Translations under genes and position numbers: made by a program
Shown here: positions 1-64,000 of the stretch, piece after piece
How positions within the stretch are numbered: the stretch's first letter is position 1
Layout of the letters: each line of letters begins with the position of its first letter
Sequence record: KY703222
Length of the DNA: 64,000 nucleotides
Direction: 5' to 3' (one strand)
From: Escherichia phage phiC120
The notes under the pieces: model-generated
Database searches by the model: none
Told to the model about the DNA's origin: nothing
The model's input: the letters and a program-made list of their open reading frames with translations, nothing else

Positions 1-265
1 ACACATCTTTACGAAGTGCAAACATTAATCCTTTAGCGGCAACATATTGATAATCAGGTTCTTCGACAGAAATCGAGTTGGCTGCAACTTTAATACAAAT
101 CTTCTGAATATCTTTGGTGCTCATCCCGTCAACAAGATGGGTCTTAATTTCTTCGTACAATTCATATGGGTCGATTTGTGTTCCTTCACATTGCCACGTT
201 AATACTTGAATAATTTTCTGTGCATCAAAATTTTGGGATACCCCACTGCTCTTAGTTACTTGCAT
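1..265 (-). CDS. nrdA: Ribonucleotide reductase large subunit NrdA, N-terminal fragment (continues beyond window start)
   Basis: ATG at 265 with GAGGA RBS; translation MQVTKSSGVSQNFDAQKIIQVLTWQCEG... resembles T4 NrdA N-terminus; synteny nrdA-td-frd. Confidence 0.8.
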   Translation of the reverse strand, partial: MQVTKSSGVSQNFDAQKIIQVLTWQCEGTQIDPYELYEEIKTHLVDGMSTKDIQKICIKVAANSISVEEPDYQYVAAKGLMFALRKDV

Positions 266-300
266 ATATTCCTCGGTATAGGTTGATAGACATTACTCCA

Positions 301-323
301 AACGGGATAGTATTTATCCCGTT
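301..323 (-). other. 9-bp stem / 5-nt loop hairpin (AACGGGATA-gtatt-TATCCCGTT) between the 84-aa ORF and nrdA
   Basis: Perfect inverted repeat read directly; no U-run, so not a classical terminator. Confidence 0.35.
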
Positions 324-328
324 AATTT

Positions 329-352
329 ATTATACACTTTTAAACTGAAGCG
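329..352 (-). promoter_or_regulatory. Candidate T4-type middle promoter (MotA-box-like GCTTCA, 11 nt, TATAAT) upstream of nrdA
   Basis: Minus strand reads cGCTTCAgtttaaaagtgTATAATa; resembles MotA box plus -10. Confidence 0.3.
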
Positions 353-607
353 TTAATTATTCTTAGCAATAATTTCTTTGTATTCTTTAGGAGTCAAGAC
401 CGTGATATTGAAATAAACCAACGGTTCTTTTTCCATACCGTAACCACCACAAAATTCACGATATTCATAAATTCGTTCATGTGAATAACAAACGAATCGT
501 TCACCTTTAACTGTGATTTCACTATTTGGTGAAGGGATATCCAGTTCACTTGGATTTTTCATTTCAAAAATTGTGGTGCCATATGAATTAATAAAACGTA
601 AAATCAT
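353..607 (-). CDS. Hypothetical protein (84 aa) between td and nrdA
   Basis: ORF track; start abuts td stop. Confidence 0.5.
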   Translation of the reverse strand: MILRFINSYGTTIFEMKNPSELDIPSPNSEITVKGERFVCYSHERIYEYREFCGGYGMEKEPLVYFNITVLTPKEYKEIIAKNN

Positions 608-608
608 T

Positions 609-1469
609 TTATACCGCCATTTTAGCTTTGATAGCTGGATGTGATTCGTAATTTTTAAGAACGAAATCAGAATGTGTCATCGTTCCAGTAACCCAGTCCA
701 TTTGGATTTTTGTAGGCCAATTCTCAAAATTACTAGGCCAATTAATTTCAAGAGAACACAACTCTTTAGGTTCACGACGAAGAACTTCTTTGCATTGCTC
801 TACGTGGTTGCTGTAGATATGCGTATTGCCGCCTGAGAATACTAAATCACCCGGGATAAGATTACACATCTTAGCCACAATATGCGTCAAGGCAGCGTAC
901 GAGGCAATATTGAATGGCAAACCCAAGAAAACATCAACACTTCTTTGGTACCATTGTAAATCAAGATAACCATTACGCACATTGAACTGATAGAACATGT
1001 GGCAAGGAGGAAGAGCCATTTGATTTATTTCGGCTGGATTCCAGGCAGAAACAATTTGACGACGATCAGTTGGTAATTTTTTAATACGGTCGATTGTTTC
1101 AACTAATTGGTCCACACCGCCGAAATCACGCCATTGTTTACCATATATAGGACCAAGTTCACCACTATGATAACCAAGGTCTTTTGCCTGATTTTCGTAG
1201 TTATCGTCCCAAATAGTTTTACCTTCAATTAGACTACCATGAGTACGAAGTCGTAATTCATTAACATTAGTAGAACCAGACATGAACCATAGTAACTCGG
1301 CAATACAAGCTTTCCATGCTAATTTCTTAGTTGTTACTGCAGGGAATCCTTTAGTCAGATCCCAACGTAATTTAGTTCCGAATAGGGCAATAGTGCCTGT
1401 GCCTGTACGGTCGTCTGTTTCGTAGCCATTTTCTAGGATGTCATTAATCAGGTATTGGTATTGTTTCAT
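609..1469 (-). CDS. td: Thymidylate synthase, uninterrupted (no group I intron)
   Basis: 286 aa, same as T4 Td; contiguous ORF. Confidence 0.95.
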   Translation of the reverse strand: MKQYQYLINDILENGYETDDRTGTGTIALFGTKLRWDLTKGFPAVTTKKLAWKACIAELLWFMSGSTNVNELRLRTHGSLIEGKTIWDDNYENQAKDLGYHSGELGPIYGKQWRDFGGVDQLVETIDRIKKLPTDRRQIVSAWNPAEINQMALPPCHMFYQFNVRNGYLDLQWYQRSVDVFLGLPFNIASYAALTHIVAKMCNLIPGDLVFSGGNTHIYSNHVEQCKEVLRREPKELCSLEINWPSNFENWPTKIQMDWVTGTMTHSDFVLKNYESHPAIKAKMAV

Positions 1470-2053
1470 TTATACACGCTCTCAGTAATTTCGGTGAGTT
1501 CATCGATTCTGTAGTAATGAGATTCTACCATAGAACGTTGAAGCATAATATCTTGGATGAAATCTTTATCAAGTTGAACGTCTGAATTAACACGACATTT
1601 CTTAATGATTTTAGTCATAACAATTTCATCAGCATAAGGCAATGCTTGTTTAAGTAGAGCAGGACCGCCGATAACCGAGACATCGACATGTTCAGTAGAA
1701 AGTTTAAACGGTACGTCTGTTGAAGGGCTGAACAAGTTAATTTCACTACCCATTACCAAGGTAATAAATTCTGCTTGGGTGATATAGAAATGTGCAAGTT
1801 CGTCGGCTTTAGTCCTAGGCAGTTTTCTGGCCATATCAATGACAACCACATGAGTACGATCTGGGAGTAGACGAGGTAATGATGCAAATGTCTTAGCACC
1901 CATAACCATTACAGTGTTTTTAGTGCGAGCAACAAAGTTACTCATATCTTGTTTGATATGCTTCCATGGAAGTCCATCACCTAATCCAAAAGCATATTCT
2001 AGTTTATCATCAACTGTTTTAGACGGAGCACATGCGAACACTAATTTAAGCAT
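1466..2053 (-). CDS. frd: Dihydrofolate reductase
   Basis: 195 aa; DHFR-like (LPWKH... motif); upstream of td as in T4. Confidence 0.9.
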   Translation of the reverse strand: MLKLVFACAPSKTVDDKLEYAFGLGDGLPWKHIKQDMSNFVARTKNTVMVMGAKTFASLPRLLPDRTHVVVIDMARKLPRTKADELAHFYITQAEFITLVMGSEINLFSPSTDVPFKLSTEHVDVSVIGGPALLKQALPYADEIVMTKIIKKCRVNSDVQLDKDFIQDIMLQRSMVESHYYRIDELTEITESVYK

Positions 2054-2055
2054 TT

Positions 2056-2304
2056 TTATTTCCTCAGATTTTTCTTAACAACTTTCCAATCAGCTTTAAA
2101 CGATTCAACGTCAGAGTGGTGAATCCAGAATCCTGCACTTTCGCCGTCTTCGTAGAGTGGACATCCGTCACATTCTTCGTTCCAACCCATTTCACGTAAA
2201 GCTTCTTCAGCTTGTTCAAGGAGTTCAGCATCTTTACCAACGACGTTGAAGTACCATTTACCTTTAACTTCAGAATCTTTGATGCTCTGACGTTGTAATC
2301 TCAT
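2056..2304 (-). CDS. Hypothetical protein (82 aa; ORF track gives a longer 103-aa form)
   Basis: Internal ATG at 2304 has AAGGAG RBS 7 nt upstream; longer form would cover the promoter-like region. Confidence 0.5.
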   Translation of the reverse strand: MRLQRQSIKDSEVKGKWYFNVVGKDAELLEQAEEALREMGWNEECDGCPLYEDGESAGFWIHHSDVESFKADWKVVKKNLRK

Positions 2305-2366
2305 TTTATTCTCCTTCACTTTTGATTTGATAGGGCTACTATAACATAACCCTATCTGTTTATACA

Positions 2367-2759
2367 CTACTTTTTAAAAGTTTTTTGCAAAAGTTTGATG
2401 ATTTCGTCGACGTTGGTTTCATCTACGATACAATGGATTTTTGTTACACCTAAAGTTATACCTTCGTTAGTAGGTTGAGGCTTTACTAAATCTACCTCAG
2501 TAAAGTATTTGAACTCGTCAGGATAAATCTCAAAATAAGTTTCAATTTCACCACCGGCAGAACATACAGTACCATCTTCCATAGTTACACTTACTACGTT
2601 TGGCGTATCGTTATCATAATCAGGTTCCATTCCGTTTACAACAAAACTAGGCCCATGGAGTTCAATCAATTTTAACATCTTAGCGTTATTGTGTGGTGCT
2701 TCTTGAACAAAGTCGTCTTTAAATAAAGGGTTAATGATATAAGATTTTCCGATTTCCAT
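2367..2759 (-). CDS. Hypothetical protein (130 aa; ORF track gives 148 aa)
   Basis: ATG at 2759 preceded by GAGGAA RBS; the longer start at 2813 has none and would overlap the upstream ORF. Confidence 0.5.
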   Translation of the reverse strand: MEIGKSYIINPLFKDDFVQEAPHNNAKMLKLIELHGPSFVVNGMEPDYDNDTPNVVSVTMEDGTVCSAGGEIETYFEIYPDEFKYFTEVDLVKPQPTNEGITLGVTKIHCIVDETNVDEIIKLLQKTFKK

Positions 2760-2769
2760 TTTGATTTCC

Positions 2770-3021
2770 TCATTTGTTGATGTGTTGTAATAAAGATTCC
2801 GCAAACGTCTCATATGATTCCAGGTGTTCTTCTTTAATGCGAACTACATGATTATCACCCGAAGAATAGAACATCTGTACGATAAGAGCTTCGTAATCAG
2901 ACGAAATACATGCTACGTTTTCCGGCTTCAGGCATTCATTGTATGTCGCAACTGGGTCAGTGAAAGCTGCAACGTTTTTGCTACCGCAGTAATCCATACT
3001 TCTTTGAATAATAAAAATCAT
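2770..3021 (-). CDS. Hypothetical protein (83 aa)
   Basis: ORF track; GAGAGG RBS; early promoter immediately upstream. Confidence 0.5.
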   Translation of the reverse strand: MIFIIQRSMDYCGSKNVAAFTDPVATYNECLKPENVACISSDYEALIVQMFYSSGDNHVVRIKEEHLESYETFAESLLQHINK

Positions 3022-3051
3022 TTTATTTTCCTCTCATTTGTTGATAAGTCT

Positions 3052-3080
3052 ATAGTATCATGTTTAAATGAAAAGTAAAC
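3052..3080 (-). promoter_or_regulatory. Sigma70-type early promoter (GTTTAC-17-TACTAT)
   Basis: Minus strand GTTTACttttcatttaaacatgaTACTAT upstream of ORF 2770..3021. Confidence 0.45.
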
Positions 3081-3111
3081 AACTTTTTCGGTAATTTACA
3101 GATACTCAAAA

Positions 3112-3129
3112 GGGAGACCGAAGTCTCCC
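3112..3129 (-). terminator. Hairpin terminator downstream of gene 32 (GGGAGAC-CTTCGG loop-GTCTCCC then U-run)
   Basis: 7-bp GC-rich stem, UUCG tetraloop on minus-strand RNA, then TTTTGAGTAT. Confidence 0.6.
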
Positions 3130-3135
3130 GATTTA

Positions 3136-4038
3136 TTATAGACCAGCTAACAGGTCATCGAGGTCACCATCATCAGAGGATGAGGTAGAGCTCATGAAGT
3201 CATCTTCAGTTTTTGCAGAACTAAAGGCTTCCATGTCTTTATCAAAATCGTCAAGGTCAGAAGCAACTTTATCTGCAACAGAAGCTGCTGCGGCTGCTGC
3301 ACCACCAAGAGCGGCAGTACCAAGAACCTTAGCGAAAGATTCATTTAATTTTTCAAAAGATTTGAACTGGTCTTTAGCCGTCAAAGTAGTAAGGTCTACC
3401 ATCTGGTCATACAGTTCTTTCTGGAATGCTTCGTCATTAATACGAGGAATTTCAGATTGACCCAAGAATTTAGATTCGTCATAGTTGCTAAAACCGGAAA
3501 CCTGCTTAGCTTTCAGAACAAAGTTAGCACCTTCAAACGGACAAGTAACGTCAACTGGAGTTTCACCCATTTCGGTATCAACAGCAATCATTGCATTGAT
3601 TTTGTCCCAAATCTTTTTACCGAAACGATATTTAAATACTTTACCTTCGTTATCTGGAGCTTGAGGGTCTTTAACAACCAGAATATTAGCCCAATAAGAA
3701 GTTTTACGTTTCAGTTGAGAATATTCAGTTTTGTTGGTATTGTATAGGTCATTTTTACTAATGTACTGACATACAGGACAAGAGTCGTAATCACCGTGTG
3801 TAGAAGAACAATTTTCAATATACCATTTACCATTTTTCTTGAAACCGTGGTTAACAAGAATTGCAAATGGTAGTGCATCATCAGTTTTTGCTGGCAAGAA
3901 ACGAATTACCGCTTGACCATTACCTGATGCATCTAGCTTCAGCTTCCATTCGCCTTTATCTTCTGAAGAGAAACCTTTGTTACCGTTCAGTTTAGCCATT
4001 TGAGCAGCGAGGTCAGCAGTAGATTTACGTTTAAACAT
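3136..4038 (-). CDS. 32: Single-stranded DNA-binding protein gp32
   Basis: 300 aa; near-identical over long stretches to T4 gp32 (MFKRKSTA...[14 protein letters not shown]...acidic C-terminus DLDDLLAGL). Confidence 0.97.
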
Positions 4039-4110
4039 TATATTTACCTTTATTTAGATTATTTAATTTATTTACAGTTGGTTGCTACGACACTTATACC
4101 TCGTAGCTGG
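4039..4110 (-). promoter_or_regulatory. Gene 32 5' leader: AU-rich translational operator plus upstream hairpin (pseudoknot region)
   Basis: Minus strand has stem GCTACGA/TCGTAGC followed by AAATAAATTAAATAATCTAAATAAAGGTAAATATA-ATG, as in T4 gp32 autoregulation. Confidence 0.5.
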
Positions 4111-4154
4111 TATGATTTATTTATAAAGTAATTTTAACACACAAGAAATAAAGC

Positions 4155-4808
4155 TTAATACTTACATGATTTGATTGTTTCTATGAACAATTTCTTAGCA
4201 GCATTTCCATCGATTTGAAGTATTTTTCGATATGCCTTTAATTTGGTAGAATAATTTTGCCAGACTAAATTGTCGGTGAGTTCGTCGTGCTTATCTATAA
4301 TATTCAAGAATGAATCCAACAACAAGAAGGTTTCAAACGAAATTATATTGCTTTGTAACAATTTAAATATGTAGCTCGACTGAACTTTATTATTATAATC
4401 AAATATCTCTTGAAGCGCACTAACTTCCACTTTCTTACTGAAATAGTAGATGTTACGTACGTCTTCAGCAAACGTCTCCTTGGCCTGTTTGAGACGTCCA
4501 ATATATTCCCTATAGAAAACTAATGCATCAGCGTCCGATATCTCACCAATCCATGCATCTTGGTTAGCAACTAAGTTACTGATGAATATCAAAGTGAGTT
4601 CCTTTAACTTATATTTCTCTGATAGTTTCTCAAAGAAATATTTATCTCGGCGTTTTTGATACGCATTATCCGAAACACGCATGCACCAGTTATATTTGAT
4701 TACGTCATACCGACCATTAAAATGTTGTTTGCACATCAAGTATAGTTTGTATACCGATTTTCCATTAATATAACGTTCTCCATCAGGAGGCATGCGTATT
4801 TTAATCAT
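4155..4808 (-). CDS. 59: Helicase loader gp59
   Basis: 217 aa, same as T4 gp59; synteny 32-59-33. Confidence 0.9.
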   Translation of the reverse strand: MIKIRMPPDGERYINGKSVYKLYLMCKQHFNGRYDVIKYNWCMRVSDNAYQKRRDKYFFEKLSEKYKLKELTLIFISNLVANQDAWIGEISDADALVFYREYIGRLKQAKETFAEDVRNIYYFSKKVEVSALQEIFDYNNKVQSSYIFKLLQSNIISFETFLLLDSFLNIIDKHDELTDNLVWQNYSTKLKAYRKILQIDGNAAKKLFIETIKSCKY

Positions 4809-5143
4809 AATAAGAAATCTAACGTATTAGTTTTTTCACCACGAGCAACTGATGGGCGAAGCATATTTTCGTCAATTGCTTCACTTGTAATTTTTTCAAC
4901 AATTCCTGTAGGAATAAATTTAGCAAATTGTGTTTCTGGAATAGAATTTTCTTCCAAGAAAGCAGTTGTTGCTTCTAAATAAGACATACCAAATTGTTCA
5001 ACCATGGATTCGATAATGAATCCGTTTTCTTGACGGTCAAGCAATTTAGCGATATCATCTTTATCGTGTTTTACTGCTAATTCTTGTTCAGATAAACCGG
5101 CCTCATCAACCGGTTTAATATCACTTAGTGAAAACTGTGTCAT
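4805..5143 (-). CDS. 33: Late transcription co-activator gp33
   Basis: 112 aa as in T4; C-terminal LDFLL clamp-binding-type motif. Confidence 0.8.
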   Translation of the reverse strand: MTQFSLSDIKPVDEAGLSEQELAVKHDKDDIAKLLDRQENGFIIESMVEQFGMSYLEATTAFLEENSIPETQFAKFIPTGIVEKITSEAIDENMLRPSVARGEKTNTLDFLL

Positions 5144-5390
5144 AAAGCTCGACTACCTCTTCGTTTTCAGCTTCAAATTGGTCACGAGCATCTTTATGAT
5201 AAAGAGCTAACAAACGATTAAACATTTTTCCATCAACGCCAAGCTCTTCTTTAGCACGAGTACGAATGTCTTTAATCAGTTCATTATAACCAGAAATTTT
5301 AAGTTTGTTATCGGAAGCTTCCTTGACTAGTTTAGCCAGTTCTTCACCATGCACATCTTGATTAAATTCAACTGCTTCTTTCTTAGCCAT
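5121..5390 (-). CDS. dsbA: dsDNA-binding protein DsbA (89 aa from ATG 5390)
   Basis: ATG at 5390 has GAGGT RBS and gives the T4 size of 89 aa; ORF track start at 5408 would overlap rnh. Confidence 0.7.
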   Translation of the reverse strand: MAKKEAVEFNQDVHGEELAKLVKEASDNKLKISGYNELIKDIRTRAKEELGVDGKMFNRLLALYHKDARDQFEAENEEVVELYDTVFTK

Positions 5391-5397
5391 GTTTACC

Positions 5398-6315
5398 TCA
5401 GAATTCATTAATTACACTTGTTAATTTAGAAAGACCCGATTTTACAAAGTATGAATAAATCTTGCCTTTAGGTTGTTGTTTATACGAGTTATAATACTCT
5501 ATAATGGTTGAAGCAATATTATCAGGGATATAATCAAAATCAATGAGAACCAAATTTTCTTGATACCGTTTATATTCTTCTGCACTTAATAATACTTCAG
5601 CTTGAGAACGGTCATTAGCAATTGCTTCAATAATTGATGTTTTCATGCTTGGAGTTCGTTCACCTTCAACTCGAGTAAACCAGAAGTCACCACGAACTCG
5701 AACAGATGCAACACCATCTTTACGGTCGCCTTTAAGAATTTTAGTCATGCAATCAATTTCGGCAGAACCATTCTTAATTTTAACCCATTTTTTCTGTGGT
5801 GGCGACCACTGTTTAACGTTAGGATATTTGTGTAATTGTGTAAAGTCACCATCTGATGCAACAATACACACCTTATGACCAGCTAATGACAAATATTTAG
5901 TTAATACACCGATATGGTCATCCGCTTCGTATTTGTCAATATCCATTACAACATATGGCATATATTTCTTAATCTCATCAACAACTTGATGAAGTGCAGT
6001 AAAATATCCTTCCCAATCCCACTTTGAAGCTTCACGATCGGTTTTACGATTTTTCTTATAATAATAAGCAAAGTCACGACGCCAATATCCAGAAGTAGCG
6101 TTATCCATGCACAATACAAATTTTGTATAACCTTGCTTACGGAACATCACTACGTTTTTACGAATTGAATTCAAGACTACGTGACGAACCATCGGAACAG
6201 TAATTTTATCACCCTCTTCAAAGTTGTTTAATGCAGCTGCCAATGCAATGTTACTAAAGTCTGCAAGCGCAATACCTTCTTTGTAATCTTCATCCAACAT
6301 CATTTCTAAATCCAT
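5398..6315 (-). CDS. rnh: RNase H (5'-3' exonuclease)
   Basis: 305 aa as in T4; synteny before gene 34. Confidence 0.9.
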   Translation of the reverse strand: MDLEMMLDEDYKEGIALADFSNIALAAALNNFEEGDKITVPMVRHVVLNSIRKNVVMFRKQGYTKFVLCMDNATSGYWRRDFAYYYKKNRKTDREASKWDWEGYFTALHQVVDEIKKYMPYVVMDIDKYEADDHIGVLTKYLSLAGHKVCIVASDGDFTQLHKYPNVKQWSPPQKKWVKIKNGSAEIDCMTKILKGDRKDGVASVRVRGDFWFTRVEGERTPSMKTSIIEAIANDRSQAEVLLSAEEYKRYQENLVLIDFDYIPDNIASTIIEYYNSYKQQPKGKIYSYFVKSGLSKLTSVINEF

Positions 6316-6393
6316 ATGAACCTCTTGTTCAGTTAGTCAACTTAGACCATAGTAACATACTAGTTCGAAAGCGTAAATAGTCTTTTACTCATT

Positions 6394-6401
6394 TATAAAT
6401 A
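6394..6401 (+). promoter_or_regulatory. T4 late promoter TATAAATA for gene 34
   Basis: Exact TATAAATA about 35 nt upstream of gene 34 ATG. Confidence 0.65.
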
Positions 6402-6435
6402 GTAAAATAGAACACATAATGATAAGAGGACTACC

Positions 6436-9400
6436 ATGGTTGACATCAAACGTAAGTTCAGGGCCGAAGATGGTCTTGACGCAGGCGGTGATAAGATAGT
6501 TAACGTTGCGCTTGCTGACCGCACAGTTGGCACCGATGGCGTGAACGTTGACTTTTTGGTGCAAGAAAACACCGTACAGAATTATGACGATACGCGCGCG
6601 TATACAAAAGATTTTATTGTTCTTTATGATAATCGTTTTTATCAAGCTTTAAGCGATATTCCAGCTCCGGCAGGCCCTTTCTCTTTGGCTAAATGGAAGG
6701 CAACTCGTACAGATGCAGAATGGATTACAGTTCAAGGCGGAGATTTCCAATTATCAGTAGGTAACTCTATTGCGGTTGATACTTCAGCTGGCACTGATAT
6801 TAATTTCACTTTGCCTCAAAATCCTTTAGATGGCGATACAGTTATTTTGTCTGATATTGGCGGTAGAGTAGGCTATGTAAAAGTTCAAATTACTGCAGCG
6901 GCTCAAAGTATTGTAAACTTTAGAGGACAGCAGGTTCGTTCAGTTTTAATGACGCACCCAAAATCTAAAATGGTCTTCATTTTTAGCAACCGCCTATGGC
7001 AAATGTATGTTTCTGATTACGAACGTAATGCAGTCACAGTAACTCCTGCTAAGCCATATCAGGCGCAACCTAACGATTTTATCATTCGACGTTTTACATC
7101 AGCCGCTCCTATTAATATTACATTGCCTCGCAATGCTAATAATGGCGATATTATTAATTTAGTTGTTTTAGACAAATTAAACCCATTATATCACACAATT
7201 GTCAAAACTTACGATGATACAACTTCTATACGAGAAGCCGGTGTTCATGTAGCAGAAGGACGTAATACTGCGGAAGCATTCTTTGTTTATGATTCTGCTA
7301 ATAGCTTATGGCGTGTTTGGGAAGGTGACCAGAAATCTCGTTTACGTATAGTTCGTAATGATACTGATTTACACCCTAATGAAGAAGTTCTTGTTTTTGG
7401 AACTAATAATGATACAATCTCGACGGTAAATCTTACTTTGCCTACAGATATTTTGTCTGGTGATACTGTTAAAATATCGTTGAATTATATGCGTAAAGGG
7501 CAAACTGTAAAAATTAAAGCTGCCGAAGGCGATACAATTGCTAGCAGTATTTCTTTATTACAGTTCCCAAAACGTTCAGAGTATCCACCTGATGCACAAT
7601 GGGTTTCTGTTAATGAGTTGGAATTTAATGGTGATACTTCGTATGTACCTGTACTTGAGTTAGCTTATATAGAAGATTATTCATCTGAAACAAAATATTG
7701 GGTAGTTCAACAAAACACCGTAACCGTCGAACGAGTCGATGCATCGAGCAATACAACTCGAGCTCGTTTAGGTGTTATTGCTCTTGCTTCTCAAGCGCAA
7801 GCAAATGTTGATTTAGAAAATGCTCCTGGTAAAGAACTGGCTATTACTCCGGAAACATTAGCAAATCGTACAGCAACTGAAACTCGTCGTGGTATTGCTC
7901 GTATTGCAACAACTGCACAAGTTAACCAGAACACCGATTTTGCATTCCAAGACGACTTGATTATTTCTCCTAAGAAATTGAACGAACGTACAGCAACTGA
8001 AACCCGTAGAGGTGTTGCTGAAGTTGCAACTCAGGCTGAAACTAATGCTGGCACAGATGATACCACTATTATTACTCCTAAGAAATTGGATGCTCGTCAA
8101 GGTTCTGAAGTTTTATCTGGTATTGTAAAATACACATCTACGACTGGTACTACAGCTGCTACTATTCGTGGTAATGCTGGGACTAACGTTTATAACAAAG
8201 CTGTAGATAATTTAACTATTTCTCCAAAGGCTCTTGACCAGTATAAAGCTACCCCTACTCAACAGGGCGCAGTAATTCTTGCTATTGAAAGTGAAGTTAT
8301 CGCTGGCGAATCACAAGCCGGTTGGGCTAATGCTGTAGTGACTCCTGAAACTCTGCATAAGAAAACTTCTACTGATGGACGTATTGGTTTAATTGAAATT
8401 GCTACGCAAGCAGAAACTAACACTGGAACTGATTATACTAGAGCAGTAACGCCTAAGACGTTAAATGATAGGAAAGCTACGGAAGGATTATCCGGCATAG
8501 CCGAAATTGCTACGCAAGTTGAATTTGATACTGGAACTGACGATACTCGTATCTCGTCTCCACTGAAAATTAAAACTCATTTTGATTCTTCTGACCGTAC
8601 CAGTGTTAATTCTGATTCCGGACTTATTGAAGAAGGAACCTTGTGGAACCATTATACTCTTGATATTTCTAAAGCAAATGAAACACAACGCGGTACACTT
8701 CGCGTAGCGACCCAAGCAGAATCTAATGCAGGAACTTTAGATGATGTTCTTATTACTCCTAAAAAGCTTTTAGGGACTAAGTCCACTGAAACATCTGAAG
8801 GTGTAATTAAGGTTGCTACTCAAGATGAAACTGTAACGGGAACTTCTGCTAATACTGCTGTATCTCCTAAGAATTTAAAATGGATTGTTCAATCAGAACC
8901 AACATGGGCTGCTACTACGGCAATTCGTGGATTCGTTAAAACTTCATCTGGTTCTATTACATTCGTTGGTGACGATACTCAAGGTAGTACCCAGGACCTG
9001 AATCTTTACGAGAAAAATAGTTATGCTATTTCTCCATATGAATTAAACCGTGTACTTGCTAACTATTTGCCATTGAAAGCTAAAGCCGTAGATAGTAATC
9101 TGTTAGATGGTCTAGATTCTCTTCAGTTCATCCGTAGAGACATCGACCAGACGGTTAATGGTTCTTTAAGTCTTACTAAACAGACCAACCTGAGTGCTCC
9201 TTTAGTATCTACAAGCACTGCTTCTTTTGGGTCCGAAGCATCTGTTACTCGTAGATTAACTCTTAATGACTCTAGCGGTTCCGAAATAGTTTTCACTAAA
9301 GGAACTCAATCTCTTAGTAATAAAGAGAATTTCGTTGTTAGAGCATGGGGTAATAGCGCTACAGATGGTGCCCGTGATACAATATTTGAAGCTGGTGACG

Positions 9401-10269
9401 AAACCGGATACCATTTCTATTCTCAGCGCGCTTCTGATAATAAAGTATCATTTAATATTAATGGAACACTTTATTCAACAGGTATTGTTTCTACAAATGG
9501 ATTAAATGTTACAGGTGTTTCTACCTTTACCGGGCCTATTAGTGCTACAGGTGAAATTGTTTCTAGTTCTCCTATTGCATTCAGAGCTATTAACGGTAAC
9601 TATGGTGTTATGCTTTATAATGCTGGTGACAGTTCTTATATTGCATTAACTAACTCAGGTGACCAGACAGGGACGTTTAATAACTTACGCCCGATCACGA
9701 TTAACAATGCCACAGGATTAGTTCGTCTTGACAATGGTGTTCAAATCACAAGTGGTGCAACAATAACTACCGGTGGGTTAACTGTAAATAACAGGATTAT
9801 TTCTAATGGCGTTAAAACTGCCACTGTTTATACCGATAAACCAACAGCTTCTACTGTAGGTTTTTGGTCTATTGACATTAACGATTCTGCTGTATATAGC
9901 CAATTCCCTGGTTACTGGACACGTGATAACAAAGGTAACCGTGACCAAGAAATTAAATATCCTGGTACTTTGACTCAATTCGGCAATAGCTTAGATTCGC
10001 TTTATCAGGATTGGATTTGTTATCCTACAGGTGCAAATGGTGGTAGTATTCGTTATACTCGTACCTGGCAGAAAAATAAAGATGCTTGGACTTCATTTGC
10101 AATGGTATTTGATAGTGGCAACCCACCTTCACCTAGCGATGTCGGTGCTATCCCATCTGATAATGCTGTTATTGGAAACCTTACTGTTCGAGACTTCTTA
10201 CAATTAGGAAATGTGAGAATTGTTCCAGACCCGGTTAACAAAACCGTTAAATTTATATGGGTTGAATAA
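6436..10269 (+). CDS. 34: Long tail fiber proximal subunit gp34
   Basis: 1277 aa; extensive identity to T4 gp34 as I recall it, including the repeated TATETRRG... motifs. Confidence 0.97.
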   Translation: MVDIKRKFRAEDGLDAGGDKIVNVALADRTVGTDGVNVDFLVQENTVQNYDDTRAYTKDFIVLYDNRFYQALSDIPAPAGPFSLAKWKATRTDAEWITVQGGDFQLSVGNSIAVDTSAGTDINFTLPQNPLDGDTVILSDIGGRVGYVKVQITAAAQSIVNFRGQQVRSVLMTHPKSKMVFIFSNRLWQMYVSDYERNAVTVTPAKPYQAQPNDFIIRRFTSAAPINITLPRNANNGDIINLVVLDKLNPLYHTIVKTYDDTTSIREAGVHVAEGRNTAEAFFVYDSANSLWRVWEGDQKSRLRIVRNDTDLHPNEEVLVFGTNNDTISTVNLTLPTDILSGDTVKISLNYMRKGQTVKIKAAEGDTIASSISLLQFPKRSEYPPDAQWVSVNELEFNGDTSYVPVLELAYIEDYSSETKYWVVQQNTVTVERVDASSNTTRARLGVIALASQAQANVDLENAPGKELAITPETLANRTATETRRGIARIATTAQVNQNTDFAFQDDLIISPKKLNERTATETRRGVAEVATQAETNAGTDDTTIITPKKLDARQGSEVLSGIVKYTSTTGTTAATIRGNAGTNVYNKAVDNLTISPKALDQYKATPTQQGAVILAIESEVIAGESQAGWANAVVTPETLHKKTSTDGRIGLIEIATQAETNTGTDYTRAVTPKTLNDRKATEGLSGIAEIATQVEFDTGTDDTRISSPLKIKTHFDSSDRTSVNSDSGLIEEGTLWNHYTLDISKANETQRGTLRVATQAESNAGTLDDVLITPKKLLGTKSTETSEGVIKVATQDETVTGTSANTAVSPKNLKWIVQSEPTWAATTAIRGFVKTSSGSITFVGDDTQGSTQDLNLYEKNSYAISPYELNRVLANYLPLKAKAVDSNLLDGLDSLQFIRRDIDQTVNGSLSLTKQTNLSAPLVSTSTASFGSEASVTRRLTLNDSSGSEIVFTKGTQSLSNKENFVVRAWGNSATDGARDTIFEAGDETGYHFYSQRASDNKVSFNINGTLYSTGIVSTNGLNVTGVSTFTGPISATGEIVSSSPIAFRAINGNYGVMLYNAGDSSYIALTNSGDQTGTFNNLRPITINNATGLVRLDNGVQITSGATITTGGLTVNNRIISNGVKTATVYTDKPTASTVGFWSIDINDSAVYSQFPGYWTRDNKGNRDQEIKYPGTLTQFGNSLDSLYQDWICYPTGANGGSIRYTRTWQKNKDAWTSFAMVFDSGNPPSPSDVGAIPSDNAVIGNLTVRDFLQLGNVRIVPDPVNKTVKFIWVE

Positions 10270-10277
10270 GAGGTTAT

Positions 10278-11402
10278 ATGGAAAAATTTATGGCAAGGTT
10301 TGGACAGGGATACGTCCAAACGCCATTTTTATCGGAAAGCAATTCAGTTAGATTTAAACTAAGTATAGCGGGTTCATGCCCGCTTTCAACAACTAATCCG
10401 TATATTTTGTTCCAAAATGAGCCTTTAGGGTTGCAGTCTTTTGGTATTGGACTAAATGTTAGGGTAATAAATCCGGAAAATGGAACTATAGTTGATAGTA
10501 AATTATACAATTTTGCGCCTACAAATAATGCAACTTCAGCTGCATTTATTTCGTTTGTTAATACATACGCAGATAATTTCATTTTCGCATTTATTTCTAA
10601 TAACAAATTTAATTTGCCGCCAGAAATAATTGAATGGTTTAAAGCTGCCGGGAGTTCAGTTATACCGTCAATTGAAGTTGCTAGTCTTGTTGATATTTCA
10701 TATTCAGCGTTTTATGTTTCAGGTAAAAATACTATTGCATTAGAACACATAAAATACAGTAATAAGAAAACAATTTCGGATTACTCAACTCCATTAGATA
10801 TTGTATATGACTCTATTGCTGATATAGGTGCTACCGGCTATCCTAGACGTACATATGAAGCTCTAGAAACGTTTTTATCTCCTGTTGGAAGAACTAACAA
10901 TGAAATAAAAAGGATGCCTACATCATCCCTTGTTACTCCTATCGCAAACTATGGATTAAAGCCTACAGATTTTCTTTATTTGAAATTTCAATTAATGGCT
11001 GATGAAGCATTACTAGAGGAAGGAACCACAAGACTTTCAATTCGTTTCTTTAAGTCTCCATCTAGCTCTCCTATATTGTCTAAAGATATAAACTTTGACG
11101 GAACTGCTGGTGAATGGAAGCTATATGAAGAATACGTTGAAATACCAGCTGAAGCCGATGGCTTTACAGTATATTGTTACCGTACGGCCCCAGTCGGTCA
11201 AGGTGGACTAAGAAATGTTATTTTCACTGAAGTATCATGTAACGGAAGTATAGCAAAACCTGCCGAGTTTGGCCTAAACGGTATTCGTGCTAATTACATC
11301 GATGAATCATTAATCGGTAATGATATAATGGACTTGCCTACTCAGTTATCTAACGACACAGGTAAGGTATTTGGGCAGGAATTTAAAGAGTACACAGAAT
11401 AA
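10278..11402 (+). CDS. 35: Long tail fiber hinge protein gp35
   Basis: 374 aa (T4 372); position after 34. Confidence 0.9.
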   Translation: MEKFMARFGQGYVQTPFLSESNSVRFKLSIAGSCPLSTTNPYILFQNEPLGLQSFGIGLNVRVINPENGTIVDSKLYNFAPTNNATSAAFISFVNTYADNFIFAFISNNKFNLPPEIIEWFKAAGSSVIPSIEVASLVDISYSAFYVSGKNTIALEHIKYSNKKTISDYSTPLDIVYDSIADIGATGYPRRTYEALETFLSPVGRTNNEIKRMPTSSLVTPIANYGLKPTDFLYLKFQLMADEALLEEGTTRLSIRFFKSPSSSPILSKDINFDGTAGEWKLYEEYVEIPAEADGFTVYCYRTAPVGQGGLRNVIFTEVSCNGSIAKPAEFGLNGIRANYIDESLIGNDIMDLPTQLSNDTGKVFGQEFKEYTE

Positions 11403-11422
11403 AGGAGACCGAAGTCTCCTTT
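11401..11422 (+). terminator. Hairpin terminator after gene 35 (AAAGGAGAC-CGAA-GTCTCCTTT then TTCG)
   Basis: Overlaps gene 35 stop; same palindrome as at 3112 and 45535. Confidence 0.5.
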
Positions 11423-11427
11423 TCGCG

Positions 11428-11435
11428 TATAAATA
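11428..11435 (+). promoter_or_regulatory. T4 late promoter TATAAATA for gene 36
   Basis: Exact TATAAATA 27 nt upstream of gene 36 ATG. Confidence 0.65.
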
Positions 11436-11461
11436 CTTTAATATTAATAAGGAGACACGAA

Positions 11462-12118
11462 ATGGCCGATTTAAAAGCCGGAAGTACAGTTGGTGGTTCC
11501 GTCATATGGCATCAAGGCAATTTTCCTTTAATGCCAGCTGGCGATGACATCCTATATAAAACATTTAAATTATACACTGAATATAACAAGCCAAAAGCGG
11601 CTGATAACGATTTCGTATCTAAAGCAAACGGCGGGACATATCTCAAAAAGGTAATCTTTAACGAAGGTGTTGCAGTCAAAACAGCAGATGACCAAACGAA
11701 TGGTATTTTTTCTGGTGGTGGTGACGCCGCGACATTCGACCAAACAAACATGGATATTGTTTCGTGGTATGGTATTGGGTTTAAATCATCTCAAGGTACC
11801 GGTGAAAGAACTGTTGTAATTGATACTCGCACCGGTAATATAAGTTCTAAAGGCGTTATTGAAGCATCTCAATTCAGAGCCACAACGTTAGCACCTTTAA
11901 ATAATTACGACCTTACTCGCAAAGATTATGTTGATAGTCAAATAAATACAGTTAATGCTAATGCAAACAGTCGCGTACTCCGTTCAGGAGATACGATGAC
12001 CGGCGCTCTAACAGCCCCAAACTTTTTCTCACAGAATCCTGCATCTCAACCCTCGCATGTTCCACGATTTGACCAAATTGTTATTAAGGATTCTGTTCAA
12101 GATTTCGGCTATTATTAA
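11462..12118 (+). CDS. 36: Long tail fiber gp36
   Basis: 218 aa (T4 221); strong RBS AAGGAGA. Confidence 0.9.
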   Translation: MADLKAGSTVGGSVIWHQGNFPLMPAGDDILYKTFKLYTEYNKPKAADNDFVSKANGGTYLKKVIFNEGVAVKTADDQTNGIFSGGGDAATFDQTNMDIVSWYGIGFKSSQGTGERTVVIDTRTGNISSKGVIEASQFRATTLAPLNNYDLTRKDYVDSQINTVNANANSRVLRSGDTMTGALTAPNFFSQNPASQPSHVPRFDQIVIKDSVQDFGYY

Positions 12119-12126
12119 GAGGACTT

Positions 12127-15100
12127 ATGGCTACTTTAAAACAAATACAATTTAAAAGAAGCAAAACTGCAGGAGCACGTCCTGCCGCTTCAGTATTAGC
12201 CGAAGGTGAATTGGCTATAAACTTAAAAGACCGTGTACTTTTTACTAAAGATGACCAAGGAAATATTATTGATCTGGGTTTTGCTAAAGGCGGTAGTATT
12301 GACGGGAATGTTATTCATACAGGTAATTATAACCAAACTGGCGATTATACTTTAAATGGTGTCTTCACTCAGACTGGTAATTTTAATTTAACTGGTATTG
12401 CTCGAGTAACTCGTGATATTATCGCCGCTGGGCAGATTATGACTGAAGGCGGAGAACTTATTACAAAAAGTTCAGGTACAGCACATGTTCGTTTTTTCGA
12501 TAACAATAGCCGCGAACGTGGAATCATTTATGCCCCGGCTAATGATGGTTTAACTACACAAGTACTTAATATCAGGGTTCAAGACTACGCCGCTGGTGGT
12601 GAAAGCACCTATGCATTTTCGGGCAGTGGACTATTTACTTCACCTGAAGTATCAGCATGGAAATCTATTTCGTCTCCACAAATTCTGACCGACAAAGTTA
12701 TTACAAATGGGAAGAAGACAGGCGATTATGATATCTATTCATTATCAAATAACACTCCAATGGCAGAAGGCGAAACGGCTATTAACCACCTCCGTGTTAT
12801 GCGAAATGCTGTAGGAGCAGGTATTTTCCACGAAGTTAATGTTAATGACGGAATAACCTGGTATTCCGGAGATGGCTTAGACACTTATCTTTGGTCGTTT
12901 AACTGGGCCGGTGGATTGAAAGCGGGTCATTCTATTTCTATAGGTATCCCAGGCGGTCCAAAAGGACATTCTGAATTAGGAACTGCTTCGATTGCTCTTG
13001 GTGATAATGACACCGGGTTAAAATGGCATCAAGATGGATATTTCTATACAGTAAACAACGGAACAAAAACTTTCATCTATGGTCCAGGAGAAACGCAAAG
13101 CCTTAGAAAAATGGTTATGGCTTATTCTCCAGATGGGCTTCTTATGACAACGCCACCGACAGAAAACTATGCTTTGGCCACTGTTGTTACTTACCATGAT
13201 AATAACGCGTATGGTGACGGTCAAACTCTTTTAGGTTATTACCAAGGCGGTAACTATCATCACTATTTCCGCGGTAAGGGTACTACAAACATTAATACTC
13301 ATGGCGGTTTGTTAGTTACTCCAGGTAATATTGATGTTATTGGCGGTTCTGTTAATATAGATGGTAGAAATAATTCTTCTACACTAATGTTTAGAGGCAA
13401 CACAGCAGGATACAGCTCGGTTGATAATATGGATATTAAAGTTTGGGGTAATACGTTTGTTGATCCAAGCGGAGGTATCCGTAAAAACATTATGGAAATT
13501 TCTGATGCAACTAGCTGGATGAGCTATATTCAAAGACTTACTACTGGCGAAGTAGAAATGAACGTTAATGGTTCATTTGAATCATCTGGTGTTACTGCTG
13601 GAGATAGAGGAGTTCACACAACAGGTGAAATTTCATCTGGAGCAGTGAATGCTCTTCGTATTTGGAACGCAGATTATGGAGCCATTTTTAGACGTTCAGA
13701 AGGAAGTCTTCATATTATTCCAACTGCTTATGGCGAAGGCAAAGATGGCGATATCGGTCCACTTCGCCCGTTTAGTATGGCTTTAGATACCGGTAAAGTT
13801 ACTATTCCAGATTTACAATCAAGTTACAATACGTTTGCTGCGAATGGCTATATTAAATTTGTTGGTCATGGAGCGGGTGCCGGCGGTTATGACATTCAAT
13901 ATGTTCAAGCGGCTCCTATTTTCCAGGAAATCGATGATGACGCTGTAAGCAAATATTATCCTATTGTTAAACAGAAGTTTTTAAACGGTAAATCCGTTTG
14001 GTCTTTAGGTACCGAAATTGAATCAGGTACATTCGTTATTCATCATCTGAAAGAAGATGGTTCACAAGGCCATGCGTCTCGTTTTAATCAAGACGGTACT
14101 GTTAACTTCCCAGATAACGTTCTGGTCAGCGGCGATATTAACATGAAAGGCGTGATGACTTTTGACCCCGGACGTTTAGGATCACGAGATTATTTTAAAT
14201 TTAACCATTGGGGTGATAGTAATAATGGTCGTGATAACATCATCCAGTTAGAAGATAGTCGAGGCGCTCATTTTTCCACTGAACGTACTTTAGCGACAGG
14301 TGCAATTAAAACTCGTTTCTTTGGCGAAACCTTCACTGACGGTACATTATACCTAAATCAGATGAATAATAGCTCTGAACGATTCTCTATCAACAATTGG
14401 GGAAATTCAGAAGTTGGTCGCGCGGCAGTATTGGAAGTCGGCGATTCAAAAGGTTATCACTTCTATGCTGAACGCAGGACAGATAACAGTTTGATGTTTG
14501 ATGTTGCTGGTGCTTTGACCGTGCATGGACCTAACGGAATAACCATCAAAAACTCAACTGGTGCACGACATATCTGGTTTAGAGATGATAGCGATGCAGA
14601 AAAGGCTGTTATCTGGGCTACAGATGATGGTATTTTACATATACGAAATAATTATGGGGGTTCATTTAGTCATCACTTCCGGGGTGCAATGATTCTAGCG
14701 GGAGAGCGTGTTCCATATAATAGTGAATACGCTCTTATCCGTGGTAATATTTCCGGTGGTGCATGGGTAGACTGGCGAGATCGTCCGGCTGGATTATTGG
14801 TAGACTGTCAGGACTCACGAAATCAAGCATATAACATTTGGAAAGCTACTCATTGGGGCGAACAGCACCTTGCGGCGATGGGTGTTCATGCTGGCGGTGG
14901 TAATCCTCATGTTGTATTGCATGTGGGTGGGAATGATTATGCATTTGCATCTAACGGTGATTTTACTGCTGGTGCTGCTGTATATTGTAACGACGTTTAT
15001 ATTCGTTCTGACCGTCGTCTGAAAATTAATGTTGAAGACTACGAAGAGAATGCGGTGGATAAGGTAAATAAACTCAAAGTTAAAACCTATGATAAAGTTA

Positions 15101-15360
15101 AATCTCTTTCTGACCGCGAAGTTATCGGCCATGAGATTGGTATTATCGCACAGGATTTGCAAGAAGTATTACCGGAAGCTGTTAGCACTTCTAGTGTCGG
15201 ATCTCAGGATAACCCAGAAGAAATTTTAACAATTTCAAACTCTGCTGTGAACGCGCTTTTAATTAAGGCCATTCAGGAAATGAGCGAAGAAATTAAAGAA
15301 TTGAAAACGCCTCTCTTTACTAAAATTGCTCGCAAAATTAGTAAATATTTTAAATTCTAA
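12127..15360 (+). CDS. 37: Long tail fiber distal subunit gp37, T2-type with C-terminal intramolecular chaperone (S74-like) domain
   Basis: 1077 aa; conserved N-terminus; C-terminal SDRRLKIN...helical tail typical of self-cleaving chaperone domains. Confidence 0.9.
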   Translation: MATLKQIQFKRSKTAGARPAASVLAEGELAINLKDRVLFTKDDQGNIIDLGFAKGGSIDGNVIHTGNYNQTGDYTLNGVFTQTGNFNLTGIARVTRDIIAAGQIMTEGGELITKSSGTAHVRFFDNNSRERGIIYAPANDGLTTQVLNIRVQDYAAGGESTYAFSGSGLFTSPEVSAWKSISSPQILTDKVITNGKKTGDYDIYSLSNNTPMAEGETAINHLRVMRNAVGAGIFHEVNVNDGITWYSGDGLDTYLWSFNWAGGLKAGHSISIGIPGGPKGHSELGTASIALGDNDTGLKWHQDGYFYTVNNGTKTFIYGPGETQSLRKMVMAYSPDGLLMTTPPTENYALATVVTYHDNNAYGDGQTLLGYYQGGNYHHYFRGKGTTNINTHGGLLVTPGNIDVIGGSVNIDGRNNSSTLMFRGNTAGYSSVDNMDIKVWGNTFVDPSGGIRKNIMEISDATSWMSYIQRLTTGEVEMNVNGSFESSGVTAGDRGVHTTGEISSGAVNALRIWNADYGAIFRRSEGSLHIIPTAYGEGKDGDIGPLRPFSMALDTGKVTIPDLQSSYNTFAANGYIKFVGHGAGAGGYDIQYVQAAPIFQEIDDDAVSKYYPIVKQKFLNGKSVWSLGTEIESGTFVIHHLKEDGSQGHASRFNQDGTVNFPDNVLVSGDINMKGVMTFDPGRLGSRDYFKFNHWGDSNNGRDNIIQLEDSRGAHFSTERTLATGAIKTRFFGETFTDGTLYLNQMNNSSERFSINNWGNSEVGRAAVLEVGDSKGYHFYAERRTDNSLMFDVAGALTVHGPNGITIKNSTGARHIWFRDDSDAEKAVIWATDDGILHIRNNYGGSFSHHFRGAMILAGERVPYNSEYALIRGNISGGAWVDWRDRPAGLLVDCQDSRNQAYNIWKATHWGEQHLAAMGVHAGGGNPHVVLHVGGNDYAFASNGDFTAGAAVYCNDVYIRSDRRLKINVEDYEENAVDKVNKLKVKTYDKVKSLSDREVIGHEIGIIAQDLQEVLPEAVSTSSVGSQDNPEEILTISNSAVNALLIKAIQEMSEEIKELKTPLFTKIARKISKYFKF

Positions 15361-15365
15361 CAACA

Positions 15366-15382
15366 AGGGGGAAATGCCCCCT
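15366..15382 (+). terminator. Hairpin (AGGGGG-aaatg-CCCCCT, then TTT) after gene 37
   Basis: GC stem read directly; weak U-run, may be attenuating rather than terminating. Confidence 0.4.
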
Positions 15383-15396
15383 TTGGAGTATAAATT

Positions 15397-16176
15397 ATGG
15401 CAGTAGTTGGAGTTCCTGGCTGGATTGGAAGTTCAGCCGTAAATGAAACGGGCCAGCGCTGGATGAGTCAAGCAGCTGGTCAATTAAGATTGGGTGTTCC
15501 TTGCTGGATGAGTCAATTTGCAGGTCGCTCAAGAGAAATTATTCACACTCTTGGAGCAGACCATAACTTTAATGGTCAATGGTTCCGTGACCGTTGTTTT
15601 GAAGCCGGTGGCGCTCCTATAGTGTTTAATATCACAGGCAACTTAGTATCATATTCTAAAGACGTTCCTTTATTCTTCATGTATGGTGATACTCCTAACG
15701 AATATGTTACTTTGAATATTCATGGTGGTGTTCATATGTGGGGCCGAGGTGGTAACGGTACTGTAAACGGAAACCCAGGCACAAATGGCGGCGATGTAAT
15801 CCAAAATGATATCGGCGGAAGACTTCGTATTTGGAACTATGGCGTTATTGCATCAGGCGGTGGTGGTGGTGGTGCAGTGTCATTACAGAATAGCTGGGCG
15901 CCAAATGCTACAGCAGGTGGCGGTGGTGGTAGACCATTTGGCATCGGCGGAGGCGGCGTTAATTGGCCGGGTGGTAATGCTAGTTATGACGCCCCGGGCG
16001 GCGCCGGTTACACTTCCCAATTCGGCGGAGGCAATGGCGGCGATGCTGGAGGTCGGGGCGGAGATGGATGGGGTAATCACTTATCTAGATCTGGTGGCGG
16101 TGCTCCTGGCAGAGCAGTATTCGGAAGTTCACCGTCATGGGGTGCTACAGGCACAATCTACGGCTCCTGGATTTAA
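15397..16176 (+). CDS. 38: Receptor-recognising adhesin gp38 (T2-type, glycine-rich motifs)
   Basis: 259 aa; conserved N-terminal half; C-terminal half has poly-Gly blocks separated by variable segments. Confidence 0.85.
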
Positions 16177-16194
16177 ACGATAATACCTCTCAAT

Positions 16195-16202
16195 TATAAA
16201 TA
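16195..16202 (+). promoter_or_regulatory. T4 late promoter TATAAATA for holin gene t
   Basis: Exact TATAAATA 19 nt upstream of ATG 16222. Confidence 0.6.
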
Positions 16203-16221
16203 TTGATAAATGGGAGGTAAT

Positions 16222-16881
16222 ATGGCAGCACCAAAAGTATCATTTTCGCCTAGTGATATTTTATTTGGGTTGCTAGACCGCATTTTCAAAGATAACGCCT
16301 CTGGAAATATTCTTATTTCAAGAGTTGCTGTTGTAGTTCTTTTGTTCCTAATGGCACTAATATGGTACAAAGGGAGTATTTTTATGGATTATTACGTGAG
16401 GTCGAAATATGATACTTACACAGAAGTAATTCAAAAAGAAAGAAATACACGATTTGAATCTGCGGCTTTAGAACAACTACAAATAGTCCACGTCACATCA
16501 AGGGCGGATTTTAGTTCGGTGTATTCTTTCAGACCTAAAAATCTAAATTATTTCGTCGACCTTATTGCGTATGAAGGTAAGTTACCTAGCACAGTAACTG
16601 AAAAATCTATGGGAGGATTTCCTGTCGATAAAACAACAGCAGAATATTCGGTCCATTTAAGTGGACTTCACTTTACTTCTAAAACAGATTTTGCTTTCTT
16701 ACCTACCAAAACAAAAACTCCGGAATTAGCATATATGTATAGTTGTCCTTACTTCAATTTGGATAACATATATGCTGGAACTGTTTCTATGTATTGGTAT
16801 AAGGGGTCGGACGTGTTAAATGAAGAACGCTTGGCTGCAATATGCAACCAAGCAGCAAGGATATTAGGGCGAGCTAAATAA
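16222..16881 (+). CDS. t: Holin T
   Basis: 219 aa from ATG 16222 (GGGAGG RBS); strong identity to T4 holin; ORF track start 16210 lies in the RBS. Confidence 0.9.
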   Translation: MAAPKVSFSPSDILFGLLDRIFKDNASGNILISRVAVVVLLFLMALIWYKGSIFMDYYVRSKYDTYTEVIQKERNTRFESAALEQLQIVHVTSRADFSSVYSFRPKNLNYFVDLIAYEGKLPSTVTEKSMGGFPVDKTTAEYSVHLSGLHFTSKTDFAFLPTKTKTPELAYMYSCPYFNLDNIYAGTVSMYWYKGSDVLNEERLAAICNQAARILGRAK

Positions 16882-17154
16882 TTAGTTGTTAGAATACATC
16901 GTCAAATGGCGATAAATATTTTCAAAACCTTCATTGAATTCACTAATCAGTGTTTTCTTTTCTTCGGCAGTTAAATTTGTAATTAGTTTTCTGAACGAAT
17001 TCTGATTTAGCTGTCGACCATCTTTTTTAATTCCAATCTCATTCAAGAATCCGATGAAATTTGCTCGGTCTTCAACAATATCTTCCCTAGAGAATTTAAT
17101 CAAAATAGAAGCAATAGTAATAATTTCACGTACAATTTCGATATCTTTATTCAT
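16882..17154 (-). CDS. asiA: Anti-sigma70 factor AsiA
   Basis: 90 aa; near-identical to T4 AsiA as recalled. Confidence 0.9.
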   Translation of the reverse strand: MNKDIEIVREIITIASILIKFSREDIVEDRANFIGFLNEIGIKKDGRQLNQNSFRKLITNLTAEEKKTLISEFNEGFENIYRHLTMYSNN

Positions 17155-17200
17155 AACGTTTTATTCATTCCACTTAATTGTTAGGAGTATAGTACCATTA

Positions 17201-17401
17201 TCAGTGTTGATTGTAAACGGCTTTTTCTACGCTTTTAACGTAATCAATGTAGTCTTCCTGTTCATACGAGTGTAAGGCCAAGAACGTGGCTAATAGTTCA
17301 TTATAGACTAAAGCCTCACGCTCACGTTCTGCCTCTACTACGTTCTGAAGATTATGGCTCATATCATTCCTTATAACTATCAATGTAGTCCTGTATGTCA
17401 A
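17201..17401 (-). CDS. Hypothetical protein (66 aa)
   Basis: ORF track only. Confidence 0.4.
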   Translation of the reverse strand: MTYRTTLIVIRNDMSHNLQNVVEAEREREALVYNELLATFLALHSYEQEDYIDYVKSVEKAVYNQH

Positions 17402-17651
17402 AGAATGACATTTCGTATTCTAGGACATTAAGAGCCCGTTCTTCAGTATAGTCAGAACCAAATACGATAGTGATTTCACCAGGCTTCATATGATTGAAAT
17501 CGACACTAAAAGGAATACGAGAACATACTTCGTCTGCCATATCGGCAACAACACTACGATATACTTTTCGGTTAACCTGATAAAGCTCTGCAAGTTCTTC
17601 ACATCGAATAACAAGTTCAGTGGCAGGATTTTCTTTGATTTTAGTAAGCAT
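17364..17651 (-). CDS. Hypothetical protein (95 aa); possible Arn-like anti-restriction protein by position and size
   Basis: Synteny with T4 asiA-arn-motA region; sequence match not verified. Confidence 0.35.
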   Translation of the reverse strand: MLTKIKENPATELVIRCEELAELYQVNRKVYRSVVADMADEVCSRIPFSVDFNHMKPGEITIVFGSDYTEERALNVLEYEMSFFDIQDYIDSYKE

Positions 17652-17725
17652 AGTCTTTACCCTTATGTTTTTGTTTACGTTTAGATTGAAGTTCTGATTT
17701 CTTCTTGTCCTTATGGACAGAAGCT

Positions 17726-17953
17726 TTATTGAAATCGTGTTTTGCTACAAGATTGTTCATAATGATTTATAACCTCATTTAAACATTTATCAGTAAAGGA
17801 AAACTTTTTAGCCACAGAACATTCGATAATGTGTTCTTTCAAATCTTTAGAGTCGGTATAACCCATCTCAGTAATAAAGTGGCGAATTAAAGCTTTATTC
17901 TTATCATTAACAGAATTAAAATAATCTGCTTTAGAATCAATTATTCTCATCAT
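17726..17953 (-). CDS. Hypothetical protein (75 aa)
   Basis: ORF track. Confidence 0.4.
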   Translation of the reverse strand: MMRIIDSKADYFNSVNDKNKALIRHFITEMGYTDSKDLKEHIIECSVAKKFSFTDKCLNEVINHYEQSCSKTRFQ

Positions 17954-18218
17954 CTAATTTCCTTAATTGATATTGCAACGAGCTAATAATTTCTTCGTTC
18001 ATTTTAATATACATGTCACGCAAGAAAGGTTTTAACCCTTCACGAATAATTGCTAATGTATCACCTTTACATAAATTAACCAAATAAGGATGATCTAAAG
18101 CGTCCCAACCAGGCTGATTAGCATACATACCATAGTTTTCTTCCATCATATGATTAAGACGTTTGATATCTTGGATACGTGATTCAATAGCATCTTTCTG
18201 GAGTTGTTTAATATTCAT
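17937..18218 (-). CDS. Hypothetical protein (93 aa)
   Basis: ORF track. Confidence 0.4.
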   Translation of the reverse strand: MNIKQLQKDAIESRIQDIKRLNHMMEENYGMYANQPGWDALDHPYLVNLCKGDTLAIIREGLKPFLRDMYIKMNEEIISSLQYQLRKLDDENN

Positions 18219-18679
18219 TAATAAAGGTCCTCTGAATAAAGTTCTTTCTCACTTCCGCCACGTTCAATACGTACCTGTCCAGCATACGTTGCAATAATCA
18301 TTGCTTCTTCACGCGTCCAGTAATTAGAATATTGGTCAATAAAGCCTTGGTCGTCACCACAAACTTGTTGCGAGACTAATTGAGGACCAACTATATCAAG
18401 TACTTCAGCCATATCTTTGGAGTAATGACGAACTCCAGGAATAACCAGAGTTCTACCACTCTTCAATTTAAACCTATTAGCTGCACATACTATAACACGT
18501 TGAACTTTTTGGTCATTGTTCCAATAGCACGTTTGCCAACAGATTTCAGGAACTTCATTCATTATATCATCAGCAGAATAATTATAACCGTAGGACTGGA
18601 ATTTTTCTGCTAGACTTTCAGGAGTCTCACGAGACAAGGCCAAATCTAATAGCTCTAAGCGTTCTTTAAATGATTTCAT
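18218..18679 (-). CDS. Hypothetical protein (153 aa)
   Basis: ORF track; stop/start overlap with neighbours. Confidence 0.45.
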
Positions 18680-19020
18680 TTAAACCATTCCTTAATACGT
18701 TGCCAAATAGATTTTTGTGCTTGTTTATTTACACCAATCGAACGAATAACCGGTTGTGACTGCTGATATTCTTTATAATCTTCTTTATAGATTTCGTAAG
18801 CTGCATCAACAAATGAACTGATCGCTGCCATGTAGTTTTTACGTACACCGCCTGGAGCTACTCCATTAGGAAATTCAGAATTTTCGCGAATAATTAAATA
18901 TAACCCAGCTCTAACTTTAACGATAGTTCCAAGATAAGCTCCATGGTACCAAATATCCCATCCTTCCTGAGTAGGTTCTGCACATTTACGAAGTTCGTTA
19001 ATAATATTCAGCTTATTCAT
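18676..19020 (-). CDS. Hypothetical protein (114 aa)
   Basis: ORF track; ATGA overlap with downstream ORF. Confidence 0.45.
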
Positions 19021-19030
19021 TATGTATTCC

Positions 19031-19663
19031 TCACAGTACGTTAGTTACAAGGGTAATGATTTCTTTGGACACATTAGGGAAGTCAATGTAAGTATATTTA
19101 CCACCGATCTTAATCTTAACATCATTTTCAAGAGAAGTAAACAGCTTTGATTCAGTTTCTGACATGTTGTATGCAAAGATTCTAAGAGCGCCATCTCGTC
19201 GAATTTCAATTTGGCGAATGCCTAGAACTCGTTTAGCGAATCGAACTTCTAAGTTACTACGGTTTTCACCAATTTCTTTAACTTCAACTTTATCTTTAAT
19301 ATTTTCAAAAACAAAGTTTGCTAATTCATGCATTTCAGGAGTAACTCCACGTGCTTTTCTAGTGTTACGTTTCTGAAGAAGTTCTGGAGCATTTTCTTGA
19401 GCAAATAGGTCTGCAGCTTTTTGGATAATATCCATTGCTTCGCCGGTTGCCACAAGTCCATCACCAGATTTTTCGACTAAACCTTTCTTAATCAATACAC
19501 CAATGTTAGAGTTAACAACTGATGCATTGTATTCTGCTTCCAGAGCTTCACGGACATTGGCAGCAGTGGTGAAGTTGTTCTTAATGATATAAACCATTAT
19601 TGCCGCAGTTTTTTCATTCAGAGCGTTTTCAGAAGCTTTGATGATGTAAGTAACTTTAGACAT
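19031..19663 (-). CDS. motA: Middle-transcription activator MotA
   Basis: 210 aa (T4 211); N-terminus MSKVTYIIKAS... and overall similarity to T4 MotA. Confidence 0.85.
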   Translation of the reverse strand: MSKVTYIIKASENALNEKTAAIMVYIIKNNFTTAANVREALEAEYNASVVNSNIGVLIKKGLVEKSGDGLVATGEAMDIIQKAADLFAQENAPELLQKRNTRKARGVTPEMHELANFVFENIKDKVEVKEIGENRSNLEVRFAKRVLGIRQIEIRRDGALRIFAYNMSETESKLFTSLENDVKIKIGGKYTYIDFPNVSKEIITLVTNVL

Positions 19664-19702
19664 TTTATTTCTCCAATTTGGTTGTTTTGTTTTGATAGGT
19701 CT

Positions 19703-19731
19703 ATAATATCACGTTTGAAGCACATGTAAAC
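19703..19731 (-). promoter_or_regulatory. Sigma70-type early promoter (GTTTAC-17-TATTAT) for motA
   Basis: Minus strand GTTTACatgtgcttcaaacgtgaTATTAT, then GGAG RBS and motA ATG. Confidence 0.5.
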
Positions 19732-19760
19732 TGTTTTGTGAGAAAAAAAAAATGCACAAA

Positions 19761-19776
19761 GGGAGCCGAAGCTCCC
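19761..19776 (-). terminator. Hairpin terminator downstream of gene 52 (GGGAGC-UUCG-GCUCCC then U10)
   Basis: Stem plus CTTCGG loop followed by TTTGTGCATTTTTTTTTT on minus strand. Confidence 0.65.
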
Positions 19777-19852
19777 TAATCGTGATTGTCCAACCAATAC
19801 AGCCAAATCACTAGTGCGGCTATTGCACCGAGAAATCCTAAGGCTAGGGCAC

Positions 19853-21178
19853 TCAAAGTGCCTCCAAGTCTTTAGTGTACTCTGTCACAACATCAGTAGA
19901 CTTCCAATACTCATTTTCTTCTTTCTTAGCTTTAGCTTCTTCTGCTAGTTTACGTGCTTCATCGGAAGTGATATGGAAGATGTTAAGACCTACCAGTTTA
20001 TCGACATGTTCTTTATACATTTCGATTTGTGCTAGCTCTTCAGTCAAAGCTTTACGAGTCTTGCCCTGAATCACAATTTCACCACTGATAACTTTTTTGA
20101 TGAAGTGTGCCTTAGCAAAAGCCAGTTTAAATGCTTTTTCAGATTCAAGGATTTTGTTGTCAATACGTTTCTGAACGTAAGTCTTACGGACTTCAACAAA
20201 ATCTTTGATTAAGTCTACTACATTATCGTAGACCGCTAATTTACCTTTTTCATTAATCACTGTGATGTTTTGTGAACGACGTTCGATGAGACTAAAATCT
20301 TTCATGATTTTTTCATGACGTAGCTCTTCATTATCAGGAAGCGAGTACTCTTTACGGAACTTCACCTTAAACCCAAAGCCGTGTTCACCACAATCATCTT
20401 CCCATGAGATTAGACCTTTGTCTTCCAACGGGTCAAGAACCTTACTCACATACGTTTCACGGTCGAATTTATATGGGATTTCAGTTATCTGCATTTGAGT
20501 ACGAGATGTGAACTTATATGTTCCATGAATCTCATATCGCCCATCAACTTCATGCACTTCACCACGGAATTCCGGGAATTCAACTTTTGGCTTAGTGACA
20601 TTTTTACCTTGAAGAGCTTGTAATACAGCCTTTTTGACTGATTTAAAACTATGAGGCAGAATATTTGTTGCGTAACCGGTTGCAATACCAGAGACACCAT
20701 TCAAAAGAACTGTCGGAATAATAGGAAGATAGAATTTTGGTGGAACGTGTTCTTTATCTTCATGAGCTGGAGCATATTCAGTATCTTTATAGACATTATA
20801 GAAATTTTTACTTACACGAGCAAAAATATAACGAGATGCTGCAGCTTTTTGGACTGTTCTAGAACCAAAGTTGCCTTGGCCATCTAACAGTGGATAGTTG
20901 TTGTTCCATGTGTTAGCCATCAATGCACCTGCATCTTGTGCAGAAGATTCACCATGGTGATAACCTAAATCTGCAACACCACCCGCAATTGACGCAAGTT
21001 TATGAAATTTTTCTTTATTACCACGAGCCAAATCTAATGCACGATGAACCACAAAACGTTGAACCGGCTTAAATCCATCAATCATATTTGGGATTGCACG
21101 GTTTTCAACGGTGTACATCGCGTATGCTAAGGCTTCGTTATCAATAATACTTTTTAGATTACGAGAATTCAATTGCAT
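19853..21178 (-). CDS. 52: DNA topoisomerase II medium subunit gp52
   Basis: 441 aa (T4 442); GyrA-like N-terminal motif. Confidence 0.93.
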   Translation of the reverse strand: MQLNSRNLKSIIDNEALAYAMYTVENRAIPNMIDGFKPVQRFVVHRALDLARGNKEKFHKLASIAGGVADLGYHHGESSAQDAGALMANTWNNNYPLLDGQGNFGSRTVQKAAASRYIFARVSKNFYNVYKDTEYAPAHEDKEHVPPKFYLPIIPTVLLNGVSGIATGYATNILPHSFKSVKKAVLQALQGKNVTKPKVEFPEFRGEVHEVDGRYEIHGTYKFTSRTQMQITEIPYKFDRETYVSKVLDPLEDKGLISWEDDCGEHGFGFKVKFRKEYSLPDNEELRHEKIMKDFSLIERRSQNITVINEKGKLAVYDNVVDLIKDFVEVRKTYVQKRIDNKILESEKAFKLAFAKAHFIKKVISGEIVIQGKTRKALTEELAQIEMYKEHVDKLVGLNIFHITSDEARKLAEEAKAKKEENEYWKSTDVVTEYTKDLEAL

Positions 21179-21182
21179 ATTT

Positions 21183-21323
21183 TCACCATATTAATGAACG
21201 AATAATCATTATAACATCTGAAATGAAAAGCACTACTTGGATTAGTCCAAACATCACACCGTAGTACAGAACCGTAAGCAACAACAAGAGCCCGAAGGCT
21301 CCTGCTAAGATGTTCTTAATCAT
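21183..21323 (-). CDS. Small hydrophobic peptide (46 aa; T4 ac-like position)
   Basis: Own translation MIKNILAGAFGLLLLLTVLYYGVMFGLIQVVLFISDVIMIIRSLIW; below ORF-track size cut-off. Confidence 0.4.
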   Translation of the reverse strand: MIKNILAGAFGLLLLLTVLYYGVMFGLIQVVLFISDVIMIIRSLIW

Positions 21324-21469
21324 TACTCGCCTTTTAACACGTTAATAAGAGCTAAGACCGCTAAGGTACCTTGTGATACTGCCTGTTGAAATACTGTTGT
21401 TTCGCCCGTAACTAAAGTGTTAACGAATAAAAACGACCAACACAGCAATGCAATAATCCATGCTACCAT
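21323..21469 (-). CDS. Small hydrophobic peptide (48 aa)
   Basis: Own translation MVAWIIALLCWSFLFVNTLVTGETTVFQQAVSQGTLAVLALINVLKGE; GAGGT RBS; TAATG overlap with next peptide. Confidence 0.4.
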   Translation of the reverse strand: MVAWIIALLCWSFLFVNTLVTGETTVFQQAVSQGTLAVLALINVLKGE

Positions 21470-21521
21470 TTTAATTACCTCAAAAATAAATTAAAGGCCT
21501 AACTTAATAGGTCCGTATAAA

Positions 21522-21968
21522 TTAGTAACTCTGCAGAATGAATTTGAAATTATCAGCCAGAAGACGGTTCATTTCAGTGAGTGTTTGATATTCTGACGTA
21601 TGGTTGCGAGTGAATGCCAGAGCCAATTGACCTTTACCATAACCAGTAGTCAGTGGTTTCATGTTCTTAGCTGCAACAAAGATTACATCATATTCAATAT
21701 TGTTAGTGGCCATGGTACGAGCTAGTTGTGAACGGCCTTGACGAATGTGAGAAAGAATTGCATCTAACCCTTGTTTAGAACGTTGACGTCCTACAAAGAA
21801 TCGTGCTGCTACTTGACGCCAGTCAGATGAACCTTTAACGAAGAAGTAAAAACCTTCACGAGAACGAAACTCTTTAGAAACTTCAGAACCGTATTCGCCA
21901 TTACGAACTACTGCAACAACTTCACCACCGACTGCCAGAAGGTCTTTACGAGTTAAATATTTGGTCAT
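21522..21968 (-). CDS. ndd: Nucleoid disruption protein Ndd
   Basis: 148 aa; C-terminal half matches my recollection of T4 Ndd (RSQLART...[21 protein letters not shown]...ADNFKF). Confidence 0.75.
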
Positions 21969-22044
21969 GCTAATTTCCTCAATTGATTAATGTTTTTGTA
22001 ATCCATGAGAGCATTATACTCTGCTCTCAAGAGTTTGTACAATT

Positions 22045-22245
22045 TTATTCGGCCATATCAGAACGTTCAAAAAGCTCTTCAACAGTTAAACATTCAGTGT
22101 CATCCTCGATAAAGAATCGGGTCCAACACGTTGGGGCGATGCAGTTATGAGTTTGTCCAGCTATAGAAGCTACACGAATAAGCTGCTGTCCATTATTCAG
22201 GACAAATTTTTCACCAATTTCAACATCTTTAAAAAGCTTAGCCAT
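22045..22245 (-). CDS. Hypothetical protein (66 aa)
   Basis: ORF track; GAGGAA RBS; early promoter upstream. Confidence 0.45.
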   Translation of the reverse strand: MAKLFKDVEIGEKFVLNNGQQLIRVASIAGQTHNCIAPTCWTRFFIEDDTECLTVEELFERSDMAE

Positions 22246-22273
22246 TTTGTGTTCCTCATGTTTAAGTAGGACT

Positions 22274-22303
22274 ACTATACCATAATCCTACTGTGTTGTA
22301 AAC
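22274..22303 (-). promoter_or_regulatory. Sigma70-type early promoter (GTTTAC-18-TATAGT)
   Basis: Minus strand GTTTACaacacagtaggattatggTATAGT. Confidence 0.45.
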
Positions 22304-22495
22304 AATTAAATTACATTAAGATATGTTAAAGCCAACCATGTTCCAGTGAACGAGCATGCAATGTAAAAAACCGTATCACAAAATGTTCTTAGTACAATAA
22401 GAAGTGCATTTTTCATAAGTACCTCAACACAATTGAAAATATTATACAAATCATTGGGATACTAAGCAACCATATTCCTATCCACATTTTAGAGC

Positions 22496-22759
22496 TCATA
22501 TCTCAACTTCCGTGAGTTCCATATATCCTTTGTTGATAACCTCTTTAAGGTCTTTAGAAAGAATAACACCAAAATGGTCATTCATATGTCCATTAACTAA
22601 ACGAGTTATTTCGGCTTCGGATGACATATAAGGCACGTCTGAGTCCCAATGAGATAGACCTAAATGAGTATAAATCATCCCTTCGTCATCTGCAGTGTTG
22701 TACATTGAAACAAACTCACCAGTCACTTTATGTTTTGCGTAGAAAAATTTAAATTTCAT
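22496..22759 (-). CDS. Hypothetical protein (87 aa)
   Basis: ORF track; AAGAGGA RBS. Confidence 0.45.
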   Translation of the reverse strand: MKFKFFYAKHKVTGEFVSMYNTADDEGMIYTHLGLSHWDSDVPYMSSEAEITRLVNGHMNDHFGVILSKDLKEVINKGYMELTEVEI

Positions 22760-22785
22760 GATGTTATCCTCTTTTAGATAGGACT

Positions 22786-22815
22786 ACTATATCATAGTCC
22801 TACTTAGTTGTAAAC
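22786..22815 (-). promoter_or_regulatory. Sigma70-type early promoter (GTTTAC-18-TATAGT)
   Basis: Minus strand GTTTACaactaagtaggactatgaTATAGT; 8-bp inverted repeat TAGGACTA/TAGTCCTA flanks the -10. Confidence 0.45.
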
Positions 22816-22828
22816 ACTTTTTATGGAA

Positions 22829-23305
22829 TTAAAGATGAAGATACCACCCGTTGTAGTTGCTCTTACGAACGATTTTCTTTAGGTCTTCATGGTCTCCCAC
22901 GAACTTTATAGAATAAGAGAAGACGTCAGGTGAGGTTTCTTTGACATTCAATATAATAATACAGTCTGCAACTCGATGATTCAGGAAGGGCCCTATGTTG
23001 ATTCCGTTGCCACCCGGATAATCACCACTGTATCCTGTGGTAACAGAAATCCATTTAGAATCCATCTGATGTGTCTTGACTTCTACACGAATTCCACAAT
23101 ATTTAGGATGGGCTAACACGTCCCATGCATACGTGTACGGGTCTTCTACGTCTTCATTACCTTTATTAACATATCCGTCTAGCCAATTTGCTACTACATA
23201 CTCTGCAAAGACTGCAACCTTACAACGTCGAACTACATCTTCTTTGTTTTGGTCTGGATTTTGGCTCAATGAATATCGAGCAGTGTCAGCAATCTTCACT
23301 TTCAT
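22829..23305 (-). CDS. Hypothetical protein, possible nuclease (T4 denB position); 158 aa from ATG 23305
   Basis: D...EVK pattern is a weak hint only; longer ORF-track form would overlap the upstream ORF by about 128 nt. Confidence 0.35.
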   Translation of the reverse strand: MKVKIADTARYSLSQNPDQNKEDVVRRCKVAVFAEYVVANWLDGYVNKGNEDVEDPYTYAWDVLAHPKYCGIRVEVKTHQMDSKWISVTTGYSGDYPGGNGINIGPFLNHRVADCIIILNVKETSPDVFSYSIKFVGDHEDLKKIVRKSNYNGWYLHL

Positions 23306-23321
23306 TTCACTAGTCAAAAAC

Positions 23322-23609
23322 TCATTCGACAGGATAAATGTCGGAAGATTCTTCAGTCTCAACAGTCCCAAGTTCGTCTTTACCATAGATACCTCTGATG
23401 TGTAGTTCGCCAAAATAAATGCGGTCTCCTTCTTCAAGATAGTTAGCATCTACCGGTGGGATTTCAATAACAACTTCGTCGCATTCTAACCAGCCATAGT
23501 GTGCATCACCAGGATGTTTTACCAATTTAGCACAATAAACTGATTTACACTTATGATGACCACGAAGATTAGCAATTTTGGATTCTGATACGTCAAATGG
23601 ATGAATCAT
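23322..23609 (-). CDS. Hypothetical protein (95 aa)
   Basis: ORF track; AGGGG RBS. Confidence 0.45.
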   Translation of the reverse strand: MIHPFDVSESKIANLRGHHKCKSVYCAKLVKHPGDAHYGWLECDEVVIEIPPVDANYLEEGDRIYFGELHIRGIYGKDELGTVETEESSDIYPVE

Positions 23610-23629
23610 AATTACCCCTAAAGAAAAAA

Positions 23630-23645
23630 GGGGACCGAAGTCCCC
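23630..23645 (-). terminator. Hairpin terminator downstream of rIIB (GGGGAC-UUCG-GUCCCC then U6)
   Basis: Stem, CTTCGG loop, then TTTTTTCTTT on minus strand. Confidence 0.65.
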
Positions 23646-23650
23646 AATTA

Positions 23651-24586
23651 TTATTCTGCAAATAATTCAGTAACGTCTGAAATTACTTCATAACGACAAG
23701 TACGCATCTTAGCATCACCATAGTCAACTGGGATGGATACAACATCACGTGGATGAACTTTAACCTTAACAACTTTATCTGAGCTAGAACCAAAGTAACG
23801 AATATATGATTTAGCGCAAACATGTAGACCGCGGGAGCAGGTTTGTGTATCATCATCGTTAACACGAGTACGAGGCATTGAAACAACTTTACCTGGTGAG
23901 TTATCAAATGTACCGCTATAACAATCTAAATAGTCTTTACGAACTACTTTCCACGCATAGAAATACCCATCTTCAGTGATTTCAATATCATTTGCAACCA
24001 AGAAGTCGAATAAACGTTGTACAGCTTTTTCGCTTGGGTTTTCTAACAGGTTTTCAAGGAATGGCAGATAGAATTTAAAGTCTTCGCCTTTTTCCATGGA
24101 ATCAATAATACGATTAACCAGTCCTGAACGAATTTCTATACCTTGATAAAATAAACTACCGCCTTCAATAGTAACATTACCATCAACAAACTTAGTAATA
24201 GCTTTCTTGATGTTAATAAGTTCGACAGCTTTACTAAGGTTTCCTGCGACCAGATTAGCTTTAATTTCTTCAAAATTTGCATGACTTGATGGGGTCGCAT
24301 TGTATGCTACGCGTCCTTCAATGATTGAAATAAATTTAGATGACGCGTTCCATATGATTTCTGGACGATGTCCGCCGATAATAGGTTCATCATTTTCTGG
24401 GACCTGTTCTTCGTCTTCAAATTCAGCTGCTTTCTCTTCAGCTTTAAAATTCTTAACAATCTTACGAAGAGTGTCGGTGGAAATATTGAAGTAATCAGCA
24501 ATTTCCTGACGGGTCCATTGGCCTGATTTAACCAGTCCGTAAGCTTCTAACTGTTCTTCTTGGGACAAGCATTTAATATTGTACAT
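23651..24586 (-). CDS. rIIB: rIIB protein
   Basis: 311 aa (T4 312); long identical C-terminal stretches recalled from T4 rIIB. Confidence 0.93.
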   Translation of the reverse strand: MYNIKCLSQEEQLEAYGLVKSGQWTRQEIADYFNISTDTLRKIVKNFKAEEKAAEFEDEEQVPENDEPIIGGHRPEIIWNASSKFISIIEGRVAYNATPSSHANFEEIKANLVAGNLSKAVELINIKKAITKFVDGNVTIEGGSLFYQGIEIRSGLVNRIIDSMEKGEDFKFYLPFLENLLENPSEKAVQRLFDFLVANDIEITEDGYFYAWKVVRKDYLDCYSGTFDNSPGKVVSMPRTRVNDDDTQTCSRGLHVCAKSYIRYFGSSSDKVVKVKVHPRDVVSIPVDYGDAKMRTCRYEVISDVTELFAE

Positions 24587-24595
24587 AATGTTTCC

Positions 24596-26809
24596 TTATT
24601 TGGCCGCTTCCACGGCCTTCATGAATTTAACGATTTGAGCGACCTGTTCTTTGGAAAGAGTACCACGTCGTCCCATGTAGTCTGACACAATATGATAATT
24701 GGTTTCGAATTCAATAACCATTTTATCATCATTATCGTAAGCATTATCTTTAAGCTTATCGAAAATTTTAGCACACAATTCTAACTTCTTATTCAGTTCT
24801 CTGTTAGTAGCACCTGAGAATCGATTCCATCCCCAACGATTATTTACTGTTGAGAGTTTTGCAAAATCTTTACTGATTTCTTTGTTCTTAGAGCTAAAAT
24901 ACTTACTAAGGAAGTTAAGCTCTTCATTACGAGTAATATGATTCAAATAAGGTTGAGCTCTACGACTTGGTGATACATACTCATCATAATCCACTTTATC
25001 GATTAGCGTAATATAGTCATTAATTGATTTTTCGAACAAGCATTCTACTTCACCAAGTTTACGAACTTTCTTAGCAATCTGCGGACGAACTACAGTGAAC
25101 TCTTTAATACCTGACAAATCAGCAATACGGGTCAAGAAATTGGAGTCATAGTTCAACCAACCTTTATCTGCGTCAAGACATTCAGCATTAGAACGATTAC
25201 GAACTATAGCATAACCTTGGATTTCATCTGCTTCACTTGCCGGAATAAAGAGGTCTTCTGATACCCAAACATCGTTTTCATTCTTAAAGAATCGATGAGC
25301 ACTTGGCGATTTAGGACGAGGCTCATTAGTCCGTTTCCTGACTTCAATCCATGGCTTAACGATTTGTAAAAGCTCTGAAGTCTTGTACATGTTAATGTTG
25401 TCGCCATCAAAGATAACTTTAAGGCGTTCCAGAAGTTTCATTGCATCTTCGTCTGTAGGGTCAACGAATATTACGCTTTTACCAAAACCGCGCGGAACTT
25501 TACCAGTTAATTTAACCTCGTCTTTAGACATTTCAATTGAATTAAGAGCTCGCATTAATGGAACGCGTCCCTTAACGTCGTCAATAACAATTTCAACGTT
25601 TTTAATGTTAATGCCAATCAGACTGTTAATTGAAATGGTTGCCGTTGAGCTACCGCTTTCACGAATACGGCGAAGACGAGTGGATTCAACGATATCGTAT
25701 ACTACGCCAAGATTACACCACTCAGGCCCCATTTTAAAACGTTTGTACAACTCAGAATAAGTTAGTTGTTCTTTGGAGTATTTCAGTGATTCAATATTAG
25801 ACCCAGCCTTTTCCATGTATTTACGAGCGGTATAGCCAAGAGAATCAATTTCACGGAACACATGACGTGGGTATTTACAATCAATCCATTTCTTAGAATC
25901 TTCAGCGAACAATTTAGCATCTATTTCTGCAACGCGTTTATGGATATTTGCTACTGTACGTTTATCAAACGACAATGCTTCACGAGACGGGGCTACATCT
26001 AGTTCACCCATAGGGAATTTAATATAAGCTGTAGTGCATCGTGTCATCATCCATGTTTGTTCTTTAATAACACTTCCGATTGGATATACAATACCGCCAT
26101 AAACAGCCATGATATTACCACGTTCACCCCATGGAGCTTCCTTGGCCAAATATACATCGTCAAATTCAGGGAAGTATTTAATATCTTTAACACCACGAAC
26201 TTCTGCAATATCACCTAGAGGACGCATAACATATGCAATTTCGGATGCAAACTTTTCAAAATCTTCCGGGTTAACCGGTACAACTACTTCTACACCCGTA
26301 CGGTCGTCAGGACCCATCTTATCTACAAATGTCGGCTTAATTTGTGGACCTGTGTCATCTTGGTAGATTACGTAACCACGAACTTCACCGTTGTGATAAG
26401 ACGTAAGGTTAAACGTATCAGTATATGCTAATGGAGCTTTAGAACCGAGTCCGAATCCACCGATGAAATCGTTACTCGATGTTTTAGTTGAAGCAAAATA
26501 TGAGTTATAGATTCCTGGCTCTTCGTCATTACCTCGAATGGTGAAATCACTCATACCAGGACCAAAGTCTCGAACTACAAAACGTGGGTCTAAACGACCT
26601 GGAGCCTGAACAATAAACTTATCAGTGCAACCATTAAGAATTTGTCCATCGATACAGTTTGTAATTAATTCACGTACACAAGCCAATTCTTTGTTTGTAT
26701 AAAGGTCATTAGACAAAATCTTATAAACTTTGCTATTGCCTTGAATAGTGAATGCTGTGCTCTTACCACCTGAACCAATAATCGTTTCTTTAGCCGTTTC
26801 AATAATCAT
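24596..26809 (-). CDS. rIIA: rIIA protein (GHKL ATPase-like)
   Basis: 737 aa (T4 725); N-terminus MIIETAKETI... like T4 rIIA. Confidence 0.93.
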   Translation of the reverse strand: MIIETAKETIIGSGGKSTAFTIQGNSKVYKILSNDLYTNKELACVRELITNCIDGQILNGCTDKFIVQAPGRLDPRFVVRDFGPGMSDFTIRGNDEEPGIYNSYFASTKTSSNDFIGGFGLGSKAPLAYTDTFNLTSYHNGEVRGYVIYQDDTGPQIKPTFVDKMGPDDRTGVEVVVPVNPEDFEKFASEIAYVMRPLGDIAEVRGVKDIKYFPEFDDVYLAKEAPWGERGNIMAVYGGIVYPIGSVIKEQTWMMTRCTTAYIKFPMGELDVAPSREALSFDKRTVANIHKRVAEIDAKLFAEDSKKWIDCKYPRHVFREIDSLGYTARKYMEKAGSNIESLKYSKEQLTYSELYKRFKMGPEWCNLGVVYDIVESTRLRRIRESGSSTATISINSLIGINIKNVEIVIDDVKGRVPLMRALNSIEMSKDEVKLTGKVPRGFGKSVIFVDPTDEDAMKLLERLKVIFDGDNINMYKTSELLQIVKPWIEVRKRTNEPRPKSPSAHRFFKNENDVWVSEDLFIPASEADEIQGYAIVRNRSNAECLDADKGWLNYDSNFLTRIADLSGIKEFTVVRPQIAKKVRKLGEVECLFEKSINDYITLIDKVDYDEYVSPSRRAQPYLNHITRNEELNFLSKYFSSKNKEISKDFAKLSTVNNRWGWNRFSGATNRELNKKLELCAKIFDKLKDNAYDNDDKMVIEFETNYHIVSDYMGRRGTLSKEQVAQIVKFMKAVEAAK

Positions 26810-26821
26810 ATTTTTCTCTCA

Positions 26822-27022
26822 TCACAAGTTACGTTTAAAAATTTCCGCTACTTCAAGAAGTTCTTCTTTAGTAGCTGTATCGGTTTGTATTTTATATCGA
26901 ATTTCTTTAAAGCGTTCTTTAAAGAACTCTGCTGACTCGATATCAAAAAATCTTTGGATAAGCCGGAATTCCCGGAGCACCGCTTTATCAAAAAGTTCCA
27001 AGTTCACGTTATATGTTCTCAT
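26822..27022 (-). CDS. Hypothetical protein (66 aa, rIIA.1 position)
   Basis: ORF track; synteny. Confidence 0.5.
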   Translation of the reverse strand: MRTYNVNLELFDKAVLREFRLIQRFFDIESAEFFKERFKEIRYKIQTDTATKEELLEVAEIFKRNL

Positions 27023-27047
27023 AATATTCTCTTCAGTAGATTCCTAG

Positions 27048-27098
27048 GGCACTATTACTAAAGACCATATAATCTATCATCTTATGTGTAATAGTGCC
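27048..27098 (-). repeat. Perfect 11-bp inverted repeat (GGCACTATTAC / GTAATAGTGCC) around a 29-nt AT-rich loop
   Basis: Read directly; lies between the glycosyltransferase stop and the rIIA.1-like ORF. Confidence 0.7.
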
Positions 27099-27114
27099 TC
27101 AGGCGATTCAGGAT

Positions 27115-28215
27115 TTACGCTGTGAAGATTTTATCCCACATCGCAACAACTGCATCTCGGTTATACTTCTTCCATACTGCTTCAGCACGTTTAACTCGAG
27201 CTTCGTACGTGTCAGTGAATTCTAATACAGCTTTTGTGTAAAGCGCAACTACTTCTTTCTTAGGAGTAGAGGAATCAATTTCTACACGCACAGTATCTGG
27301 GTCATATTCGAATGTCGCATGCGGATAATCCTTAAAAACTAACTGAATTACAGGGACACCTTTAGAAATGGCTTCAATAGAACTATTCTCTACCGTACCT
27401 GTGTCAGGACACGTATTAATAAGTGCTTTAGCTGTTTTAAGACGTTCCATAATTTCACTGTGTGGAGCATCAATAATAACAGGATACTTAGCCGGTGGTG
27501 CCCATTTGCTTGGACAATAACCAATACCATTTTCGCCTAGTGCTTTAATCGCTTCAAGAGCAACATCAGTACGACGCATTTTAGTGTCATAACGTTGTGC
27601 ACTAATAATCAGATCAGTCGCCGGAAGAACTTCAGGTTTCTCATTCAAACAAATAACCGGATAATCTTCGGCTTCAAACAACGGATTTGCTCGCCAATAA
27701 TCATAATCAATTTTGTCAGTCAGACCTGAAGTCATATAACAATATTTGCGTTCAAATTCACGGAAGGCTTTAGTAGGAGCATAACTCTTACCACCGTTCT
27801 TATGAATTTGAATAGTCTGGTCCCAAATTTGAACAATGCCACGAGATACCGGTTCAAATGGTGTTGCCATAAAATTCTTATGAACTTTAGAGAGGCCCGC
27901 GTCTTTAATTGCCTGAACAGTTAGTTTGGTCGGTTCCATTGTAACAACGAAATCGTACTCATTAATGCCGGCTAGTTCAACAATCTTACGAGCCATAGTA
28001 TAACTCATACCTAGACTGAATTTAGTCAGATGACCAACAGGATGATGATTAACCTTCCAATCACCAAATGTGTCATTATCAAAACCGATATAATCAATAT
28101 CGGCACCGATAGAAACTAAATATTTCAACACATTTAAATGTACTGCTTCAAGACCACCTTGTACACGTTCAGGATTAAATGGGACTGCACGAGATGGGAT
28201 AAACATAACTTTCAT
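27115..28215 (-). CDS. GT-B fold glycosyltransferase (candidate DNA hmC glycosyl/arabinosyl transferase)
   Basis: 366 aa; C-terminal TGTVENSSIEAISKGVPVI resembles the GT4 catalytic signature; no counterpart at this position in T4. Confidence 0.7.
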   Translation of the reverse strand: MKVMFIPSRAVPFNPERVQGGLEAVHLNVLKYLVSIGADIDYIGFDNDTFGDWKVNHHPVGHLTKFSLGMSYTMARKIVELAGINEYDFVVTMEPTKLTVQAIKDAGLSKVHKNFMATPFEPVSRGIVQIWDQTIQIHKNGGKSYAPTKAFREFERKYCYMTSGLTDKIDYDYWRANPLFEAEDYPVICLNEKPEVLPATDLIISAQRYDTKMRRTDVALEAIKALGENGIGYCPSKWAPPAKYPVIIDAPHSEIMERLKTAKALINTCPDTGTVENSSIEAISKGVPVIQLVFKDYPHATFEYDPDTVRVEIDSSTPKKEVVALYTKAVLEFTDTYEARVKRAEAVWKKYNRDAVVAMWDKIFTA

Positions 28216-28241
28216 AATTAAGCCTTATTAAAATTAAAATG

Positions 28242-28259
28242 AAGCTCCCGAAGGAGCTT
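28242..28259 (-). terminator. Hairpin (AGCTCC-UUCG-GGAGCT) overlapping the HNH gene stop
   Basis: 7-bp stem, CTTCGG loop, followed by ATTTTAATTTT. Confidence 0.45.
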
Positions 28260-29055
28260 AGGACATCCAACACATTTTATAACCTTTGCAGGTTCTGTTA
28301 GGATTATTTAATGCTTTCAATATATTAGAAGACCCTATACCTAAATACTCCCTTAATTCATAAAGATAGTTAAAATCAATAGTTTCACCTGTTTTTACAC
28401 TTGTGATTCTTATAGGCCTTCTTTCATATTTAGATTTATACAACTCTCTAGTCTTAGCTTTAGTTTCTTCTGACCTAGGAGTGTATGGTTTAAATCCTTT
28501 TGTTTTAAATGTTTCCATTCTTGATTTAGTTATTTTATCCTGATGTTCTTTTGTTTTTACAGGTGCTTTTCGCCCATTCTCCCAAGATAACTTGTTGGCC
28601 TGTATTATTTTATCTATTGCTTCTTGCGTATGAGTTTTACCATAAAATGGATTTAATTCGCCTATACGTTGTGAAGCAATATGTGACATTAATTCTCTTG
28701 TTGCTTTAGTATGTTTTTTACCTTTAAATGGGTTGCCATTTTTAGCAATCCATTCTTTCATAAATCTAGAGTGCTCTTTAGAGAATTCTTGTTTAAGCCA
28801 ATCATAATCTCTAGAATTTCTAGCTCCTATGTAAAAAGCTCTAATAGCCATAAGCATAGAACGGTTCTTATGAATTTTATAAAGCAATAAATGGGCGATA
28901 AAATGCTCTCTAGGGGTCATTTTAACTAGATTTGATTTAGCATTACTCCCGCCCATAGATTTAGGCAAAATATGGTGAGTTTCAGTATAATTAGGAATAG
29001 TGCTGCGGTTTTTAGCCGCAGCGATAAGTTTATCATAAATTTTACGATAATTCAT
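28258..29055 (-). CDS. HNH homing endonuclease (Mob-like, with NUMOD3-type repeats)
   Basis: HNH core TETHHILPKSMGGSNAKSNLVKMTPREH; repeated NPF(K/Y)GK(K/T)HT motifs; ATG at 29055 overlaps gene 39 stop (TAATG); ORF track start 29070 is TTG. Confidence 0.8.
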   Translation of the reverse strand: MNYRKIYDKLIAAAKNRSTIPNYTETHHILPKSMGGSNAKSNLVKMTPREHFIAHLLLYKIHKNRSMLMAIRAFYIGARNSRDYDWLKQEFSKEHSRFMKEWIAKNGNPFKGKKHTKATRELMSHIASQRIGELNPFYGKTHTQEAIDKIIQANKLSWENGRKAPVKTKEHQDKITKSRMETFKTKGFKPYTPRSEETKAKTRELYKSKYERRPIRITSVKTGETIDFNYLYELREYLGIGSSNILKALNNPNRTCKGYKMCWMS

Positions 29056-30875
29056 TATCCTAGCATCCAATCTTTACGGAGTTCAGGGTCGTTACCCATG
29101 AGCATTTCAAATAGTTCTTTCCAATTTTCAGGAAGTTTAACTACGTCGTACACAGGGTTTTGAATCATTTCTTTATATTCATCTCGCTGAAGTGAGCCCA
29201 ATCCCTTGATGTATCGAATACTATGCTTAGGAAGCGTATCTTTAGCTTCTTCATACTCAGCTACAGTATAAAACCATTTTTGAGATTTGCCAATTTGTGC
29301 AATAATTACAGGTGTTTTAACAAAGCGAATACGTCCTTGTTCAAACAATTCAGGCCAATTACTAAAGAAAGCAAGCAAAGCCGGATAGATACTTCCAAGA
29401 CCGTCATGATCGGCATCGGTCATAATTGCAATATTACGATAGTTCGTATTCTCTGCCTTTTCACCAAGAATAAGACCTGTGATAGCACAGATATCGAATA
29501 ACTCTTTGTTCTTCATCATATCAGCATATGACATACCCCAGCTATTCATCACCTTACCACGTAATGGGAATCCGCCGTGTAGTTCACGGTCACGAACATC
29601 AATGAGATATCCAATTGCCGAATCACCTTCTGTTAAGAACAATGTCGTATCTGCATCTTTACCGCATTGGTTAGCTTTAATATGCTTATGAACCTTAGCT
29701 TTAGTTGCCTTTTTAGCTGCTTTAGTTTCTGCAGCCTTTTCTGCTGCCAATTTACGAGCTAATGCTGCTTCAACAATAGGCATAATCAAGGATTCGTTTT
29801 TAAGAAGTGCCTGAGCAATTTTCTTAGCATCTAATTGGATATGATTACGAATATCACCATACGTTGACGTTAAACGTTCTTTAGTCTGAGAATCAAAACG
29901 CATGTTGCTCATGTCTCTAATAAACATCAACATTGTGAGGCATTCTTTAACACGAGCTTTAGTGACTTCAATACCCTTATATTTCTTTTTAATACCCGGC
30001 AAAAGATGTTCGCAGATATCATCCATTACACATTCAACATGATGACCACCATTTTTAGTATGGATGTTATTCACATAAGTTAAATGACGGAAGCCATCTG
30101 GTGATGTTGTGAATGCTATAGAGACTTTATCATTTTCTTGAATGATGTTATCTTCACCAAATTGTTTAGCAAATCGTTTAAAATTACCATCAACCTTTTT
30201 ACCATTAAATGTGAACTTGATATCAGGATAAACGACTGCCAATGTTTGAAGTCGGTCTAAAGTAATATCTAAATAAATTTGAGATAAATTATGCTCTTCA
30301 AATGAAGTGAAATCAGGAGTGAAGATTACTTTAGTGCCTTTACCTTTAGATTTCTTAGAAGACCATGATTTGTTTTCCATTCCGTTTGAACAGTTAACAG
30401 TGATTTCATTTTCGCCATCTGACGTGATGCCTGTAAACAACGTAGAGAAGATATTAGTTAAACTACTCCCGACGCCGTTCATACCACCAGTCTTGCGTTC
30501 AGAATCATCACCAAAGTTACCACCGGCCTTTGGAATAGTCCAGGCTGCTACAGGACCAGGAATTTGTTCACCTGTTTGGTCGGTAACTAAACCTTGAGGA
30601 ATACCACGTCCGTTATCTTCCACCGAAACTTGATTATTTTTAATTTGCACATCAATTTTATTTGCAAACTTAAATGATGTACGAATAGCTTCATCAACCG
30701 AGTTGTCAATAATCTCATCGATTAATTTAACCAGACCAGGAACATATTCAACTTGTTGATATTTACCAAACAAAAAACGCTCGTGGGCTTCTTTAGCAGA
30801 AGAACCAATATACATGCCACTACGTTTCTTAATATGTTCTACATCTGACAGTACCTTAATTTCATTTTTAATCAT
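29055..30875 (-). CDS. 39: DNA topoisomerase II large subunit, unsplit (T4 39 and 60 equivalents in one ORF)
   Basis: 606 aa; GyrB-like ATPase and TOPRIM motifs; no separate gene 60. Confidence 0.93.
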   Translation of the reverse strand: MIKNEIKVLSDVEHIKKRSGMYIGSSAKEAHERFLFGKYQQVEYVPGLVKLIDEIIDNSVDEAIRTSFKFANKIDVQIKNNQVSVEDNGRGIPQGLVTDQTGEQIPGPVAAWTIPKAGGNFGDDSERKTGGMNGVGSSLTNIFSTLFTGITSDGENEITVNCSNGMENKSWSSKKSKGKGTKVIFTPDFTSFEEHNLSQIYLDITLDRLQTLAVVYPDIKFTFNGKKVDGNFKRFAKQFGEDNIIQENDKVSIAFTTSPDGFRHLTYVNNIHTKNGGHHVECVMDDICEHLLPGIKKKYKGIEVTKARVKECLTMLMFIRDMSNMRFDSQTKERLTSTYGDIRNHIQLDAKKIAQALLKNESLIMPIVEAALARKLAAEKAAETKAAKKATKAKVHKHIKANQCGKDADTTLFLTEGDSAIGYLIDVRDRELHGGFPLRGKVMNSWGMSYADMMKNKELFDICAITGLILGEKAENTNYRNIAIMTDADHDGLGSIYPALLAFFSNWPELFEQGRIRFVKTPVIIAQIGKSQKWFYTVAEYEEAKDTLPKHSIRYIKGLGSLQRDEYKEMIQNPVYDVVKLPENWKELFEMLMGNDPELRKDWMLG

Positions 30876-30924
30876 GTTGTCTCCTCGTTATGAAGGTATT
30901 CTATCATCCTAAATCTAAAGCAAA

Positions 30925-30940
30925 AAGGGCCGAAGCCCTT
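30925..30940 (-). terminator. Hairpin terminator (AAGGGC-UUCG-GCCCTT then U-run)
   Basis: Overlaps stop of ORF 30939..31364. Confidence 0.55.
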
Positions 30941-31364
30941 ATTTAAATTTAATTTTCTGAAGTGCATCAATTGCAGCCAGGCGCCCTTGTTCACTTTTAA
31001 CTGTAATGACCACATCGCCTGATACGATCACCGAACCATCAACAAATTCTATAGAGCCTTTTTTGAAATCAACAGATGTATCTGGTTCCGGAACTTCTTC
31101 AAAGAATTTAAATTCTGCACCATAAAGCAGAATATCACCTTGCATACTATGAATAGTTCGGCCATAATCGCCTACGGCTTCTACAGCAATAACCGAAACA
31201 CCGTAACCAATCATCTCTTCCACAATAAAATCTTTGGACAATAAAGTAGTATGCAGATTAGTATTAAGACGTTTACCAGTCGTATTAAGAATTCTCAAGA
31301 AATTATCTTCCTGTCCTTTGATAATACGATATTTCTTACCAACTTCAAAACCTTTAAAAGCCAT
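30939..31364 (-). CDS. Hypothetical protein (141 aa; T4 39.1/goF region)
   Basis: ORF track; synteny only. Confidence 0.4.
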   Translation of the reverse strand: MAFKGFEVGKKYRIIKGQEDNFLRILNTTGKRLNTNLHTTLLSKDFIVEEMIGYGVSVIAVEAVGDYGRTIHSMQGDILLYGAEFKFFEEVPEPDTSVDFKKGSIEFVDGSVIVSGDVVITVKSEQGRLAAIDALQKIKFK

Positions 31365-31366
31365 AA

Positions 31367-31546
31367 TTAACCCTTCTTAAGTAAGTCGTAAAAACCACCG
31401 TTCACATGTTTAGGAGCAGAAACCCGACGAGTAGACAGACGATGACATTCAGGGCAAACATCGTTTTCTCGTTCAGAAATCCTTTTAATTTTTTCATATT
31501 CATGGCCACAATCTTCAGATTGACATTTATAGTCGTATAACGGCAT
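31367..31546 (-). CDS. Small zinc-ribbon protein (59 aa, C-x4-C ... C-x2-C)
   Basis: Own translation [41 protein letters not shown]...; TAATG overlap with upstream gene. Confidence 0.45.
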   Translation of the reverse strand: MPLYDYKCQSEDCGHEYEKIKRISERENDVCPECHRLSTRRVSAPKHVNGGFYDLLKKG

Positions 31547-31959
31547 TATTGTTCCTTAAAATGTGCTTTCAACATTTGATACAAAGACCATGCCTGGTCA
31601 TTATTTTCGATAGTAATCGTCATCACAGGAAATTCAGACAATTCGTCAAGTTCACCAGAATCTTGCTCTTCGGACGCTTGATACGGATTTCCAACTTCAT
31701 CAAAAAACTCTGCTTCACTAGTAGAGAGCCAGATAAAGTTTTCATCAAGAATATCACCACCAGTTGCGTATCCAACCATGCCAGTAGATGTCACAATTTT
31801 AGTAGGTCGTCCAAGATGGTCAACATCTAATACTTTAAATGGTTCCATGCCAAGACGTCGTGCATAAATCCCATTATCAGTGTGGTTTTTAATAAACTCT
31901 TCTTGGGCACGTTTATCTTTAAATTGGTACCATGAGTTAACGCGGAATTTATTAGCCAT
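31546..31959 (-). CDS. Hypothetical protein (137 aa from ATG 31959)
   Basis: ORF track start at 31977 is TTG; ATG at 31959 overlaps the upstream stop (TAATG). Confidence 0.45.
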
Positions 31960-32186
31960 TAGTAAGTTTCCTTCCAATAAGTTGTACCATTTTCAGTGAT
32001 TTCACGGAAGATACCATAGATAGGCATTTCATCACCGAGTTTTTCGTAAACGTAAACCACTTCAGTGTAGCATAAAAATTCAGTCCAGTTTTTCTGTACA
32101 ACAACTAAATCAGGATTAAACAGAACATCTTCAAACTCATCGATGTTTGAATCAGTAGTTACGTTTTTAATGATTTGACGTTTCAT
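31959..32186 (-). CDS. Hypothetical protein (75 aa from ATG 32186)
   Basis: Internal ATG preceded by GAGGAG RBS; the longer ORF-track form would span the promoter. Confidence 0.4.
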
Positions 32187-32214
32187 AATATTCTCCTCTT
32201 GTTTTGATAGATCT

Positions 32215-32243
32215 ATAGTATCATAGACCATAGTTGTTGTACA
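32215..32243 (-). promoter_or_regulatory. Early promoter variant (TGTACA-17-TACTAT)
   Basis: Minus strand GTACAAcaactatggtctatgaTACTAT. Confidence 0.35.
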
Positions 32244-32768
32244 TCATTTTAGCAAAATAAAATCAACTTGTTCTGCCAATGAACGTCTAAACATTAATTG
32301 ACAACTTCCGAGGATGAAATCAGGTGCTTCATAGACCGCGATGTAGTATCCTTTAGCTTTCAAGAGTTCAACATCCACCTGGTCATCAAACCATGCATAA
32401 ACCGCGTCAACACTTTCAAATCCAAAATAGAACCCTTGAGCCCAATCTTCACTCAATTCAAATGTGTGCTCAATTCTATAGTATCTTAAGATATTTTGTT
32501 CAAGGAGTTTGTCTTCATTTACAGTAGGACGATTAGGGACATTATAGTTGTCGCCGTGATGGTAGAAGTTACCTGAGATTATTCCATGTTTATCAAGGAA
32601 CTCCCATGTTTCTTCAGAGTTGTCGGTGCCCGACCAACCGTATGGCGAACGAGGTTCTTTATTCCAAGAGGTTTCCCAAATTCTGACGGCTTTACCGTCT
32701 TCGATAGCAATTCCCGGTAATGATTCACGTTGAGTACAAAAACTACGTTCTACGCGGTAAACTAACAT
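32244..32768 (-). CDS. Hypothetical protein (174 aa)
   Basis: ORF track; GAGGAG RBS inside the inverted repeat. Confidence 0.45.
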   Translation of the reverse strand: MLVYRVERSFCTQRESLPGIAIEDGKAVRIWETSWNKEPRSPYGWSGTDNSEETWEFLDKHGIISGNFYHHGDNYNVPNRPTVNEDKLLEQNILRYYRIEHTFELSEDWAQGFYFGFESVDAVYAWFDDQVDVELLKAKGYYIAVYEAPDFILGSCQLMFRRSLAEQVDFILLK

Positions 32769-32772
32769 ATTA

Positions 32773-32817
32773 TTCTCCTCTGGTTGATATGGTTATAATA
32801 TCAAAACCAGAGGAGAA
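32773..32817 (-). repeat. Perfect 13-bp inverted repeat (TTCTCCTCTGGTT / AACCAGAGGAGAA) spanning the -10 of the early promoter; one arm contains the RBS of ORF 32244..32768
   Basis: Read directly. Confidence 0.7.
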
Positions 32818-32823
32818 GTAAAC
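32795..32823 (-). promoter_or_regulatory. Sigma70-type early promoter (GTTTAC-17-TATTAT)
   Basis: Minus strand GTTTACttctcctctggttttgaTATTAT. Confidence 0.45.
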
Positions 32824-32827
32824 AACT

Positions 32828-33247
32828 TTATGCGAAAGCAGCTGGGCTATATTTTTTAATTTGGAATTCAGGAACTACCATGAACTGTCCAGCGAAAACG
32901 ATGTTATAAAGCTTAACACCATCTTCTACCCAACGGTCGCTAATAAAACCAGCAATTTGCTTAGTTTTCCATGGCGTTCCATCAGTTGCCGCAGCAATAG
33001 TGAATTCATGGTCTTTTTCAACAGAAACTGATCTGCATAGTCCCCATTTGAACGCTTTTTCTTCTGGTTCAATGAATTGGCTTGAGACGTAGCCAATGTT
33101 GCCATCAGCATCACGAACTTTAACTTGATGTGGACTAAAGAGTCCACAACTTACAGAAAGAACTTCAACCAACTTCCCAGCAACTTTAGAGCGAGAAGCA
33201 ACAGGTACATATACGTAATCACCTGTAGAGAGATTTGCAATATTCAT
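32828..33247 (-). CDS. Hypothetical protein, tandem paralog 1 of 3 (139 aa)
   Basis: Shares SRSK(V/A)AGKLVEV and GFISD(R/Q)WVEDG(V/K)KLYNIVF motifs with the next ORF. Confidence 0.5.
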   Translation of the reverse strand: MNIANLSTGDYVYVPVASRSKVAGKLVEVLSVSCGLFSPHQVKVRDADGNIGYVSSQFIEPEEKAFKWGLCRSVSVEKDHEFTIAAATDGTPWKTKQIAGFISDRWVEDGVKLYNIVFAGQFMVVPEFQIKKYSPAAFA

Positions 33248-33256
33248 AATAATTCC

Positions 33257-33742
33257 TTAAGCTTTACGAGGAGACACATAGCGAGTGATTTCAGATTCTT
33301 CAACAACTCGGAAGTCACCTAAGAATACAATATTGTATAGCTTTTTACCATCTTCAACCCATTGGTCACTAATGAAGCCACACATAGTATCAGTTTTGCT
33401 TGGATAACCGTATTCATCGATGAAGTCAAATTCTTTATCAGTCTGGAATTCAACGCCTTTGCAAAGGGCCCATTTGAACTGTACATTATGCTCTGTGGAT
33501 TCAACTTTTTCTCTTGAAGCAAAAGCACTACTCACAGGCATTTCCAAGAACTTTGCACGAACATAAGCAAATTTGGTTTCCTGTGTCCCAAAACTAGGAA
33601 TAATACGAACTTTTACCTCAGAATCTTCATCTTTAACGCCTTCTTTAAGTTGAATACTTACAACTTCGACCAATTTTCCTGCGGCTTTAGAACGAGATTT
33701 GTTAGATACGCGAAAGATTTCACCAATAATACCAAGATTCAT
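33257..33742 (-). CDS. Hypothetical protein, tandem paralog 2 of 3 (161 aa from ATG 33742)
   Basis: Paralog alignment puts the start at MNLGII (ATG 33742); the ORF-track extension covers a promoter-like region. Confidence 0.5.
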   Translation of the reverse strand: MNLGIIGEIFRVSNKSRSKAAGKLVEVVSIQLKEGVKDEDSEVKVRIIPSFGTQETKFAYVRAKFLEMPVSSAFASREKVESTEHNVQFKWALCKGVEFQTDKEFDFIDEYGYPSKTDTMCGFISDQWVEDGKKLYNIVFLGDFRVVEESEITRYVSPRKA

Positions 33743-33772
33743 AATTTCTCTCTCTTTGTTTAAATTGAATTC

Positions 33773-33801
33773 ACTATACTCCATCCATCCTTGGATGTAC
33801 A
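33773..33801 (-). promoter_or_regulatory. Early promoter variant (TGTACA-17-TATAGT)
   Basis: Minus strand TGTACAtccaaggatggatggagTATAGT upstream of paralog 2. Confidence 0.35.
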
Positions 33802-33804
33802 ACA

Positions 33805-34299
33805 TTAATTAAGGATATTAACCACAGCACTACGTGGAACTACACTAAAATCACCTGCATGAACAACGTTCAGAAGTTCAACACCGTCTTCAATCCACTG
33901 GTCAGTTACCCATCCATTTACTGGACCTGTGAACGGGCGTCGAATTGAAACATATTTACACAGCAAATCAGTAGGCTCAATAGGCTTAATCAGAGTACCG
34001 TACATACAAGCGATATCCATATCAATACAGATGTCTTTAACGGGTTCTACTTCTTCAATCAACAGTTCAAAGTCTGTGCTTGGAAGGGCGGTAGTAGAAA
34101 TTGTACCATATGAATTTTTAATTTCTAAGAATAACCAAGGGCCTTCAGCTTGTTTGATGAAGTTAACAATAGTGAAACTATTGCCTTGAGTGGCACCTAA
34201 AATTTCACAAAACTTTTCGTAAGCTCGCACTGAAGCACTGTACCAGTTGATTTGTTTTTCGTCTTTCAGGATGTAAGTAGCCGTAGTATTGATATTCAT
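33805..34299 (-). CDS. Hypothetical protein, tandem paralog 3 of 3 (164 aa)
   Basis: C-terminal VTDQWIEDGVELLNVVHAGDFSVVP matches the paralog motif. Confidence 0.5.
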   Translation of the reverse strand: MNINTTATYILKDEKQINWYSASVRAYEKFCEILGATQGNSFTIVNFIKQAEGPWLFLEIKNSYGTISTTALPSTDFELLIEEVEPVKDICIDMDIACMYGTLIKPIEPTDLLCKYVSIRRPFTGPVNGWVTDQWIEDGVELLNVVHAGDFSVVPRSAVVNILN

Positions 34300-34330
34300 A
34301 ATGTTTTTCCTGTTTGGTTAAGATAGAAAG

Positions 34331-34360
34331 ATTATACTCCAACCATCCTTGGTTGTAAAC
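34331..34360 (-). promoter_or_regulatory. Sigma70-type early promoter (GTTTAC-18-TATAAT)
   Basis: Minus strand GTTTACaaccaaggatggttggagTATAAT. Confidence 0.45.
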
Positions 34361-34365
34361 TGATT

Positions 34366-35043
34366 TTATCGCTGTTTTACACTTAACGGGTCAGGATTCT
34401 CAGGGACATCTTCAAGGCCAAGCGCATAACGCTGAGCATATTTTAACATCAAAATATCTTTAGCACAATCATGAACACTATCATGGGCAACGAATCCTTT
34501 TAGCGTACCCATTGGTAACGGACACATACTTAATCCTCGCGTCAACAAGTAAGCTTCGATTGCCGTACGAATATCGCGTTGAGCCCAGAATTTAACCGGT
34601 TCTAATTTATCAGTATCAATCTCTGGTTCAAGAACACCTTCATCACGATAGAGATCACGAATCAAATCGACCAAGATCGGGAAGTCAAAGCTCATACCAC
34701 GGCACCACATTTGCGATTTCCATTGGTCAACTTTATTAGCTCGACAATAATCTAAAAAGATTTTAATGCCTTCAAGCGTAGTGACATCGTCTTCAGACGG
34801 AGCCAGGTTTTTACGTGCTTCTGCTGATTGTTCTTTCCACCATTTCATAGTGGATTTAGCGAAAACTCGCTTCCCTTTTTGAGAAGCTAAATTAAATTTA
34901 ATTCGCTTACCTCGTTGAACAAGTTCTTCAAATGATTCAACAACTTCAGGGTCGGAATTATATGCAATAACCGCCAGGTCAATAACAGCCGCTTTTGATG
35001 TATTGCCGAATGTTTCAAAATCTATAATAACATCAGTGCTCAT
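34366..35043 (-). CDS. dexA: Exonuclease A (DEDD family)
   Basis: 225 aa (T4 227); N-terminal IIDFETFG motif; synteny before dda. Confidence 0.8.
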   Translation of the reverse strand: MSTDVIIDFETFGNTSKAAVIDLAVIAYNSDPEVVESFEELVQRGKRIKFNLASQKGKRVFAKSTMKWWKEQSAEARKNLAPSEDDVTTLEGIKIFLDYCRANKVDQWKSQMWCRGMSFDFPILVDLIRDLYRDEGVLEPEIDTDKLEPVKFWAQRDIRTAIEAYLLTRGLSMCPLPMGTLKGFVAHDSVHDCAKDILMLKYAQRYALGLEDVPENPDPLSVKQR

Positions 35044-35052
35044 AATTTTCTC

Positions 35053-36366
35053 TCAAATAAAATGGACGTCAAAACGACCACGAGTTGTGCCGACATACAA
35101 TAGTTGTTTAGCTAATTCTGAATCGGCATAATGGATGCACGGTGTATAAACAAAGGCCGTGTCAACAGACATACCCTGGGCCTTATGGAAGGTTGATACT
35201 GGTAGTGCCTTCACCTTAGTGAACATACGTTTAGCATCCCAGAATTCACTCCATGGAGCTTTACCACCTTTATTCCAGAATTTGTATGTTTCTGCAGTCT
35301 TAGCCAAAAACAAATTGAATTTATAAAGCTCTTCTTCGGAAGAAATAACCTTTATATCCTCGCGGACGTATTCTTCATCATCCCCATATGTTTCTACTGT
35401 AAGATTCCAGTATCGTATCATATATTCGCCTGAAACACCACGTGCTTTAACGAATGTAGACGTTTCTACAGCATCTCGAATACGAACGAATTGCCCGTTA
35501 TTGAAAAGCATTTCAGTCATATTTTTGCCATCTAGCTTGTATGTCTTAGTAAATGGCTCTTGTAGAACAATGACTTCGTCTTTAATAAATGGCTTTTCTG
35601 TTTCAAGAAGTTTTCGGCGAATAATTGAATTTAACTTGTCCACCGACTTATTTGTGAATGCCATCATTCGATTTTCGAAAAGGTCTTCAGGAGTTTTAAC
35701 GACATTAAAATAGTTCATCATATACGATTTAAGGTCTGTATATCCATGAACACCGTGCCCATCAACTACTTTATCGTAAATCCATTTGCCGTTACGAATA
35801 TCAGTCGCAACATCAATAATTGGCGCATTGCTACGTTTAACTTCTGTAAGGTTGCATTGCACGAAGTCTTTGTGTGTGAAGAAAGGACTTAGATACGCAG
35901 TGGATTCGCCTGGGTCTACCGGTCGAATCTGACATCGGTCGCCAATTCCAATTACTGTACACCATTTAGGGATACTAGCTAACATTATTTTAAACAGAGG
36001 ACGGTCGCACATTGACGCTTCATCAAATAACAGTACACGACACAAGGCTAAGTCGGGAACCTTTTTCTGTTCAAACAATACGTTTTCTTCGTATGTAGTT
36101 GGGTTGATTTTAAGAATGCTATGAATAGTCGATGCTTCTTGACCTGCAAGTTTGCTTAGAACCTTTTTAGCAGCATGTGTAGGGGCTGCTAAAATAATAC
36201 CTGATTCTCCAGAAGAAATAAGGGCTTCAACGATGAATCTAGTAAGGGTTGTTTTACCTGTACCAGCAGGTCCATTAATAGTTACGTGATGTTTCTTTTC
36301 TTTAATAGCTTTCATAACAACGTTGAAGGCGTTTTTCTGGCCTTCGGTCAAATCATCAAATGTCAT
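35053..36366 (-). CDS. dda: DNA helicase Dda (SF1B)
   Basis: 437 aa (T4 439); near-identical to T4 Dda as recalled, Walker A GPAGTGKT. Confidence 0.93.
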   Translation of the reverse strand: MTFDDLTEGQKNAFNVVMKAIKEKKHHVTINGPAGTGKTTLTRFIVEALISSGESGIILAAPTHAAKKVLSKLAGQEASTIHSILKINPTTYEENVLFEQKKVPDLALCRVLLFDEASMCDRPLFKIMLASIPKWCTVIGIGDRCQIRPVDPGESTAYLSPFFTHKDFVQCNLTEVKRSNAPIIDVATDIRNGKWIYDKVVDGHGVHGYTDLKSYMMNYFNVVKTPEDLFENRMMAFTNKSVDKLNSIIRRKLLETEKPFIKDEVIVLQEPFTKTYKLDGKNMTEMLFNNGQFVRIRDAVETSTFVKARGVSGEYMIRYWNLTVETYGDDEEYVREDIKVISSEEELYKFNLFLAKTAETYKFWNKGGKAPWSEFWDAKRMFTKVKALPVSTFHKAQGMSVDTAFVYTPCIHYADSELAKQLLYVGTTRGRFDVHFI

Positions 36367-36674
36367 CGTAAAGTCCCTGCAATTGGAATACTAACAATAC
36401 GGCCAGTATCTAGAATTCGTTGATACAATCTTTGCGTCTCCGCATCTAGTTTAACGTGTTTCATTTCAAGCTTATTAAACCAGAACTTACGCGGAGTTTC
36501 GACCATTCTTAGAACTCCCATTTTTAAATCGGTTTTATACTGTGTTTTCAAAGTATCGAAAACTTTATCTGCAATATCCTTTCTAAAAAATACTGCAGGA
36601 CGATATTCATCAAGAGGAACAGGGACAGTAAATCCTTCCATATCTCGATAAACTATTGCATATACATAAACCAT
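36363..36674 (-). CDS. Hypothetical protein (103 aa, dda.1 position)
   Basis: ORF track; ATGA overlap with dda. Confidence 0.45.
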   Translation of the reverse strand: MVYVYAIVYRDMEGFTVPVPLDEYRPAVFFRKDIADKVFDTLKTQYKTDLKMGVLRMVETPRKFWFNKLEMKHVKLDAETQRLYQRILDTGRIVSIPIAGTLR

Positions 36675-36676
36675 AA

Positions 36677-37423
36677 TTAACCTTTAATCAGTTGGAATAA
36701 TGATGCGCTAAGTGGTAAGCCACGTTTCAATTTTAATTTACCAATGAAACCAATCTTTTCAAAACGTTGCAAACCTTGGATAACTTTATCATATGTATCG
36801 AAAAGCGATTCAGCGTCAGTTAATTTAGTTTTAGTTTTCCAGTCAGAGCCTTTAAGAAGAACGTTGAGTTTAGTAAGTTCATGTCCTTCTGCTTGATGTG
36901 AGCCATTAATGCGTGCTTTCAAAGCAACAATTCTAAGTTTAGACTCGTTGGATAAAGGTTGATTTTTCATCATGTTCGCCATATGCTTAACACGATTTTC
37001 ACGTTTTGCTCGGATTTTTAAAATAGTACCATAAACCTTTTTAATTTGGGCCCATTTCTTCTCGTCGAGATTAAGTTTCTCTGCTTTACGGACAGAAGGA
37101 TTAGCGATACGTCTTGCAATGGCATCACGTTTCTCAATAAGTTCTTCTAATGTTAAATCAGAACGAGCCGTGTTATATTTTTTCTTAACTGGGATAACAT
37201 TACCTTTTATGTAGCCTATATCATTATTAAAACGTTCTAAGGATAATTTCTCACCTTCAACAGAGTTATTGAAAGATTCACCTGAGTAAGCGCAGACCTT
37301 TTGATCAAGAATGTTTTTAAGGTAATTAAAGTCTAAGTTAAAATCCTTAGAGCGTCTCTTCGCAGAAGCTCTGGTGTGGTCAAGACGACGATTGATTTTG
37401 TTAATTTTATTATTTGATAACAT
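36677..37423 (-). CDS. Hypothetical protein (248 aa), Srd-like by position and size
   Basis: Synteny with T4 dda-srd-modA; sequence match not verified. Confidence 0.4.
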   Translation of the reverse strand: MLSNNKINKINRRLDHTRASAKRRSKDFNLDFNYLKNILDQKVCAYSGESFNNSVEGEKLSLERFNNDIGYIKGNVIPVKKKYNTARSDLTLEELIEKRDAIARRIANPSVRKAEKLNLDEKKWAQIKKVYGTILKIRAKRENRVKHMANMMKNQPLSNESKLRIVALKARINGSHQAEGHELTKLNVLLKGSDWKTKTKLTDAESLFDTYDKVIQGLQRFEKIGFIGKLKLKRGLPLSASLFQLIKG

Positions 37424-37576
37424 AATATTTTCCTCTGTCTTACGGACGTTAAGGTCATTTAGCTGATAATCTTATAATATCATGCCCTCAGGTAGTGTAC
37501 ACTCCTTTTTCATAAAATGCTTTAATTTTTTATGTGTTATAATGGTTCTGAGTTCCATCCGGTTATTCCAATCCAG

Positions 37577-38185
37577 TCAGTAACTGACAATAGTCAGATT
37601 CCAGATTGTATAATTTCCGTCTTGAATAATAGAATCTACACGCAGTGTAGTCCCTATAGGGAGCATAAATTCACATTCATCAGATATAAGTCTAGCATTA
37701 GACCGTCTTGTCGCTTCAGGGAAAGCTCCATTGAACTCACAAGATGGCGCAGCCAGAATCATGTTAAGCATATGTTCACGGAAGTTGAAAGCAAACGGTG
37801 CATCTTTGATGCAGAACATATTAAATGTTCCATAAAAATTATATGAAGCGAAGTTACGTGCTACACTGAACACTGGGCTGAAGCTCATTACTCTATCAAA
37901 TTTAATAATACTACCAACATCTTTATCATCGAGTGTGGCCATAGTTTTCTTAGAGATTCCACGATACATTGTCTCAGGAACTGAAGACGACCAATTTCTA
38001 CGAACAATTGCACTTAAATCTTGTTGGATGCTATCAGGCTTGTTTTCCATACACTGCCACAGTACACTTTGTTCGATGTCACTGAATTGCTCATCGATTT
38101 TGTACTGAAGCATATCTTGATAATCTGGACATTGAGCACGTCGAACCATTTCCTCAATTTCACATTCATTATACGGCATAAACAT
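37577..38185 (-). CDS. ADP-ribosyltransferase (ModA/ModB-like)
   Basis: 202 aa; R (YRGIS), S-x-S (SFSP) and E-x-E (DECEF) triad typical of ADP-ribosyltransferases; T4 modA/modB neighbourhood. Confidence 0.6.
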   Translation of the reverse strand: MFMPYNECEIEEMVRRAQCPDYQDMLQYKIDEQFSDIEQSVLWQCMENKPDSIQQDLSAIVRRNWSSSVPETMYRGISKKTMATLDDKDVGSIIKFDRVMSFSPVFSVARNFASYNFYGTFNMFCIKDAPFAFNFREHMLNMILAAPSCEFNGAFPEATRRSNARLISDECEFMLPIGTTLRVDSIIQDGNYTIWNLTIVSY

Positions 38186-38242
38186 TTAGATTTCTCCTGT
38201 GGTTGATAAAAGTATAGTATCATCGTCGGTAGAGTTTGTACA

Positions 38243-38377
38243 CTAAAAATTCAACATTTTCAAATGAATGATTTTGTATAATCGAGATAAAGGGATATAT
38301 TCTAAGTCTTCAATTTCCACAATCTCAAATCTAGAGATACCCGAGACCATGTACTCTTGTTCAGATTGACATGTCAT
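38243..38377 (-). CDS. Small ORF (44 aa)
   Basis: Own translation MTCQSEQEYMVSGISRFEIVEIEDLEYIPLSRLYKIIHLKMLNF; GGAGG RBS 7 nt upstream; early promoter just upstream. Confidence 0.35.
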   Translation of the reverse strand: MTCQSEQEYMVSGISRFEIVEIEDLEYIPLSRLYKIIHLKMLNF

Positions 38378-38404
38378 GATAGACCTCCATTTAAAGATAA
38401 GCCT

Positions 38405-38433
38405 ATCATAACACGAGAGGAGGGAATGTAAAC
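38405..38433 (-). promoter_or_regulatory. Sigma70-type early promoter (GTTTAC-17-TATGAT)
   Basis: Minus strand GTTTACattccctcctctcgtgtTATGAT. Confidence 0.45.
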
Positions 38434-38597
38434 TACTTTTTAAGCTTTCCGACTAAAGGTCCATCAGGCCCAGGTTGTTCTAACATGAATGGTGATGCTT
38501 TAAGAAGCAATGCCAACCCTTTCACCATTCGATACCATATCTCAAAGTCCTTTTTCTTGGTTTCCACTAAGAATTGCTCTTTCAAATGCTCTTTCAT
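38433..38597 (-). CDS. Small ORF (54 aa)
   Basis: Own translation MKEHLKEQFLVETKKKDFEIWYRMVKGLALLLKASPF...; ATGA overlap with upstream ORF. Confidence 0.3.
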   Translation of the reverse strand: MKEHLKEQFLVETKKKDFEIWYRMVKGLALLLKASPFMLEQPGPDGPLVGKLKK

Positions 38598-38782
38598 TTC
38601 CAAGGACTCCACGGTGGTGGGTCGTCATAATAAGAGGCTAGGTCTTTCAGGGCTTCGACAGGTAAACTAAAGCCGTGTCGTTGTATAATACTATCTAGTT
38701 CATCAACAAGTTCACTACGATGCACTTTAGGAGCCTTGACTTCAGGCTCATCAAACATACTCATAAGGTCCATATTATTCAC
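38594..38782 (-). CDS. Hypothetical protein (62 aa)
   Basis: ORF track. Confidence 0.4.
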   Translation of the reverse strand: MNNMDLMSMFDEPEVKAPKVHRSELVDELDSIIQRHGFSLPVEALKDLASYYDDPPPWSPWK

Positions 38783-39239
38783 CGAGATAAAAACTAGCCG
38801 GTTCAGAAAATGTTTCTAGTGCTACACCTTTTGTCTTAAAAAATTTCCAAATAGCTCGTTGCAAATGGATTAAATCTGCTAATGATGTAATAAAGTATTT
38901 TTTGGCAAAATACTTATGGTCTCGCTTTTCAAACAAGTCTAAACGCTTTTCAGGATTCACATAAACGGCATTTTCTGTAGATTCGTACCCTAAGTCCTTT
39001 ATGCCTTCTTCAAGACTAAACGGAGAATTTTTAGAATGAGTAATAGCTCCAACTCGCTCTACACGAATTTTGTAACCTTTAGGAATCTGCAATTTGCAGA
39101 ATTCTTCTACGATATATTGCGGATTATTTAGACTTTTGTTAACGAGAATAGCTATTTCTAGCGGAGTCTTATCTTCTACTGGTATATGTTTAAACGACTT
39201 GGCTTCAAGCAAATACATTTTAAATAGCATAGCATCCAT
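38775..39239 (-). CDS. Hypothetical protein (154 aa)
   Basis: ORF track; TAATG coupling with upstream small ORF. Confidence 0.45.
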   Translation of the reverse strand: MDAMLFKMYLLEAKSFKHIPVEDKTPLEIAILVNKSLNNPQYIVEEFCKLQIPKGYKIRVERVGAITHSKNSPFSLEEGIKDLGYESTENAVYVNPEKRLDLFEKRDHKYFAKKYFITSLADLIHLQRAIWKFFKTKGVALETFSEPASFYLGE

Positions 39240-39418
39240 TATAATTTCCTCAATGGTTCACCCATATAAAGTTTTACAATACGTTCGCCTTCATCTTCGA
39301 CGAGCTTTTCTTCATGTTTCTGGAGTTCTTTGACCATTTTCTCTTCAAAAACATCTAACCAATCTTCCGGTCCGACTCCATCATTCAAGCTTTTAAACCA
39401 TTTTACTATTCTGTTCAT
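39239..39418 (-). CDS. Small acidic ORF (59 aa)
   Basis: Own translation MNRIVKWFKSLNDGVGPEDWLDVFEEKMVKELQKHEEKLVEDEGERIVKLYMGEPLRKL; ATGA/TAATG overlaps on both sides. Confidence 0.35.
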   Translation of the reverse strand: MNRIVKWFKSLNDGVGPEDWLDVFEEKMVKELQKHEEKLVEDEGERIVKLYMGEPLRKL

Positions 39419-39603
39419 TCACAGCTCCCTGAGCTTGAACCACAATCAGAATAACTTGTCCCAGAATCACCAGGCCAAGACGATACGTATGAATGATTAT
39501 AACTTGAAGAGCTTGAAGCAGACTTAGGACGAATAACTTCTTCCATCATGCCGTCACCAATGTATTCCCAACTTTTTTCGTGTGTATCAGGAATAGGCAT
39601 CAT
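39415..39603 (-). CDS. Hypothetical Ser-rich protein (62 aa from ATG 39603)
   Basis: Internal ATG pair with GAAGGT RBS; the longer ORF-track form overlaps the upstream ORF by 110 nt. Confidence 0.3.
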   Translation of the reverse strand: MMPIPDTHEKSWEYIGDGMMEEVIRPKSASSSSSYNHSYVSSWPGDSGTSYSDCGSSSGSCE

Positions 39604-39616
39604 ACCTTCGCCTGGT

Positions 39617-39913
39617 TTAACAGCAAATAACTTCTTCAGTATCGTAAGCATTAATTGTTCCTCGAACAAAACGAACACCACCATCATCCCAACGGATTTC
39701 GGCATTAAATTTGACGTCTTCACCATCCATCATGAATGAGTGTACGACTACATCATCGTAATATCCAAGACCGTATTTCAACGAAACTTCTTGAGCAATC
39801 AAAGCACCTAATGTATTATTAGGTTTAATCCAACGATTTAACATATTGTTCTCCTCTTGAGTAGGTAAGAATATCTTAACACAGTTTTTAGTGGTTGTAA
39901 ACTGTAGAAACAA
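39617..39913 (-). CDS. Hypothetical protein (98 aa or shorter)
   Basis: ORF track. Confidence 0.4.
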   Translation of the reverse strand: MFLQFTTTKNCVKIFLPTQEENNMLNRWIKPNNTLGALIAQEVSLKYGLGYYDDVVVHSFMMDGEDVKFNAEIRWDDGGVRFVRGTINAYDTEEVICC

Positions 39914-39947
39914 AAAAAAAGGAATCCCGAAGGATTCCTTAAATTAT

Positions 39948-40184
39948 TTAACCACTTACTGGTGTAGGGGTAAACATTGCAGCGTTCTTAGTTTTCCAGT
40001 CGGCGGTATCAGTTACTACAGTAGTGTATGCCGCCTTTTCTGATGGAAAGATTTGGTAATGAGAATCTGCAATCCGATGTTCGTTTGAATAAATCTCAAA
40101 CGGAACAGAAACTTCCATACCTTTAACTTCTTTACCTTCACCCGCAGGATGCGTAAAGGTTTTGATGTTTACATAACCACCCAT
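39948..40184 (-). CDS. soc: Small outer capsid protein Soc
   Basis: 78 aa; GYVNIKTF...HYQ(I/T)FPSEKAAY(T/S)TV matches T4 Soc as recalled; AAGGAG RBS. Confidence 0.85.
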   Translation of the reverse strand: MGGYVNIKTFTHPAGEGKEVKGMEVSVPFEIYSNEHRIADSHYQIFPSEKAAYTTVVTDTADWKTKNAAMFTPTPVSG

Positions 40185-40215
40185 AATTAACTCCTTTGTT
40201 GTTTAATTACAGGTG

Positions 40216-40223
40216 TATTTATA
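40216..40223 (-). promoter_or_regulatory. T4 late promoter TATAAATA for soc
   Basis: Exact TATAAATA on minus strand about 30 nt upstream of soc ATG, just after gene 56 stop. Confidence 0.6.
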
Positions 40224-40225
40224 AC

Positions 40226-40747
40226 TTAATATCCGTTGTCCTGGCGTTCAAAGTTGTGTTGGTTTTTCAAGTAGTAAAGTTTAAAGATTTCTTCAGCAGA
40301 AAGACCCAGACCTTGGAACATATTCAGAACAAAGTGGAGGATATCAATCATTTCGAATTTAATTTCGAGCTGGTCTTCAGGAGACAGTTCATCGATACGA
40401 CGATTTCGATATTCAGCATGTTGTGCTTTCCATGGCTTCCATACACTGCTGGCGGCTTTTTCACCATTGCTCATACCACCAAGTGAAGTCAGCAGTTCAC
40501 GGAATTCATCATCAATATAATCTTTCTGATTACGCAGCCAATCAACAACATCGCCGGCAGTAGCCAATTCATCAGGATGTTTGTTATGTTCAGGCTTGTC
40601 ATTTGCCAGACGAACCTGTAAAGATTTCTGCATATCAAGCATAACTTGCAGTGGGTCTTTATCTTCGTGAATCAGAGCATTAAAATAAGCTTCTTCTGCT
40701 TTATCAACACCGGAAATAAGTTGTGAACATTCGTTAAAGTGTGCCAT
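40226..40747 (-). CDS. 56: dCTP pyrophosphatase gp56
   Basis: 173 aa from ATG 40747 with AAGGA RBS (ORF-track start is TTG); MazG-like; T4 size 171 aa. Confidence 0.8.
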   Translation of the reverse strand: MAHFNECSQLISGVDKAEEAYFNALIHEDKDPLQVMLDMQKSLQVRLANDKPEHNKHPDELATAGDVVDWLRNQKDYIDDEFRELLTSLGGMSNGEKAASSVWKPWKAQHAEYRNRRIDELSPEDQLEIKFEMIDILHFVLNMFQGLGLSAEEIFKLYYLKNQHNFERQDNGY

Positions 40748-40836
40748 TATTTTTCCTTTCAATTCAGTATAAGAGAGTTTAATTCTAACATTAATTTTAT
40801 AAAGCGTAATAAATAATAGGTAACTAAGGAGATATT

Positions 40837-41034
40837 ATGTTTAAACTTCCATCGTTAATCAACGCTATTAAAGGCAATAAAAAGAAAACTGCTATCGCTG
40901 CAATAGTTATAGGTGGCATTATTTCATGGAACTTCGGGATTGCACCGGTGTTAGTTGCTAATGGTATTATAGTTCCTTCCGTTCCGTTGGATACTGTTGT
41001 TGACCTAGCTTTTGCTGTTATAGGGCTAGTCTAA
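40837..41034 (+). CDS. Small membrane protein (65 aa), the only plus-strand gene embedded in this minus-strand block
   Basis: Strong RBS TAAGGAG 7 nt before ATG; two hydrophobic segments; convergent with gene 61. Confidence 0.45.
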   Translation: MFKLPSLINAIKGNKKKTAIAAIVIGGIISWNFGIAPVLVANGIIVPSVPLDTVVDLAFAVIGLV

Positions 41035-42053
41035 ATTTTAGAATACCGAGATAATCTCATTTTAGCATGCAACCCACTTGAAATATTCTGTTTCATATAT
41101 TCTAAAATTTCTTGTGGTGTTGCATTTTCTTTCATTACCATATCATTCACATCCTTTGAACTCCATGGAGCTCTATCCCAGAACATAACACGTTCGCCTG
41201 CATCTACTAATCGCTTCATGCGAGCTATAGTATCTGGATGCCTAGGTTCATTATCCATTACCCATACCCGACGTTCTTTAAATGGCACCACATCTAAATC
41301 TATTGAGCCGCCTGTAATAGCGATTGCATTGGGTATGAATAAACTATCAATAGGGCCTTCCATTACCCAGACGTCTCCTTCCTTAACACGTTCAACACCA
41401 TAAATTTTTGTTGCAGATTCAAAAGCTTTAATAGTGATATATTTTTGAGGAGCATCTTTGCGAAGTGCACGTCCTTGAAATGACTCGGCCTTCCCGTCTT
41501 TATTAAAAATAGGAATCACTAAACGCGGTTCAGGAATCTCTTTCTTATACGTACCAGGTTGAATCTTGTTGACCAATTTAGGCCATTCTAATGTGAACCA
41601 TAATCTGTTCCACGATTCTTTAGGAATACACCGAGACTTAACATATTTCACAATAGGATGCTCTTCAGGCAGCTTGTCCAGACGAGAACAAGACGGCAAA
41701 GAATTTATAGTCTTTTTCTCCGGTTCTGGTTTATGTTCAGGAACCTTTTCAATCTTTGGTTCCATTCTAGCTTTTTCTTTACGAACTTCCATTAGATATT
41801 CACGATAAAGCTCTTCGTCATACTCTTTTAAGTATCCGGAAATTGTATTATGATATTGGCAGTTATAGCAATGCACATTACCTGGAGTACCACCGTAATA
41901 CCATCCGCGGGCTTTCATTGCATCTGTCTGAGAGTCGCCGCAAACTGGACAACGAAACGTTAATTTAAATGTGCTTGAATTATTGATTTGTCTAAAACGA
42001 GGTAGGTGAGAAAACGCACGATAAGCAAATTCATTATCTATCCATTCAGCCAT
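41031..42053 (-). CDS. 61: DNA primase gp61
   Basis: 340 aa (T4 342); N-terminal zinc ribbon CPVCGDS...CYNCQYH and TOPRIM region. Confidence 0.9.
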   Translation of the reverse strand: MAEWIDNEFAYRAFSHLPRFRQINNSSTFKLTFRCPVCGDSQTDAMKARGWYYGGTPGNVHCYNCQYHNTISGYLKEYDEELYREYLMEVRKEKARMEPKIEKVPEHKPEPEKKTINSLPSCSRLDKLPEEHPIVKYVKSRCIPKESWNRLWFTLEWPKLVNKIQPGTYKKEIPEPRLVIPIFNKDGKAESFQGRALRKDAPQKYITIKAFESATKIYGVERVKEGDVWVMEGPIDSLFIPNAIAITGGSIDLDVVPFKERRVWVMDNEPRHPDTIARMKRLVDAGERVMFWDRAPWSSKDVNDMVMKENATPQEILEYMKQNISSGLHAKMRLSRYSKI

Positions 42054-42092
42054 AGTATTCTCCAGAGGCCTTAAATTAATAAGGCCATCATA

Positions 42093-42587
42093 TCACAACT
42101 TATTAATATTTACTTTAATTCGCTTTCTTTTCTTGGAAGGAATTTGTTCTGGACCTTTATTTACGACTGCACCTGTAGTTGTTCCTGATGCAATAGCTTG
42201 AGGGCTGCCACCTGAATCACCAGCAACCATATCCTCAAATAAAGGGAGTTCTTTAAATATTTCTTTCTGCTGTTCTTCTGTAATGTTATAGCGGGATGCT
42301 ACAGCACTCCAGGCAGACATCATTGAGGCCATTCCATTAAGTCCTGGAACAGTGCTCATCATTCGCTTCATTGAACGAACTGAAGCATGAAAAGGTGTAT
42401 AAGCCGCTTTCTCTTCAGGAGTAGAAGGACGTTTAAGAACACTTCCACGTTCATCGATGATTTTGGCTTCGTACGCTTTCCATTCTGTAAAAGGTTTTTG
42501 CATTAGTCGAATAAACTTATATGCATAAACTGAATCTATTGCAGTGTTAATAATACCCATAGGTACCTCCTGAGTATATTTAATCAA
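42093..42587 (-). CDS. Hypothetical protein (164 aa, 61.1 position)
   Basis: ORF track; synteny. Confidence 0.45.
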   Translation of the reverse strand: MIKYTQEVPMGIINTAIDSVYAYKFIRLMQKPFTEWKAYEAKIIDERGSVLKRPSTPEEKAAYTPFHASVRSMKRMMSTVPGLNGMASMMSAWSAVASRYNITEEQQKEIFKELPLFEDMVAGDSGGSPQAIASGTTTGAVVNKGPEQIPSKKRKRIKVNINKL

Positions 42588-42777
42588 TCACAAAGATCGC
42601 TTTATCACCGTTCGCATCTGTGACTTCATATGTAGTGTCTTCATAGTGTGGAATATTCCAAATTACACCATCATTAGCTTTTACACTAATATGACATTGG
42701 TGTTTTGAAACAACTTCATAATCTTCAAAACTTGTAAAAACACTAATTTTAGAACCAGTGCAAATTGCAGTAGTCAT
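42580..42777 (-). CDS. Hypothetical protein (65 aa)
   Basis: ORF track. Confidence 0.4.
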   Translation of the reverse strand: MTTAICTGSKISVFTSFEDYEVVSKHQCHISVKANDGVIWNIPHYEDTTYEVTDANGDKAIFVID

Positions 42778-42778
42778 T

Positions 42779-43438
42779 TTAACCTCGATTCATAAATGCA
42801 TTAAATATTTGGTCATCAACAGAAATTTCTAATTCGACTTCAATTGTTTCAGCCTTTTCTTCAGGTGGTAATTCGTATCCACACACTACAATTTTTTCAT
42901 CGATATCAAAATATACAGAAGCAATACGATTAATGTTACTTTCAGTTAAGTCTAAATCAACATCAACATCTTTTTGACCTACACTTAAAGGATAACTAAT
43001 ACGGGTTATTTTATTATCTTTAACAAAGAGTCCACCAACATACTCTGTACTACGTTTGAAGTTTACACGTTTCCGAATTGAAAGATATGATACATCTTTA
43101 CCGTGAGCTCGGCTCATAGGACATAATGAATAACTAGAATAAGAGATATCAAATCCTACGCCTTCAACATGTGCCAGAGTATCATGAGTAAACCAATTAT
43201 AGTCGTATGCCAAATCCATTAAATTATAATATGTGAACGGAACTGGATTAACGTCATACGTTGTACCTTTAAAATCTGCCCAGGCAACGATTTCGTTATC
43301 TTTAACAATTACAAAAATTACACCAATATGGTATCCGTTATTATTTTCATTCGGCGTTATATTATAACATTGTGCATTAGGAAATTTACCATATTTAAAT
43401 GGCGCGTTTTTGTGCATGTAATAAATCATATTATTCAC
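42779..43438 (-). CDS. Hypothetical protein (219 aa)
   Basis: ORF track. Confidence 0.45.
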   Translation of the reverse strand: MNNMIYYMHKNAPFKYGKFPNAQCYNITPNENNNGYHIGVIFVIVKDNEIVAWADFKGTTYDVNPVPFTYYNLMDLAYDYNWFTHDTLAHVEGVGFDISYSSYSLCPMSRAHGKDVSYLSIRKRVNFKRSTEYVGGLFVKDNKITRISYPLSVGQKDVDVDLDLTESNINRIASVYFDIDEKIVVCGYELPPEEKAETIEVELEISVDDQIFNAFMNRG

Positions 43439-43724
43439 CTGTGATTTCGGTTACGATATCTTTGTTATCGAAATTAGGGTCACAATACAAAACATAGTTG
43501 TACTGCATGATACCACCAGACTTAAGTTGTTCAACAACTTTATTAACCATATTAGGACGATCTCGTTTAGTGATGTTCATGATATCAGAGAAGATTTGTT
43601 GTTCAACATCTTCTTGATTTGCAGTCATTGACCACTCACAGAGGTCTTTATCATAACCTGCCGTAACTGGAGCCGGTGCACATGATACTGCAAGTAAGAT
43701 TGCTGCCAATGATAACTTTTTCAT
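43431..43724 (-). CDS. sp: Spackle-like periplasmic protein (signal peptide)
   Basis: 97 aa (same as T4 Sp); N-terminal MKKLSLAAILLAVSCAPAPV signal sequence. Confidence 0.55.
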   Translation of the reverse strand: MKKLSLAAILLAVSCAPAPVTAGYDKDLCEWSMTANQEDVEQQIFSDIMNITKRDRPNMVNKVVEQLKSGGIMQYNYVLYCDPNFDNKDIVTEITGE

Positions 43725-43753
43725 TTTAACTCCTTAGTTGATTTGATAGGACT

Positions 43754-43783
43754 ACTATACTATAGTCCATCTATAATGTAAAC
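43754..43783 (-). promoter_or_regulatory. Sigma70-type early promoter (GTTTAC-18-TATAGT) for sp
   Basis: Minus strand GTTTACattatagatggactatagTATAGT. Confidence 0.45.
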
Positions 43784-43787
43784 AAGT

Positions 43788-44036
43788 TTATTCTTTTTCG
43801 CGAATAATAATTACTTGTTGAGGCTGCTGAGCCGATTTCTTTTCGGCAACGATAGACCAAATTAAAGTTCCAATCCAACCAACCATCGTCCAGTTAAAGA
43901 GTAAAGATACAAAGAAGATTGCTGTTGTGCTTTTTGTGCCACGAATAAGTGCGATTACCCAAGGCAACATGTAAATGATGATTGAACCAATACCTGCGAT
44001 TAAAACTGCTACTGAACTAGCTACGAATAATTCCAT
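43788..44036 (-). CDS. Small inner-membrane protein (82 aa, two predicted TM segments)
   Basis: Hydrophobic stretches VAVLIAGIGSIIIYMLPWVIALI and TAIFFVSLLFNWTMVGWIGTLIW. Confidence 0.45.
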   Translation of the reverse strand: MELFVASSVAVLIAGIGSIIIYMLPWVIALIRGTKSTTAIFFVSLLFNWTMVGWIGTLIWSIVAEKKSAQQPQQVIIIREKE

Positions 44037-44064
44037 GTTAATTTCCTCTTGATTTGTTATGTTT

Positions 44065-44094
44065 ATAGTATCTTGTTTTAACTTTGGTGTAAAC
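44065..44094 (-). promoter_or_regulatory. Sigma70-type early promoter (GTTTAC-18-TACTAT)
   Basis: Minus strand GTTTACaccaaagttaaaacaagaTACTAT. Confidence 0.45.
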
Positions 44095-44097
44095 CAA

Positions 44098-44466
44098 TTA
44101 ATTAAATTTGTTTAAACGTTCAATACACTGGACGTAGTTATTCGCGATTTGTTTCTGGGTAGGCTCTTTACCAGTTGTTTCAACATAGCGAATGAATGCG
44201 ATTTCAGTAGCCTGTAAGCAATGTTCTTTAACGCGTTGTTCTTTTGATAATGCTACAGTATCAGAGTCACGATAACGTTGAGCATGGGCATCAGCTTGAA
44301 TCATTCGATTACCTACAGTAACCGGGTCTTCCACTTCAACTTTAGGTTGGTCATACTGTTTAACATTCGGATTGTAAATCAATTGGCCAACGTTATTAGG
44401 GATAAAGCCATGGGCACCACATCCGGTTAATCCAAATACCATTGCTAAAGCGATTAATTTTTTCAT
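44098..44466 (-). CDS. Putative lipoprotein (122 aa)
   Basis: Signal peptide with lipobox MKKLIALAMVFGLTGC. Confidence 0.5.
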   Translation of the reverse strand: MKKLIALAMVFGLTGCGAHGFIPNNVGQLIYNPNVKQYDQPKVEVEDPVTVGNRMIQADAHAQRYRDSDTVALSKEQRVKEHCLQATEIAFIRYVETTGKEPTQKQIANNYVQCIERLNKFN

Positions 44467-44494
44467 TTCAATTTCCTCTGTAGTTGATAGAAAG

Positions 44495-44524
44495 ATAGTA
44501 ACACAGTATGTAGTGCTTGTAAAC
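44495..44524 (-). promoter_or_regulatory. Sigma70-type early promoter (GTTTAC-18-TACTAT)
   Basis: Minus strand GTTTACaagcactacatactgtgtTACTAT. Confidence 0.45.
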
Positions 44525-44538
44525 AGCTATTTTTAAAA

Positions 44539-44727
44539 TTATCGAAAATCAGCTTCAAAAACTTTCTCGTCATTAACAAATGCTTTAACTAATGCTTTGT
44601 TCACTTCAGCAAGTTGTACCGTAACCCACTCGATTTCTTCACGGTCACCTGATAACATGATATCTTTAGTGAACATCTCACCGCTTTTAAACCAACCGAT
44701 AAAAGTAACTTTAGTTAATTTGCTCAT
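44539..44727 (-). CDS. dmd: Dmd (antitoxin against host RnlA/LsoA-type mRNA endonucleases)
   Basis: 62 aa; resembles T4 Dmd as recalled (V.F.GWFK...MFTK.I......EVNKALVKAF..D.KV.E.D.R). Confidence 0.75.
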   Translation of the reverse strand: MSKLTKVTFIGWFKSGEMFTKDIMLSGDREEIEWVTVQLAEVNKALVKAFVNDEKVFEADFR

Positions 44728-45041
44728 ATTTCCTCACAGAACGCCCATTCAGCATGATAAACTGTAGCACCTTTAGTATTATTCATTTGAACTACGTCTA
44801 CCGGAGAAATTACTCGATAGAGACGTGGTTCACCTCCATAAGAGCGTGCTGCTCGTCCTGCATAAATCTTTGCTAAACCGATATCTTCAGTAAAGAATAC
44901 ACGATTCAAGTTTTTCTTACGTCCGGTTTCAGACAGAACTCCTGTTTCTTCAGGAGGACAAAGCATGTTTTCGATGTTAGCTGAACTACTTGAACCGTGA
45001 TAAAAAATCTTAAATTCTGCTTTACAATCGATGGTTTTCAT
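44724..45041 (-). CDS. Hypothetical protein (105 aa)
   Basis: ORF track. Confidence 0.45.
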   Translation of the reverse strand: MKTIDCKAEFKIFYHGSSSSANIENMLCPPEETGVLSETGRKKNLNRVFFTEDIGLAKIYAGRAARSYGGEPRLYRVISPVDVVQMNNTKGATVYHAEWAFCEEI

Positions 45042-45067
45042 TTTGTTCTCCAGTAGTTGATAGGTCT

Positions 45068-45096
45068 ATAATAACACAACTACTGGAGAAGTAAAC
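45068..45096 (-). promoter_or_regulatory. Sigma70-type early promoter (GTTTAC-17-TATTAT)
   Basis: Minus strand GTTTACttctccagtagttgtgtTATTAT. Confidence 0.45.
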
Positions 45097-45471
45097 TTAA
45101 AAACGTAATTTAGATATATCTGCGTTGATTTCGTTTTGGTTTGCGTCGTATGCAATTAAACGAACCGCTTTAGATGGGTCATTCAATGCATAGAAATGAT
45201 GGAACATTGCTCGAACGATATCACCATTTACGAGTTCTACCTGGATAGGAGAACCTTTTTCGAGTTGGAAATGTTCATAAGCTTTGATGGTTCGCAGATA
45301 ATCAAGTTTTTGATTTCCGGCTCCAACAATTTGTACGATACGTTTGCCCATGTTTTCCATACGAGATACAATAGTTTTAGGAGCAAGAATAACGTAGGTT
45401 GCCAGTGGAGAAACTACTTCAACAGTTGTGTTTTCGGTGATTGCAGTAAAAATTGCTTGAGACATATTCAT
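45097..45471 (-). CDS. Hypothetical protein (124 aa)
   Basis: ORF track; AAGAGGAA RBS. Confidence 0.45.
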   Translation of the reverse strand: MNMSQAIFTAITENTTVEVVSPLATYVILAPKTIVSRMENMGKRIVQIVGAGNQKLDYLRTIKAYEHFQLEKGSPIQVELVNGDIVRAMFHHFYALNDPSKAVRLIAYDANQNEINADISKLRF

Positions 45472-45500
45472 AATGTTTTCCTCTTGGTTGGTGTAAGTAC

Positions 45501-45530
45501 ATCATATCATGCCTAGAGGAAGATGTAAAC
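45501..45530 (-). promoter_or_regulatory. Sigma70-type early promoter (GTTTAC-18-TATGAT)
   Basis: Minus strand GTTTACatcttcctctaggcatgaTATGAT. Confidence 0.45.
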
Positions 45531-45534
45531 CCCG

Positions 45535-45556
45535 AAAGGAGACCGAAGTCTCCTTT
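45535..45556 (-). terminator. Hairpin terminator downstream of gene 41 (AAAGGAGAC-UUCG-GUCUCCUUU)
   Basis: 9-bp stem with CTTCGG loop directly after gene 41 stop. Confidence 0.6.
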
Positions 45557-45559
45557 TTA

Positions 45560-47002
45560 TTAAAATTTTAACTCATTGGCTAAGCTATCTAGGTCAGCAC
45601 GTGTTGCTTTGGCTTTACCTACGCGTTCCGTACGATTCACCTCTGCCTGACGCATCTGAGCACCTGCGTTTTCATTTACTGTGTTAGGTGTGTTCATGCC
45701 TTCTTGCTCAATCTCAACCCATTTCTGATTGCCTTTACGTACACCCATCAGGAATTTATTCCACTTATTCTTATCACCATATCGTGATTTGATTTGTTTG
45801 ATAAGTTGTTGTTCAGCTTGTGCAAGTTCTTCGGTTTCAATTACAGCCAACATGAAATCTGCCGTTGCTGGTAAACCTGCTGATTCTGCAATATCGCTCA
45901 TGTTCATGTCTGAAGCATCCCATGCTGCACGTCCTACTTGAGCTGCAGTCCATAGAACTGTTTCAGATTCTACTGCTAATGCACGAAGTTCTTCTGCGAT
46001 AGCTTTAACTAATGTGTAACTATTTTCAGTGTAAACTCTGATACGACAAGACCCACAAATACCTAAGTAATCGACTATGATTACAGACGGCACAAAGTTC
46101 TTCTTGAGTTTCAATTCATTAAGCAATGCACGGAATGTATTAGCATTAGCTCCACCAGTAGGATACTGTTTGACTACTAAACGTCCTAATGTTGATTTTG
46201 AACGCCATTTTTCCATCTTGGCTTTATATTCAGCATAAGATACGTTACCATCATCGATATCATCGAGTGATACGTCAAGCATGTTTGCATCTATACGCTT
46301 AGCACAAACTTCTTCAGCCATTTCCATGGAAATATAAAGAACATTATGTCCTGTTTGAAGATAATCTGCAGCAAGTGAACAAAGGCCTAAAGATTTACCA
46401 ACGTTAACACCGGCCATTAAAACGTTCAGTGTACCTGTTTCTGCGCCACCTTTGGTGATTTTATTAAGAATGTTTAATTTGAACGGGACCTTACGTGCTT
46501 TATTTAGATAAGAAAGCCAGCGTGCTTCATAGTCTTCCATCCAGTCATGACCAACATAACTATCAAACGAAATTGAAAGTGCTTGACGCATAATATCAGG
46601 AATAGCTCCTACGTCAGGCATTTTCTTGTTACGTTGTTCTGGAGGTAGTTCAGCATTAGACTGAATCTCAATGATTTTGGATGTAGCATTATACATCGCT
46701 TTTTGCTGGACATATTTCTCAGTTTCTTTAACCAACCATTCGTGGTCTTCAGGAGTATCAGCCAATTTTTCAATTAGGTCTGAAGTTCCTTTATATTCGG
46801 CTTCAGTTAAAGAACTGTTATCTAAAGCCACCTTTAACGCATTGATAGATGGCATTGCATTATATTCGTTAACGTGGCTCTTTATAATTTTAAAGACATT
46901 TTTTGCCGGTCCACGCTCAAAATACTCAGAATCCATATAAGGCCAGACCTTAGAAAAATAAGCCTGGTCATATACGAGATGAGACAAAATAATTTCTACC
47001 AC
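45560..47002 (-). CDS. 41: Replicative DNA helicase gp41 (DnaB-like)
   Basis: 480 aa (T4 475); near-identical N-terminus MVEIILSHL...; GTG start with AAGGAG RBS; Walker A GVNVGKS. Confidence 0.93.
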   Translation of the reverse strand: MVEIILSHLVYDQAYFSKVWPYMDSEYFERGPAKNVFKIIKSHVNEYNAMPSINALKVALDNSSLTEAEYKGTSDLIEKLADTPEDHEWLVKETEKYVQQKAMYNATSKIIEIQSNAELPPEQRNKKMPDVGAIPDIMRQALSISFDSYVGHDWMEDYEARWLSYLNKARKVPFKLNILNKITKGGAETGTLNVLMAGVNVGKSLGLCSLAADYLQTGHNVLYISMEMAEEVCAKRIDANMLDVSLDDIDDGNVSYAEYKAKMEKWRSKSTLGRLVVKQYPTGGANANTFRALLNELKLKKNFVPSVIIVDYLGICGSCRIRVYTENSYTLVKAIAEELRALAVESETVLWTAAQVGRAAWDASDMNMSDIAESAGLPATADFMLAVIETEELAQAEQQLIKQIKSRYGDKNKWNKFLMGVRKGNQKWVEIEQEGMNTPNTVNENAGAQMRQAEVNRTERVGKAKATRADLDSLANELKF

Positions 47003-47011
47003 GATAACTCC

Positions 47012-47353
47012 TTAAAAGAATTTAAATTTTTTCTTGGTTCGTTCATTAAAAGCTTGTTGTACCTGCATTGTAACACATTTTTCAACATGTGGTGCAAGTT
47101 CTGCTTTTCTGTCCTGGTCAAGAACTGCAAAGTCCATTACGATTTTACCATCAACCCAGTCTAGTTTTGTAATATAGACTATATGATGAGAACCGTCTTC
47201 AAGTGTAATCAGAATCTCTTGAATGACATTTTCCATTGCTGAACGGATAATTTTAAGAGATTCATTAAACACTCGTTCTTTGCGAATGTCTTCCCCTTCC
47301 GAAGAAGGGGATTCATCAACGATTTCTAGATTTAAATCATCGAGATTATTCAT
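47012..47353 (-). CDS. 40: Head vertex assembly chaperone gp40 (113 aa from ATG 47353; ORF track gives a TTG start at 47374)
   Basis: Synteny uvsX-40-41; start uncertain. Confidence 0.5.
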   Translation of the reverse strand: MNNLDDLNLEIVDESPSSEGEDIRKERVFNESLKIIRSAMENVIQEILITLEDGSHHIVYITKLDWVDGKIVMDFAVLDQDRKAELAPHVEKCVTMQVQQAFNERTKKKFKFF

Positions 47354-48518
47354 CGAAATCTTCCATTTCGTCAAGGTCGTTTTCTATATCTGCTGCAGAT
47401 GGAGCATCAGAAGTTTTAACCGGAACTTTAGTTGTTGCTTTGCAATTAATAAGGTCATTAACAGCGTCATCAACTTCTTTAATAGAAGAGATAGCACCTA
47501 GTTTATATTTAGTTTCAATTGCGTCACGAAAAGGTTTGTGTTTAAACAACGGACCCCAGAATTCTACACAATCAGTAGCTTTAGCACGCCACGATTTCTC
47601 TTCACGAATCATTTCACCTGTTTCTTCGTCAAGGAATTCACGAGCATACCAACCAGCTTTAGGCTTAACAACAAATCCAATTTCAGTTGCCATTTCTAAC
47701 AAGCCACTGAATGGATCAATACCGCCATCAAAATTAACCGTGATCGGGAAAGTAGATTTCTCTTTAACTGTACGAGATTTTTCTGCTTTCAACGTGAAGT
47801 CATAACCGGTCAATTCTGTACCTTCTTTAACCTGACGTTTAGAGATAAAGAATACAGTGTTAGCAGAGTAAAGAATACCTGTACCACCACCCATAATCTC
47901 TTTAGGATATAGTCCGCCGATTTCCATTGCGGTATGGTTAATTGCAACACACGGAATATCTTTAATAGTCAGATACGGGGTCACAATGCGGAACAGAGAT
48001 TTAAGTGCCTTAGCACGAGACATATCACCTACAACTTTCTCGTTCAACGCATCTTCGGTTTCTTTCTTAGATGCAGTATTACCGATTGAATCGATAAAGA
48101 TAATAACTTTATCACCGCGTTCAATCGCGTCAAGCTGATTAGTCATATCAACTTTAAGTTGTTCGACAGATTGAATCGGAGTATGAACTACACGGTCTAA
48201 ATCAACACCCATTGAACGAAAATAAGATTCTGAAGCACCGAATTCTGAGTCATAAAACAAACAGATTGCATCTTTATATTTCTTCATATATGCTGCAACC
48301 ATGGTCAGTCCAAACAACGTTTTAAAGTGTTTAGAAGGAGCAGCAAAAATAGTCAAGCCTGATTGCAATCCTGCATTCAGAGCACCACCTAGTGCAATAT
48401 TCAACATCGGAATACGAGTAGGGACTTCATCACGATTATTAAACAGCTTAGACTTAGTCAAGTCTGCAGTCATTTTAGAAGTAGAAGCTTTAATCAGACG
48501 AGATTTTAAATCAGACAT
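47346..48518 (-). CDS. uvsX: Recombinase UvsX (RecA-like)
   Basis: 390 aa (T4 391); RecA-like core with acidic C-terminus. Confidence 0.95.
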   Translation of the reverse strand: MSDLKSRLIKASTSKMTADLTKSKLFNNRDEVPTRIPMLNIALGGALNAGLQSGLTIFAAPSKHFKTLFGLTMVAAYMKKYKDAICLFYDSEFGASESYFRSMGVDLDRVVHTPIQSVEQLKVDMTNQLDAIERGDKVIIFIDSIGNTASKKETEDALNEKVVGDMSRAKALKSLFRIVTPYLTIKDIPCVAINHTAMEIGGLYPKEIMGGGTGILYSANTVFFISKRQVKEGTELTGYDFTLKAEKSRTVKEKSTFPITVNFDGGIDPFSGLLEMATEIGFVVKPKAGWYAREFLDEETGEMIREEKSWRAKATDCVEFWGPLFKHKPFRDAIETKYKLGAISSIKEVDDAVNDLINCKATTKVPVKTSDAPSAADIENDLDEMEDFDE

Positions 48519-48616
48519 TGTATTTTTCCATAGGCATCATTATATTTTACTCATGTTTAAAAGATAAGATGATTATATACTAAGGGTTATACAGCATTTA
48601 AAACTTTAAATGGCTC

Positions 48617-49165
48617 TTAACGAGCCCATTTGATGATTTCTGTAATCAAATCATTACGTTCGCTTGCATTAAATCCTATAACTTTGTTAGCACCATCATG
48701 ATTAAGTAATTGATACGTTTGGATTTTGTTATGAATTGCAAACTCTTCAAAATGTGAAATGACTGTATTAAAACCGAATGAAGACAAAGTAATAAGGTCG
48801 TCTTCAAAACTTTCAGTCATTTCGTTACGTGTTAAAATAATTGTGAACACGTCATGGTTTTGGCAAAGACGAACATAATCCTGTTCATAAACGTCAAGAA
48901 CCGAGTCAGCATCTTGTCGAATACGTCCATAAACCCAGTTACTAATATATCCACGGTCTAACAGATAAATCTTAGTAGGGTCTAAATAATTCAACATCGT
49001 TTCGAAACAACCAACTTCATTTCGAGACTTAACATCGAAACGTCCATCAACTGTTCGTTTAGGGAAATCAATCTTTACATATCTTTCACTAATTTCCATT
49101 ATGTCATTAATGAAAGTTGTTTTACCAGCATTATCCGGGCCATCTACTAAAATAATTTTAGCCAT
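48617..49165 (-). CDS. P-loop kinase, thymidylate-kinase-like fold (Walker A GPDNAGKTT, DR-like LLDRGYISNWVYG)
   Basis: 182 aa; GAGGAA RBS; sits where T4 has beta-glucosyltransferase. Confidence 0.55.
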   Translation of the reverse strand: MAKIILVDGPDNAGKTTFINDIMEISERYVKIDFPKRTVDGRFDVKSRNEVGCFETMLNYLDPTKIYLLDRGYISNWVYGRIRQDADSVLDVYEQDYVRLCQNHDVFTIILTRNEMTESFEDDLITLSSFGFNTVISHFEEFAIHNKIQTYQLLNHDGANKVIGFNASERNDLITEIIKWAR

Positions 49166-49166
49166 T

Positions 49167-50066
49167 TTATTCCTCGATTACGACATCTTCATATTTAGGT
49201 ATATTATACGGTGAAGAAATTAAAGCATTAAAGTAGATGAACTCACCAAGACCTGGATGAAATACTTCTTCAGGATTTTCGAAATATTGAATCTTCGGAC
49301 GTCCTTTAAGAATTTGATAGTACTCAGTTTTAGTTGGTTTAAAAATTCGAATCAACGCTTCTTCAGGATACTTATTTCTGTCGAAGCTATTATTTGGATC
49401 GGTTATATAAAGCGGTTGGCCTAATTGAATTGCACATTCAACCACTTGTTCAAAACGATAGCACGGGTCACTAATTCGAAATGGATGAAAAATACCATCT
49501 AGATGAATAGGAGCCAAATCACCTACAAGACGCTGCATGATGGAAGGACGTATAACTTTCTGCGTTACGATAATCTTATTACCATCTGCACCTGCGTTAA
49601 CCAGCACTTCTTTTTGACGTTCATTCAACACAGTAGTTTGAAGTGAACGATTAACCGACAACATGTCGGTTTTTAAGAATTCGTCAATATAAAAACGTGG
49701 TTTATTAGGGTCTGCAGTGATATTGAAATTGAATTCTACATCAAAAGCGCCGTCATATCCAGTGATATCTGTGATTAGAAAATCACAATCATAATAAGCA
49801 ATTAATGAATCAACCACAAATTCATTTTCAGACCAGAAATATTTACGGGTGTTATACGCGTTATCTTTATACCATAATGGAACAAACTTAAATTCTGGGA
49901 AAAGACGTTCACATTCTTTAATATCAGATGCATTACGTGGATATGTAATCACATCACCTGGATTAGCACGGTGCAAATGAAGTTGGAAGTTGCCATCCTT
50001 AAGGATAGCATACTGTCCAGTTTCATAAGACCGCATACTCAAGATTGGTACGCGGAAAATAGCCAT
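49167..50066 (-). CDS. Hypothetical protein (299 aa); candidate modification enzyme in the beta-gt position
   Basis: ORF track; TAATG coupling with gene 42; no recognisable motif. Confidence 0.45.
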   Translation of the reverse strand: MAIFRVPILSMRSYETGQYAILKDGNFQLHLHRANPGDVITYPRNASDIKECERLFPEFKFVPLWYKDNAYNTRKYFWSENEFVVDSLIAYYDCDFLITDITGYDGAFDVEFNFNITADPNKPRFYIDEFLKTDMLSVNRSLQTTVLNERQKEVLVNAGADGNKIIVTQKVIRPSIMQRLVGDLAPIHLDGIFHPFRISDPCYRFEQVVECAIQLGQPLYITDPNNSFDRNKYPEEALIRIFKPTKTEYYQILKGRPKIQYFENPEEVFHPGLGEFIYFNALISSPYNIPKYEDVVIEE

Positions 50067-50782
50067 TAGTCAAGGAATCCTTTAACATAATCAAAATCAC
50101 GTTCAAACACATGGGCACTTACCATGGTATGAGTATAATCACCAACTTCTACACCACATTCGTTAGCGATATAATGAAGTAATTTTCCTTGGAGATAAAA
50201 ATCCAACTGCATAACAACAGCACAGTTCTGGGAACGCATATGACAGTGGGTATAAAGCTTACCATCACGAATATAATAAGTCACTGAGTCAGTACATGGA
50301 TATTCAAGTGTTTCGTCTGAATCAAGCAAAGCCTGATCAGAACTTTCTAGAATTTGGAACACAACTCTTCGAGAGTTAGGCTTCTCTTTAAGTTCTTTTA
50401 GAAGAGCTGGTAATTGGGCCGCAATGCGAGGACCATAGAAAGTGTTGAAGTTCGCCGGCAAAACATCTGATTTTGGTTTAGAAATAAATTTAGCGACATT
50501 AGGATATGCCTTAAACGCTTCTTCTGCGTTGGTACCACCAGAAATCATAAACTTCCAGAAGTCTTCGGCATATTCATAAGAGATGCGATTAATACGTGGG
50601 TCGGTCATTTTGAATGATGATGGAGTGTCAACAACTACGGTCATAGACCCAATTTCATTACAACGTCCAATACGAGAATCAGTTACGAATTCTGGGTTTT
50701 CTAAAATTTCACGATTGACTGCTTTAAATGCGGTTTGAAAATCTGCGGCTTTGATATATTTCATTGTGTTATGTTTTCCCAT
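50066..50782 (-). CDS. 42: dCMP hydroxymethylase gp42 (thymidylate-synthase fold)
   Basis: 238 aa (T4 246); TS-like C-terminal pattern CTDSVTYYIRDGKLYTHCHMRSQN...HVFERDF; GAGGT RBS. Confidence 0.8.
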   Translation of the reverse strand: MGKHNTMKYIKAADFQTAFKAVNREILENPEFVTDSRIGRCNEIGSMTVVVDTPSSFKMTDPRINRISYEYAEDFWKFMISGGTNAEEAFKAYPNVAKFISKPKSDVLPANFNTFYGPRIAAQLPALLKELKEKPNSRRVVFQILESSDQALLDSDETLEYPCTDSVTYYIRDGKLYTHCHMRSQNCAVVMQLDFYLQGKLLHYIANECGVEVGDYTHTMVSAHVFERDFDYVKGFLD

Positions 50783-50824
50783 GTTTACCTCAATACAATT
50801 TATTATATACTCAATTCGTAAAGC

Positions 50825-51064
50825 TTATTTGAATTTCTTGACAATGTTGATATAACGTAAAGCTTCAGCATCGATACTTCCAAGAACACTATGAAGAAAT
50901 GCATCAGCGTAGTATTCCAATTGAACAGGTTCTTTAATCACTTTAGCCGCTTTAGTTTCAAAAAGGCCCATCAGGGCCTTTTTAAGAATTTGTTCATTAG
51001 TGTTCAGTTTCATAGTCAAAATCTCTTCATTAAGTTGGTGGTTAAAAGTTTTTCTAGAAATCAT
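50825..51064 (-). CDS. Hypothetical protein (79 aa)
   Basis: ORF track; ATGA overlap with upstream gene. Confidence 0.4.
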   Translation of the reverse strand: MISRKTFNHQLNEEILTMKLNTNEQILKKALMGLFETKAAKVIKEPVQLEYYADAFLHSVLGSIDAEALRYINIVKKFK

Positions 51065-52221
51065 TCCGGGTATCTCAAAGCGTCATCAGAGTTAGTTATA
51101 TCAATAATAGATATAGAGTTTTCTGCTAACCCGTTTTTAGATAATTGACGTTTATAATATCTTTCACAATATGTACACGTCGTCCCGCAGATTTCATTAG
51201 CACAATCGAAATCTGGATGTCTGAACCACCTTTTTTCTAAAAAGCCATCTAACAAAGAGGTTTCAATATTTACTGTATGTGAAAACTCAGTCTCATTTTC
51301 AAGAGTGAAAATAGTCTCTAAAGGCTTCCACAGTTCTAACAAATTACCTTCAAACTTTTCAGAAGCGTATGCTTCAAGAACTTTCAAAATGTAGTCTGTG
51401 CTACCTGTACGTCCTGAAACTTTGAATTGAGTGATACCAATATCATTATAAAGTTTCAAATCTTGAGGACGAACAAAACGAGTTCTCAACCAGTTAAATG
51501 GGTCTGTATCACGAGCTTTAATACAGTGCTGCATAGGATATCCGTTTAAGGATTTAGCATCATCAGCGGTAACATCAGTACTATGGAAAATATAGCAAGA
51601 GTCACGATAGCTACAATGTGTTGTATACCCTTTACCAGCATTAGAACAGAACTCATTTACAAGAACTTCAAATATTATATTGTTCTTATTGCAAAACTCT
51701 GCTGCACGCTTCAGGAAAGAAACTGAACGGTTCTTATGAATTCCACAGCAGACCTTTTTGATATTATACTGGTCATGCAAGTATTTGATTTGAGTTACAG
51801 CATCGACATGTAGAATTGTTGAAACTTCAATCTCAATGTCTTTATTGACTTCACGAACAATTTCCATAACAACAGGGTTAGCGATAGTAATACGCCATAC
51901 GCCTATTGACCAAAGATACTGAACATAATCCTGAATAGCTTTCTTCTTCCACTCAACTAGTTCTCTTTTTGAACCAGGATTTATCGTGTTGAGTGTATAG
52001 TTAAAGCAAATACCTAATTCGTTACAACGTTTAACGTAATCTTCTAACATCTTTTTGTCAACGTCAGGAAGCCTAAAATCAGGTCTGGCTGCTACAAAAG
52101 CCATTTCTCTTGTAGAGCCATATACTTCGTTTATCAAGCTATTAGGATAAGTTTTATTGAGCTCTACGATTTTATCGAGAAGAGCTAAATCAAAATTCGT
52201 TCCGATTTTAAAAGTATTCAT
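51061..52221 (-). CDS. Cys-rich hypothetical protein (386 aa from ATG 52221; ORF-track start 52236 is GTG); candidate enzyme of the modification cassette
   Basis: C-terminal CANEICGTTCTYC (C-x4-C-x3-C-x2-C) plus other conserved Cys; no confident fold assignment. Confidence 0.45.
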   Translation of the reverse strand: MNTFKIGTNFDLALLDKIVELNKTYPNSLINEVYGSTREMAFVAARPDFRLPDVDKKMLEDYVKRCNELGICFNYTLNTINPGSKRELVEWKKKAIQDYVQYLWSIGVWRITIANPVVMEIVREVNKDIEIEVSTILHVDAVTQIKYLHDQYNIKKVCCGIHKNRSVSFLKRAAEFCNKNNIIFEVLVNEFCSNAGKGYTTHCSYRDSCYIFHSTDVTADDAKSLNGYPMQHCIKARDTDPFNWLRTRFVRPQDLKLYNDIGITQFKVSGRTGSTDYILKVLEAYASEKFEGNLLELWKPLETIFTLENETEFSHTVNIETSLLDGFLEKRWFRHPDFDCANEICGTTCTYCERYYKRQLSKNGLAENSISIIDITNSDDALRYPE

Positions 52222-52278
52222 TTTTTTGCATCTCACGTTAATTGATGCGATGGTTTTTTGCAGGTCTTACTTAAATTA

Positions 52279-52665
52279 TTATAGATTCGGTTTATATGAT
52301 TTAAATGTTTCGAATTCGCCTTTATTCATAAGAGCTTTGAATTCGTCAGGACGCATAGCTTTGTCGTCGATAATCCAATCATATACTGGTTTATGTGTTA
52401 GCAAATTATGGTACTTCAAGCCAATGTTTGCCAAGTTCTGAATCAGACTTGGGAGAATGTCAATTGCTATACGACCAGGACCTACTGACTTCATACCGCG
52501 AGCAGTGTAAAGCGTTATGGTATGCCCTGCATCATACAGGGCATTAATGGCAGTCACCATTTCGACGTCCGGTTTGAAGTTCACGTAATCACGATTGTTA
52601 TTCCACTCTGTTATACAATCATCGACGTCAAAACAAAGATTAAGCATGTTTTCTACACGGTGCAT
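52279..52665 (-). CDS. HAD-superfamily phosphatase-like protein (about 128 aa)
   Basis: N-terminal motif I FDVDDCIT (DxDx[T/V]); start uncertain (ATG 52665 overlaps upstream stop as TAATG; alternative ATG 52680). Confidence 0.5.
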   Translation of the reverse strand: MHRVENMLNLCFDVDDCITEWNNNRDYVNFKPDVEMVTAINALYDAGHTITLYTARGMKSVGPGRIAIDILPSLIQNLANIGLKYHNLLTHKPVYDWIIDDKAMRPDEFKALMNKGEFETFKSYKPNL

Positions 52666-54350
52666 TAGATTCGTTCCCATTGATGAGTGATATCGCCACC
52701 GATTGGACGATAGGAAACACCAGTTTCTTTATCAGTTAGTACCCATTTACCAGGATTTTTTGTAATCAGAGTAGCCGTTACAGGTTCTGCTACGTCATAA
52801 CTAATAGAGCCATCTTGAAGTACACGGCCCATGTTACGTAATTGCTTAGTCAGAAGTTCCATACCTTTATAATATGCGGCCACCGCTTTAAGTGGATTAT
52901 TCTTGAAATAACCACCTAATGCAATCCAGATAATTGCCACTGCCAAATGATGATACTCGTTAAACGAACTCATCTTTCCATATTTGTAAACTAATGGATT
53001 GATGTTAATAGTCACATTACAAGTTGTTTCATCAATAGTAAACTGGCCCCAGGTCGGATTAGCGTTGAATTCATCATAACCTGAAACAGCATAAAGCACT
53101 TTAGCTTCATCATACAATTTTGGCCCGTAAATCTTGGTTTCGCCAAAATATCCACGAGGGTCGATAAACTTGACTTCGCCGTTATCAGTAATCATAGTAT
53201 TACTGAAGTTCGGGTCACCGTGAATAACAGAGTACTGTCCCTGAGAACGGTTATGATAACGAATAAGATGTTCTAAAGCTTGTTTCAACATTGGCTTCAG
53301 ACGTCCAATCTTAGTGTAGTTCACGTGTGTGATTTTACCAAATGAATCAATCAATGGCTGAATGCTTTCACAACGATCAATAACTTTCGTATAGAACTCT
53401 TTAGTGAAATCACGACGAACAGTTTCAGGACTTACAAAATAAGTGTCTGTACTGAATTTCAGTGCATCTAAAATTGCATCAACAATTTGTGGACGAGCAA
53501 GACTTGATTTGGATTTAATATATTCAAATGCCGGCTTACCTTTAATACGTTCCATTTCAAAATTATTTTCATTTACCGAAACTAACTGAGGAACCGAATC
53601 TGATTTCACTTTCAAATACCATGAAATCTCATCTTTTTGAAGAGCTCGACCTTGTTCGGTTAACGCGAATTTAGTTACAGTTTCTTCGCCAATTTCAACT
53701 GCATTAAAACTACGATTAAGTTCACGAACTTCATGAGCTTTTTCAAGTTTAGGCATATCACCTAAATCAATTAGATTCATAAGCTCTGATTTATTGAATG
53801 CGCTGCTGTAAAGGAATTCTACGAAATCACGTCCTTTGCAGTATTCATGAATTTCCTCATCAGTAGAACCCATATAGAATTCCCAGTCTTTGAACTGATA
53901 AATTCCTACAACATTACCGCCTGTTGCACCTACATTAGTGATATTTTCACCGTCGAAATTATATCGACATTCGTCACCCTTAACATAGATTGCGTTAACA
54001 TTCCAAGACCATGAACCAAAATCAGGAATAATATCGCACCAGTTAACAACTACGTTATGGCCGTCTAAATCTTTATGTAATTTAGCAAGAGCATAAGCAG
54101 AACCATACGCTTCATCAACTGTACGAATAGTCACATTGAACCCTTCTTGCTCACAATAAGCTCGAACAGTTTCAGCAAATTTTGAATGAACTACTACAAT
54201 AATTTCATCTGCGCCAAGGTCAGAATAAATTGTATACAAATTGCTCAGAATAGTGTCTTGTTTATAGTTAACAAGCACCTTAGGAATATGGTGAGTAATT
54301 GGATATAAACGAGTTGCCAATCCGGCACCAAGAATAACAGCTTTTTTCAT
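52665..54350 (-). CDS. Bifunctional sugar-1-phosphate nucleotidyltransferase (N-terminal) / APH-fold anomeric sugar kinase (C-terminal)
   Basis: 561 aa; N-terminal MKKAVILGAGLATRLYPIT (G-x-G-T-R-L-x-P-x-T as in RmlA-type NTP transferases); C-terminal HGDPNFSN...KFIDPRG kinase catalytic/DFG-like loops; GAGGA RBS. Confidence 0.7.
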   Translation of the reverse strand: MKKAVILGAGLATRLYPITHHIPKVLVNYKQDTILSNLYTIYSDLGADEIIVVVHSKFAETVRAYCEQEGFNVTIRTVDEAYGSAYALAKLHKDLDGHNVVVNWCDIIPDFGSWSWNVNAIYVKGDECRYNFDGENITNVGATGGNVVGIYQFKDWEFYMGSTDEEIHEYCKGRDFVEFLYSSAFNKSELMNLIDLGDMPKLEKAHEVRELNRSFNAVEIGEETVTKFALTEQGRALQKDEISWYLKVKSDSVPQLVSVNENNFEMERIKGKPAFEYIKSKSSLARPQIVDAILDALKFSTDTYFVSPETVRRDFTKEFYTKVIDRCESIQPLIDSFGKITHVNYTKIGRLKPMLKQALEHLIRYHNRSQGQYSVIHGDPNFSNTMITDNGEVKFIDPRGYFGETKIYGPKLYDEAKVLYAVSGYDEFNANPTWGQFTIDETTCNVTININPLVYKYGKMSSFNEYHHLAVAIIWIALGGYFKNNPLKAVAAYYKGMELLTKQLRNMGRVLQDGSISYDVAEPVTATLITKNPGKWVLTDKETGVSYRPIGGDITHQWERI

Positions 54351-54391
54351 GTTGAAGTCCTCATTGGTAAGTAGGTGTATTGTACACTATT

Positions 54392-54535
54392 CTAGTTAAA
54401 GCATTCATACTTTGCCTGTAGACCAATCATAATCCATCCAATTACAAGTGTTGGAATCATTACTGGAGCCGTTAAGCTCCAGTAGATAGTCATGACAAGC
54501 ATCAATAGTAAAAGTCCTATTGTTATTGCTTTCAT
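54392..54535 (-). CDS. Small membrane peptide (47 aa)
   Basis: Own translation MKAITIGLLLLMLVMTIYWSLTAPVMIPTLVIGWIMIGLQAKYECFN; ATGA overlap with the SIS gene. Confidence 0.35.
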   Translation of the reverse strand: MKAITIGLLLLMLVMTIYWSLTAPVMIPTLVIGWIMIGLQAKYECFN

Positions 54536-55167
54536 TGTTCGCCTCGTAACATGGCACCTAGTGCACCGCCAGGGTGGAACTTAAGGAAGTCATTAGAGGT
54601 AAATCCACGTTCAGACGAAAGGTTGATAGCAAACGTATCGATAAGCGCTAACAACAATGTAGTGGACATAGTCGGAGCTAAAGAGTTCTCGTCAACTTCT
54701 ACCGCGATACCGGTACAGAACGTATAATCAAAAAGAGCTTCGTATTCTTGTGGAATGTCAGGGTTACAATGTAACAGAATCTGTTTAACCTGAGGACGAA
54801 TCATACGAAGATGTTTAGCAACACCTATCATTTCTTCAGTCTTACCAGAACGACTGATGTGAACTAATACATCATTAGGTGCAATAAATCCTGCATCCCC
54901 ATGAGAATAATGCCCAGTGTTCAAATACATGCTAGGAATACCTAGTGAAGCAAAAGTCTCGGAAGCTTTAGTTGCGATATTAGCATTCTTACCAACACCT
55001 GTAATAATTACACGACTTTCATAATTACTCAGTCCAGGGCGGCGAAGAGTTTCAAGAATAGCATTATATCGGGCAGGGTTTTGACTAATTACTTTGGCCA
55101 TAGCGGCCAAAGAAGAAGCTTGTTTTATGATTGCGTCAATAGCGATAGTAATAGGAGTAGTTTTCAT
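54532..55167 (-). CDS. D-arabinose-5-phosphate isomerase, SIS domain only (KdsD/GutQ-like)
   Basis: 211 aa; aligns by eye to E. coli KdsD SIS domain (GVGK...IA.K...TFAS.G.PS......HGD.G...P.DV...ISRSG...E...) and ends in the KdsD hallmark FHPGGALG. Confidence 0.8.
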   Translation of the reverse strand: MKTTPITIAIDAIIKQASSLAAMAKVISQNPARYNAILETLRRPGLSNYESRVIITGVGKNANIATKASETFASLGIPSMYLNTGHYSHGDAGFIAPNDVLVHISRSGKTEEMIGVAKHLRMIRPQVKQILLHCNPDIPQEYEALFDYTFCTGIAVEVDENSLAPTMSTTLLLALIDTFAINLSSERGFTSNDFLKFHPGGALGAMLRGEQ

Positions 55168-55207
55168 ATTTCTCTCATTTAATTAGTTTACCGTCCATGG
55201 CATTATA

Positions 55208-57919
55208 TCAAAAATCGAACATATCGAATAGAGATGCTTTCTTCTCGTAATCGAGTTTCGCTGCTGATGTGAATCCTTCAAGTGGTTTAATAAATGTCTT
55301 CTCAAGGAGAACAGTGTAGTCCATCCAATGAAGTACGTCGTCTTTAATTAAATCTGTGATTTCAGTACCAGAAGGCCATGCGATACATTTATCACCGAAT
55401 GGGTTTCCTTCACGTAAAGGCAGAACATATACTTTTTCACCTTCTACAACTTGTGGAGCATCAATATTACCTTTGATAGCCCGGTTATACGTCAGAATTC
55501 CACGAATATGGAACGGACATTTGGGACCAGGGAATCCACCTACATCATATTTAGCAATGTTATTCGCAGAAGATACCGACGCGATGCTAATATAATTCAA
55601 TTGACGGAATTCTTTTTCAAACTCTTTAAAATATTCTTGTAATGATTCTTCACCTTCTTGAAGCATACGACGAATACATTCTTTAAGAGCTTTCTGTACC
55701 GCTTTAGGAGTTGAAGATTTCTGTGTTTCGAGACCCATGATTTTGAGTTTAGGCTCAGCGTAACGAGTACCTTCCATATCCCACACGTTTAATGCATAAC
55801 GTTTCTTACCAGTCCAGAATCCGCCAATACCTTTAGAACCAAGCGGAGGACCAGCGATAGCTTCTCGGTCCATGAACATTAAGTGTTGTTTATTGTTCAT
55901 GTATTCACACATTTCACGGAAACCTTTATCAATAGCTGGTTCCATACGTTCACGTGCGAACTTATCTAAGAAGTCTACCCAATGGTTGGTATCACGGAAT
56001 TTAGATTCACCAACCTTATCGATAATTTTATCAGCAGATACGTAAATAGAGTCTGTATCACCATAAAGAACGAAAGCTTCACCTTCTGTACCACAAACTT
56101 CATTCAGATATTCATTAACTTTACGTTCAATCCACTGTAAAGCCATTTGCCCGAATGTTGTGATTGCAGTAGCATTACGCAAATCGTAATAACGGAACCA
56201 TACGTTACCAAGTGCACCATAAAGCGAGTTGATAAGCAATTTACGGTTAATTTGTGCAGTCATACCTGCAACTTCAGTACGTTGAGCTCTAAACAACATT
56301 TCATTAAGAGATTTAGCAGACAACTTTTTAATCTTTTCTTTAATCTCATCGCTGAAGTCGAAACGATAATCAACATCTAATGGTTCGTCAACAGAAAGAT
56401 TAGGATTATGCAATGCCTCTTTAATTATTTCACCATTACGTTGAGCTGCAAGCATGTAACCTTTATGTTCTTTACGCTGATTAAAGACCTTAGTGATTTC
56501 AGTTGGAACTACACCGTCACGGTCTTTATAATACATCATGCCGTTAGGAGAGCAACTGTACACATCTGAAGGACGTTCAGCGATTGCGTTAATATAATCA
56601 TGCAGTGGAGCTACTTTAAACGTTCCTGCTATTGTTTCCGGGCTAATATTCACTTGGCGAATAATACTTGGATACAGAGACGTAAGGTCGAAACTCATTA
56701 CATATTTGTATCGATTTGGAATAGGTTCCTTAACAAAAGCGCCAGGATAAGGTTGAACCGGGTGAGAACGACCTTGTGGAATCACCTTGTTTTGTTCTTT
56801 AAGGCTATTAAAAATAATAGCATCCCAAGTTTTAATTGGACTGAACACAGATTGAATCTGAATTTTAGCATAATAACCCATGTCCAAGCTCAAGTTGATG
56901 AACTGACGCTTAGAATCAATTTGCAATACACGATACACGTCGATAATGTTATAAGAAATATATCGTTGGTGATTGCTTTCACGAAGCTTAGAAATAGGGC
57001 CGTCATATTTCAGTTTACCAATGTTCAATTCAAATTCTGAAATGTAATCCAGAGAATACGACGGTTGATTGGTAAAAGAGAATTTTTTGTAAAGGTCAAT
57101 GTAATCAAGAACAGAGATACCGAACAATGTAATGATTTCACGAGAACCATACATGTTTTCGATAACTTTAACACGAGTTTTACGATGCGGTGATAAACGT
57201 TTCGCAGTAGATTCGCCAAAAATATTCTTGATTCGGTTATACACATATGGAATATCAAATGACTCAACGTTCCATCCAGTCAAAATGACAGGAGTTTTCT
57301 GTTGCCAGAAGTTGAGATATTCCATCAACAATTCTTTTTCGTTATCGAACGGCATATAAATGATTTTATCGATAATTTCAGATGGAACTTCATCACCACC
57401 TTGTTCTTGAAGCTTAGCCGCAATTTCGATAGACCATTCTTCTACATTACCATATGGAGAATTCAATAGATCAAATACGTAGAACCTGTCGTCAATTGAG
57501 TCATAATGGGTGATAGCATCAATCGGATGTTTTGCTTGTGACGGCTCAGGGAACCCGTCTGGAGATGTTACTTCGATGTCGAAGTTAGCCACACGAATTT
57601 TTGTATGGTCGTATTTGATTTCATAGTTATAAGTGTCAGACAAATACGCCAATTTGAAATCGTCCATGCCAAGTGCTTCAAGTCCGATATCTTCCATGCG
57701 TTTAATCCATTGGGAGGCATCACGCATATTAGCGAACAACTTACGAGTACACGGCTTACCGTAGATATCGAAATATTTCGTAGCCTGACTTTCTGGACAA
57801 TGAGCAAACAGTGATGGTTTATATTCTACTTCACGAGTACGTTCACGGCCGTTAGAATCGATGTAACGTTCAAAAATTGAATCACCAATCTGTTCAACCG
57901 TTAAGTAAAATTCTTTCAT
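55208..57919 (-). CDS. 43: DNA polymerase gp43 (B family), RB69-type
   Basis: 903 aa; matches the RB69 gp43 sequence as I recall it, including exonuclease motifs FDIEV and YNIIDV. Confidence 0.98.
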   Translation of the reverse strand: MKEFYLTVEQIGDSIFERYIDSNGRERTREVEYKPSLFAHCPESQATKYFDIYGKPCTRKLFANMRDASQWIKRMEDIGLEALGMDDFKLAYLSDTYNYEIKYDHTKIRVANFDIEVTSPDGFPEPSQAKHPIDAITHYDSIDDRFYVFDLLNSPYGNVEEWSIEIAAKLQEQGGDEVPSEIIDKIIYMPFDNEKELLMEYLNFWQQKTPVILTGWNVESFDIPYVYNRIKNIFGESTAKRLSPHRKTRVKVIENMYGSREIITLFGISVLDYIDLYKKFSFTNQPSYSLDYISEFELNIGKLKYDGPISKLRESNHQRYISYNIIDVYRVLQIDSKRQFINLSLDMGYYAKIQIQSVFSPIKTWDAIIFNSLKEQNKVIPQGRSHPVQPYPGAFVKEPIPNRYKYVMSFDLTSLYPSIIRQVNISPETIAGTFKVAPLHDYINAIAERPSDVYSCSPNGMMYYKDRDGVVPTEITKVFNQRKEHKGYMLAAQRNGEIIKEALHNPNLSVDEPLDVDYRFDFSDEIKEKIKKLSAKSLNEMLFRAQRTEVAGMTAQINRKLLINSLYGALGNVWFRYYDLRNATAITTFGQMALQWIERKVNEYLNEVCGTEGEAFVLYGDTDSIYVSADKIIDKVGESKFRDTNHWVDFLDKFARERMEPAIDKGFREMCEYMNNKQHLMFMDREAIAGPPLGSKGIGGFWTGKKRYALNVWDMEGTRYAEPKLKIMGLETQKSSTPKAVQKALKECIRRMLQEGEESLQEYFKEFEKEFRQLNYISIASVSSANNIAKYDVGGFPGPKCPFHIRGILTYNRAIKGNIDAPQVVEGEKVYVLPLREGNPFGDKCIAWPSGTEITDLIKDDVLHWMDYTVLLEKTFIKPLEGFTSAAKLDYEKKASLFDMFDF

Positions 57920-57979
57920 TTAATTTCCTTTAGACGAGTTATTGTCTTTTGTTTGTTGATGAACTTATTATACTCCAAA

Positions 57980-57995
57980 TGGGACCGAAGTCCCA
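57980..57995 (-). terminator. Hairpin (UGGGAC-UUCG-GUCCCA) between regA and gene 43
   Basis: 6-bp stem with CTTCGG loop followed by TTTGGAGTATAAT. Confidence 0.45.
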
Positions 57996-58000
57996 TTGCT

Positions 58001-58369
58001 TTAATTACCAATTGTATATTTTGCTTTCAAAGTCCAGTCATCTTTCTGTTTAAAAGAGATAACACGGAAGTTATTAGTCAGGCCAAACAGATCTTCACGA
58101 GCAGAGTCTTCAATAACAATCAATCCCCAGTCTTCAAGCAACTGAGCAATCGAATCGCGTCGTTGGTAGTCTTCACCATCAATATCAACCTGACGTCCGT
58201 CCATACGCAGCATTTCTTTAAAGTGGACGATGTAATATTTACCTTGCTTTTGGAGGATATGACAGGACTGATAAAGAACTTTATCCTTGTTATTAGCGAT
58301 GCCCATACGGGTCAGAGTCTCTTTGACTTTCAGAAAATCTTCGGGGTTCTTCAATTTAATTTCGATCAT
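58001..58369 (-). CDS. regA: Translational repressor RegA
   Basis: 122 aa from ATG 58369; near-identical to T4 RegA as recalled. Confidence 0.85.
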   Translation of the reverse strand: MIEIKLKNPEDFLKVKETLTRMGIANNKDKVLYQSCHILQKQGKYYIVHFKEMLRMDGRQVDIDGEDYQRRDSIAQLLEDWGLIVIEDSAREDLFGLTNNFRVISFKQKDDWTLKAKYTIGN

Positions 58370-58371
58370 TT

Positions 58372-58935
58372 TTACCATTCCAATGCTAATTTTTTAAATT
58401 GTTTTTGTTCTTTCACATTTTTTGTAACTTCTTTGAGAAACTCATCAGTGACCATGGCCTTCAGTTCTTTAAGGACTATTGGCAACTTGTTATTTTTTTC
58501 AAGGAGCCGCTTATACTCGGTAGCATCATTCATGTTGATTGTGTAATGTTTCATCAACAGTTTGATAACTAGTAACTCTGAAGTGTCTTCGACTAGTTTA
58601 GCCCATTTAGAGAATCGTCGGCCACGTGGAATTGCCGCCATCATATAGTTGAAGTGCGCTTCATCACTTAATTCAGAACCGACTAAGTTCATCATGTAAA
58701 CGGCTGGCATACATTCTGGGAACTGGGATAATGAGTTCTCAACCATAAATTTTGAGTAGTCGACCTGAGCAATTGACATAGATTTCTTTTCATTAATAGC
58801 ATTAATGATTTTAAAGAATTCATTCTCAGGTTTTTCTTTAAACATGTCAGCACATTTTTGAATCGCAACAGCGTCGTTAGACTTCCATGCAATTTGGTGC
58901 TCGTTAAGTTGGACGTCATCATCAAATAAGTTCAT
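58372..58935 (-). CDS. 62: Clamp loader small subunit gp62
   Basis: 187 aa, same as T4; synteny 44-62-regA. Confidence 0.85.
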
Positions 58936-58936
58936 A

Positions 58937-59899
58937 TTATTTCCAAGTCAGTTCGCAGGTCAGTTGAAGAAGCATATACATAACATGTAATTCAATATTA
59001 CTTGCTAATCCATGAAACTTATTATTTTCGCCTGCAATTTCATAAAGCGAAATAATACTTTTACCTGGTGCAACTTTGTCATAACACTCAGAAACTAATT
59101 TATCGATGAACCATGAATAATCTGCGGCATATTTTGGAGCTAATGCACGAAGCTGTTTGATATCTTTATTTTTCATTGCTTCTATGACATCATCTACCGT
59201 GCCACGATCATTGGTTACAATCGACAAAATACCTGCATCAAGAACACCTTTAGACGAGTACTGGTCTAATTGACCAATTGTACGACGAAAGTCTGGGAAG
59301 TTCTTTTTAACCAGAGCTGCAACAACTTTCATATCAGCGATTTCGATATTTTCGTTCTTACAGATTTCAACCATACGATGAATCATTTTCTTCATCATCG
59401 ATATTTTATCTTCTTCGGTTGGACGTCCGAATTCGATAACTCGACAACGACTACGTAACGGTTCGATAATTCCATCGATGTTGTTGGCAGTAATAATAAT
59501 AGAACAGTTACTAGAGAATTCTTCCATGAATGTACGAAGGTGACGTTGTGATTCAGCGAGGCCACTACGGTCAAATTCATCAATAACAATAACTTTAGGC
59601 TTGCCTTCCATTGAGACTGAACGAGCGAATGCAGTTAACGGACCACGCACAAAATCAATCTTACAATCAGAACCGTTGACGAACATCATTTCGGCATTGA
59701 TATCATTACATAATGCTTTTGCTACGGTTGTTTTACCGGTACCAGGAGATGGAGAGTGTAAAATAATATGAGGAAGTTTTCCTTTAGATACTAAAGACTT
59801 GAATGTTTCATGGTCATACGCAGGCAGAATACATTCGTCAATGGAAGAAGGACGATATTTCTGTTCTAGAATGTGTTCTTTGGAATTGATAGTAATCAT
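58937..59899 (-). CDS. 44: Clamp loader large subunit gp44 (AAA+)
   Basis: 320 aa (T4 319); Walker [11 protein letters not shown]. Confidence 0.93.
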
Positions 59900-59974
59900 G
59901 TAATTTTCCTCATTATCATTAAACTGGAGGATTTCTCCTCCATAATCGTATCACATTAAACTTAAAGCTTTGAC

Positions 59975-60661
59975 TTAGAAGTCGTGAGTAGAATCGGCTT
60001 CCATTGCAATAACATAACTTACTTGAGAGCTTTCAAACTTAGCTGCAACTTTATCACCAGCTCCCCACAACATTACTTTATAGTTACCTGGCTGGATTTT
60101 CATATTAGCCATATTGATTACGAAGTTAAAGTTGTTAGAACCATCATAATCGGTAAGAGTCAAAGAATACTTAGGACGAGTTAGACCGGAATCTTCAACT
60201 TTATTATAGCCATTGATAACAATTTTACCATCTTTATTTGTAATAGCAATTGTATCAATCTGGAGACCACGTGAAACTCGAAGCAATTGTTGAAGGTCTT
60301 CAGCTTTAATTTCAGTAATCACAGAAGCCACTGGGAATTGAATTGGCTTATTAGGAAAAACAATGGTGCTCTTGTCGGCAGCAGGCCAATAAACTGTGGA
60401 ACGTGTATCTGCAATTTTAATATTGCCATCAGTGTGCATTGAAATTTCAGCATCATCAGACACTAGACTCAAAATGCTTAAGAAGCTATTCAAATCATAA
60501 AGTGCTACGTCAAAATCAATTTCATCAGAGATATTTGCTTCCGCATAAGTGGTGCCATTAACTGCACGAGTCATAATAAATTTACCTTGACTCAGCAGAA
60601 TGCCTGAGTTAATAGAGGCAAAGTTTTTCAGAATAGCGATAGTATCTTTAGACAGTTTCAT
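59975..60661 (-). CDS. 45: Sliding clamp gp45
   Basis: 228 aa from ATG 60661 with AAAGGA RBS (ORF-track start is TTG); matches T4 size. Confidence 0.9.
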   Translation of the reverse strand: MKLSKDTIAILKNFASINSGILLSQGKFIMTRAVNGTTYAEANISDEIDFDVALYDLNSFLSILSLVSDDAEISMHTDGNIKIADTRSTVYWPAADKSTIVFPNKPIQFPVASVITEIKAEDLQQLLRVSRGLQIDTIAITNKDGKIVINGYNKVEDSGLTRPKYSLTLTDYDGSNNFNFVINMANMKIQPGNYKVMLWGAGDKVAAKFESSQVSYVIAMEADSTHDF

Positions 60662-60703
60662 TTTATTTCCTTTCAAGACAATTCAAAGTTTATAACAAAT
60701 TTA

Positions 60704-61120
60704 TTATGCAGCAACCATCTGCTTTTTAATAGCTTCAGGCAGTGATTCAATATATTCTGGAATTTTAGAAGCAACAATTTCGCCGGCTGCAATTAGCTGT
60801 TCGTCGGCATCAACACAGTAGAAATCTTCCAGACGCTCAGAACCATCTTTATCAAGAACGATTTTTCCACCAGCTTCAATAGAATCTTTATAGTGCTTAC
60901 GCATCAGATGAATCCACATATCAGATACATCGTTATCAATAAAACCATAAATCATAAAACGAGTTTCTTGTGGCAAAGATTGAAGCTTTTTAGCACTTGC
61001 GTCATCACAATGCAGGACCCATGCTTTACGAACACGATTATGGTTATGCGGGTTAGCGTCAGTACGGATAGAAGTAACTTTCAGATCAGCAGCAGTAAAA
61101 CCTTTAGCAGTGGTAAACAT
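60704..61120 (-). CDS. Hypothetical protein (138 aa), RpbA-like by position
   Basis: Synteny upstream of gene 45; sequence match not verified. Confidence 0.45.
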   Translation of the reverse strand: MFTTAKGFTAADLKVTSIRTDANPHNHNRVRKAWVLHCDDASAKKLQSLPQETRFMIYGFIDNDVSDMWIHLMRKHYKDSIEAGGKIVLDKDGSERLEDFYCVDADEQLIAAGEIVASKIPEYIESLPEAIKKQMVAA

Positions 61121-61132
61121 ATTATTTCTCTC

Positions 61133-61333
61133 TTATTCGTAGAAGTCGGTAACTGTCCATGCGGAATTGCGATTAGACATTATTTTATTATACTCATCTT
61201 TAAAAGCAGATTTGAGCATTTGTTCAGTAACAATATGTTCTTCACCTGAAAACGTATTGGTCAAAACATATTTTTTAATTTCAGGGACAACGAGAAGATG
61301 TTGTCCGGTTGAATACTCCATGTTGTTCTCCAT
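61133..61333 (-). CDS. Hypothetical protein (66 aa)
   Basis: ORF track. Confidence 0.4.
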   Translation of the reverse strand: MENNMEYSTGQHLLVVPEIKKYVLTNTFSGEEHIVTEQMLKSAFKDEYNKIMSNRNSAWTVTDFYE

Positions 61334-61375
61334 TTAATTTGATGTGGTCATTATAACCACATCATGTTAAAGCGT

Positions 61376-63064
61376 TTATGAAACAGTCATCACAGTAAAT
61401 CGTCCAACTTTGCTCATTTGAAGATGTTGTCCATAACGTTGAGGGTCATGGTCTCGATGAGAGATAATGAACACATTAGTATTTTGTAAACTTCCAAGAA
61501 TGGTATCTATAGCCTTAACAGCTTCAGAATCAACTGCCCCATCAAAAACCTCATCAAGAATCAACGTGTTGATTTTAACACCAGAAACTTTTTCAGCAAT
61601 ATCTCGCCATGTAAACAACAATGCGATATCGATACGTGCCTTTTCACCTTGACTAAATGAAGCATAACTAAAATCTTCACGACCACGTGATTTTATAGAT
61701 TCATTGAATTCTTCATCAATAGAAAACACGTAATCAGCTTCCATGATTTTAAGATAATGGTTAATCTGCTTGTTGAAGAGAGGCACATATTTTTTAATGA
61801 TAGCACCTTTAATACCAGAATCTTTTAACATATCTGTGATAATACCACGATGGTATTTTTCAAGAACGATATCCGATTTTGTTTTAATGATTTTATCAAG
61901 TTCTTTTTGAAGCAAAGCTATCTCATCGGCATGGTCGATAAATTCCGCCGAGGCTTGTTCTATTGCAGCTTTAACTTTCTTAGCTTTATCAATAGTGGCA
62001 ATCATTGCTTGTTTCTTGGTACGGATATCAGATGCAAGGTCCTGTTTAGTCTTAACATTAGCTCGATATTCGTCCACTAGGACACTCAGATTATCTCTGT
62101 GACAGGTAAGTTGTTCGAATGAGTGATTACATTCATGAAGCTTATCGGTAATCTTAGAGACAATAGGATCACCCTGGTGCAACTGTGATGCACAAGTAGG
62201 ACATGTACCGCCATCATGATACATCTTAATAACTTTGTTATATGAGTCAATTTTAGATTTAATCAATAATGCTTCTTGTCCGATCTTGTTGAATGCCTCA
62301 GTAGGGTCTTCGTCAAGAACGATATTAAGTAGTCGCTCATTAGCTTCTTCGATTTCTGCTTTTAATGACCGAGCTTCTTTGGCTAGGTCGTCATACATAT
62401 TCTGTAGACGTGCTACATTATCGCCAGATAATTTCTTTTGGCGTTCGATATTCTCGTTATAAATCTTAATTTGTTGGATAATACCATCTTTCTTGGCATC
62501 GAGAACTTGACCCTGGGAATTAAGTTCTCGAACTTGAGACTTATTGATTTTATCCATTTCAGCGAGTGTTCCAACTTCTAATAAGTCTTCAACAAGCTTT
62601 CTGCGAGCAGGGGTGCTAAGAGCCATGAAAGGGGTATACCCTGCCGTCCCAAGCACAACGATCTGTTTAAAAGACGCGTATGACATTCCGATGCTACGTT
62701 CAAATTCTTCTTGGAAGTCACGACTGCTGGCAGATTCATCAAGACGAACACCGTCAACGGAGATTTCGAAAATATTGGGCTTTTGGCCTCGTTTAATGAA
62801 GTATTTTTTATCATCGAATTCCATCCAAAGCTCAACTAAGAGCTCTTTCTTGTTCGTGCTATTAATGATTTGTCCTTTCTTAACATCACGAAATGGTTTA
62901 CCGAAAAGTCCGAAAGTAATGGCTTCTAACATCGTAGATTTACCACCACCATTTTTACCAGTGATTAATGTCTTTTGGACTTTATCTAATTGGATATCAA
63001 TAGGATTCCCACCTACCGACATGATGTTTTGATAACGAACACGATTTAATTTAAATGATTTCAT
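61376..63064 (-). CDS. 46: Recombination endonuclease subunit gp46 (Rad50/SbcC-like ATPase)
   Basis: 562 aa (T4 560); Walker A GKNGGGKST, coiled-coil with CPTC zinc hook, C-terminal signature/Walker B region. Confidence 0.93.
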   Translation of the reverse strand: MKSFKLNRVRYQNIMSVGGNPIDIQLDKVQKTLITGKNGGGKSTMLEAITFGLFGKPFRDVKKGQIINSTNKKELLVELWMEFDDKKYFIKRGQKPNIFEISVDGVRLDESASSRDFQEEFERSIGMSYASFKQIVVLGTAGYTPFMALSTPARRKLVEDLLEVGTLAEMDKINKSQVRELNSQGQVLDAKKDGIIQQIKIYNENIERQKKLSGDNVARLQNMYDDLAKEARSLKAEIEEANERLLNIVLDEDPTEAFNKIGQEALLIKSKIDSYNKVIKMYHDGGTCPTCASQLHQGDPIVSKITDKLHECNHSFEQLTCHRDNLSVLVDEYRANVKTKQDLASDIRTKKQAMIATIDKAKKVKAAIEQASAEFIDHADEIALLQKELDKIIKTKSDIVLEKYHRGIITDMLKDSGIKGAIIKKYVPLFNKQINHYLKIMEADYVFSIDEEFNESIKSRGREDFSYASFSQGEKARIDIALLFTWRDIAEKVSGVKINTLILDEVFDGAVDSEAVKAIDTILGSLQNTNVFIISHRDHDPQRYGQHLQMSKVGRFTVMTVS

Positions 63065-63315
63065 ATGTATTCTCTTCGAATGAAGTCCTCTACATATTTT
63101 AACATGTCATCCCTATCAGCAAAATATTCATCTAGTTCTGCATACATAACAACACCTGGGGCGTACTCACAGGTAACATACATTGTTCCAAAGAAACGAG
63201 GAGTTGATTCCTCGTAATTCTCAGTCCATTCAACGATACCAATATAACCGTCACCAATACTAAATTCGTGACGATGGATTTCATAGTCAGTCTTCGTCAT
63301 TATACGCATCCTCAA
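63061..63315 (-). CDS. Hypothetical protein (84 aa)
   Basis: ORF track; ATGA overlap with gene 46. Confidence 0.4.
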   Translation of the reverse strand: MRMRIMTKTDYEIHRHEFSIGDGYIGIVEWTENYEESTPRFFGTMYVTCEYAPGVVMYAELDEYFADRDDMLKYVEDFIRREYI

Positions 63316-63544
63316 TACACGCTTCAGCCATTTTAAGAATAGAGCCAGGAGTATCGTTGTCCATTATATTAAAGCTAAATTCAATAGCCCAGTCGGTGCA
63401 GACATGAACTGCTTTAACTTCATTGCCTTCAACGCGTAATGGCTCAATCCAATACTTGATAGTGTTCTCGAATCCATCATCATCTTTAACGTCTATTTCA
63501 ACTTCAAGCCCGAGCCCAGCATTGTTAAATTCATCTAAAGTCAT
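63287..63544 (-). CDS. Hypothetical protein (85 aa)
   Basis: ORF track. Confidence 0.4.
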   Translation of the reverse strand: MTLDEFNNAGLGLEVEIDVKDDDGFENTIKYWIEPLRVEGNEVKAVHVCTDWAIEFSFNIMDNDTPGSILKMAEACIEDAYNDED

Positions 63545-64000
63545 TGTGTTGCCTCAATATAAAGTTCGTTAGAATATTTGACCAGCGCTTCTCTGTCTTC
63601 GTCTGAGATATCTGGAATCGCGTCAATATATTCTTTAATGATATCTTGAAGTGATTTAATCTCGATTTCCTGGTCGTCATCAGATTCAACACTGTTATCA
63701 ACTTTAGAAACCATACGAAGAGAGTGAACTACTTTTTCAAGTTCAGATTCAAACTTAGTCAATTCTGAATCAATTTCTGATACTATAACACGTACGGCTA
63801 GATTAGTATAATCAGAATAATTGATTTTGCCTTTAAATGGATAAGTGATTCGTCGATGCCATGTTGTTTCATTAGGAATAAATTCCATACGTTCAACATC
63901 AGTGTCAAATACCCAGAATCCACGTGGGTCGTTCTCGTCACCTGCAGTAAGGGTCCATGGTGTCCCAATATATTTGACGTTAGCAGCTTCAGAGATTGTG
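63541..64000 (-). CDS. 47: Recombination endonuclease subunit gp47 (Mre11/SbcD-like), C-terminal part; gene continues beyond window end
   Basis: Frame stays open upstream of the ORF-track Met to the window edge (…KYIGTPWTLTAGDENDPRGFWVFDTDVERMEF…); resembles gp47 C-terminus as recalled; alternatively a separate 115-aa ORF 63541..63888. Confidence 0.6.
   Translation of the reverse strand, partial: TISEAANVKYIGTPWTLTAGDENDPRGFWVFDTDVERMEFIPNETTWHRRITYPFKGKINYSDYTNLAVRVIVSEIDSELTKFESELEKVVHSLRMVSKVDNSVESDDDQEIEIKSLQDIIKEYIDAIPDISDEDREALVKYSNELYIEATQ

Follow-up and report, generated by a model that had tools for sequence, protein, structure and literature searches.

An arabinosyl-5-hydroxycytosine gene cluster of the RB69 type in Escherichia phage phiC120, and a candidate oxygen-independent hydroxylase of the U32 family within it

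Background

The virion DNA of phage RB69 has been shown to contain mono- and di-arabosylated cytidines (PMC13326640), and in both RB69 and phage NP the arabosylated base is 5-hydroxy-deoxycytidine (PMC13326640; PMC13390438). The ara-hmC assignment of 2018 has since been revised to 5-hydroxycytosine (PMC13326640; PMC13390438). The RB69 gp45-gp55 cluster and its counterpart, the HY126 Afh cluster, are the subject of Thomas 2018, Mahler 2025, He 2026 and Lee 2026, and biochemical characterisation of two of the HY126 proteins, AfhE and AfhF, has been reported (PMC13326640).

In T4, gp42 and the alpha- and beta-glucosyltransferases follow the same strategy: dCMP is modified and the DNA is glycosylated after replication. 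The genome position is also the same as that described here. T4 needs no sugar-nucleotide cassette because it draws on host UDP-glucose, and its genes 43 and 42 are separated by imm.1 and imm only, as an earlier sequence-only reading of the present DNA had noted.

The gene cluster

The window, the whole stretch of 64,000 nucleotides from Escherichia phage phiC120 (KY703222), derives from a Mosigvirus, with DNA 99% identical to that of phage phiE142. Between a ThyA homolog and the DNA polymerase gene it has a cassette of 4.4 kb with six ORFs, all on the minus strand, whose lengths and motifs are as first noted. The cassette is present in ~150 phage genomes (Mosigviruses) at 95-99% identity (about 97.7%) and, given that distribution, cannot be a product of chance. 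RB69 and HY126 have the same genes in unchanged order, with protein identities of 95-100% to the window and the same D169N hydroxylase signature. Neither the fusion gene nor the glycosyltransferase gene is interrupted, in agreement with the RB69 sequence as corrected. There is essentially no difference from the described clusters, save that the 79-aa ORF is intact here and frameshifted in the HY126 record. The region is very probably an RB69/HY126-type (Mosigvirus) cluster for arabinosyl-5-hydroxycytosine DNA hypermodification; as such the cassette is already known, its prediction dating from 2018 and its characterisation from 2025-2026.

The features, with the basis of each assignment, are:

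55208..57919, minus: DNA polymerase gp43, the boundary gene (903-aa ORF; synteny with RB69 gene 43)
54532..55167, minus: predicted single-domain SIS arabinose-5-phosphate isomerase, RB69 gp55 equivalent, ribulose-5-P to arabinose-5-P (Pfam, PHROG, PDB, RB69/HY126 identity)
54392..54535, minus: 47-aa hydrophobic peptide, RB69 ORF054c (PHROG 3610; tblastn counterparts)
52665..54350, minus: predicted AfhE-type bifunctional enzyme of 561 aa, RB69 gp52:53 (Pfam, PDB, HY126/RB69 identity)
52279..52680, minus: predicted AfhF-type Mg-dependent HAD phosphatase, RB69 gp51, arabinose-1,5-bisphosphate to arabinose-1-P (PDB, NCBIfam, HY126 identity)
51061..52221, minus: U32-family Cys-rich protein, RB69 gp50 (Pfam, AF2/fold match, invariant Cys, hhalign, neighbours)
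50825..51064, minus: 79-aa helical protein, RB69 gp49, translationally coupled to U32 (4-nt overlap with the U32 stop codon; PHROG 8601)
50066..50782, minus: predicted ThyA-superfamily 5-hydroxy-dCMP synthase, RB69 gp48 (PDB, RB69 identity, residue signature)
49167..50066, minus: predicted DNA arabinosyltransferase 1, RB69 gp46:47 equivalent, intact at 299 aa (identity to RB69 fragments and HY126; PMC13326640 Table 1)
48617..49165, minus: thymidylate-kinase-like nucleotide kinase, RB69 gp45 (PHROG 761 'thymidylate kinase', E=2e-45; 99% identity to RB69 gp45)
27115..28215, minus: probable second DNA arabinosyltransferase, RB69 ORF003c/gp3 type, 366 aa (tblastn distribution, genome position)

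Translational coupling, which the sequence-only reading had extended to the whole cassette, applies at three overlaps (isomerase/47-aa ORF, 4 nt; fusion/HAD, 16 nt; U32/79-aa ORF, 4 nt), whereas the remaining junctions are gaps of 40-57 nt.

Supply of UDP-arabinose

The SIS protein has 211 aa, ends in ...FHPGGALGAMLRGEQ and is 98-99% identical to its RB69 and HY126 counterparts. It matches Pfam SIS (E=1e-9), PHROG 5670 'arabinose 5-phosphate isomerase' (E=3e-116) and, among PDB entries, 3ETN (E=1e-24) and KdsD 2XHZ (E=2e-18). 3ETN is itself a single-domain SIS protein described as an arabinose-5-phosphate isomerase (PMC13326640), and the window protein plausibly works as one. It is not a KdsD equivalog. 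KdsD and GutQ consist of SIS plus a tandem CBS pair; their NCBIfam profiles aligned with the SIS part only, scoring 105 bits where the cut-off is 505, and the 211-aa protein proved to be without CBS domains.

The 561-aa fusion has GAGLATRLYPIT close to its N-terminus and HGDPNFSN...IDPRG within its C-terminal half. Pfam places NTP_transferase at residues 3-99 (E=7e-10) and weak kinase-fold matches at residues 354-409, and LicC (1JYK) is a PDB match (E=2e-5). Identity is 96% to HY126 and 98-100% to RB69. The HAD-like protein, of 133 aa with a DVDDC motif, is 99% identical to that of HY126; it matches PDB 9IQW (E=2e-87) and 1XPJ (E=7e-10), and also NCBIfam 'capsule biosynthesis phosphatase' (E=5e-13, under the cut-off). 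Because activities have been reported for HY126 AfhE (PMC13326640), the C-terminal APH-fold kinase of the fusion is assigned the conversion of arabinose-5-P to arabinose-1,5-bisphosphate, and the N-terminal nucleotidyltransferase that of arabinose-1-P to UDP-arabinofuranose, both by homology. The function of the HAD protein is likewise taken as reported there.

The isomerase would then draw ribulose-5-P off into D-arabinose-5-P, phosphorylation at C1 by the kinase half of the fusion would give arabinofuranose-1,5-bisphosphate, the small AfhF-type HAD enzyme would take off the 5-phosphate, and the nucleotidyltransferase half would complete UDP-D-arabinofuranose. These steps have been demonstrated in other work on nearly identical proteins. 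This is the order given for HY126 by He et al. 2026 in the summary available in PMC13326640: AfhE takes arabinose-5-P to the 1,5-bisphosphate and AfhF then strips the 5-phosphate.

A different order had been proposed from the letters alone, in which arabinose-5-P is dephosphorylated to free arabinose, an anomeric kinase makes arabinose-1-P, and the resulting NDP-arabinose serves to glycosylate hydroxymethylcytosine. The Pfam domain content is compatible with it, its order persists in PMC13326640 (Table 1, 'dephosphorylates Araf5p to Ara'), and ara-hmC is the name given to the base in the 2018 paper. However, the running text of PMC13326640 puts the kinase before the phosphatase, with reference to He et al. 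2026 and to HY126 proteins that are 96-99% identical to those here, and on that summary the free arabinose intermediate falls away. Nor does the hydroxymethylcytosine acceptor stand: the link is an ether to 5-hydroxycytosine by NMR and MS (PMC13326640; for the base also PMC13390438, where the ara-hmC assignment is termed erroneous), and the D169N signature is present in the ThyA homolog of the window. As a whole the scheme is highly improbable. Its core, namely that the cassette provides NDP-arabinose with which a modified cytosine of the phage DNA is glycosylated, is nevertheless supported by the near-identical RB69 and HY126 proteins and the data published on them.

The logic is that of the ADP-heptose pathway (GmhA, HldE and the 7-phosphatase GmhB), an analogy pointed out through GmhB structural matches (PMC13326640). 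In both, a SIS isomerase is followed by an anomeric kinase, a bisphosphate, a small HAD enzyme and nucleotidyl transfer, with kinase and transferase fused (as HldE in the heptose case). The cassette differs in its pentose sugar, its UDP nucleotide and the APH fold of its kinase; the HldE kinase has a ribokinase fold.

Base modification and DNA glycosylation

The ThyA homolog has E143/C146/N169/D177 (E. coli ThyA positions), the published 5hodCMP-synthase signature (D169N). It is 99% identical to RB69 gp48 and matches PDB 9IQC/9IR2 (E=8e-161). 5-Hydroxy-dCMP synthase activity, 18O2 labelling and a flavin have been reported (PMC13326640), and on the strength of signature and identity the window protein is assigned as a flavin- and O2-dependent 5-hydroxy-dCMP synthase. 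The gene had been labelled 'dCMP hydroxymethylase (42)', which is functionally wrong; N169 in place of the D169 of T4 gp42, with only 25% identity to it, rules out a gp42-type enzyme. T4 gp42 uses folate; here dCMP would be converted to 5-hydroxy-dCMP with flavin and O2.

After replication, the products of 49167-50066 and 27115-28215 would join 5-hydroxycytosine in the DNA to one arabinose or two, a step demonstrated in other work on nearly identical proteins. The first is 99-100% identical to both RB69 fragments (gp46, gp47) and to HY126, and gp46:47 is assigned as a DNA arabinosyltransferase in Table 1 of PMC13326640. The second, about 23 kb from the cassette, gave no match in a Pfam search. 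By tblastn it occurs in Mosigviruses at 95-100% identity (genome position about 2.5-3.6 kb) and in 55 Acinetobacter phages at about 43% identity, with two copies each. It sits between rIIA and topoisomerase, matching the description in PMC13390438, and is a probable second DNA arabinosyltransferase.

The small ORFs

The 47-aa peptide had been counted as cassette cargo. Tblastn reveals an unannotated T4 counterpart in the 42-imm spacer (57% identical, E=4e-10) and another adjoining imm in JS98. It does not belong to the cargo, and is probably a core T4-type small ORF outside the sugar pathway.

For the 79-aa protein, a Foldseek search of the single-sequence AF2 model (pLDDT 72) gave no match. 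In Yersinia phage TG1 its homolog lies between U32 and a chorismate mutase. Identity as an AroQ chorismate mutase is ruled out: there is no Pfam match to CM_2 even at E=10, BLASTP against phage chorismate mutases gives E=0.16, and a real chorismate mutase coexists with it in Yersinia phages.

The U32 protein and its genomic company

The Cys-rich protein, which the sequence-only reading left without explanation, is a U32-family protein. Counted from the ATG at which its homologs start, it has 386 aa (a GTG at 52236 opens the mechanical ORF), and it scores 42.2 bits with Pfam Peptidase_U32 (PF01136) against a cut-off of 22.4. The AF2 model (pLDDT 91.3) is a TIM barrel with U32 protein 5D88 as best PDB match (E=3e-7). 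Ten Cys are invariant in 48 homologs, and proteins of the phage subfamily, about 360-390 aa long, share an invariant C-terminal motif of their own, CX4CX3CX2C.

The U32 Cys motif ligates a 4Fe-4S cluster, and characterised members are linked to hydroxylation (PMC10990095; PMC5727448), though none has yet been demonstrated as a hydroxylase in vitro (PMC10990095). Formation of 5-hydroxycytidine in rRNA depends on the U32 protein RlhA, which in turn needs prephenate and Fe-S (PMC5727448); for UbiU/V, prephenate is the oxygen donor (PMC10990095). By hhalign, the phage protein aligns with RlhA at E=1.4e-5 over 205 columns (about 20% identity), with C203/C209 paired with RlhA C169/C176, whereas MAFFT puts Gly at the second Cys position. 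'GYPMQHC233' resembles 'GYPTLC232' of UbiU, the hhalign match to UbiU being weak. Which Cys would bind the cluster is ambiguous, given the different alignments of the motif.

In Erwinia, Klebsiella and Shewanella phages U32 is directly followed by a gene for an AroQ chorismate mutase above the Pfam cut-off, and in a Proteus phage one is near U32. In all, 51 phage records have such a gene, and its neighbour is in every case U32 or the ThyA homolog; in Shewanella phage Thanatos the U32-mutase pair has moved as one unit. The product of chorismate mutase is prephenate. In divergent viral contigs the mutase is fused to a DAHP-synthase-family domain and adjacent to U32; the DAHPS reading rests on this fusion, because PF00793 also covers Kdo8P synthase, a user of arabinose-5-P. 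The window has no chorismate mutase; Mosigviruses are without the phage gene that most other U32-bearing genera carry.

In a census of 31 divergent viral loci that carry the phage U32 subfamily, an Aat1-like glycosyltransferase, homologous to the product of 49167-50066, is next to U32 in 23, a Tmk-like kinase is present in 21 and an AfhE-like protein in 16, and a D169N ThyA homolog within 10 kb in none. One contig, rebuilt in full at 43,970 nt, has Tmk-GT-U32 and a UDP-galactopyranose mutase, with no ThyA-superfamily gene. The divergent contigs stem from uncultivated phages, and their hosts are deduced solely from seven related copies binned to genomes of anaerobe lineages (Erysipelotrichales, an unclassified Bacillota MAG, Romboutsia, candidate division BRC1, Tannerella, Phocaeicola). 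All 22 T4-like U32 loci examined (20 from Enterobacterales, two from Shewanella phage Thanatos-2) have the ThyA homolog. Phages of Acinetobacter, a strict aerobe, have AfhE in 57 records and U32 in none, their ThyA-like enzyme standing without it. The correlation with host oxygen use is imperfect: Dhakaviruses (JS98), also phages of E. coli, have the arabinose cluster and lack U32, so U32 is not required for modification.

Possible functions of U32

We somewhat favour the view that U32 and the 79-aa ORF coupled to it form a distinct module inserted into the cassette, with U32 as an Fe-S, prephenate-dependent and O2-independent cytosine C5-hydroxylase. It would yield 5-hydroxy-dCMP, or hydroxylate cytosine in DNA, when O2 is absent. 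The lack of a chorismate mutase in the window counts against this view; host PheA/TyrA would have to supply the prephenate, since no Mosigvirus has the phage enzyme. The wider claim, evenly balanced in our judgement, is that the gp50 type of U32 is a widespread phage family for O2-free synthesis of 5-hydroxy-pyrimidine deoxynucleotides with prephenate as oxygen donor, as dual or sole pathway according to host. Phages of facultative anaerobes would hold it beside the flavin/O2-dependent ThyA-like synthase, and those of anaerobe-lineage hosts would rely on U32 alone with kinase and glycosyltransferases. By rough estimate the stoichiometric demand for prephenate would be that of about 6x10^4 cytosines per genome multiplied by burst size, which many phages would meet with a chorismate mutase or DAHPS-CM fusion. 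A proposal of such a hydroxylase was found in none of the papers searched, among which neither He et al. 2026 nor Mahler et al. 2025 was included.

U32 might instead act on the sugar side, for instance by reducing, epimerising or otherwise tailoring the arabinose donor. Its gene lies between those of the phosphatase and the hydroxylase, a published table calls gp50 a 'sugar or heterocycle reductase' (PMC13326640), records of BASEL phages have 'putative enzyme involved in UDP-arabinose biosynthesis', and the modelled TIM-barrel fold is common in sugar enzymes. However, AfhE and AfhF make UDP-arabinose from isomerase-supplied arabinose-5-P with no U32 step mentioned in the summary of He et al. 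in PMC13326640. The arabinose cluster occurs without U32 in Acinetobacter and JS98-type phages, and Maestro reportedly has arabinosylated 5hodC (PMC13326640). Conversely, U32 is kept in phages that have neither AfhE nor the isomerase but do have the kinase and glycosyltransferase, and the gene that steadily goes with it encodes chorismate mutase and not an enzyme of sugar metabolism. A sugar-side role is unlikely.

Hydroxylation of host or phage RNA (tRNA U34, rRNA C2501-like sites) in the manner of TrhP and RlhA, tuning translation and unrelated to DNA modification, is distinctly unlikely. Every characterised nucleic-acid function of U32 proteins is on RNA (PMC10990095; PMC5727448; PMC6599085), and the prephenate link would be equally expected. 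Yet the genes conserved around U32 in unrelated phages encode a nucleotide kinase, a DNA glycosyltransferase, dUTPase or dCMP deaminase, and replication proteins; with 386 aa against 653, it is without the long extension at the C-terminus of RlhA; and TrhP and RlhA are already encoded by the host. That U32 is a true collagenase-like peptidase, as Pfam and PHROG names and GenBank annotations say, is hardly credible, the name being historical, characterised members being tied to hydroxylation and the Cys motif to 4Fe-4S (PMC10990095; PMC5727448), and ten invariant Cys in a nucleotide-metabolism context being unlike a protease.

Comparison with known U32 systems

If the phage U32 is a hydroxylase of cytosine at C5, the closest counterpart is RlhA, the E. 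coli 23S rRNA C2501 5-hydroxycytidine synthase. The U32 domain is common to both, the hhalign alignment gives the essential C169/C176 of RlhA phage counterparts, and the chemistry would be on the same base (cytosine C5-OH). The substrate of RlhA is RNA in a ribosome precursor, that of phage U32 would be a deoxynucleotide or DNA, and the phage protein is without the C-terminal extension. It would be the first U32 hydroxylase acting on a small soluble substrate.

The pairing of routes also has precedent. TrhP and TrhO provide dual pathways (PMC6599085) in tRNA, as do UbiU/V and UbiI/H/F in ubiquinone synthesis, in each case an O2-independent U32 route beside an O2-dependent one, and U32 with the ThyA homolog would parallel them. 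The likeness would extend to co-occurring routes to one C5-OH product, to a distribution with aerobe-only, combined and anaerobe-only cases, and to the link with prephenate supply. Unlike TrhP and UbiU/V, the phage U32 would have a deoxynucleotide or DNA as its substrate, and would do so in a virus.

Gene content and layout of the cassette

Every ORF of the sequence-only reading is present, on the minus strand, between the ThyA homolog and the DNA polymerase gene:

50066-50782, minus strand: ORF of the ThyA homolog (cassette boundary)
51061-52221, minus strand: Cys-rich protein, 386 aa from the ATG used by its homologs; Pfam Peptidase_U32, 42.2 bits (cut-off 22.4)
same gap, minus strand: 79-aa ORF
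same gap, minus strand: ORF of a HAD-like protein, 133 aa
same gap, minus strand: nucleotidyltransferase/kinase fusion, 561 aa; Pfam NTP_transferase plus weak kinase-fold matches
54392-54535, minus strand: ORF of a 47-aa hydrophobic peptide
same gap, minus strand: SIS protein, 211 aa; Pfam SIS
55208-57919, minus strand: ORF of DNA polymerase (cassette boundary)

The motifs cited in that reading are found in the window proteins, Pfam backs the domain families and, as it stated, imm.1 and imm alone lie between T4 genes 43 and 42. Its translational coupling fits three junctions, where genes overlap by 4, 16 and 4 nt; the remaining junctions are gaps of 40–57 nt. MotA-box-like and −10 motifs in the style of T4 middle promoters (consensus matches only) occur at 54405 and 50827 on the minus strand, in ~41-nt spacers upstream of the AfhE-type fusion gene and of the ThyA homolog. 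The other two spacers, 55165-55215 and 52219-52285, have TATAAT-like hexamers, again consensus matches only. The layout suggests that the genes fall into four groups of two or three, each with its own promoter. No anaerobic ribonucleotide reductase motif was found within the window.

Identity with a published arabinosylation cluster

The 4.4 kb cassette is 99% identical to that of Escherichia phage phiE142 and about 97.7% identical to those of roughly 150 Mosigvirus genomes, and every protein is 95–100% identical to its RB69 and HY126 counterparts. Near-perfect PDB matches were obtained for the ThyA homolog (9IQC/9IR2, E=8e-161) and for the HAD protein (9IQW, E=2e-87). The cassette is the published Mosigvirus arabinosylation cluster, with nothing new as originally described: that it supplies an arabinose donor for DNA modification was right, yet already in print. 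ORF055c and ORF53_52c had been put forward as UDP-arabinose genes by Thomas et al. 2018 (PMC6024577), who also showed the RB69 fusion to be one ORF of 561 residues.

Other parts of the initial proposal need correction. Its acceptor base was hydroxymethylcytosine; RB69 DNA has mono- and di-arabosylated cytidine, ether-linked to 5-hydroxycytosine (Lee et al. 2026, PMC13326640), and the earlier ara-hmC assignment is termed erroneous in PMC13390438. Dephosphorylation had been placed before the kinase step. The order is the reverse, according to the account of He et al. 2026 in PMC13326640: HY126 AfhE is an arabinose-5-P kinase and UDP-arabinose pyrophosphorylase, and AfhF, a Mg-dependent phosphatase, yields arabinose-1-P from the 1,5-bisphosphate. 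The flanking gene is not dCMP hydroxymethylase (42). Its RB69 counterpart, gp48, makes 5-hydroxy-dCMP with flavin bound and oxygen coming from 18O2, and an Asn at position 169 in E. coli ThyA numbering identifies enzymes with this activity (Lee et al. 2026, PMC13326640). The computed signature residues are E143, C146, N169 and D177 in the window protein, and D143, D169 and D177 in T4 gp42.

The two small ORFs

The 47-aa peptide, once counted with the pathway, matches, at 57% identity, an unannotated counterpart in the 42-imm intergenic region of T4 (comparison locus L072, 5231-5320) and is therefore not pathway cargo. With another counterpart adjoining imm in JS98, it looks like a small membrane ORF conserved among T4-like phages.

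That the 79-aa ORF might be a diverged chorismate mutase was ruled out. It has no Pfam or BLAST similarity to chorismate mutase, Foldseek gives matches at E>3 only (with a low-confidence model, pLDDT 72) and, in Yersinia phages, a real chorismate mutase is present alongside the homolog, the gene order being U32, 79-aa homolog, chorismate mutase. It is a third gene and not a degenerate mutase. The Winklervirus chorismate mutase retains a remnant of the 79-aa N-terminus. In the HY126 record (L006, 6501-6739) a frameshift splits the ORF, and two pieces are also seen in several other Mosigvirus records; either it is dispensable in the laboratory or the split is a homopolymer sequencing error.

A probable second arabinosyltransferase

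Two further ORFs lie away from the cassette:

27115-28215, minus strand: 366-aa ORF between rIIA and topoisomerase
28258-29070, minus strand: 270-aa ORF with TTG start and NUMOD3 motif

The 366-aa ORF, for which a Pfam search gave no match, is 95–100% identical among Mosigviruses and about 43% identical in 55 Acinetobacter phages, which have two copies each. It is probably a second DNA arabinosyltransferase of the RB69 ORF003c type. The 270-aa ORF is wedged between this putative transferase and the topoisomerase gene, and its NUMOD3 motif suggests a homing-endonuclease-like gene.

The U32 protein in T4-like phages

The AF2 model of the 386-aa protein (pLDDT 91.3) has the U32 protein 5D88 as its top PDB match; a PDB search by sequence gave no match. 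Ten Cys, among them those of a C-terminal CX4CX3CX2C motif, do not vary among 48 homologs. In an hhalign alignment to RlhA (E=1.4e-5), C203/C209 align with the essential C169/C176, and MAFFT aligns the motif otherwise; because the two place it differently, cluster ligation by these Cys is graded as likely only. In hhalign, the U32 profile matched UbiU alone weakly (probability 4%).

U32 occurs in 220 phage records, whose hosts are all Enterobacterales or Shewanella. Its identity across T4-like genera is 82–89%, even where that of the AfhE-type fusion falls to 43–72% (comparison loci L001-L007), a difference that suggests very strong constraint or else a module that has recently spread by horizontal transfer. 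The arabinose cluster lacks U32 in Acinetobacter phages and in JS98-type coliphages.

A gene for an AroQ chorismate mutase (Pfam CM_2, 33–45 bits, cut-off 27) directly follows U32 in phages of Erwinia, Klebsiella and Shewanella, and the two genes overlap by 4 nt in all three. In Proteus phage PM2 a homing-endonuclease gene parts the mutase (46.8 bits) from U32. The mutase occurs in 51 phage records, always adjoining U32 or the ThyA homolog, and in 18 of 22 T4-like loci examined, the four without it being Mosigvirus and Marfavirus; it is absent from the window. The clusters of Klebsiella phages Marfa and CP-p-KP-21072 and Proteus phage PM2 (L002, L003, L004) have AfhE, HAD, kinase, U32 and ThyA homolog and no phage arabinose-5-phosphate isomerase; these phages presumably rely on host KdsD/GutQ.

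In the published table gp50, the RB69 counterpart of U32, is listed as a ‘sugar or heterocycle reductase’; that paper does not discuss it in its text (PMC13326640). No literature tying U32, chorismate or prephenate to arabinosylating phages was found, the texts of He 2026 and Mahler 2025 being outside the scope of the search.

Relatives beyond T4-like phages

Metagenomes are rich in a ~360-aa U32 family, 46–58% identical to the window protein. Its neighbours are genes of nucleotide metabolism and replication: Tmk-like kinase, dCMP deaminase, dUTPase, UDG and DNA polymerase III alpha. The window's Tmk-like and HAD proteins did not reach the divergent counterparts in BLAST searches; the kinases were picked up by iterated HMMs, and KdsC-like HAD proteins were recognised solely via a DCDGVxTDG motif.

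Neighbours detected by iterated HMMs at 31 divergent viral loci (10 kb or less from U32; number of loci)
Arabinosyltransferase 1 homolog: 23
Tmk-like kinase: 21
AfhE-like fusion: 16
SIS isomerase: 9
Chorismate mutase domain: 6
ThyA homolog: 1

The one ThyA homolog, in locus L031, proved to be an ordinary thymidylate synthase (L143/D169/N177). Of four HMM-labelled chorismate mutase proteins scanned with Pfam, three join CM_2 to a DAHP-synthase-family domain, and the fourth (in L029) has the DAHP-synthase domain alone. The fusions, with C-terminal mutase, are on uncultivated phage contigs (L043 7302-8357, L040 8411-9433, L054 11079-12197) and adjoin a KdsC-like HAD protein and U32. Such a fusion could raise shikimate flux to prephenate. 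Alternatively its PF00793 domain, of a family to which Kdo8P synthase also belongs, could be a Kdo8P-synthase-like enzyme with arabinose-5-P as substrate.

One contig, IMGVR_UViG_3300045988_074298 (L037/L074/L075/L083), was rebuilt completely at 43,970 nt. It has Tmk-GT-U32 (GT, glycosyltransferase), a weak second GT (TAGT-like), a dUTPase/dCTP-deaminase-like gene and UDP-galactopyranose mutase. No ThyA-superfamily gene was found in it (best tblastn E=0.29, against 1e-5 to 1e-40 in positive controls). Its gene set mirrors that of Rhizobium phage RL38J1 (D169N ThyA homolog, kinase, GTs and UDP-galactopyranose mutase; PMC13326640), the sole difference being that U32 takes the place of the ThyA homolog. 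The phage may have galactofuranosyl-hydroxy-pyrimidine DNA.

Seven homologs are in species-representative genomes: MAGs of Erysipelotrichales, unclassified Bacillota, Romboutsia (two), candidate division BRC1 and Tannerella, and an isolate of Phocaeicola faecalis. Of these, Erysipelotrichales, Romboutsia, Tannerella and Phocaeicola belong to lineages of anaerobes; the hosts of divergent contigs were assigned indirectly. BRC1, Tannerella, Phocaeicola and Bacillota contigs (L067, L068, L069, L012, L065) share a recurring set of a GP88-family protein, a methyltransferase-domain protein, a ~267-aa protein and U32. By Pfam, the SAM methyltransferase of L067, L068 and L069 carries a fused guanylate-kinase-like domain, and L012 shows a methyltransferase only; L065 has matching gene sizes. 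This set may be a route to 5-methoxy-pyrimidine nucleotides. In L011, a very large AT-rich metagenomic contig (466 kb), U32 directly follows dCMP deaminase. UDG, a Tmk-like kinase and a PHP/PolIII-alpha protein of 1615 aa are encoded nearby, and U32 might in this case act on dUMP instead of dCMP.

An oxygen-independent hydroxylase?

To our knowledge, the sole characterised route to 5-hydroxy-dCMP requires O2, and Mosigvirus-type phages infect gut bacteria. They also carry a dCTPase (PMC13326640), and we therefore infer that without O2 they would have no usable C nucleotide. Formation of 5-hydroxycytidine in rRNA requires the U32 protein RlhA, which in turn depends on prephenate and Fe-S biogenesis (PMC5727448); in anaerobic ubiquinone synthesis prephenate is the oxygen donor for UbiU/V (PMC10990095). 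By analogy, the window protein would hydroxylate C5 without O2, dependent on prephenate and upstream of arabinosylation. That it feeds the same pathway in this way, a proposal apparently unpublished, we consider an even chance or marginally better. The recurrence of a kinase neighbour favours a nucleotide (dCMP) over DNA as substrate. Were prephenate used stoichiometrically, we infer that roughly 6x10^4 molecules would be needed per copy of a ~168-kb genome of 37% GC, and that need would explain phage-borne chorismate mutase. Counting against the proposal, JS98-type coliphages do without U32 and the window without the mutase.

If true, a prephenate-dependent U32 hydroxylase would explain how such phages could replicate anaerobically, why phages have chorismate mutase, and by what means uncultured phages linked to lineages of anaerobes could produce glycosylated hydroxy-pyrimidine DNA. 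In vitro reconstitution as a hydroxylase has so far been achieved for no U32 protein (PMC10990095); a phage U32 acting on dCMP would offer a simple assay for it.

For ho5U there are redundant routes, via TrhP (U32, prephenate) and TrhO (O2), and obligate anaerobes lack the O2 route (PMC6599085). Phages of aerobic Acinetobacter hosts have the ThyA type only, those of facultative hosts have the ThyA type and U32, and uncultivated phage contigs have U32 only, with related genome copies in contigs binned to anaerobe lineages. The phage distribution of U32 and ThyA type thus repeats the TrhP/TrhO pattern.

Follow-up and report, generated by a model that had tools for sequence, protein, structure and literature searches.

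A divergent U32-family protein in the DNA-modification cassette of Escherichia phage phiC120 as a candidate O2-independent 5-hydroxy-dCMP synthase

U32 hydroxylases and 5-hydroxycytosine in phage DNA

All U32 proteins with an assigned function act in O2-independent hydroxylations, either at C5 of a pyrimidine or on an aromatic ring, and these reactions depend on prephenate and Fe-S: RlhA forms ho5C2501, TrhP forms ho5U34 and UbiU/V act in the ubiquinone pathway (PMC5727448, PMC6599085, PMC10990095). RlhA activity needs E161, C169 and C176 in addition to C-terminal cysteines (PMC5727448), and in vitro reconstitution of a U32 hydroxylase has so far not been achieved (PMC10990095). For two of these products, the prephenate-dependent U32 enzyme has an O2-dependent alternative: the rhodanese-type TrhO stands beside TrhP for tRNA ho5U34, and the flavin monooxygenases UbiI/H/F stand beside UbiU-UbiV for ubiquinone. 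Organisms from mixed habitats carry both routes. RlhA is also active in aerated cultures and, consequently, U32 membership does not imply that an enzyme works under anaerobic conditions only.

The DNA of RB69-type phages bears arabinosyl-5-hydroxycytosine, and DLP3, a relative of the Acinetobacter phages, makes poly-arabinosylated 5-hydroxycytosine (5hoC; PMC13326640). The ThyA-superfamily 5-hydroxy-dCMP synthase of this pathway (RB69 gp48, DLP3 gp80, HY126) was reported to require O2, based on 18O2 labelling and FMN binding, and is active in E. coli without a U32 protein, while the pathway glycosyltransferases work on DNA (PMC13326640). Escherichia phage phiC120 (sequence record KY703222) encodes a homolog of this synthase and, two ORFs away, a Cys-rich protein that an initial annotation of the 64-kb window analysed here (64,000 nucleotides) placed within a DNA-modification cassette and considered its least explained member. 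Both assessments are supported by our analysis. Glycosylated hmC, which had been named as an example of the modification, is not the cassette product, as RB69-type DNA contains arabinosyl-5-hydroxycytosine (PMC13326640). The Cys-rich protein is a divergent U32 protein, and we propose that it is probably an O2-independent, prephenate-dependent 5-hydroxy-dCMP synthase.

A divergent U32 protein with two putative metal sites

ORF reading of the 64-kb window confirmed a gene for 386 aa on the minus strand, which starts with an ATG at position 52221 and ends with a TGA stop codon at 51061-51063 (Table 1). A GTG five codons upstream would result in an alternative product of 391 aa; the N-termini of homologous proteins (MNTFK...) support the ATG as the preferred candidate start.

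The protein had been described as having an unknown fold and no clear match to the U32 signature. Both statements are correct in a literal sense only. The canonical E-x-F-x5-C-x6-C-x15/16-C-x3-[C/R] is represented in the phage protein by E-F-C-x10-C-x5-C-x23-C-x3-R, in which the residues are present and their spacing is altered, and the signature was missed for this reason. Family membership is nevertheless evident: Pfam PF01136 (Peptidase U32) matches residues 99-291 with 42.2 bits versus a gathering cut-off of 22.4 (E 7.5e-11), the same match is precomputed on nearly all homologs, and the predicted structure (pLDDT 89) displays the U32 TIM-barrel fold of 5D88, the only solved member. This structure was found by fold comparison only, since PDB sequence searches with the single protein and with the family profile returned no U32 structure. 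The protein in 5D88, Mk0906 of Methanopyrus kandleri, shows 11-14% identity to the phage protein and lacks the region of its C-terminal cysteine cluster. A radical SAM identity, which the initial annotation had already disfavored, was rejected, as the sequence contains no N-terminal CxxxCxxC motif and there is no Pfam Radical_SAM match.

Comparison with the E. coli U32 paralogs by hhalign, using single-sequence profiles that are uninformative for TrhP, UbiU and UbiV, gave RlhA as the best match (E 1.3e-5, 193 columns) and weakly suggests that RlhA (YdcP) is the closest E. coli paralog. In this alignment, E161, C169 and C176 of RlhA correspond to the invariant E190, C203 and C209 of the phage protein. 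A "CYIxH" stretch is likewise conserved, and both proteins contain further cysteines near the C-terminus, which are essential in RlhA. RlhA differs in being a protein of 653 aa that contains DUF3656 and acts on a ribosome precursor, whereas the phage protein comprises a single domain followed by a CX4CX3CX2C tail, and the fourth canonical cysteine of RlhA, C196, is replaced by R237. No equivalog match was obtained: the best NCBIfam model, UbiU, reached 18.5 bits versus a cut-off of 440, and the TrhP model matched three homologs only, with no more than 18.1 bits versus 534. Accessory domains (DUF3656 or the U32 C-terminal domain) were not detected on the phage protein, which places it outside the four characterised subfamilies. 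Its own profile identified 1,646 proteins among 1.84 billion and, judged by sequence, these constitute a separate, essentially phage-borne subfamily.

Cysteines are located at positions 66, 72, 158, 159, 177, 192, 203, 209, 233, 340, 345, 349 and 352. The previously noted C-terminal C-x4-C-x3-C-x2-C cluster was verified at C340/C345/C349/C352, as were the further cysteines in the stretch FCSNAGKGYTTHCSYRDSCYIF, which represents residues 191-212. Ten cysteines are invariant among 24 homologs with identities down to 46%. Among about 120 diverse relatives, C192 is conserved in 99%, C203 and C233 in 100%, and position 209 is occupied by Cys in 62% and by His in 38%; the four C-terminal cysteines are retained in 94-96% of these relatives and are invariant in the alignment of closer homologs. 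All eight metal-ligand positions are kept among the diverse relatives, and the conservation of cysteines is far higher than expected by chance. Grouped by conservation alone, the residues may form two four-ligand sites, C192/C203/C209/C233 and C340/C345/C349/C352. In agreement with the metal dependence that had been suggested, the protein is very probably metal (Fe-S) dependent, as judged from ligand conservation.

Cassette genes and prephenate supply

The features of the cassette are compiled in Table 1. The small ORF downstream of the U32 gene occupies the slot that is taken by a chorismate mutase gene in most related phages. It was considered as a diverged chorismate mutase and rejected, as no Pfam CM_2 match was found at E 10 and hhalign against phage chorismate mutases gave a probability of 0.2%. 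A gene for nrdD, which would represent a second aerobic/anaerobic enzyme pair, was absent from the ten large ORFs scanned, among which topoisomerase subunits, Dda and MotB were present.

Table 1. Features in and around the U32 gene of phiC120 (positions in the 64-kb window)
Feature	Coordinates	Strand	Remarks
Thymidylate-kinase-like nucleotide kinase, RB69 gp45 type	48617..49165	minus	phrog_761
DNA arabinosyltransferase 1 homolog, RB69 gp46:47 type	49167..50066	minus	phrog_3891; Table 1 of PMC13326640
ThyA-homolog 5-hydroxy-dCMP synthase, RB69 gp48 type	50066..50782	minus	Pfam Thymidylat_synt; RB69 and DLP3 enzymes characterised biochemically in PMC13326640
79-aa ORF, RB69ORF049c type	50825..51064	minus	phrog_8601; ATG overlaps U32 stop (ATGA); conserved in 5 lineages
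386-aa divergent U32-family protein gene, homolog of RB69 gp50 / RB69p050	51061..52221	minus	predicted Fe-S, prephenate-dependent pyrimidine C5 hydroxylase
C-terminal cluster C340-x4-C345-x3-C349-x2-C352	51166..51204	minus	predicted second metal or Fe-S site
U32 core motif E190-F-C192-x10-C203-x5-C209-x23-C233-x3-R237, residues 190-237	51511..51654	minus	predicted first metal-cluster site
HAD-type phosphatase, AfhF / RB69 gp51 type	52279..52680	minus	UDP-arabinofuranose synthesis; PMC13326640
Bifunctional sugar kinase / nucleotidyltransferase, AfhE / RB69 gp52:53 type	52665..54350	minus	Pfam NTP_transferase and kinase-like matches; one intact ORF
SIS-domain arabinose-5-phosphate isomerase, RB69 gp55 type	54532..55167	minus	Pfam SIS

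Across very different phages, U32 genes were found strictly within modules for DNA modification and nucleotide metabolism. This is the wrong context for a peptidase, and a peptidase identity was rejected. A function in the hydroxylation of host tRNA or rRNA, by which translation might be tuned, or as a true peptidase, in either case without a role in DNA modification, is highly improbable, although U32 relatives do hydroxylate rRNA and tRNA and databases apply the labels "peptidase" or "collagenase". The phage protein lacks RNA-binding domains, E. coli already possesses RlhA and TrhP, and the peptidase label is a historical one that has been questioned by the work on RlhA, TrhP and UbiUV (PMC5727448).

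The genes for the SIS isomerase, the AfhE-like enzyme and the HAD phosphatase accompany U32 in many loci. They are in line with a modification of a sugar or sugar nucleotide, for example the tailoring of a pentose ahead of its transfer, and the initial annotation had envisaged a sugar-modifying enzyme or another transferase. We consider this quite unlikely and found no pointer to it. We know of no U32 protein that acts on sugars, and six loci (L026, L030, L031, L036, L040, L051) contain only a kinase, a glycosyltransferase and U32, with sugar-nucleotide genes being absent. The linkage to chorismate mutase and DAHP synthase described below would have no rationale in sugar chemistry. A published table lists the protein as "sugar or heterocycle reductase" (Table 1, PMC13326640), but AfhE and AfhF already account for UDP-arabinofuranose synthesis (PMC13326640). 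Acinetobacter phages exhibit the full set of sugar-nucleotide and transferase genes without U32, and DLP3 yields the same arabinosyl-5hoC (PMC13326640), which indicates that the sugar pathway can do without U32.

In 17 of 19 T4-like loci, a bona fide gene for chorismate mutase, the enzyme that forms prephenate, adjoins U32 (CM_2, E 2e-10 to 8e-18), and in Thanatos-1 the pair has stayed together in a rearranged gene order. In non-T4-like phages, U32 is directly followed by a chorismate mutase gene or is adjoined by a gene for DAHP synthase or for a fusion of DAHP synthase and chorismate mutase, and either enzyme is encoded in 16 of the 44 U32 loci. Altogether, chorismate mutase or DAHP synthase is present in 33/63 U32-positive loci versus 0/36 loci that are positive for the ThyA-like gene and negative for U32 (Fisher p 5e-9, uncorrected for phylogeny, with the loci being phylogenetically non-independent). 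Neither gene was found in the 64-kb phiC120 window, in which an HMM of phage chorismate mutases gave no match at all, and this counts against the proposed function. We nonetheless infer prephenate use by the phage protein. In phiC120, prephenate would be supplied by host PheA/TyrA, and in most relatives by the phage chorismate mutase. A connection of U32 or chorismate mutase with phage 5hoC was not found in the openly accessible literature; it may have been mentioned earlier elsewhere.

Distribution of U32 and ThyA-like genes and the proposed function

In T4-like phages, a ThyA-like gene is located close to U32 in all 19 loci. None of the 44 non-T4-like U32 loci has such a gene within about 8-10 kb (pattern-seeded scans), while glycosyltransferases of the arabinosyltransferase-1 family occur in 28, an AfhE-like gene in 20 and a Tmk-like kinase in 9 of them. 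The contig sets of the two scans overlap in Straboviridae only. Phages of strict aerobes carry the ThyA-like gene alone (57 Acinetobacter and 20 Rhizobium records, none among the U32 matches), and the ThyA-like enzyme is the sole hydroxylase candidate there. U32 matches in cellular genomes are confined to MAGs, predominantly of strictly anaerobic gut lineages, and five of six show the same glycosyltransferase-linked module. Such a complementary distribution is typical of analogous enzymes. As a point against the model, E. coli Dhakaviruses possess the ThyA-like gene without U32, and U32 is therefore not obligatory for coliphages.

The association in T4-like phages, the two putative Fe-S sites and the reductant that the flavoenzyme presumably needs might also be explained by a U32 protein that serves the ThyA-like enzyme as an Fe-S electron-transfer or accessory partner, for example in the supply of reduced flavin. 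This is very unlikely given the non-T4-like loci, all 44 of which lack a ThyA-like gene; moreover, the linkage to chorismate mutase would stay unexplained and the ThyA-like enzyme functions in E. coli without U32 (PMC13326640).

Our comparisons favor a hydroxylation of the base in which prephenate would act as the oxygen donor. Homology to a protein outside carbohydrate or nucleotide chemistry would have spoken against the initial annotation, but the closest characterised relative, RlhA, hydroxylates C5 of a cytidine in rRNA. The chemistry proposed for the phage protein is the same, namely the prephenate- and Fe-S-dependent placement of a hydroxyl group onto cytosine C5. The genomic context differs from that of RlhA in being one of deoxynucleotide and DNA metabolism, with U32 recurrently found beside genes for Tmk-like kinases, dCMP deaminase, NT5C and dNK. 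We infer that dCMP rather than DNA is the substrate and that the reaction is independent of O2. To our knowledge, the U32 substrates described so far are RNA polymers or a lipid and never free nucleotides, which counts against dCMP. A post-replicative, prephenate-dependent hydroxylation of cytosines already present in DNA, resembling the action of RlhA on rRNA, has to be weighed. It would agree with the polymer substrates of all characterised nucleic acid-modifying U32 enzymes and with glycosyltransferases whose substrate is DNA (PMC13326640). It is unlikely, since the extensions through which RlhA and TrhP bind nucleic acids are absent from the phage protein, which falls well short of all equivalog models, U32 recurs beside the nucleotide-metabolism genes mentioned above, and T4-type phages replace cytosine completely at the nucleotide level (PMC13326640).

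In the favored model of a 5-hydroxy-dCMP synthase, the U32 protein would set the 5-hydroxyl group on cytosine bound for phage DNA, with dCMP as the most likely acceptor, and would act as the anoxic counterpart of the neighboring FMN- and O2-dependent enzyme. Prephenate would donate the oxygen, and the electrons taken from the ring would be carried by the two conserved four-ligand metal sites. The remaining cassette enzymes would subsequently phosphorylate the 5-hydroxy product, incorporate it and add arabinose to it. The two hydroxylases are proposed to make the same product in the same pathway, but are unrelated in fold and cofactor, with the ThyA-like enzyme taking its oxygen from O2. This logic resembles that of the TrhP/TrhO and Ubi pairs, which are cellular and act on tRNA or lipid, whereas the phage pathway is viral and its O2-dependent partner is a ThyA-fold flavoenzyme. 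In addition, the phage demand for hydroxylation is stoichiometric with every genomic cytosine, unlike that of the TrhP and Ubi pathways, and this may be the reason why phages encode chorismate mutase and DAHP synthase.

The subfamily as a whole could well consist of O2-independent, prephenate-consuming C5-hydroxylases of dCMP (or pyrimidine dNMPs), which would form an aerobic/anaerobic pair with the ThyA-fold enzyme in T4-like phages of facultative anaerobes and provide the sole route to glycosylated 5-hydroxypyrimidine DNA in a large uncultured set of strict-anaerobe phages, with the auxiliary chorismate mutase and DAHP synthase genes paying the stoichiometric prephenate cost. The anoxic gut is the main habitat of RB69-type phages. 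The only characterised 5-hydroxycytosine route for their DNA depends on O2, and the U32 route, if true, would explain how synthesis proceeds without it. It would further predict glycosylated 5-hydroxypyrimidine DNA in many uncultured phages of strict anaerobes and offer a rationale for shikimate-pathway genes encoded by phages. Among U32 enzymes, the protein would be the first to act on a small soluble substrate. Being small, soluble and built of a single domain, it would offer a tractable handle on prephenate-dependent hydroxylation and a natural system for the in vitro reconstitution that this reaction still awaits (PMC10990095). The model also matters for phage therapy and engineering, since both oxygen and the aromatic amino-acid metabolism of the host may influence the DNA modification state and, with it, sensitivity to restriction and CRISPR.

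The arabinosylation cassette and its U32 protein

In RB69 and the Acinetobacter phage DLP3, cytosine is wholly replaced by mono- or poly-arabinosylated 5-hydroxycytosine (PMC13326640), which displaces the glycosylated hmC assumed in the initial annotation. 5-hydroxy-dCMP is made by the FMN-binding ThyA homolog RB69 gp48, with oxygen derived from O2 according to 18O2 labelling; a SIS isomerase, an AfhE-like kinase/uridylyltransferase and a HAD phosphatase produce UDP-arabinofuranose, and the glycosyltransferases (GTs) act on DNA (PMC13326640). The U32 homolog RB69p050 was only tabulated there, without discussion, as a “sugar or heterocycle reductase” with a 5D88 hit (PMC13326640). A connection between phage U32 proteins or chorismate mutase (CM) and 5-hydroxycytosine was not found in the accessible literature, outside of which two relevant papers lay.

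The window represents an RB69-like Mosigvirus. Its 6.6-kb cassette shares 98.8% identity with Escherichia phage phiE142 and ~98% with numerous other Mosigvirus genomes, and its U32 protein is 99.5% and 99.7% identical to the RB69 and HY126 homologs, respectively. The AfhE-like gene is intact, while the RB69 reference record carries ORF052 and ORF053, a split attributed to sequencing error (PMC13326640).

The U32 ORF and both of its Cys motifs (residues 191-212 and C340-x4-C345-x3-C349-x2-C352) were confirmed, as was the lack of a radical-SAM CxxxCxxC motif. The fold, initially termed unknown, is that of the U32 family: Pfam Peptidase_U32 matches with 42.2 bits (cut-off 22.4) and the AlphaFold model is confident (pLDDT 89, pTM 0.89). 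The earlier impression of no clear U32 match holds for the canonical spacing but not for the Pfam match. E. coli RlhA, TrhP and UbiU share E-x-F-x5-C-x6-C-x15/16-C-x3-C/R, whereas the phage protein reads E190-F-C192-x10-C203-x5-C209-x23-C233-x3-R237, and the signature was overlooked because of this altered spacing. Among four E. coli paralogs, RlhA was the sole good match in profile comparisons (E 1.3e-5, 193 columns), with E190, C203 and C209 aligned to RlhA E161, C169 and C176, which are required for ho5C2501 formation according to mutagenesis (PMC5727448). The CX4CX3CX2C tail is likewise reminiscent of the essential C-terminal cysteines of RlhA. The protein falls outside all characterised U32 subfamilies (NCBIfam equivalog scores ≤18.5 bits vs. 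cut-offs of 440-534), and its subfamily profile retrieves just 1,646 proteins in 1.84 billion, 436 of them at E < 1e-30.

Ten cysteines are invariant in 24 homologs with identities down to 46%, a conservation that is not due to chance. Two sets of four ligands are retained in 120 diverse relatives, which a profile search drew from 1.84 billion representatives: C192 (99%), C203 (100%), residue 209 and C233 (100%), followed by C340, C345, C349 and C352 (94-96% each). Residue 209, the second motif cysteine, is Cys in 62% and His in 38% of the wider family, and this exchange of ligands may serve to tune the cluster.

Features of the U32 neighbourhoods
Location	Coordinates	Strand	Feature
Window	50066-50782		ThyA-like gene, RB69 gp48 homolog
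Window	50825-51064	-	79-aa ORF (RB69ORF049c type, phrog_8601); ATG overlaps U32 stop codon
Window	51061-52221	-	U32 gene, 386 aa; stop at 51061; homolog N-termini favour ATG at 52221 over GTG 5 codons upstream
Window	51595-51597		Codon of U32 residue 209
Window	52665-54350	-	AfhE-like kinase/nucleotidyltransferase, single 561-aa ORF
L008	3854-4492		Homing-endonuclease-like gene, 212 aa
L116	1551-2189		Same
L012, L017, L019, L020			Same (ORF cluster c32)
L035	6411-7433		DAHPS-CM fusion next to U32
L037	9-971		Same
L038	6321-7376		Same
L039	6332-7387		Same
L064	5511-6566		Same
L059			Same
L001	944-11086		U32 block with dCMP deaminase
L002 (also L003, L057)	10001-17428		Deoxynucleoside-centred U32 block
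L062	5468-6004		P-loop kinase-like 178-aa ORF

Prephenate-supply genes and other neighbours of U32

The comparison comprised 63 distinct U32 loci (19 T4-like and 44 non-T4-like) from annotated phage records, IMG/VR viral contigs, GTDB genomes and metagenome contigs, analysed by ORF calling, clustering and scoring with custom HMMs, Pfam and NCBIfam. The small ORF adjoining the U32 gene in 17 of the 19 T4-like loci is a true type II chorismate mutase (CM_2 matches of phage ORFs exceed the gathering score, with E 2.4e-10 and 1.7e-11). It lies directly downstream of U32 in LC53 and in Entb_45, where the genes on either side overlap its start and stop codons. Shewanella phage Thanatos-1 has the order ThyA-like, GT, kinase, U32, CM, and the U32-CM pair therefore moves as a unit. 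A CM ORF again directly follows U32 in a non-T4-like contig group with 46-50% identical U32 proteins, and another group carries a 340-351-aa fusion of DAHP synthase (DAHPS) and CM one gene away (DAHP_synth_1 2.5e-36, CM_2 7.9e-18). NCBIfam DAHPS scores of the fusion are far above those for KDO8P synthase, and precomputed annotation independently bears out the fusion. These phage-encoded proteins, in which a C-terminal CM_2 domain follows a type I-beta DAHPS, look like the product of a viral auxiliary metabolic gene of the shikimate pathway. One further locus has a DAHPS lacking the CM domain after U32. Altogether, CM or DAHPS occurs in 33/63 U32 loci vs. 0/36 ThyA-like-positive, U32-negative loci (Fisher p 5e-9, with kinship of loci ignored), and tblastn with phage CM retrieved 51 phage records, all from T4-like phages of Enterobacterales or Shewanella.

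The product of chorismate mutase is prephenate. For U32-dependent hydroxylations, genetic and isotopic evidence has established prephenate as the co-substrate or oxygen donor (PMC10990095, PMC5727448, PMC6599085). Neither CM nor DAHPS was found across the whole 64 kb of the window; this Mosigvirus, which has no CM of its own, would rely on host PheA and TyrA. The 79-aa ORF in the CM slot was ruled out as a chorismate mutase and represents a different conserved small protein, whose motif YYxDAFxHSxxGxIxAExxRHIN is shared by five T4-like lineages. Its homolog is placed between U32 and CM in Yersinia TG1-type phages, and the N-terminal extension of the LC53 CM resembles its N-terminus. The product could be a U32 accessory protein.

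Other neighbourhoods vary. In several loci, including those of the Winklervirus phages LC53 and Vettismorki, an inserted homing-endonuclease-like gene separates the HAD phosphatase gene from U32. A dCMP deaminase gene is located directly upstream of U32 in loci L001 and L050, and in L001 its stop overlaps the U32 start. Judging from this order, some family members may act after a deaminase, possibly making 5-hydroxy-dUMP. The L001 block, on a jumbo-phage-like 466-kb JGI contig, also encodes MazG-like, radical-SAM/SPASM, GT-like (402 aa), Tmk, UDG and Pol III alpha proteins. A different, deoxynucleoside-centred module is found in a Bacillota MAG (L002), where U32 is accompanied by NT5C, a PnuC-like transporter, a deoxynucleoside kinase, an AlaX-like protein, a radical-SAM/SPASM enzyme, a second, very distant U32 paralog (22% identity) and a nucleoside 2-deoxyribosyltransferase, adjoining a phage GP88 gene.

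Distribution relative to the O2-dependent synthase

All 19 T4-like U32 loci also contain the ThyA-like gene, which was found within 8-10 kb of U32 in none of the 44 non-T4-like loci; of the latter, 28 carry a cassette-type GT, 20 an AfhE-like gene and nine a Tmk-like kinase. A minimal module of Tmk-like kinase, GT and U32 recurs beside a replicative polymerase. Contig overlap between independent U32-seeded and ThyA-seeded IMG/VR scans was confined to Straboviridae. U32 homologs were retrieved from 220 phage records; among the matches listed, all hosts are facultative anaerobes of the Enterobacterales or Shewanella. The ThyA-like gene has 372 records, among them 57 from Acinetobacter and 20 from Rhizobium phages, which are all missing from the U32 matches. 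In Acinetobacter phage Konradin, the HAD and ThyA-like genes adjoin each other at exactly the position occupied by U32 and CM in enterobacterial phages.

In a set of 185,579 species, each represented by one genome, just six loci encode the U32 subfamily, all on MAG contigs of gut lineages that are predominantly strict anaerobes (Erysipelotrichales, Bacillota, Oscillospiraceae, Gastranaerophilaceae, Romboutsia). Five contain a GT-linked U32 module, four of them together with CM or DAHPS, and all lack a ThyA-like gene. U32 is absent from the Dhakaviruses of E. coli, and the gene is therefore not universally required in coliphages. As E. coli phages with the O2-dependent hydroxylase only, Dhakaviruses are natural controls against which the anaerobic hypothesis can usefully be judged. 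They also lack the SIS isomerase, and a P-loop kinase-like ORF takes the Mosigvirus U32 slot, as in Escherichia phage dhaeg (L062).

A proposed prephenate-dependent route to 5-hydroxycytosine

We consider it fairly probable that the protein is a phage-specific U32 Fe-S enzyme through which the 5-hydroxycytosine of the hypermodified phage DNA can be made from prephenate, independently of oxygen. This explanation largely supersedes the initial reading as a sugar-modifying enzyme or transferase. TrhO/TrhP and UbiIHF/UbiUV are bacterial precedents in which an O2-dependent and a prephenate-dependent U32 enzyme serve one product. By analogy to the UbiU/V model (PMC10990095), the pyrimidine ring would undergo two-electron oxidation, with electrons leaving via the Fe-S site(s), and decarboxylation and aromatisation of prephenate would deliver hydroxide to C5, yielding 5-hydroxy-dCMP, phenylpyruvate and CO2. 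Phage kinases would then form the triphosphate for incorporation by the polymerase and subsequent arabinosylation by the transferases. dCMP is favoured over DNA as the substrate, since the polymer-binding domains of RlhA and TrhP are missing from the protein and since U32 recurs beside nucleotide kinases, a deaminase, nucleotidases and a deoxynucleoside kinase. New in such an enzyme would be the U32 subfamily, the substrate class and the viral setting with dedicated prephenate-supply genes.
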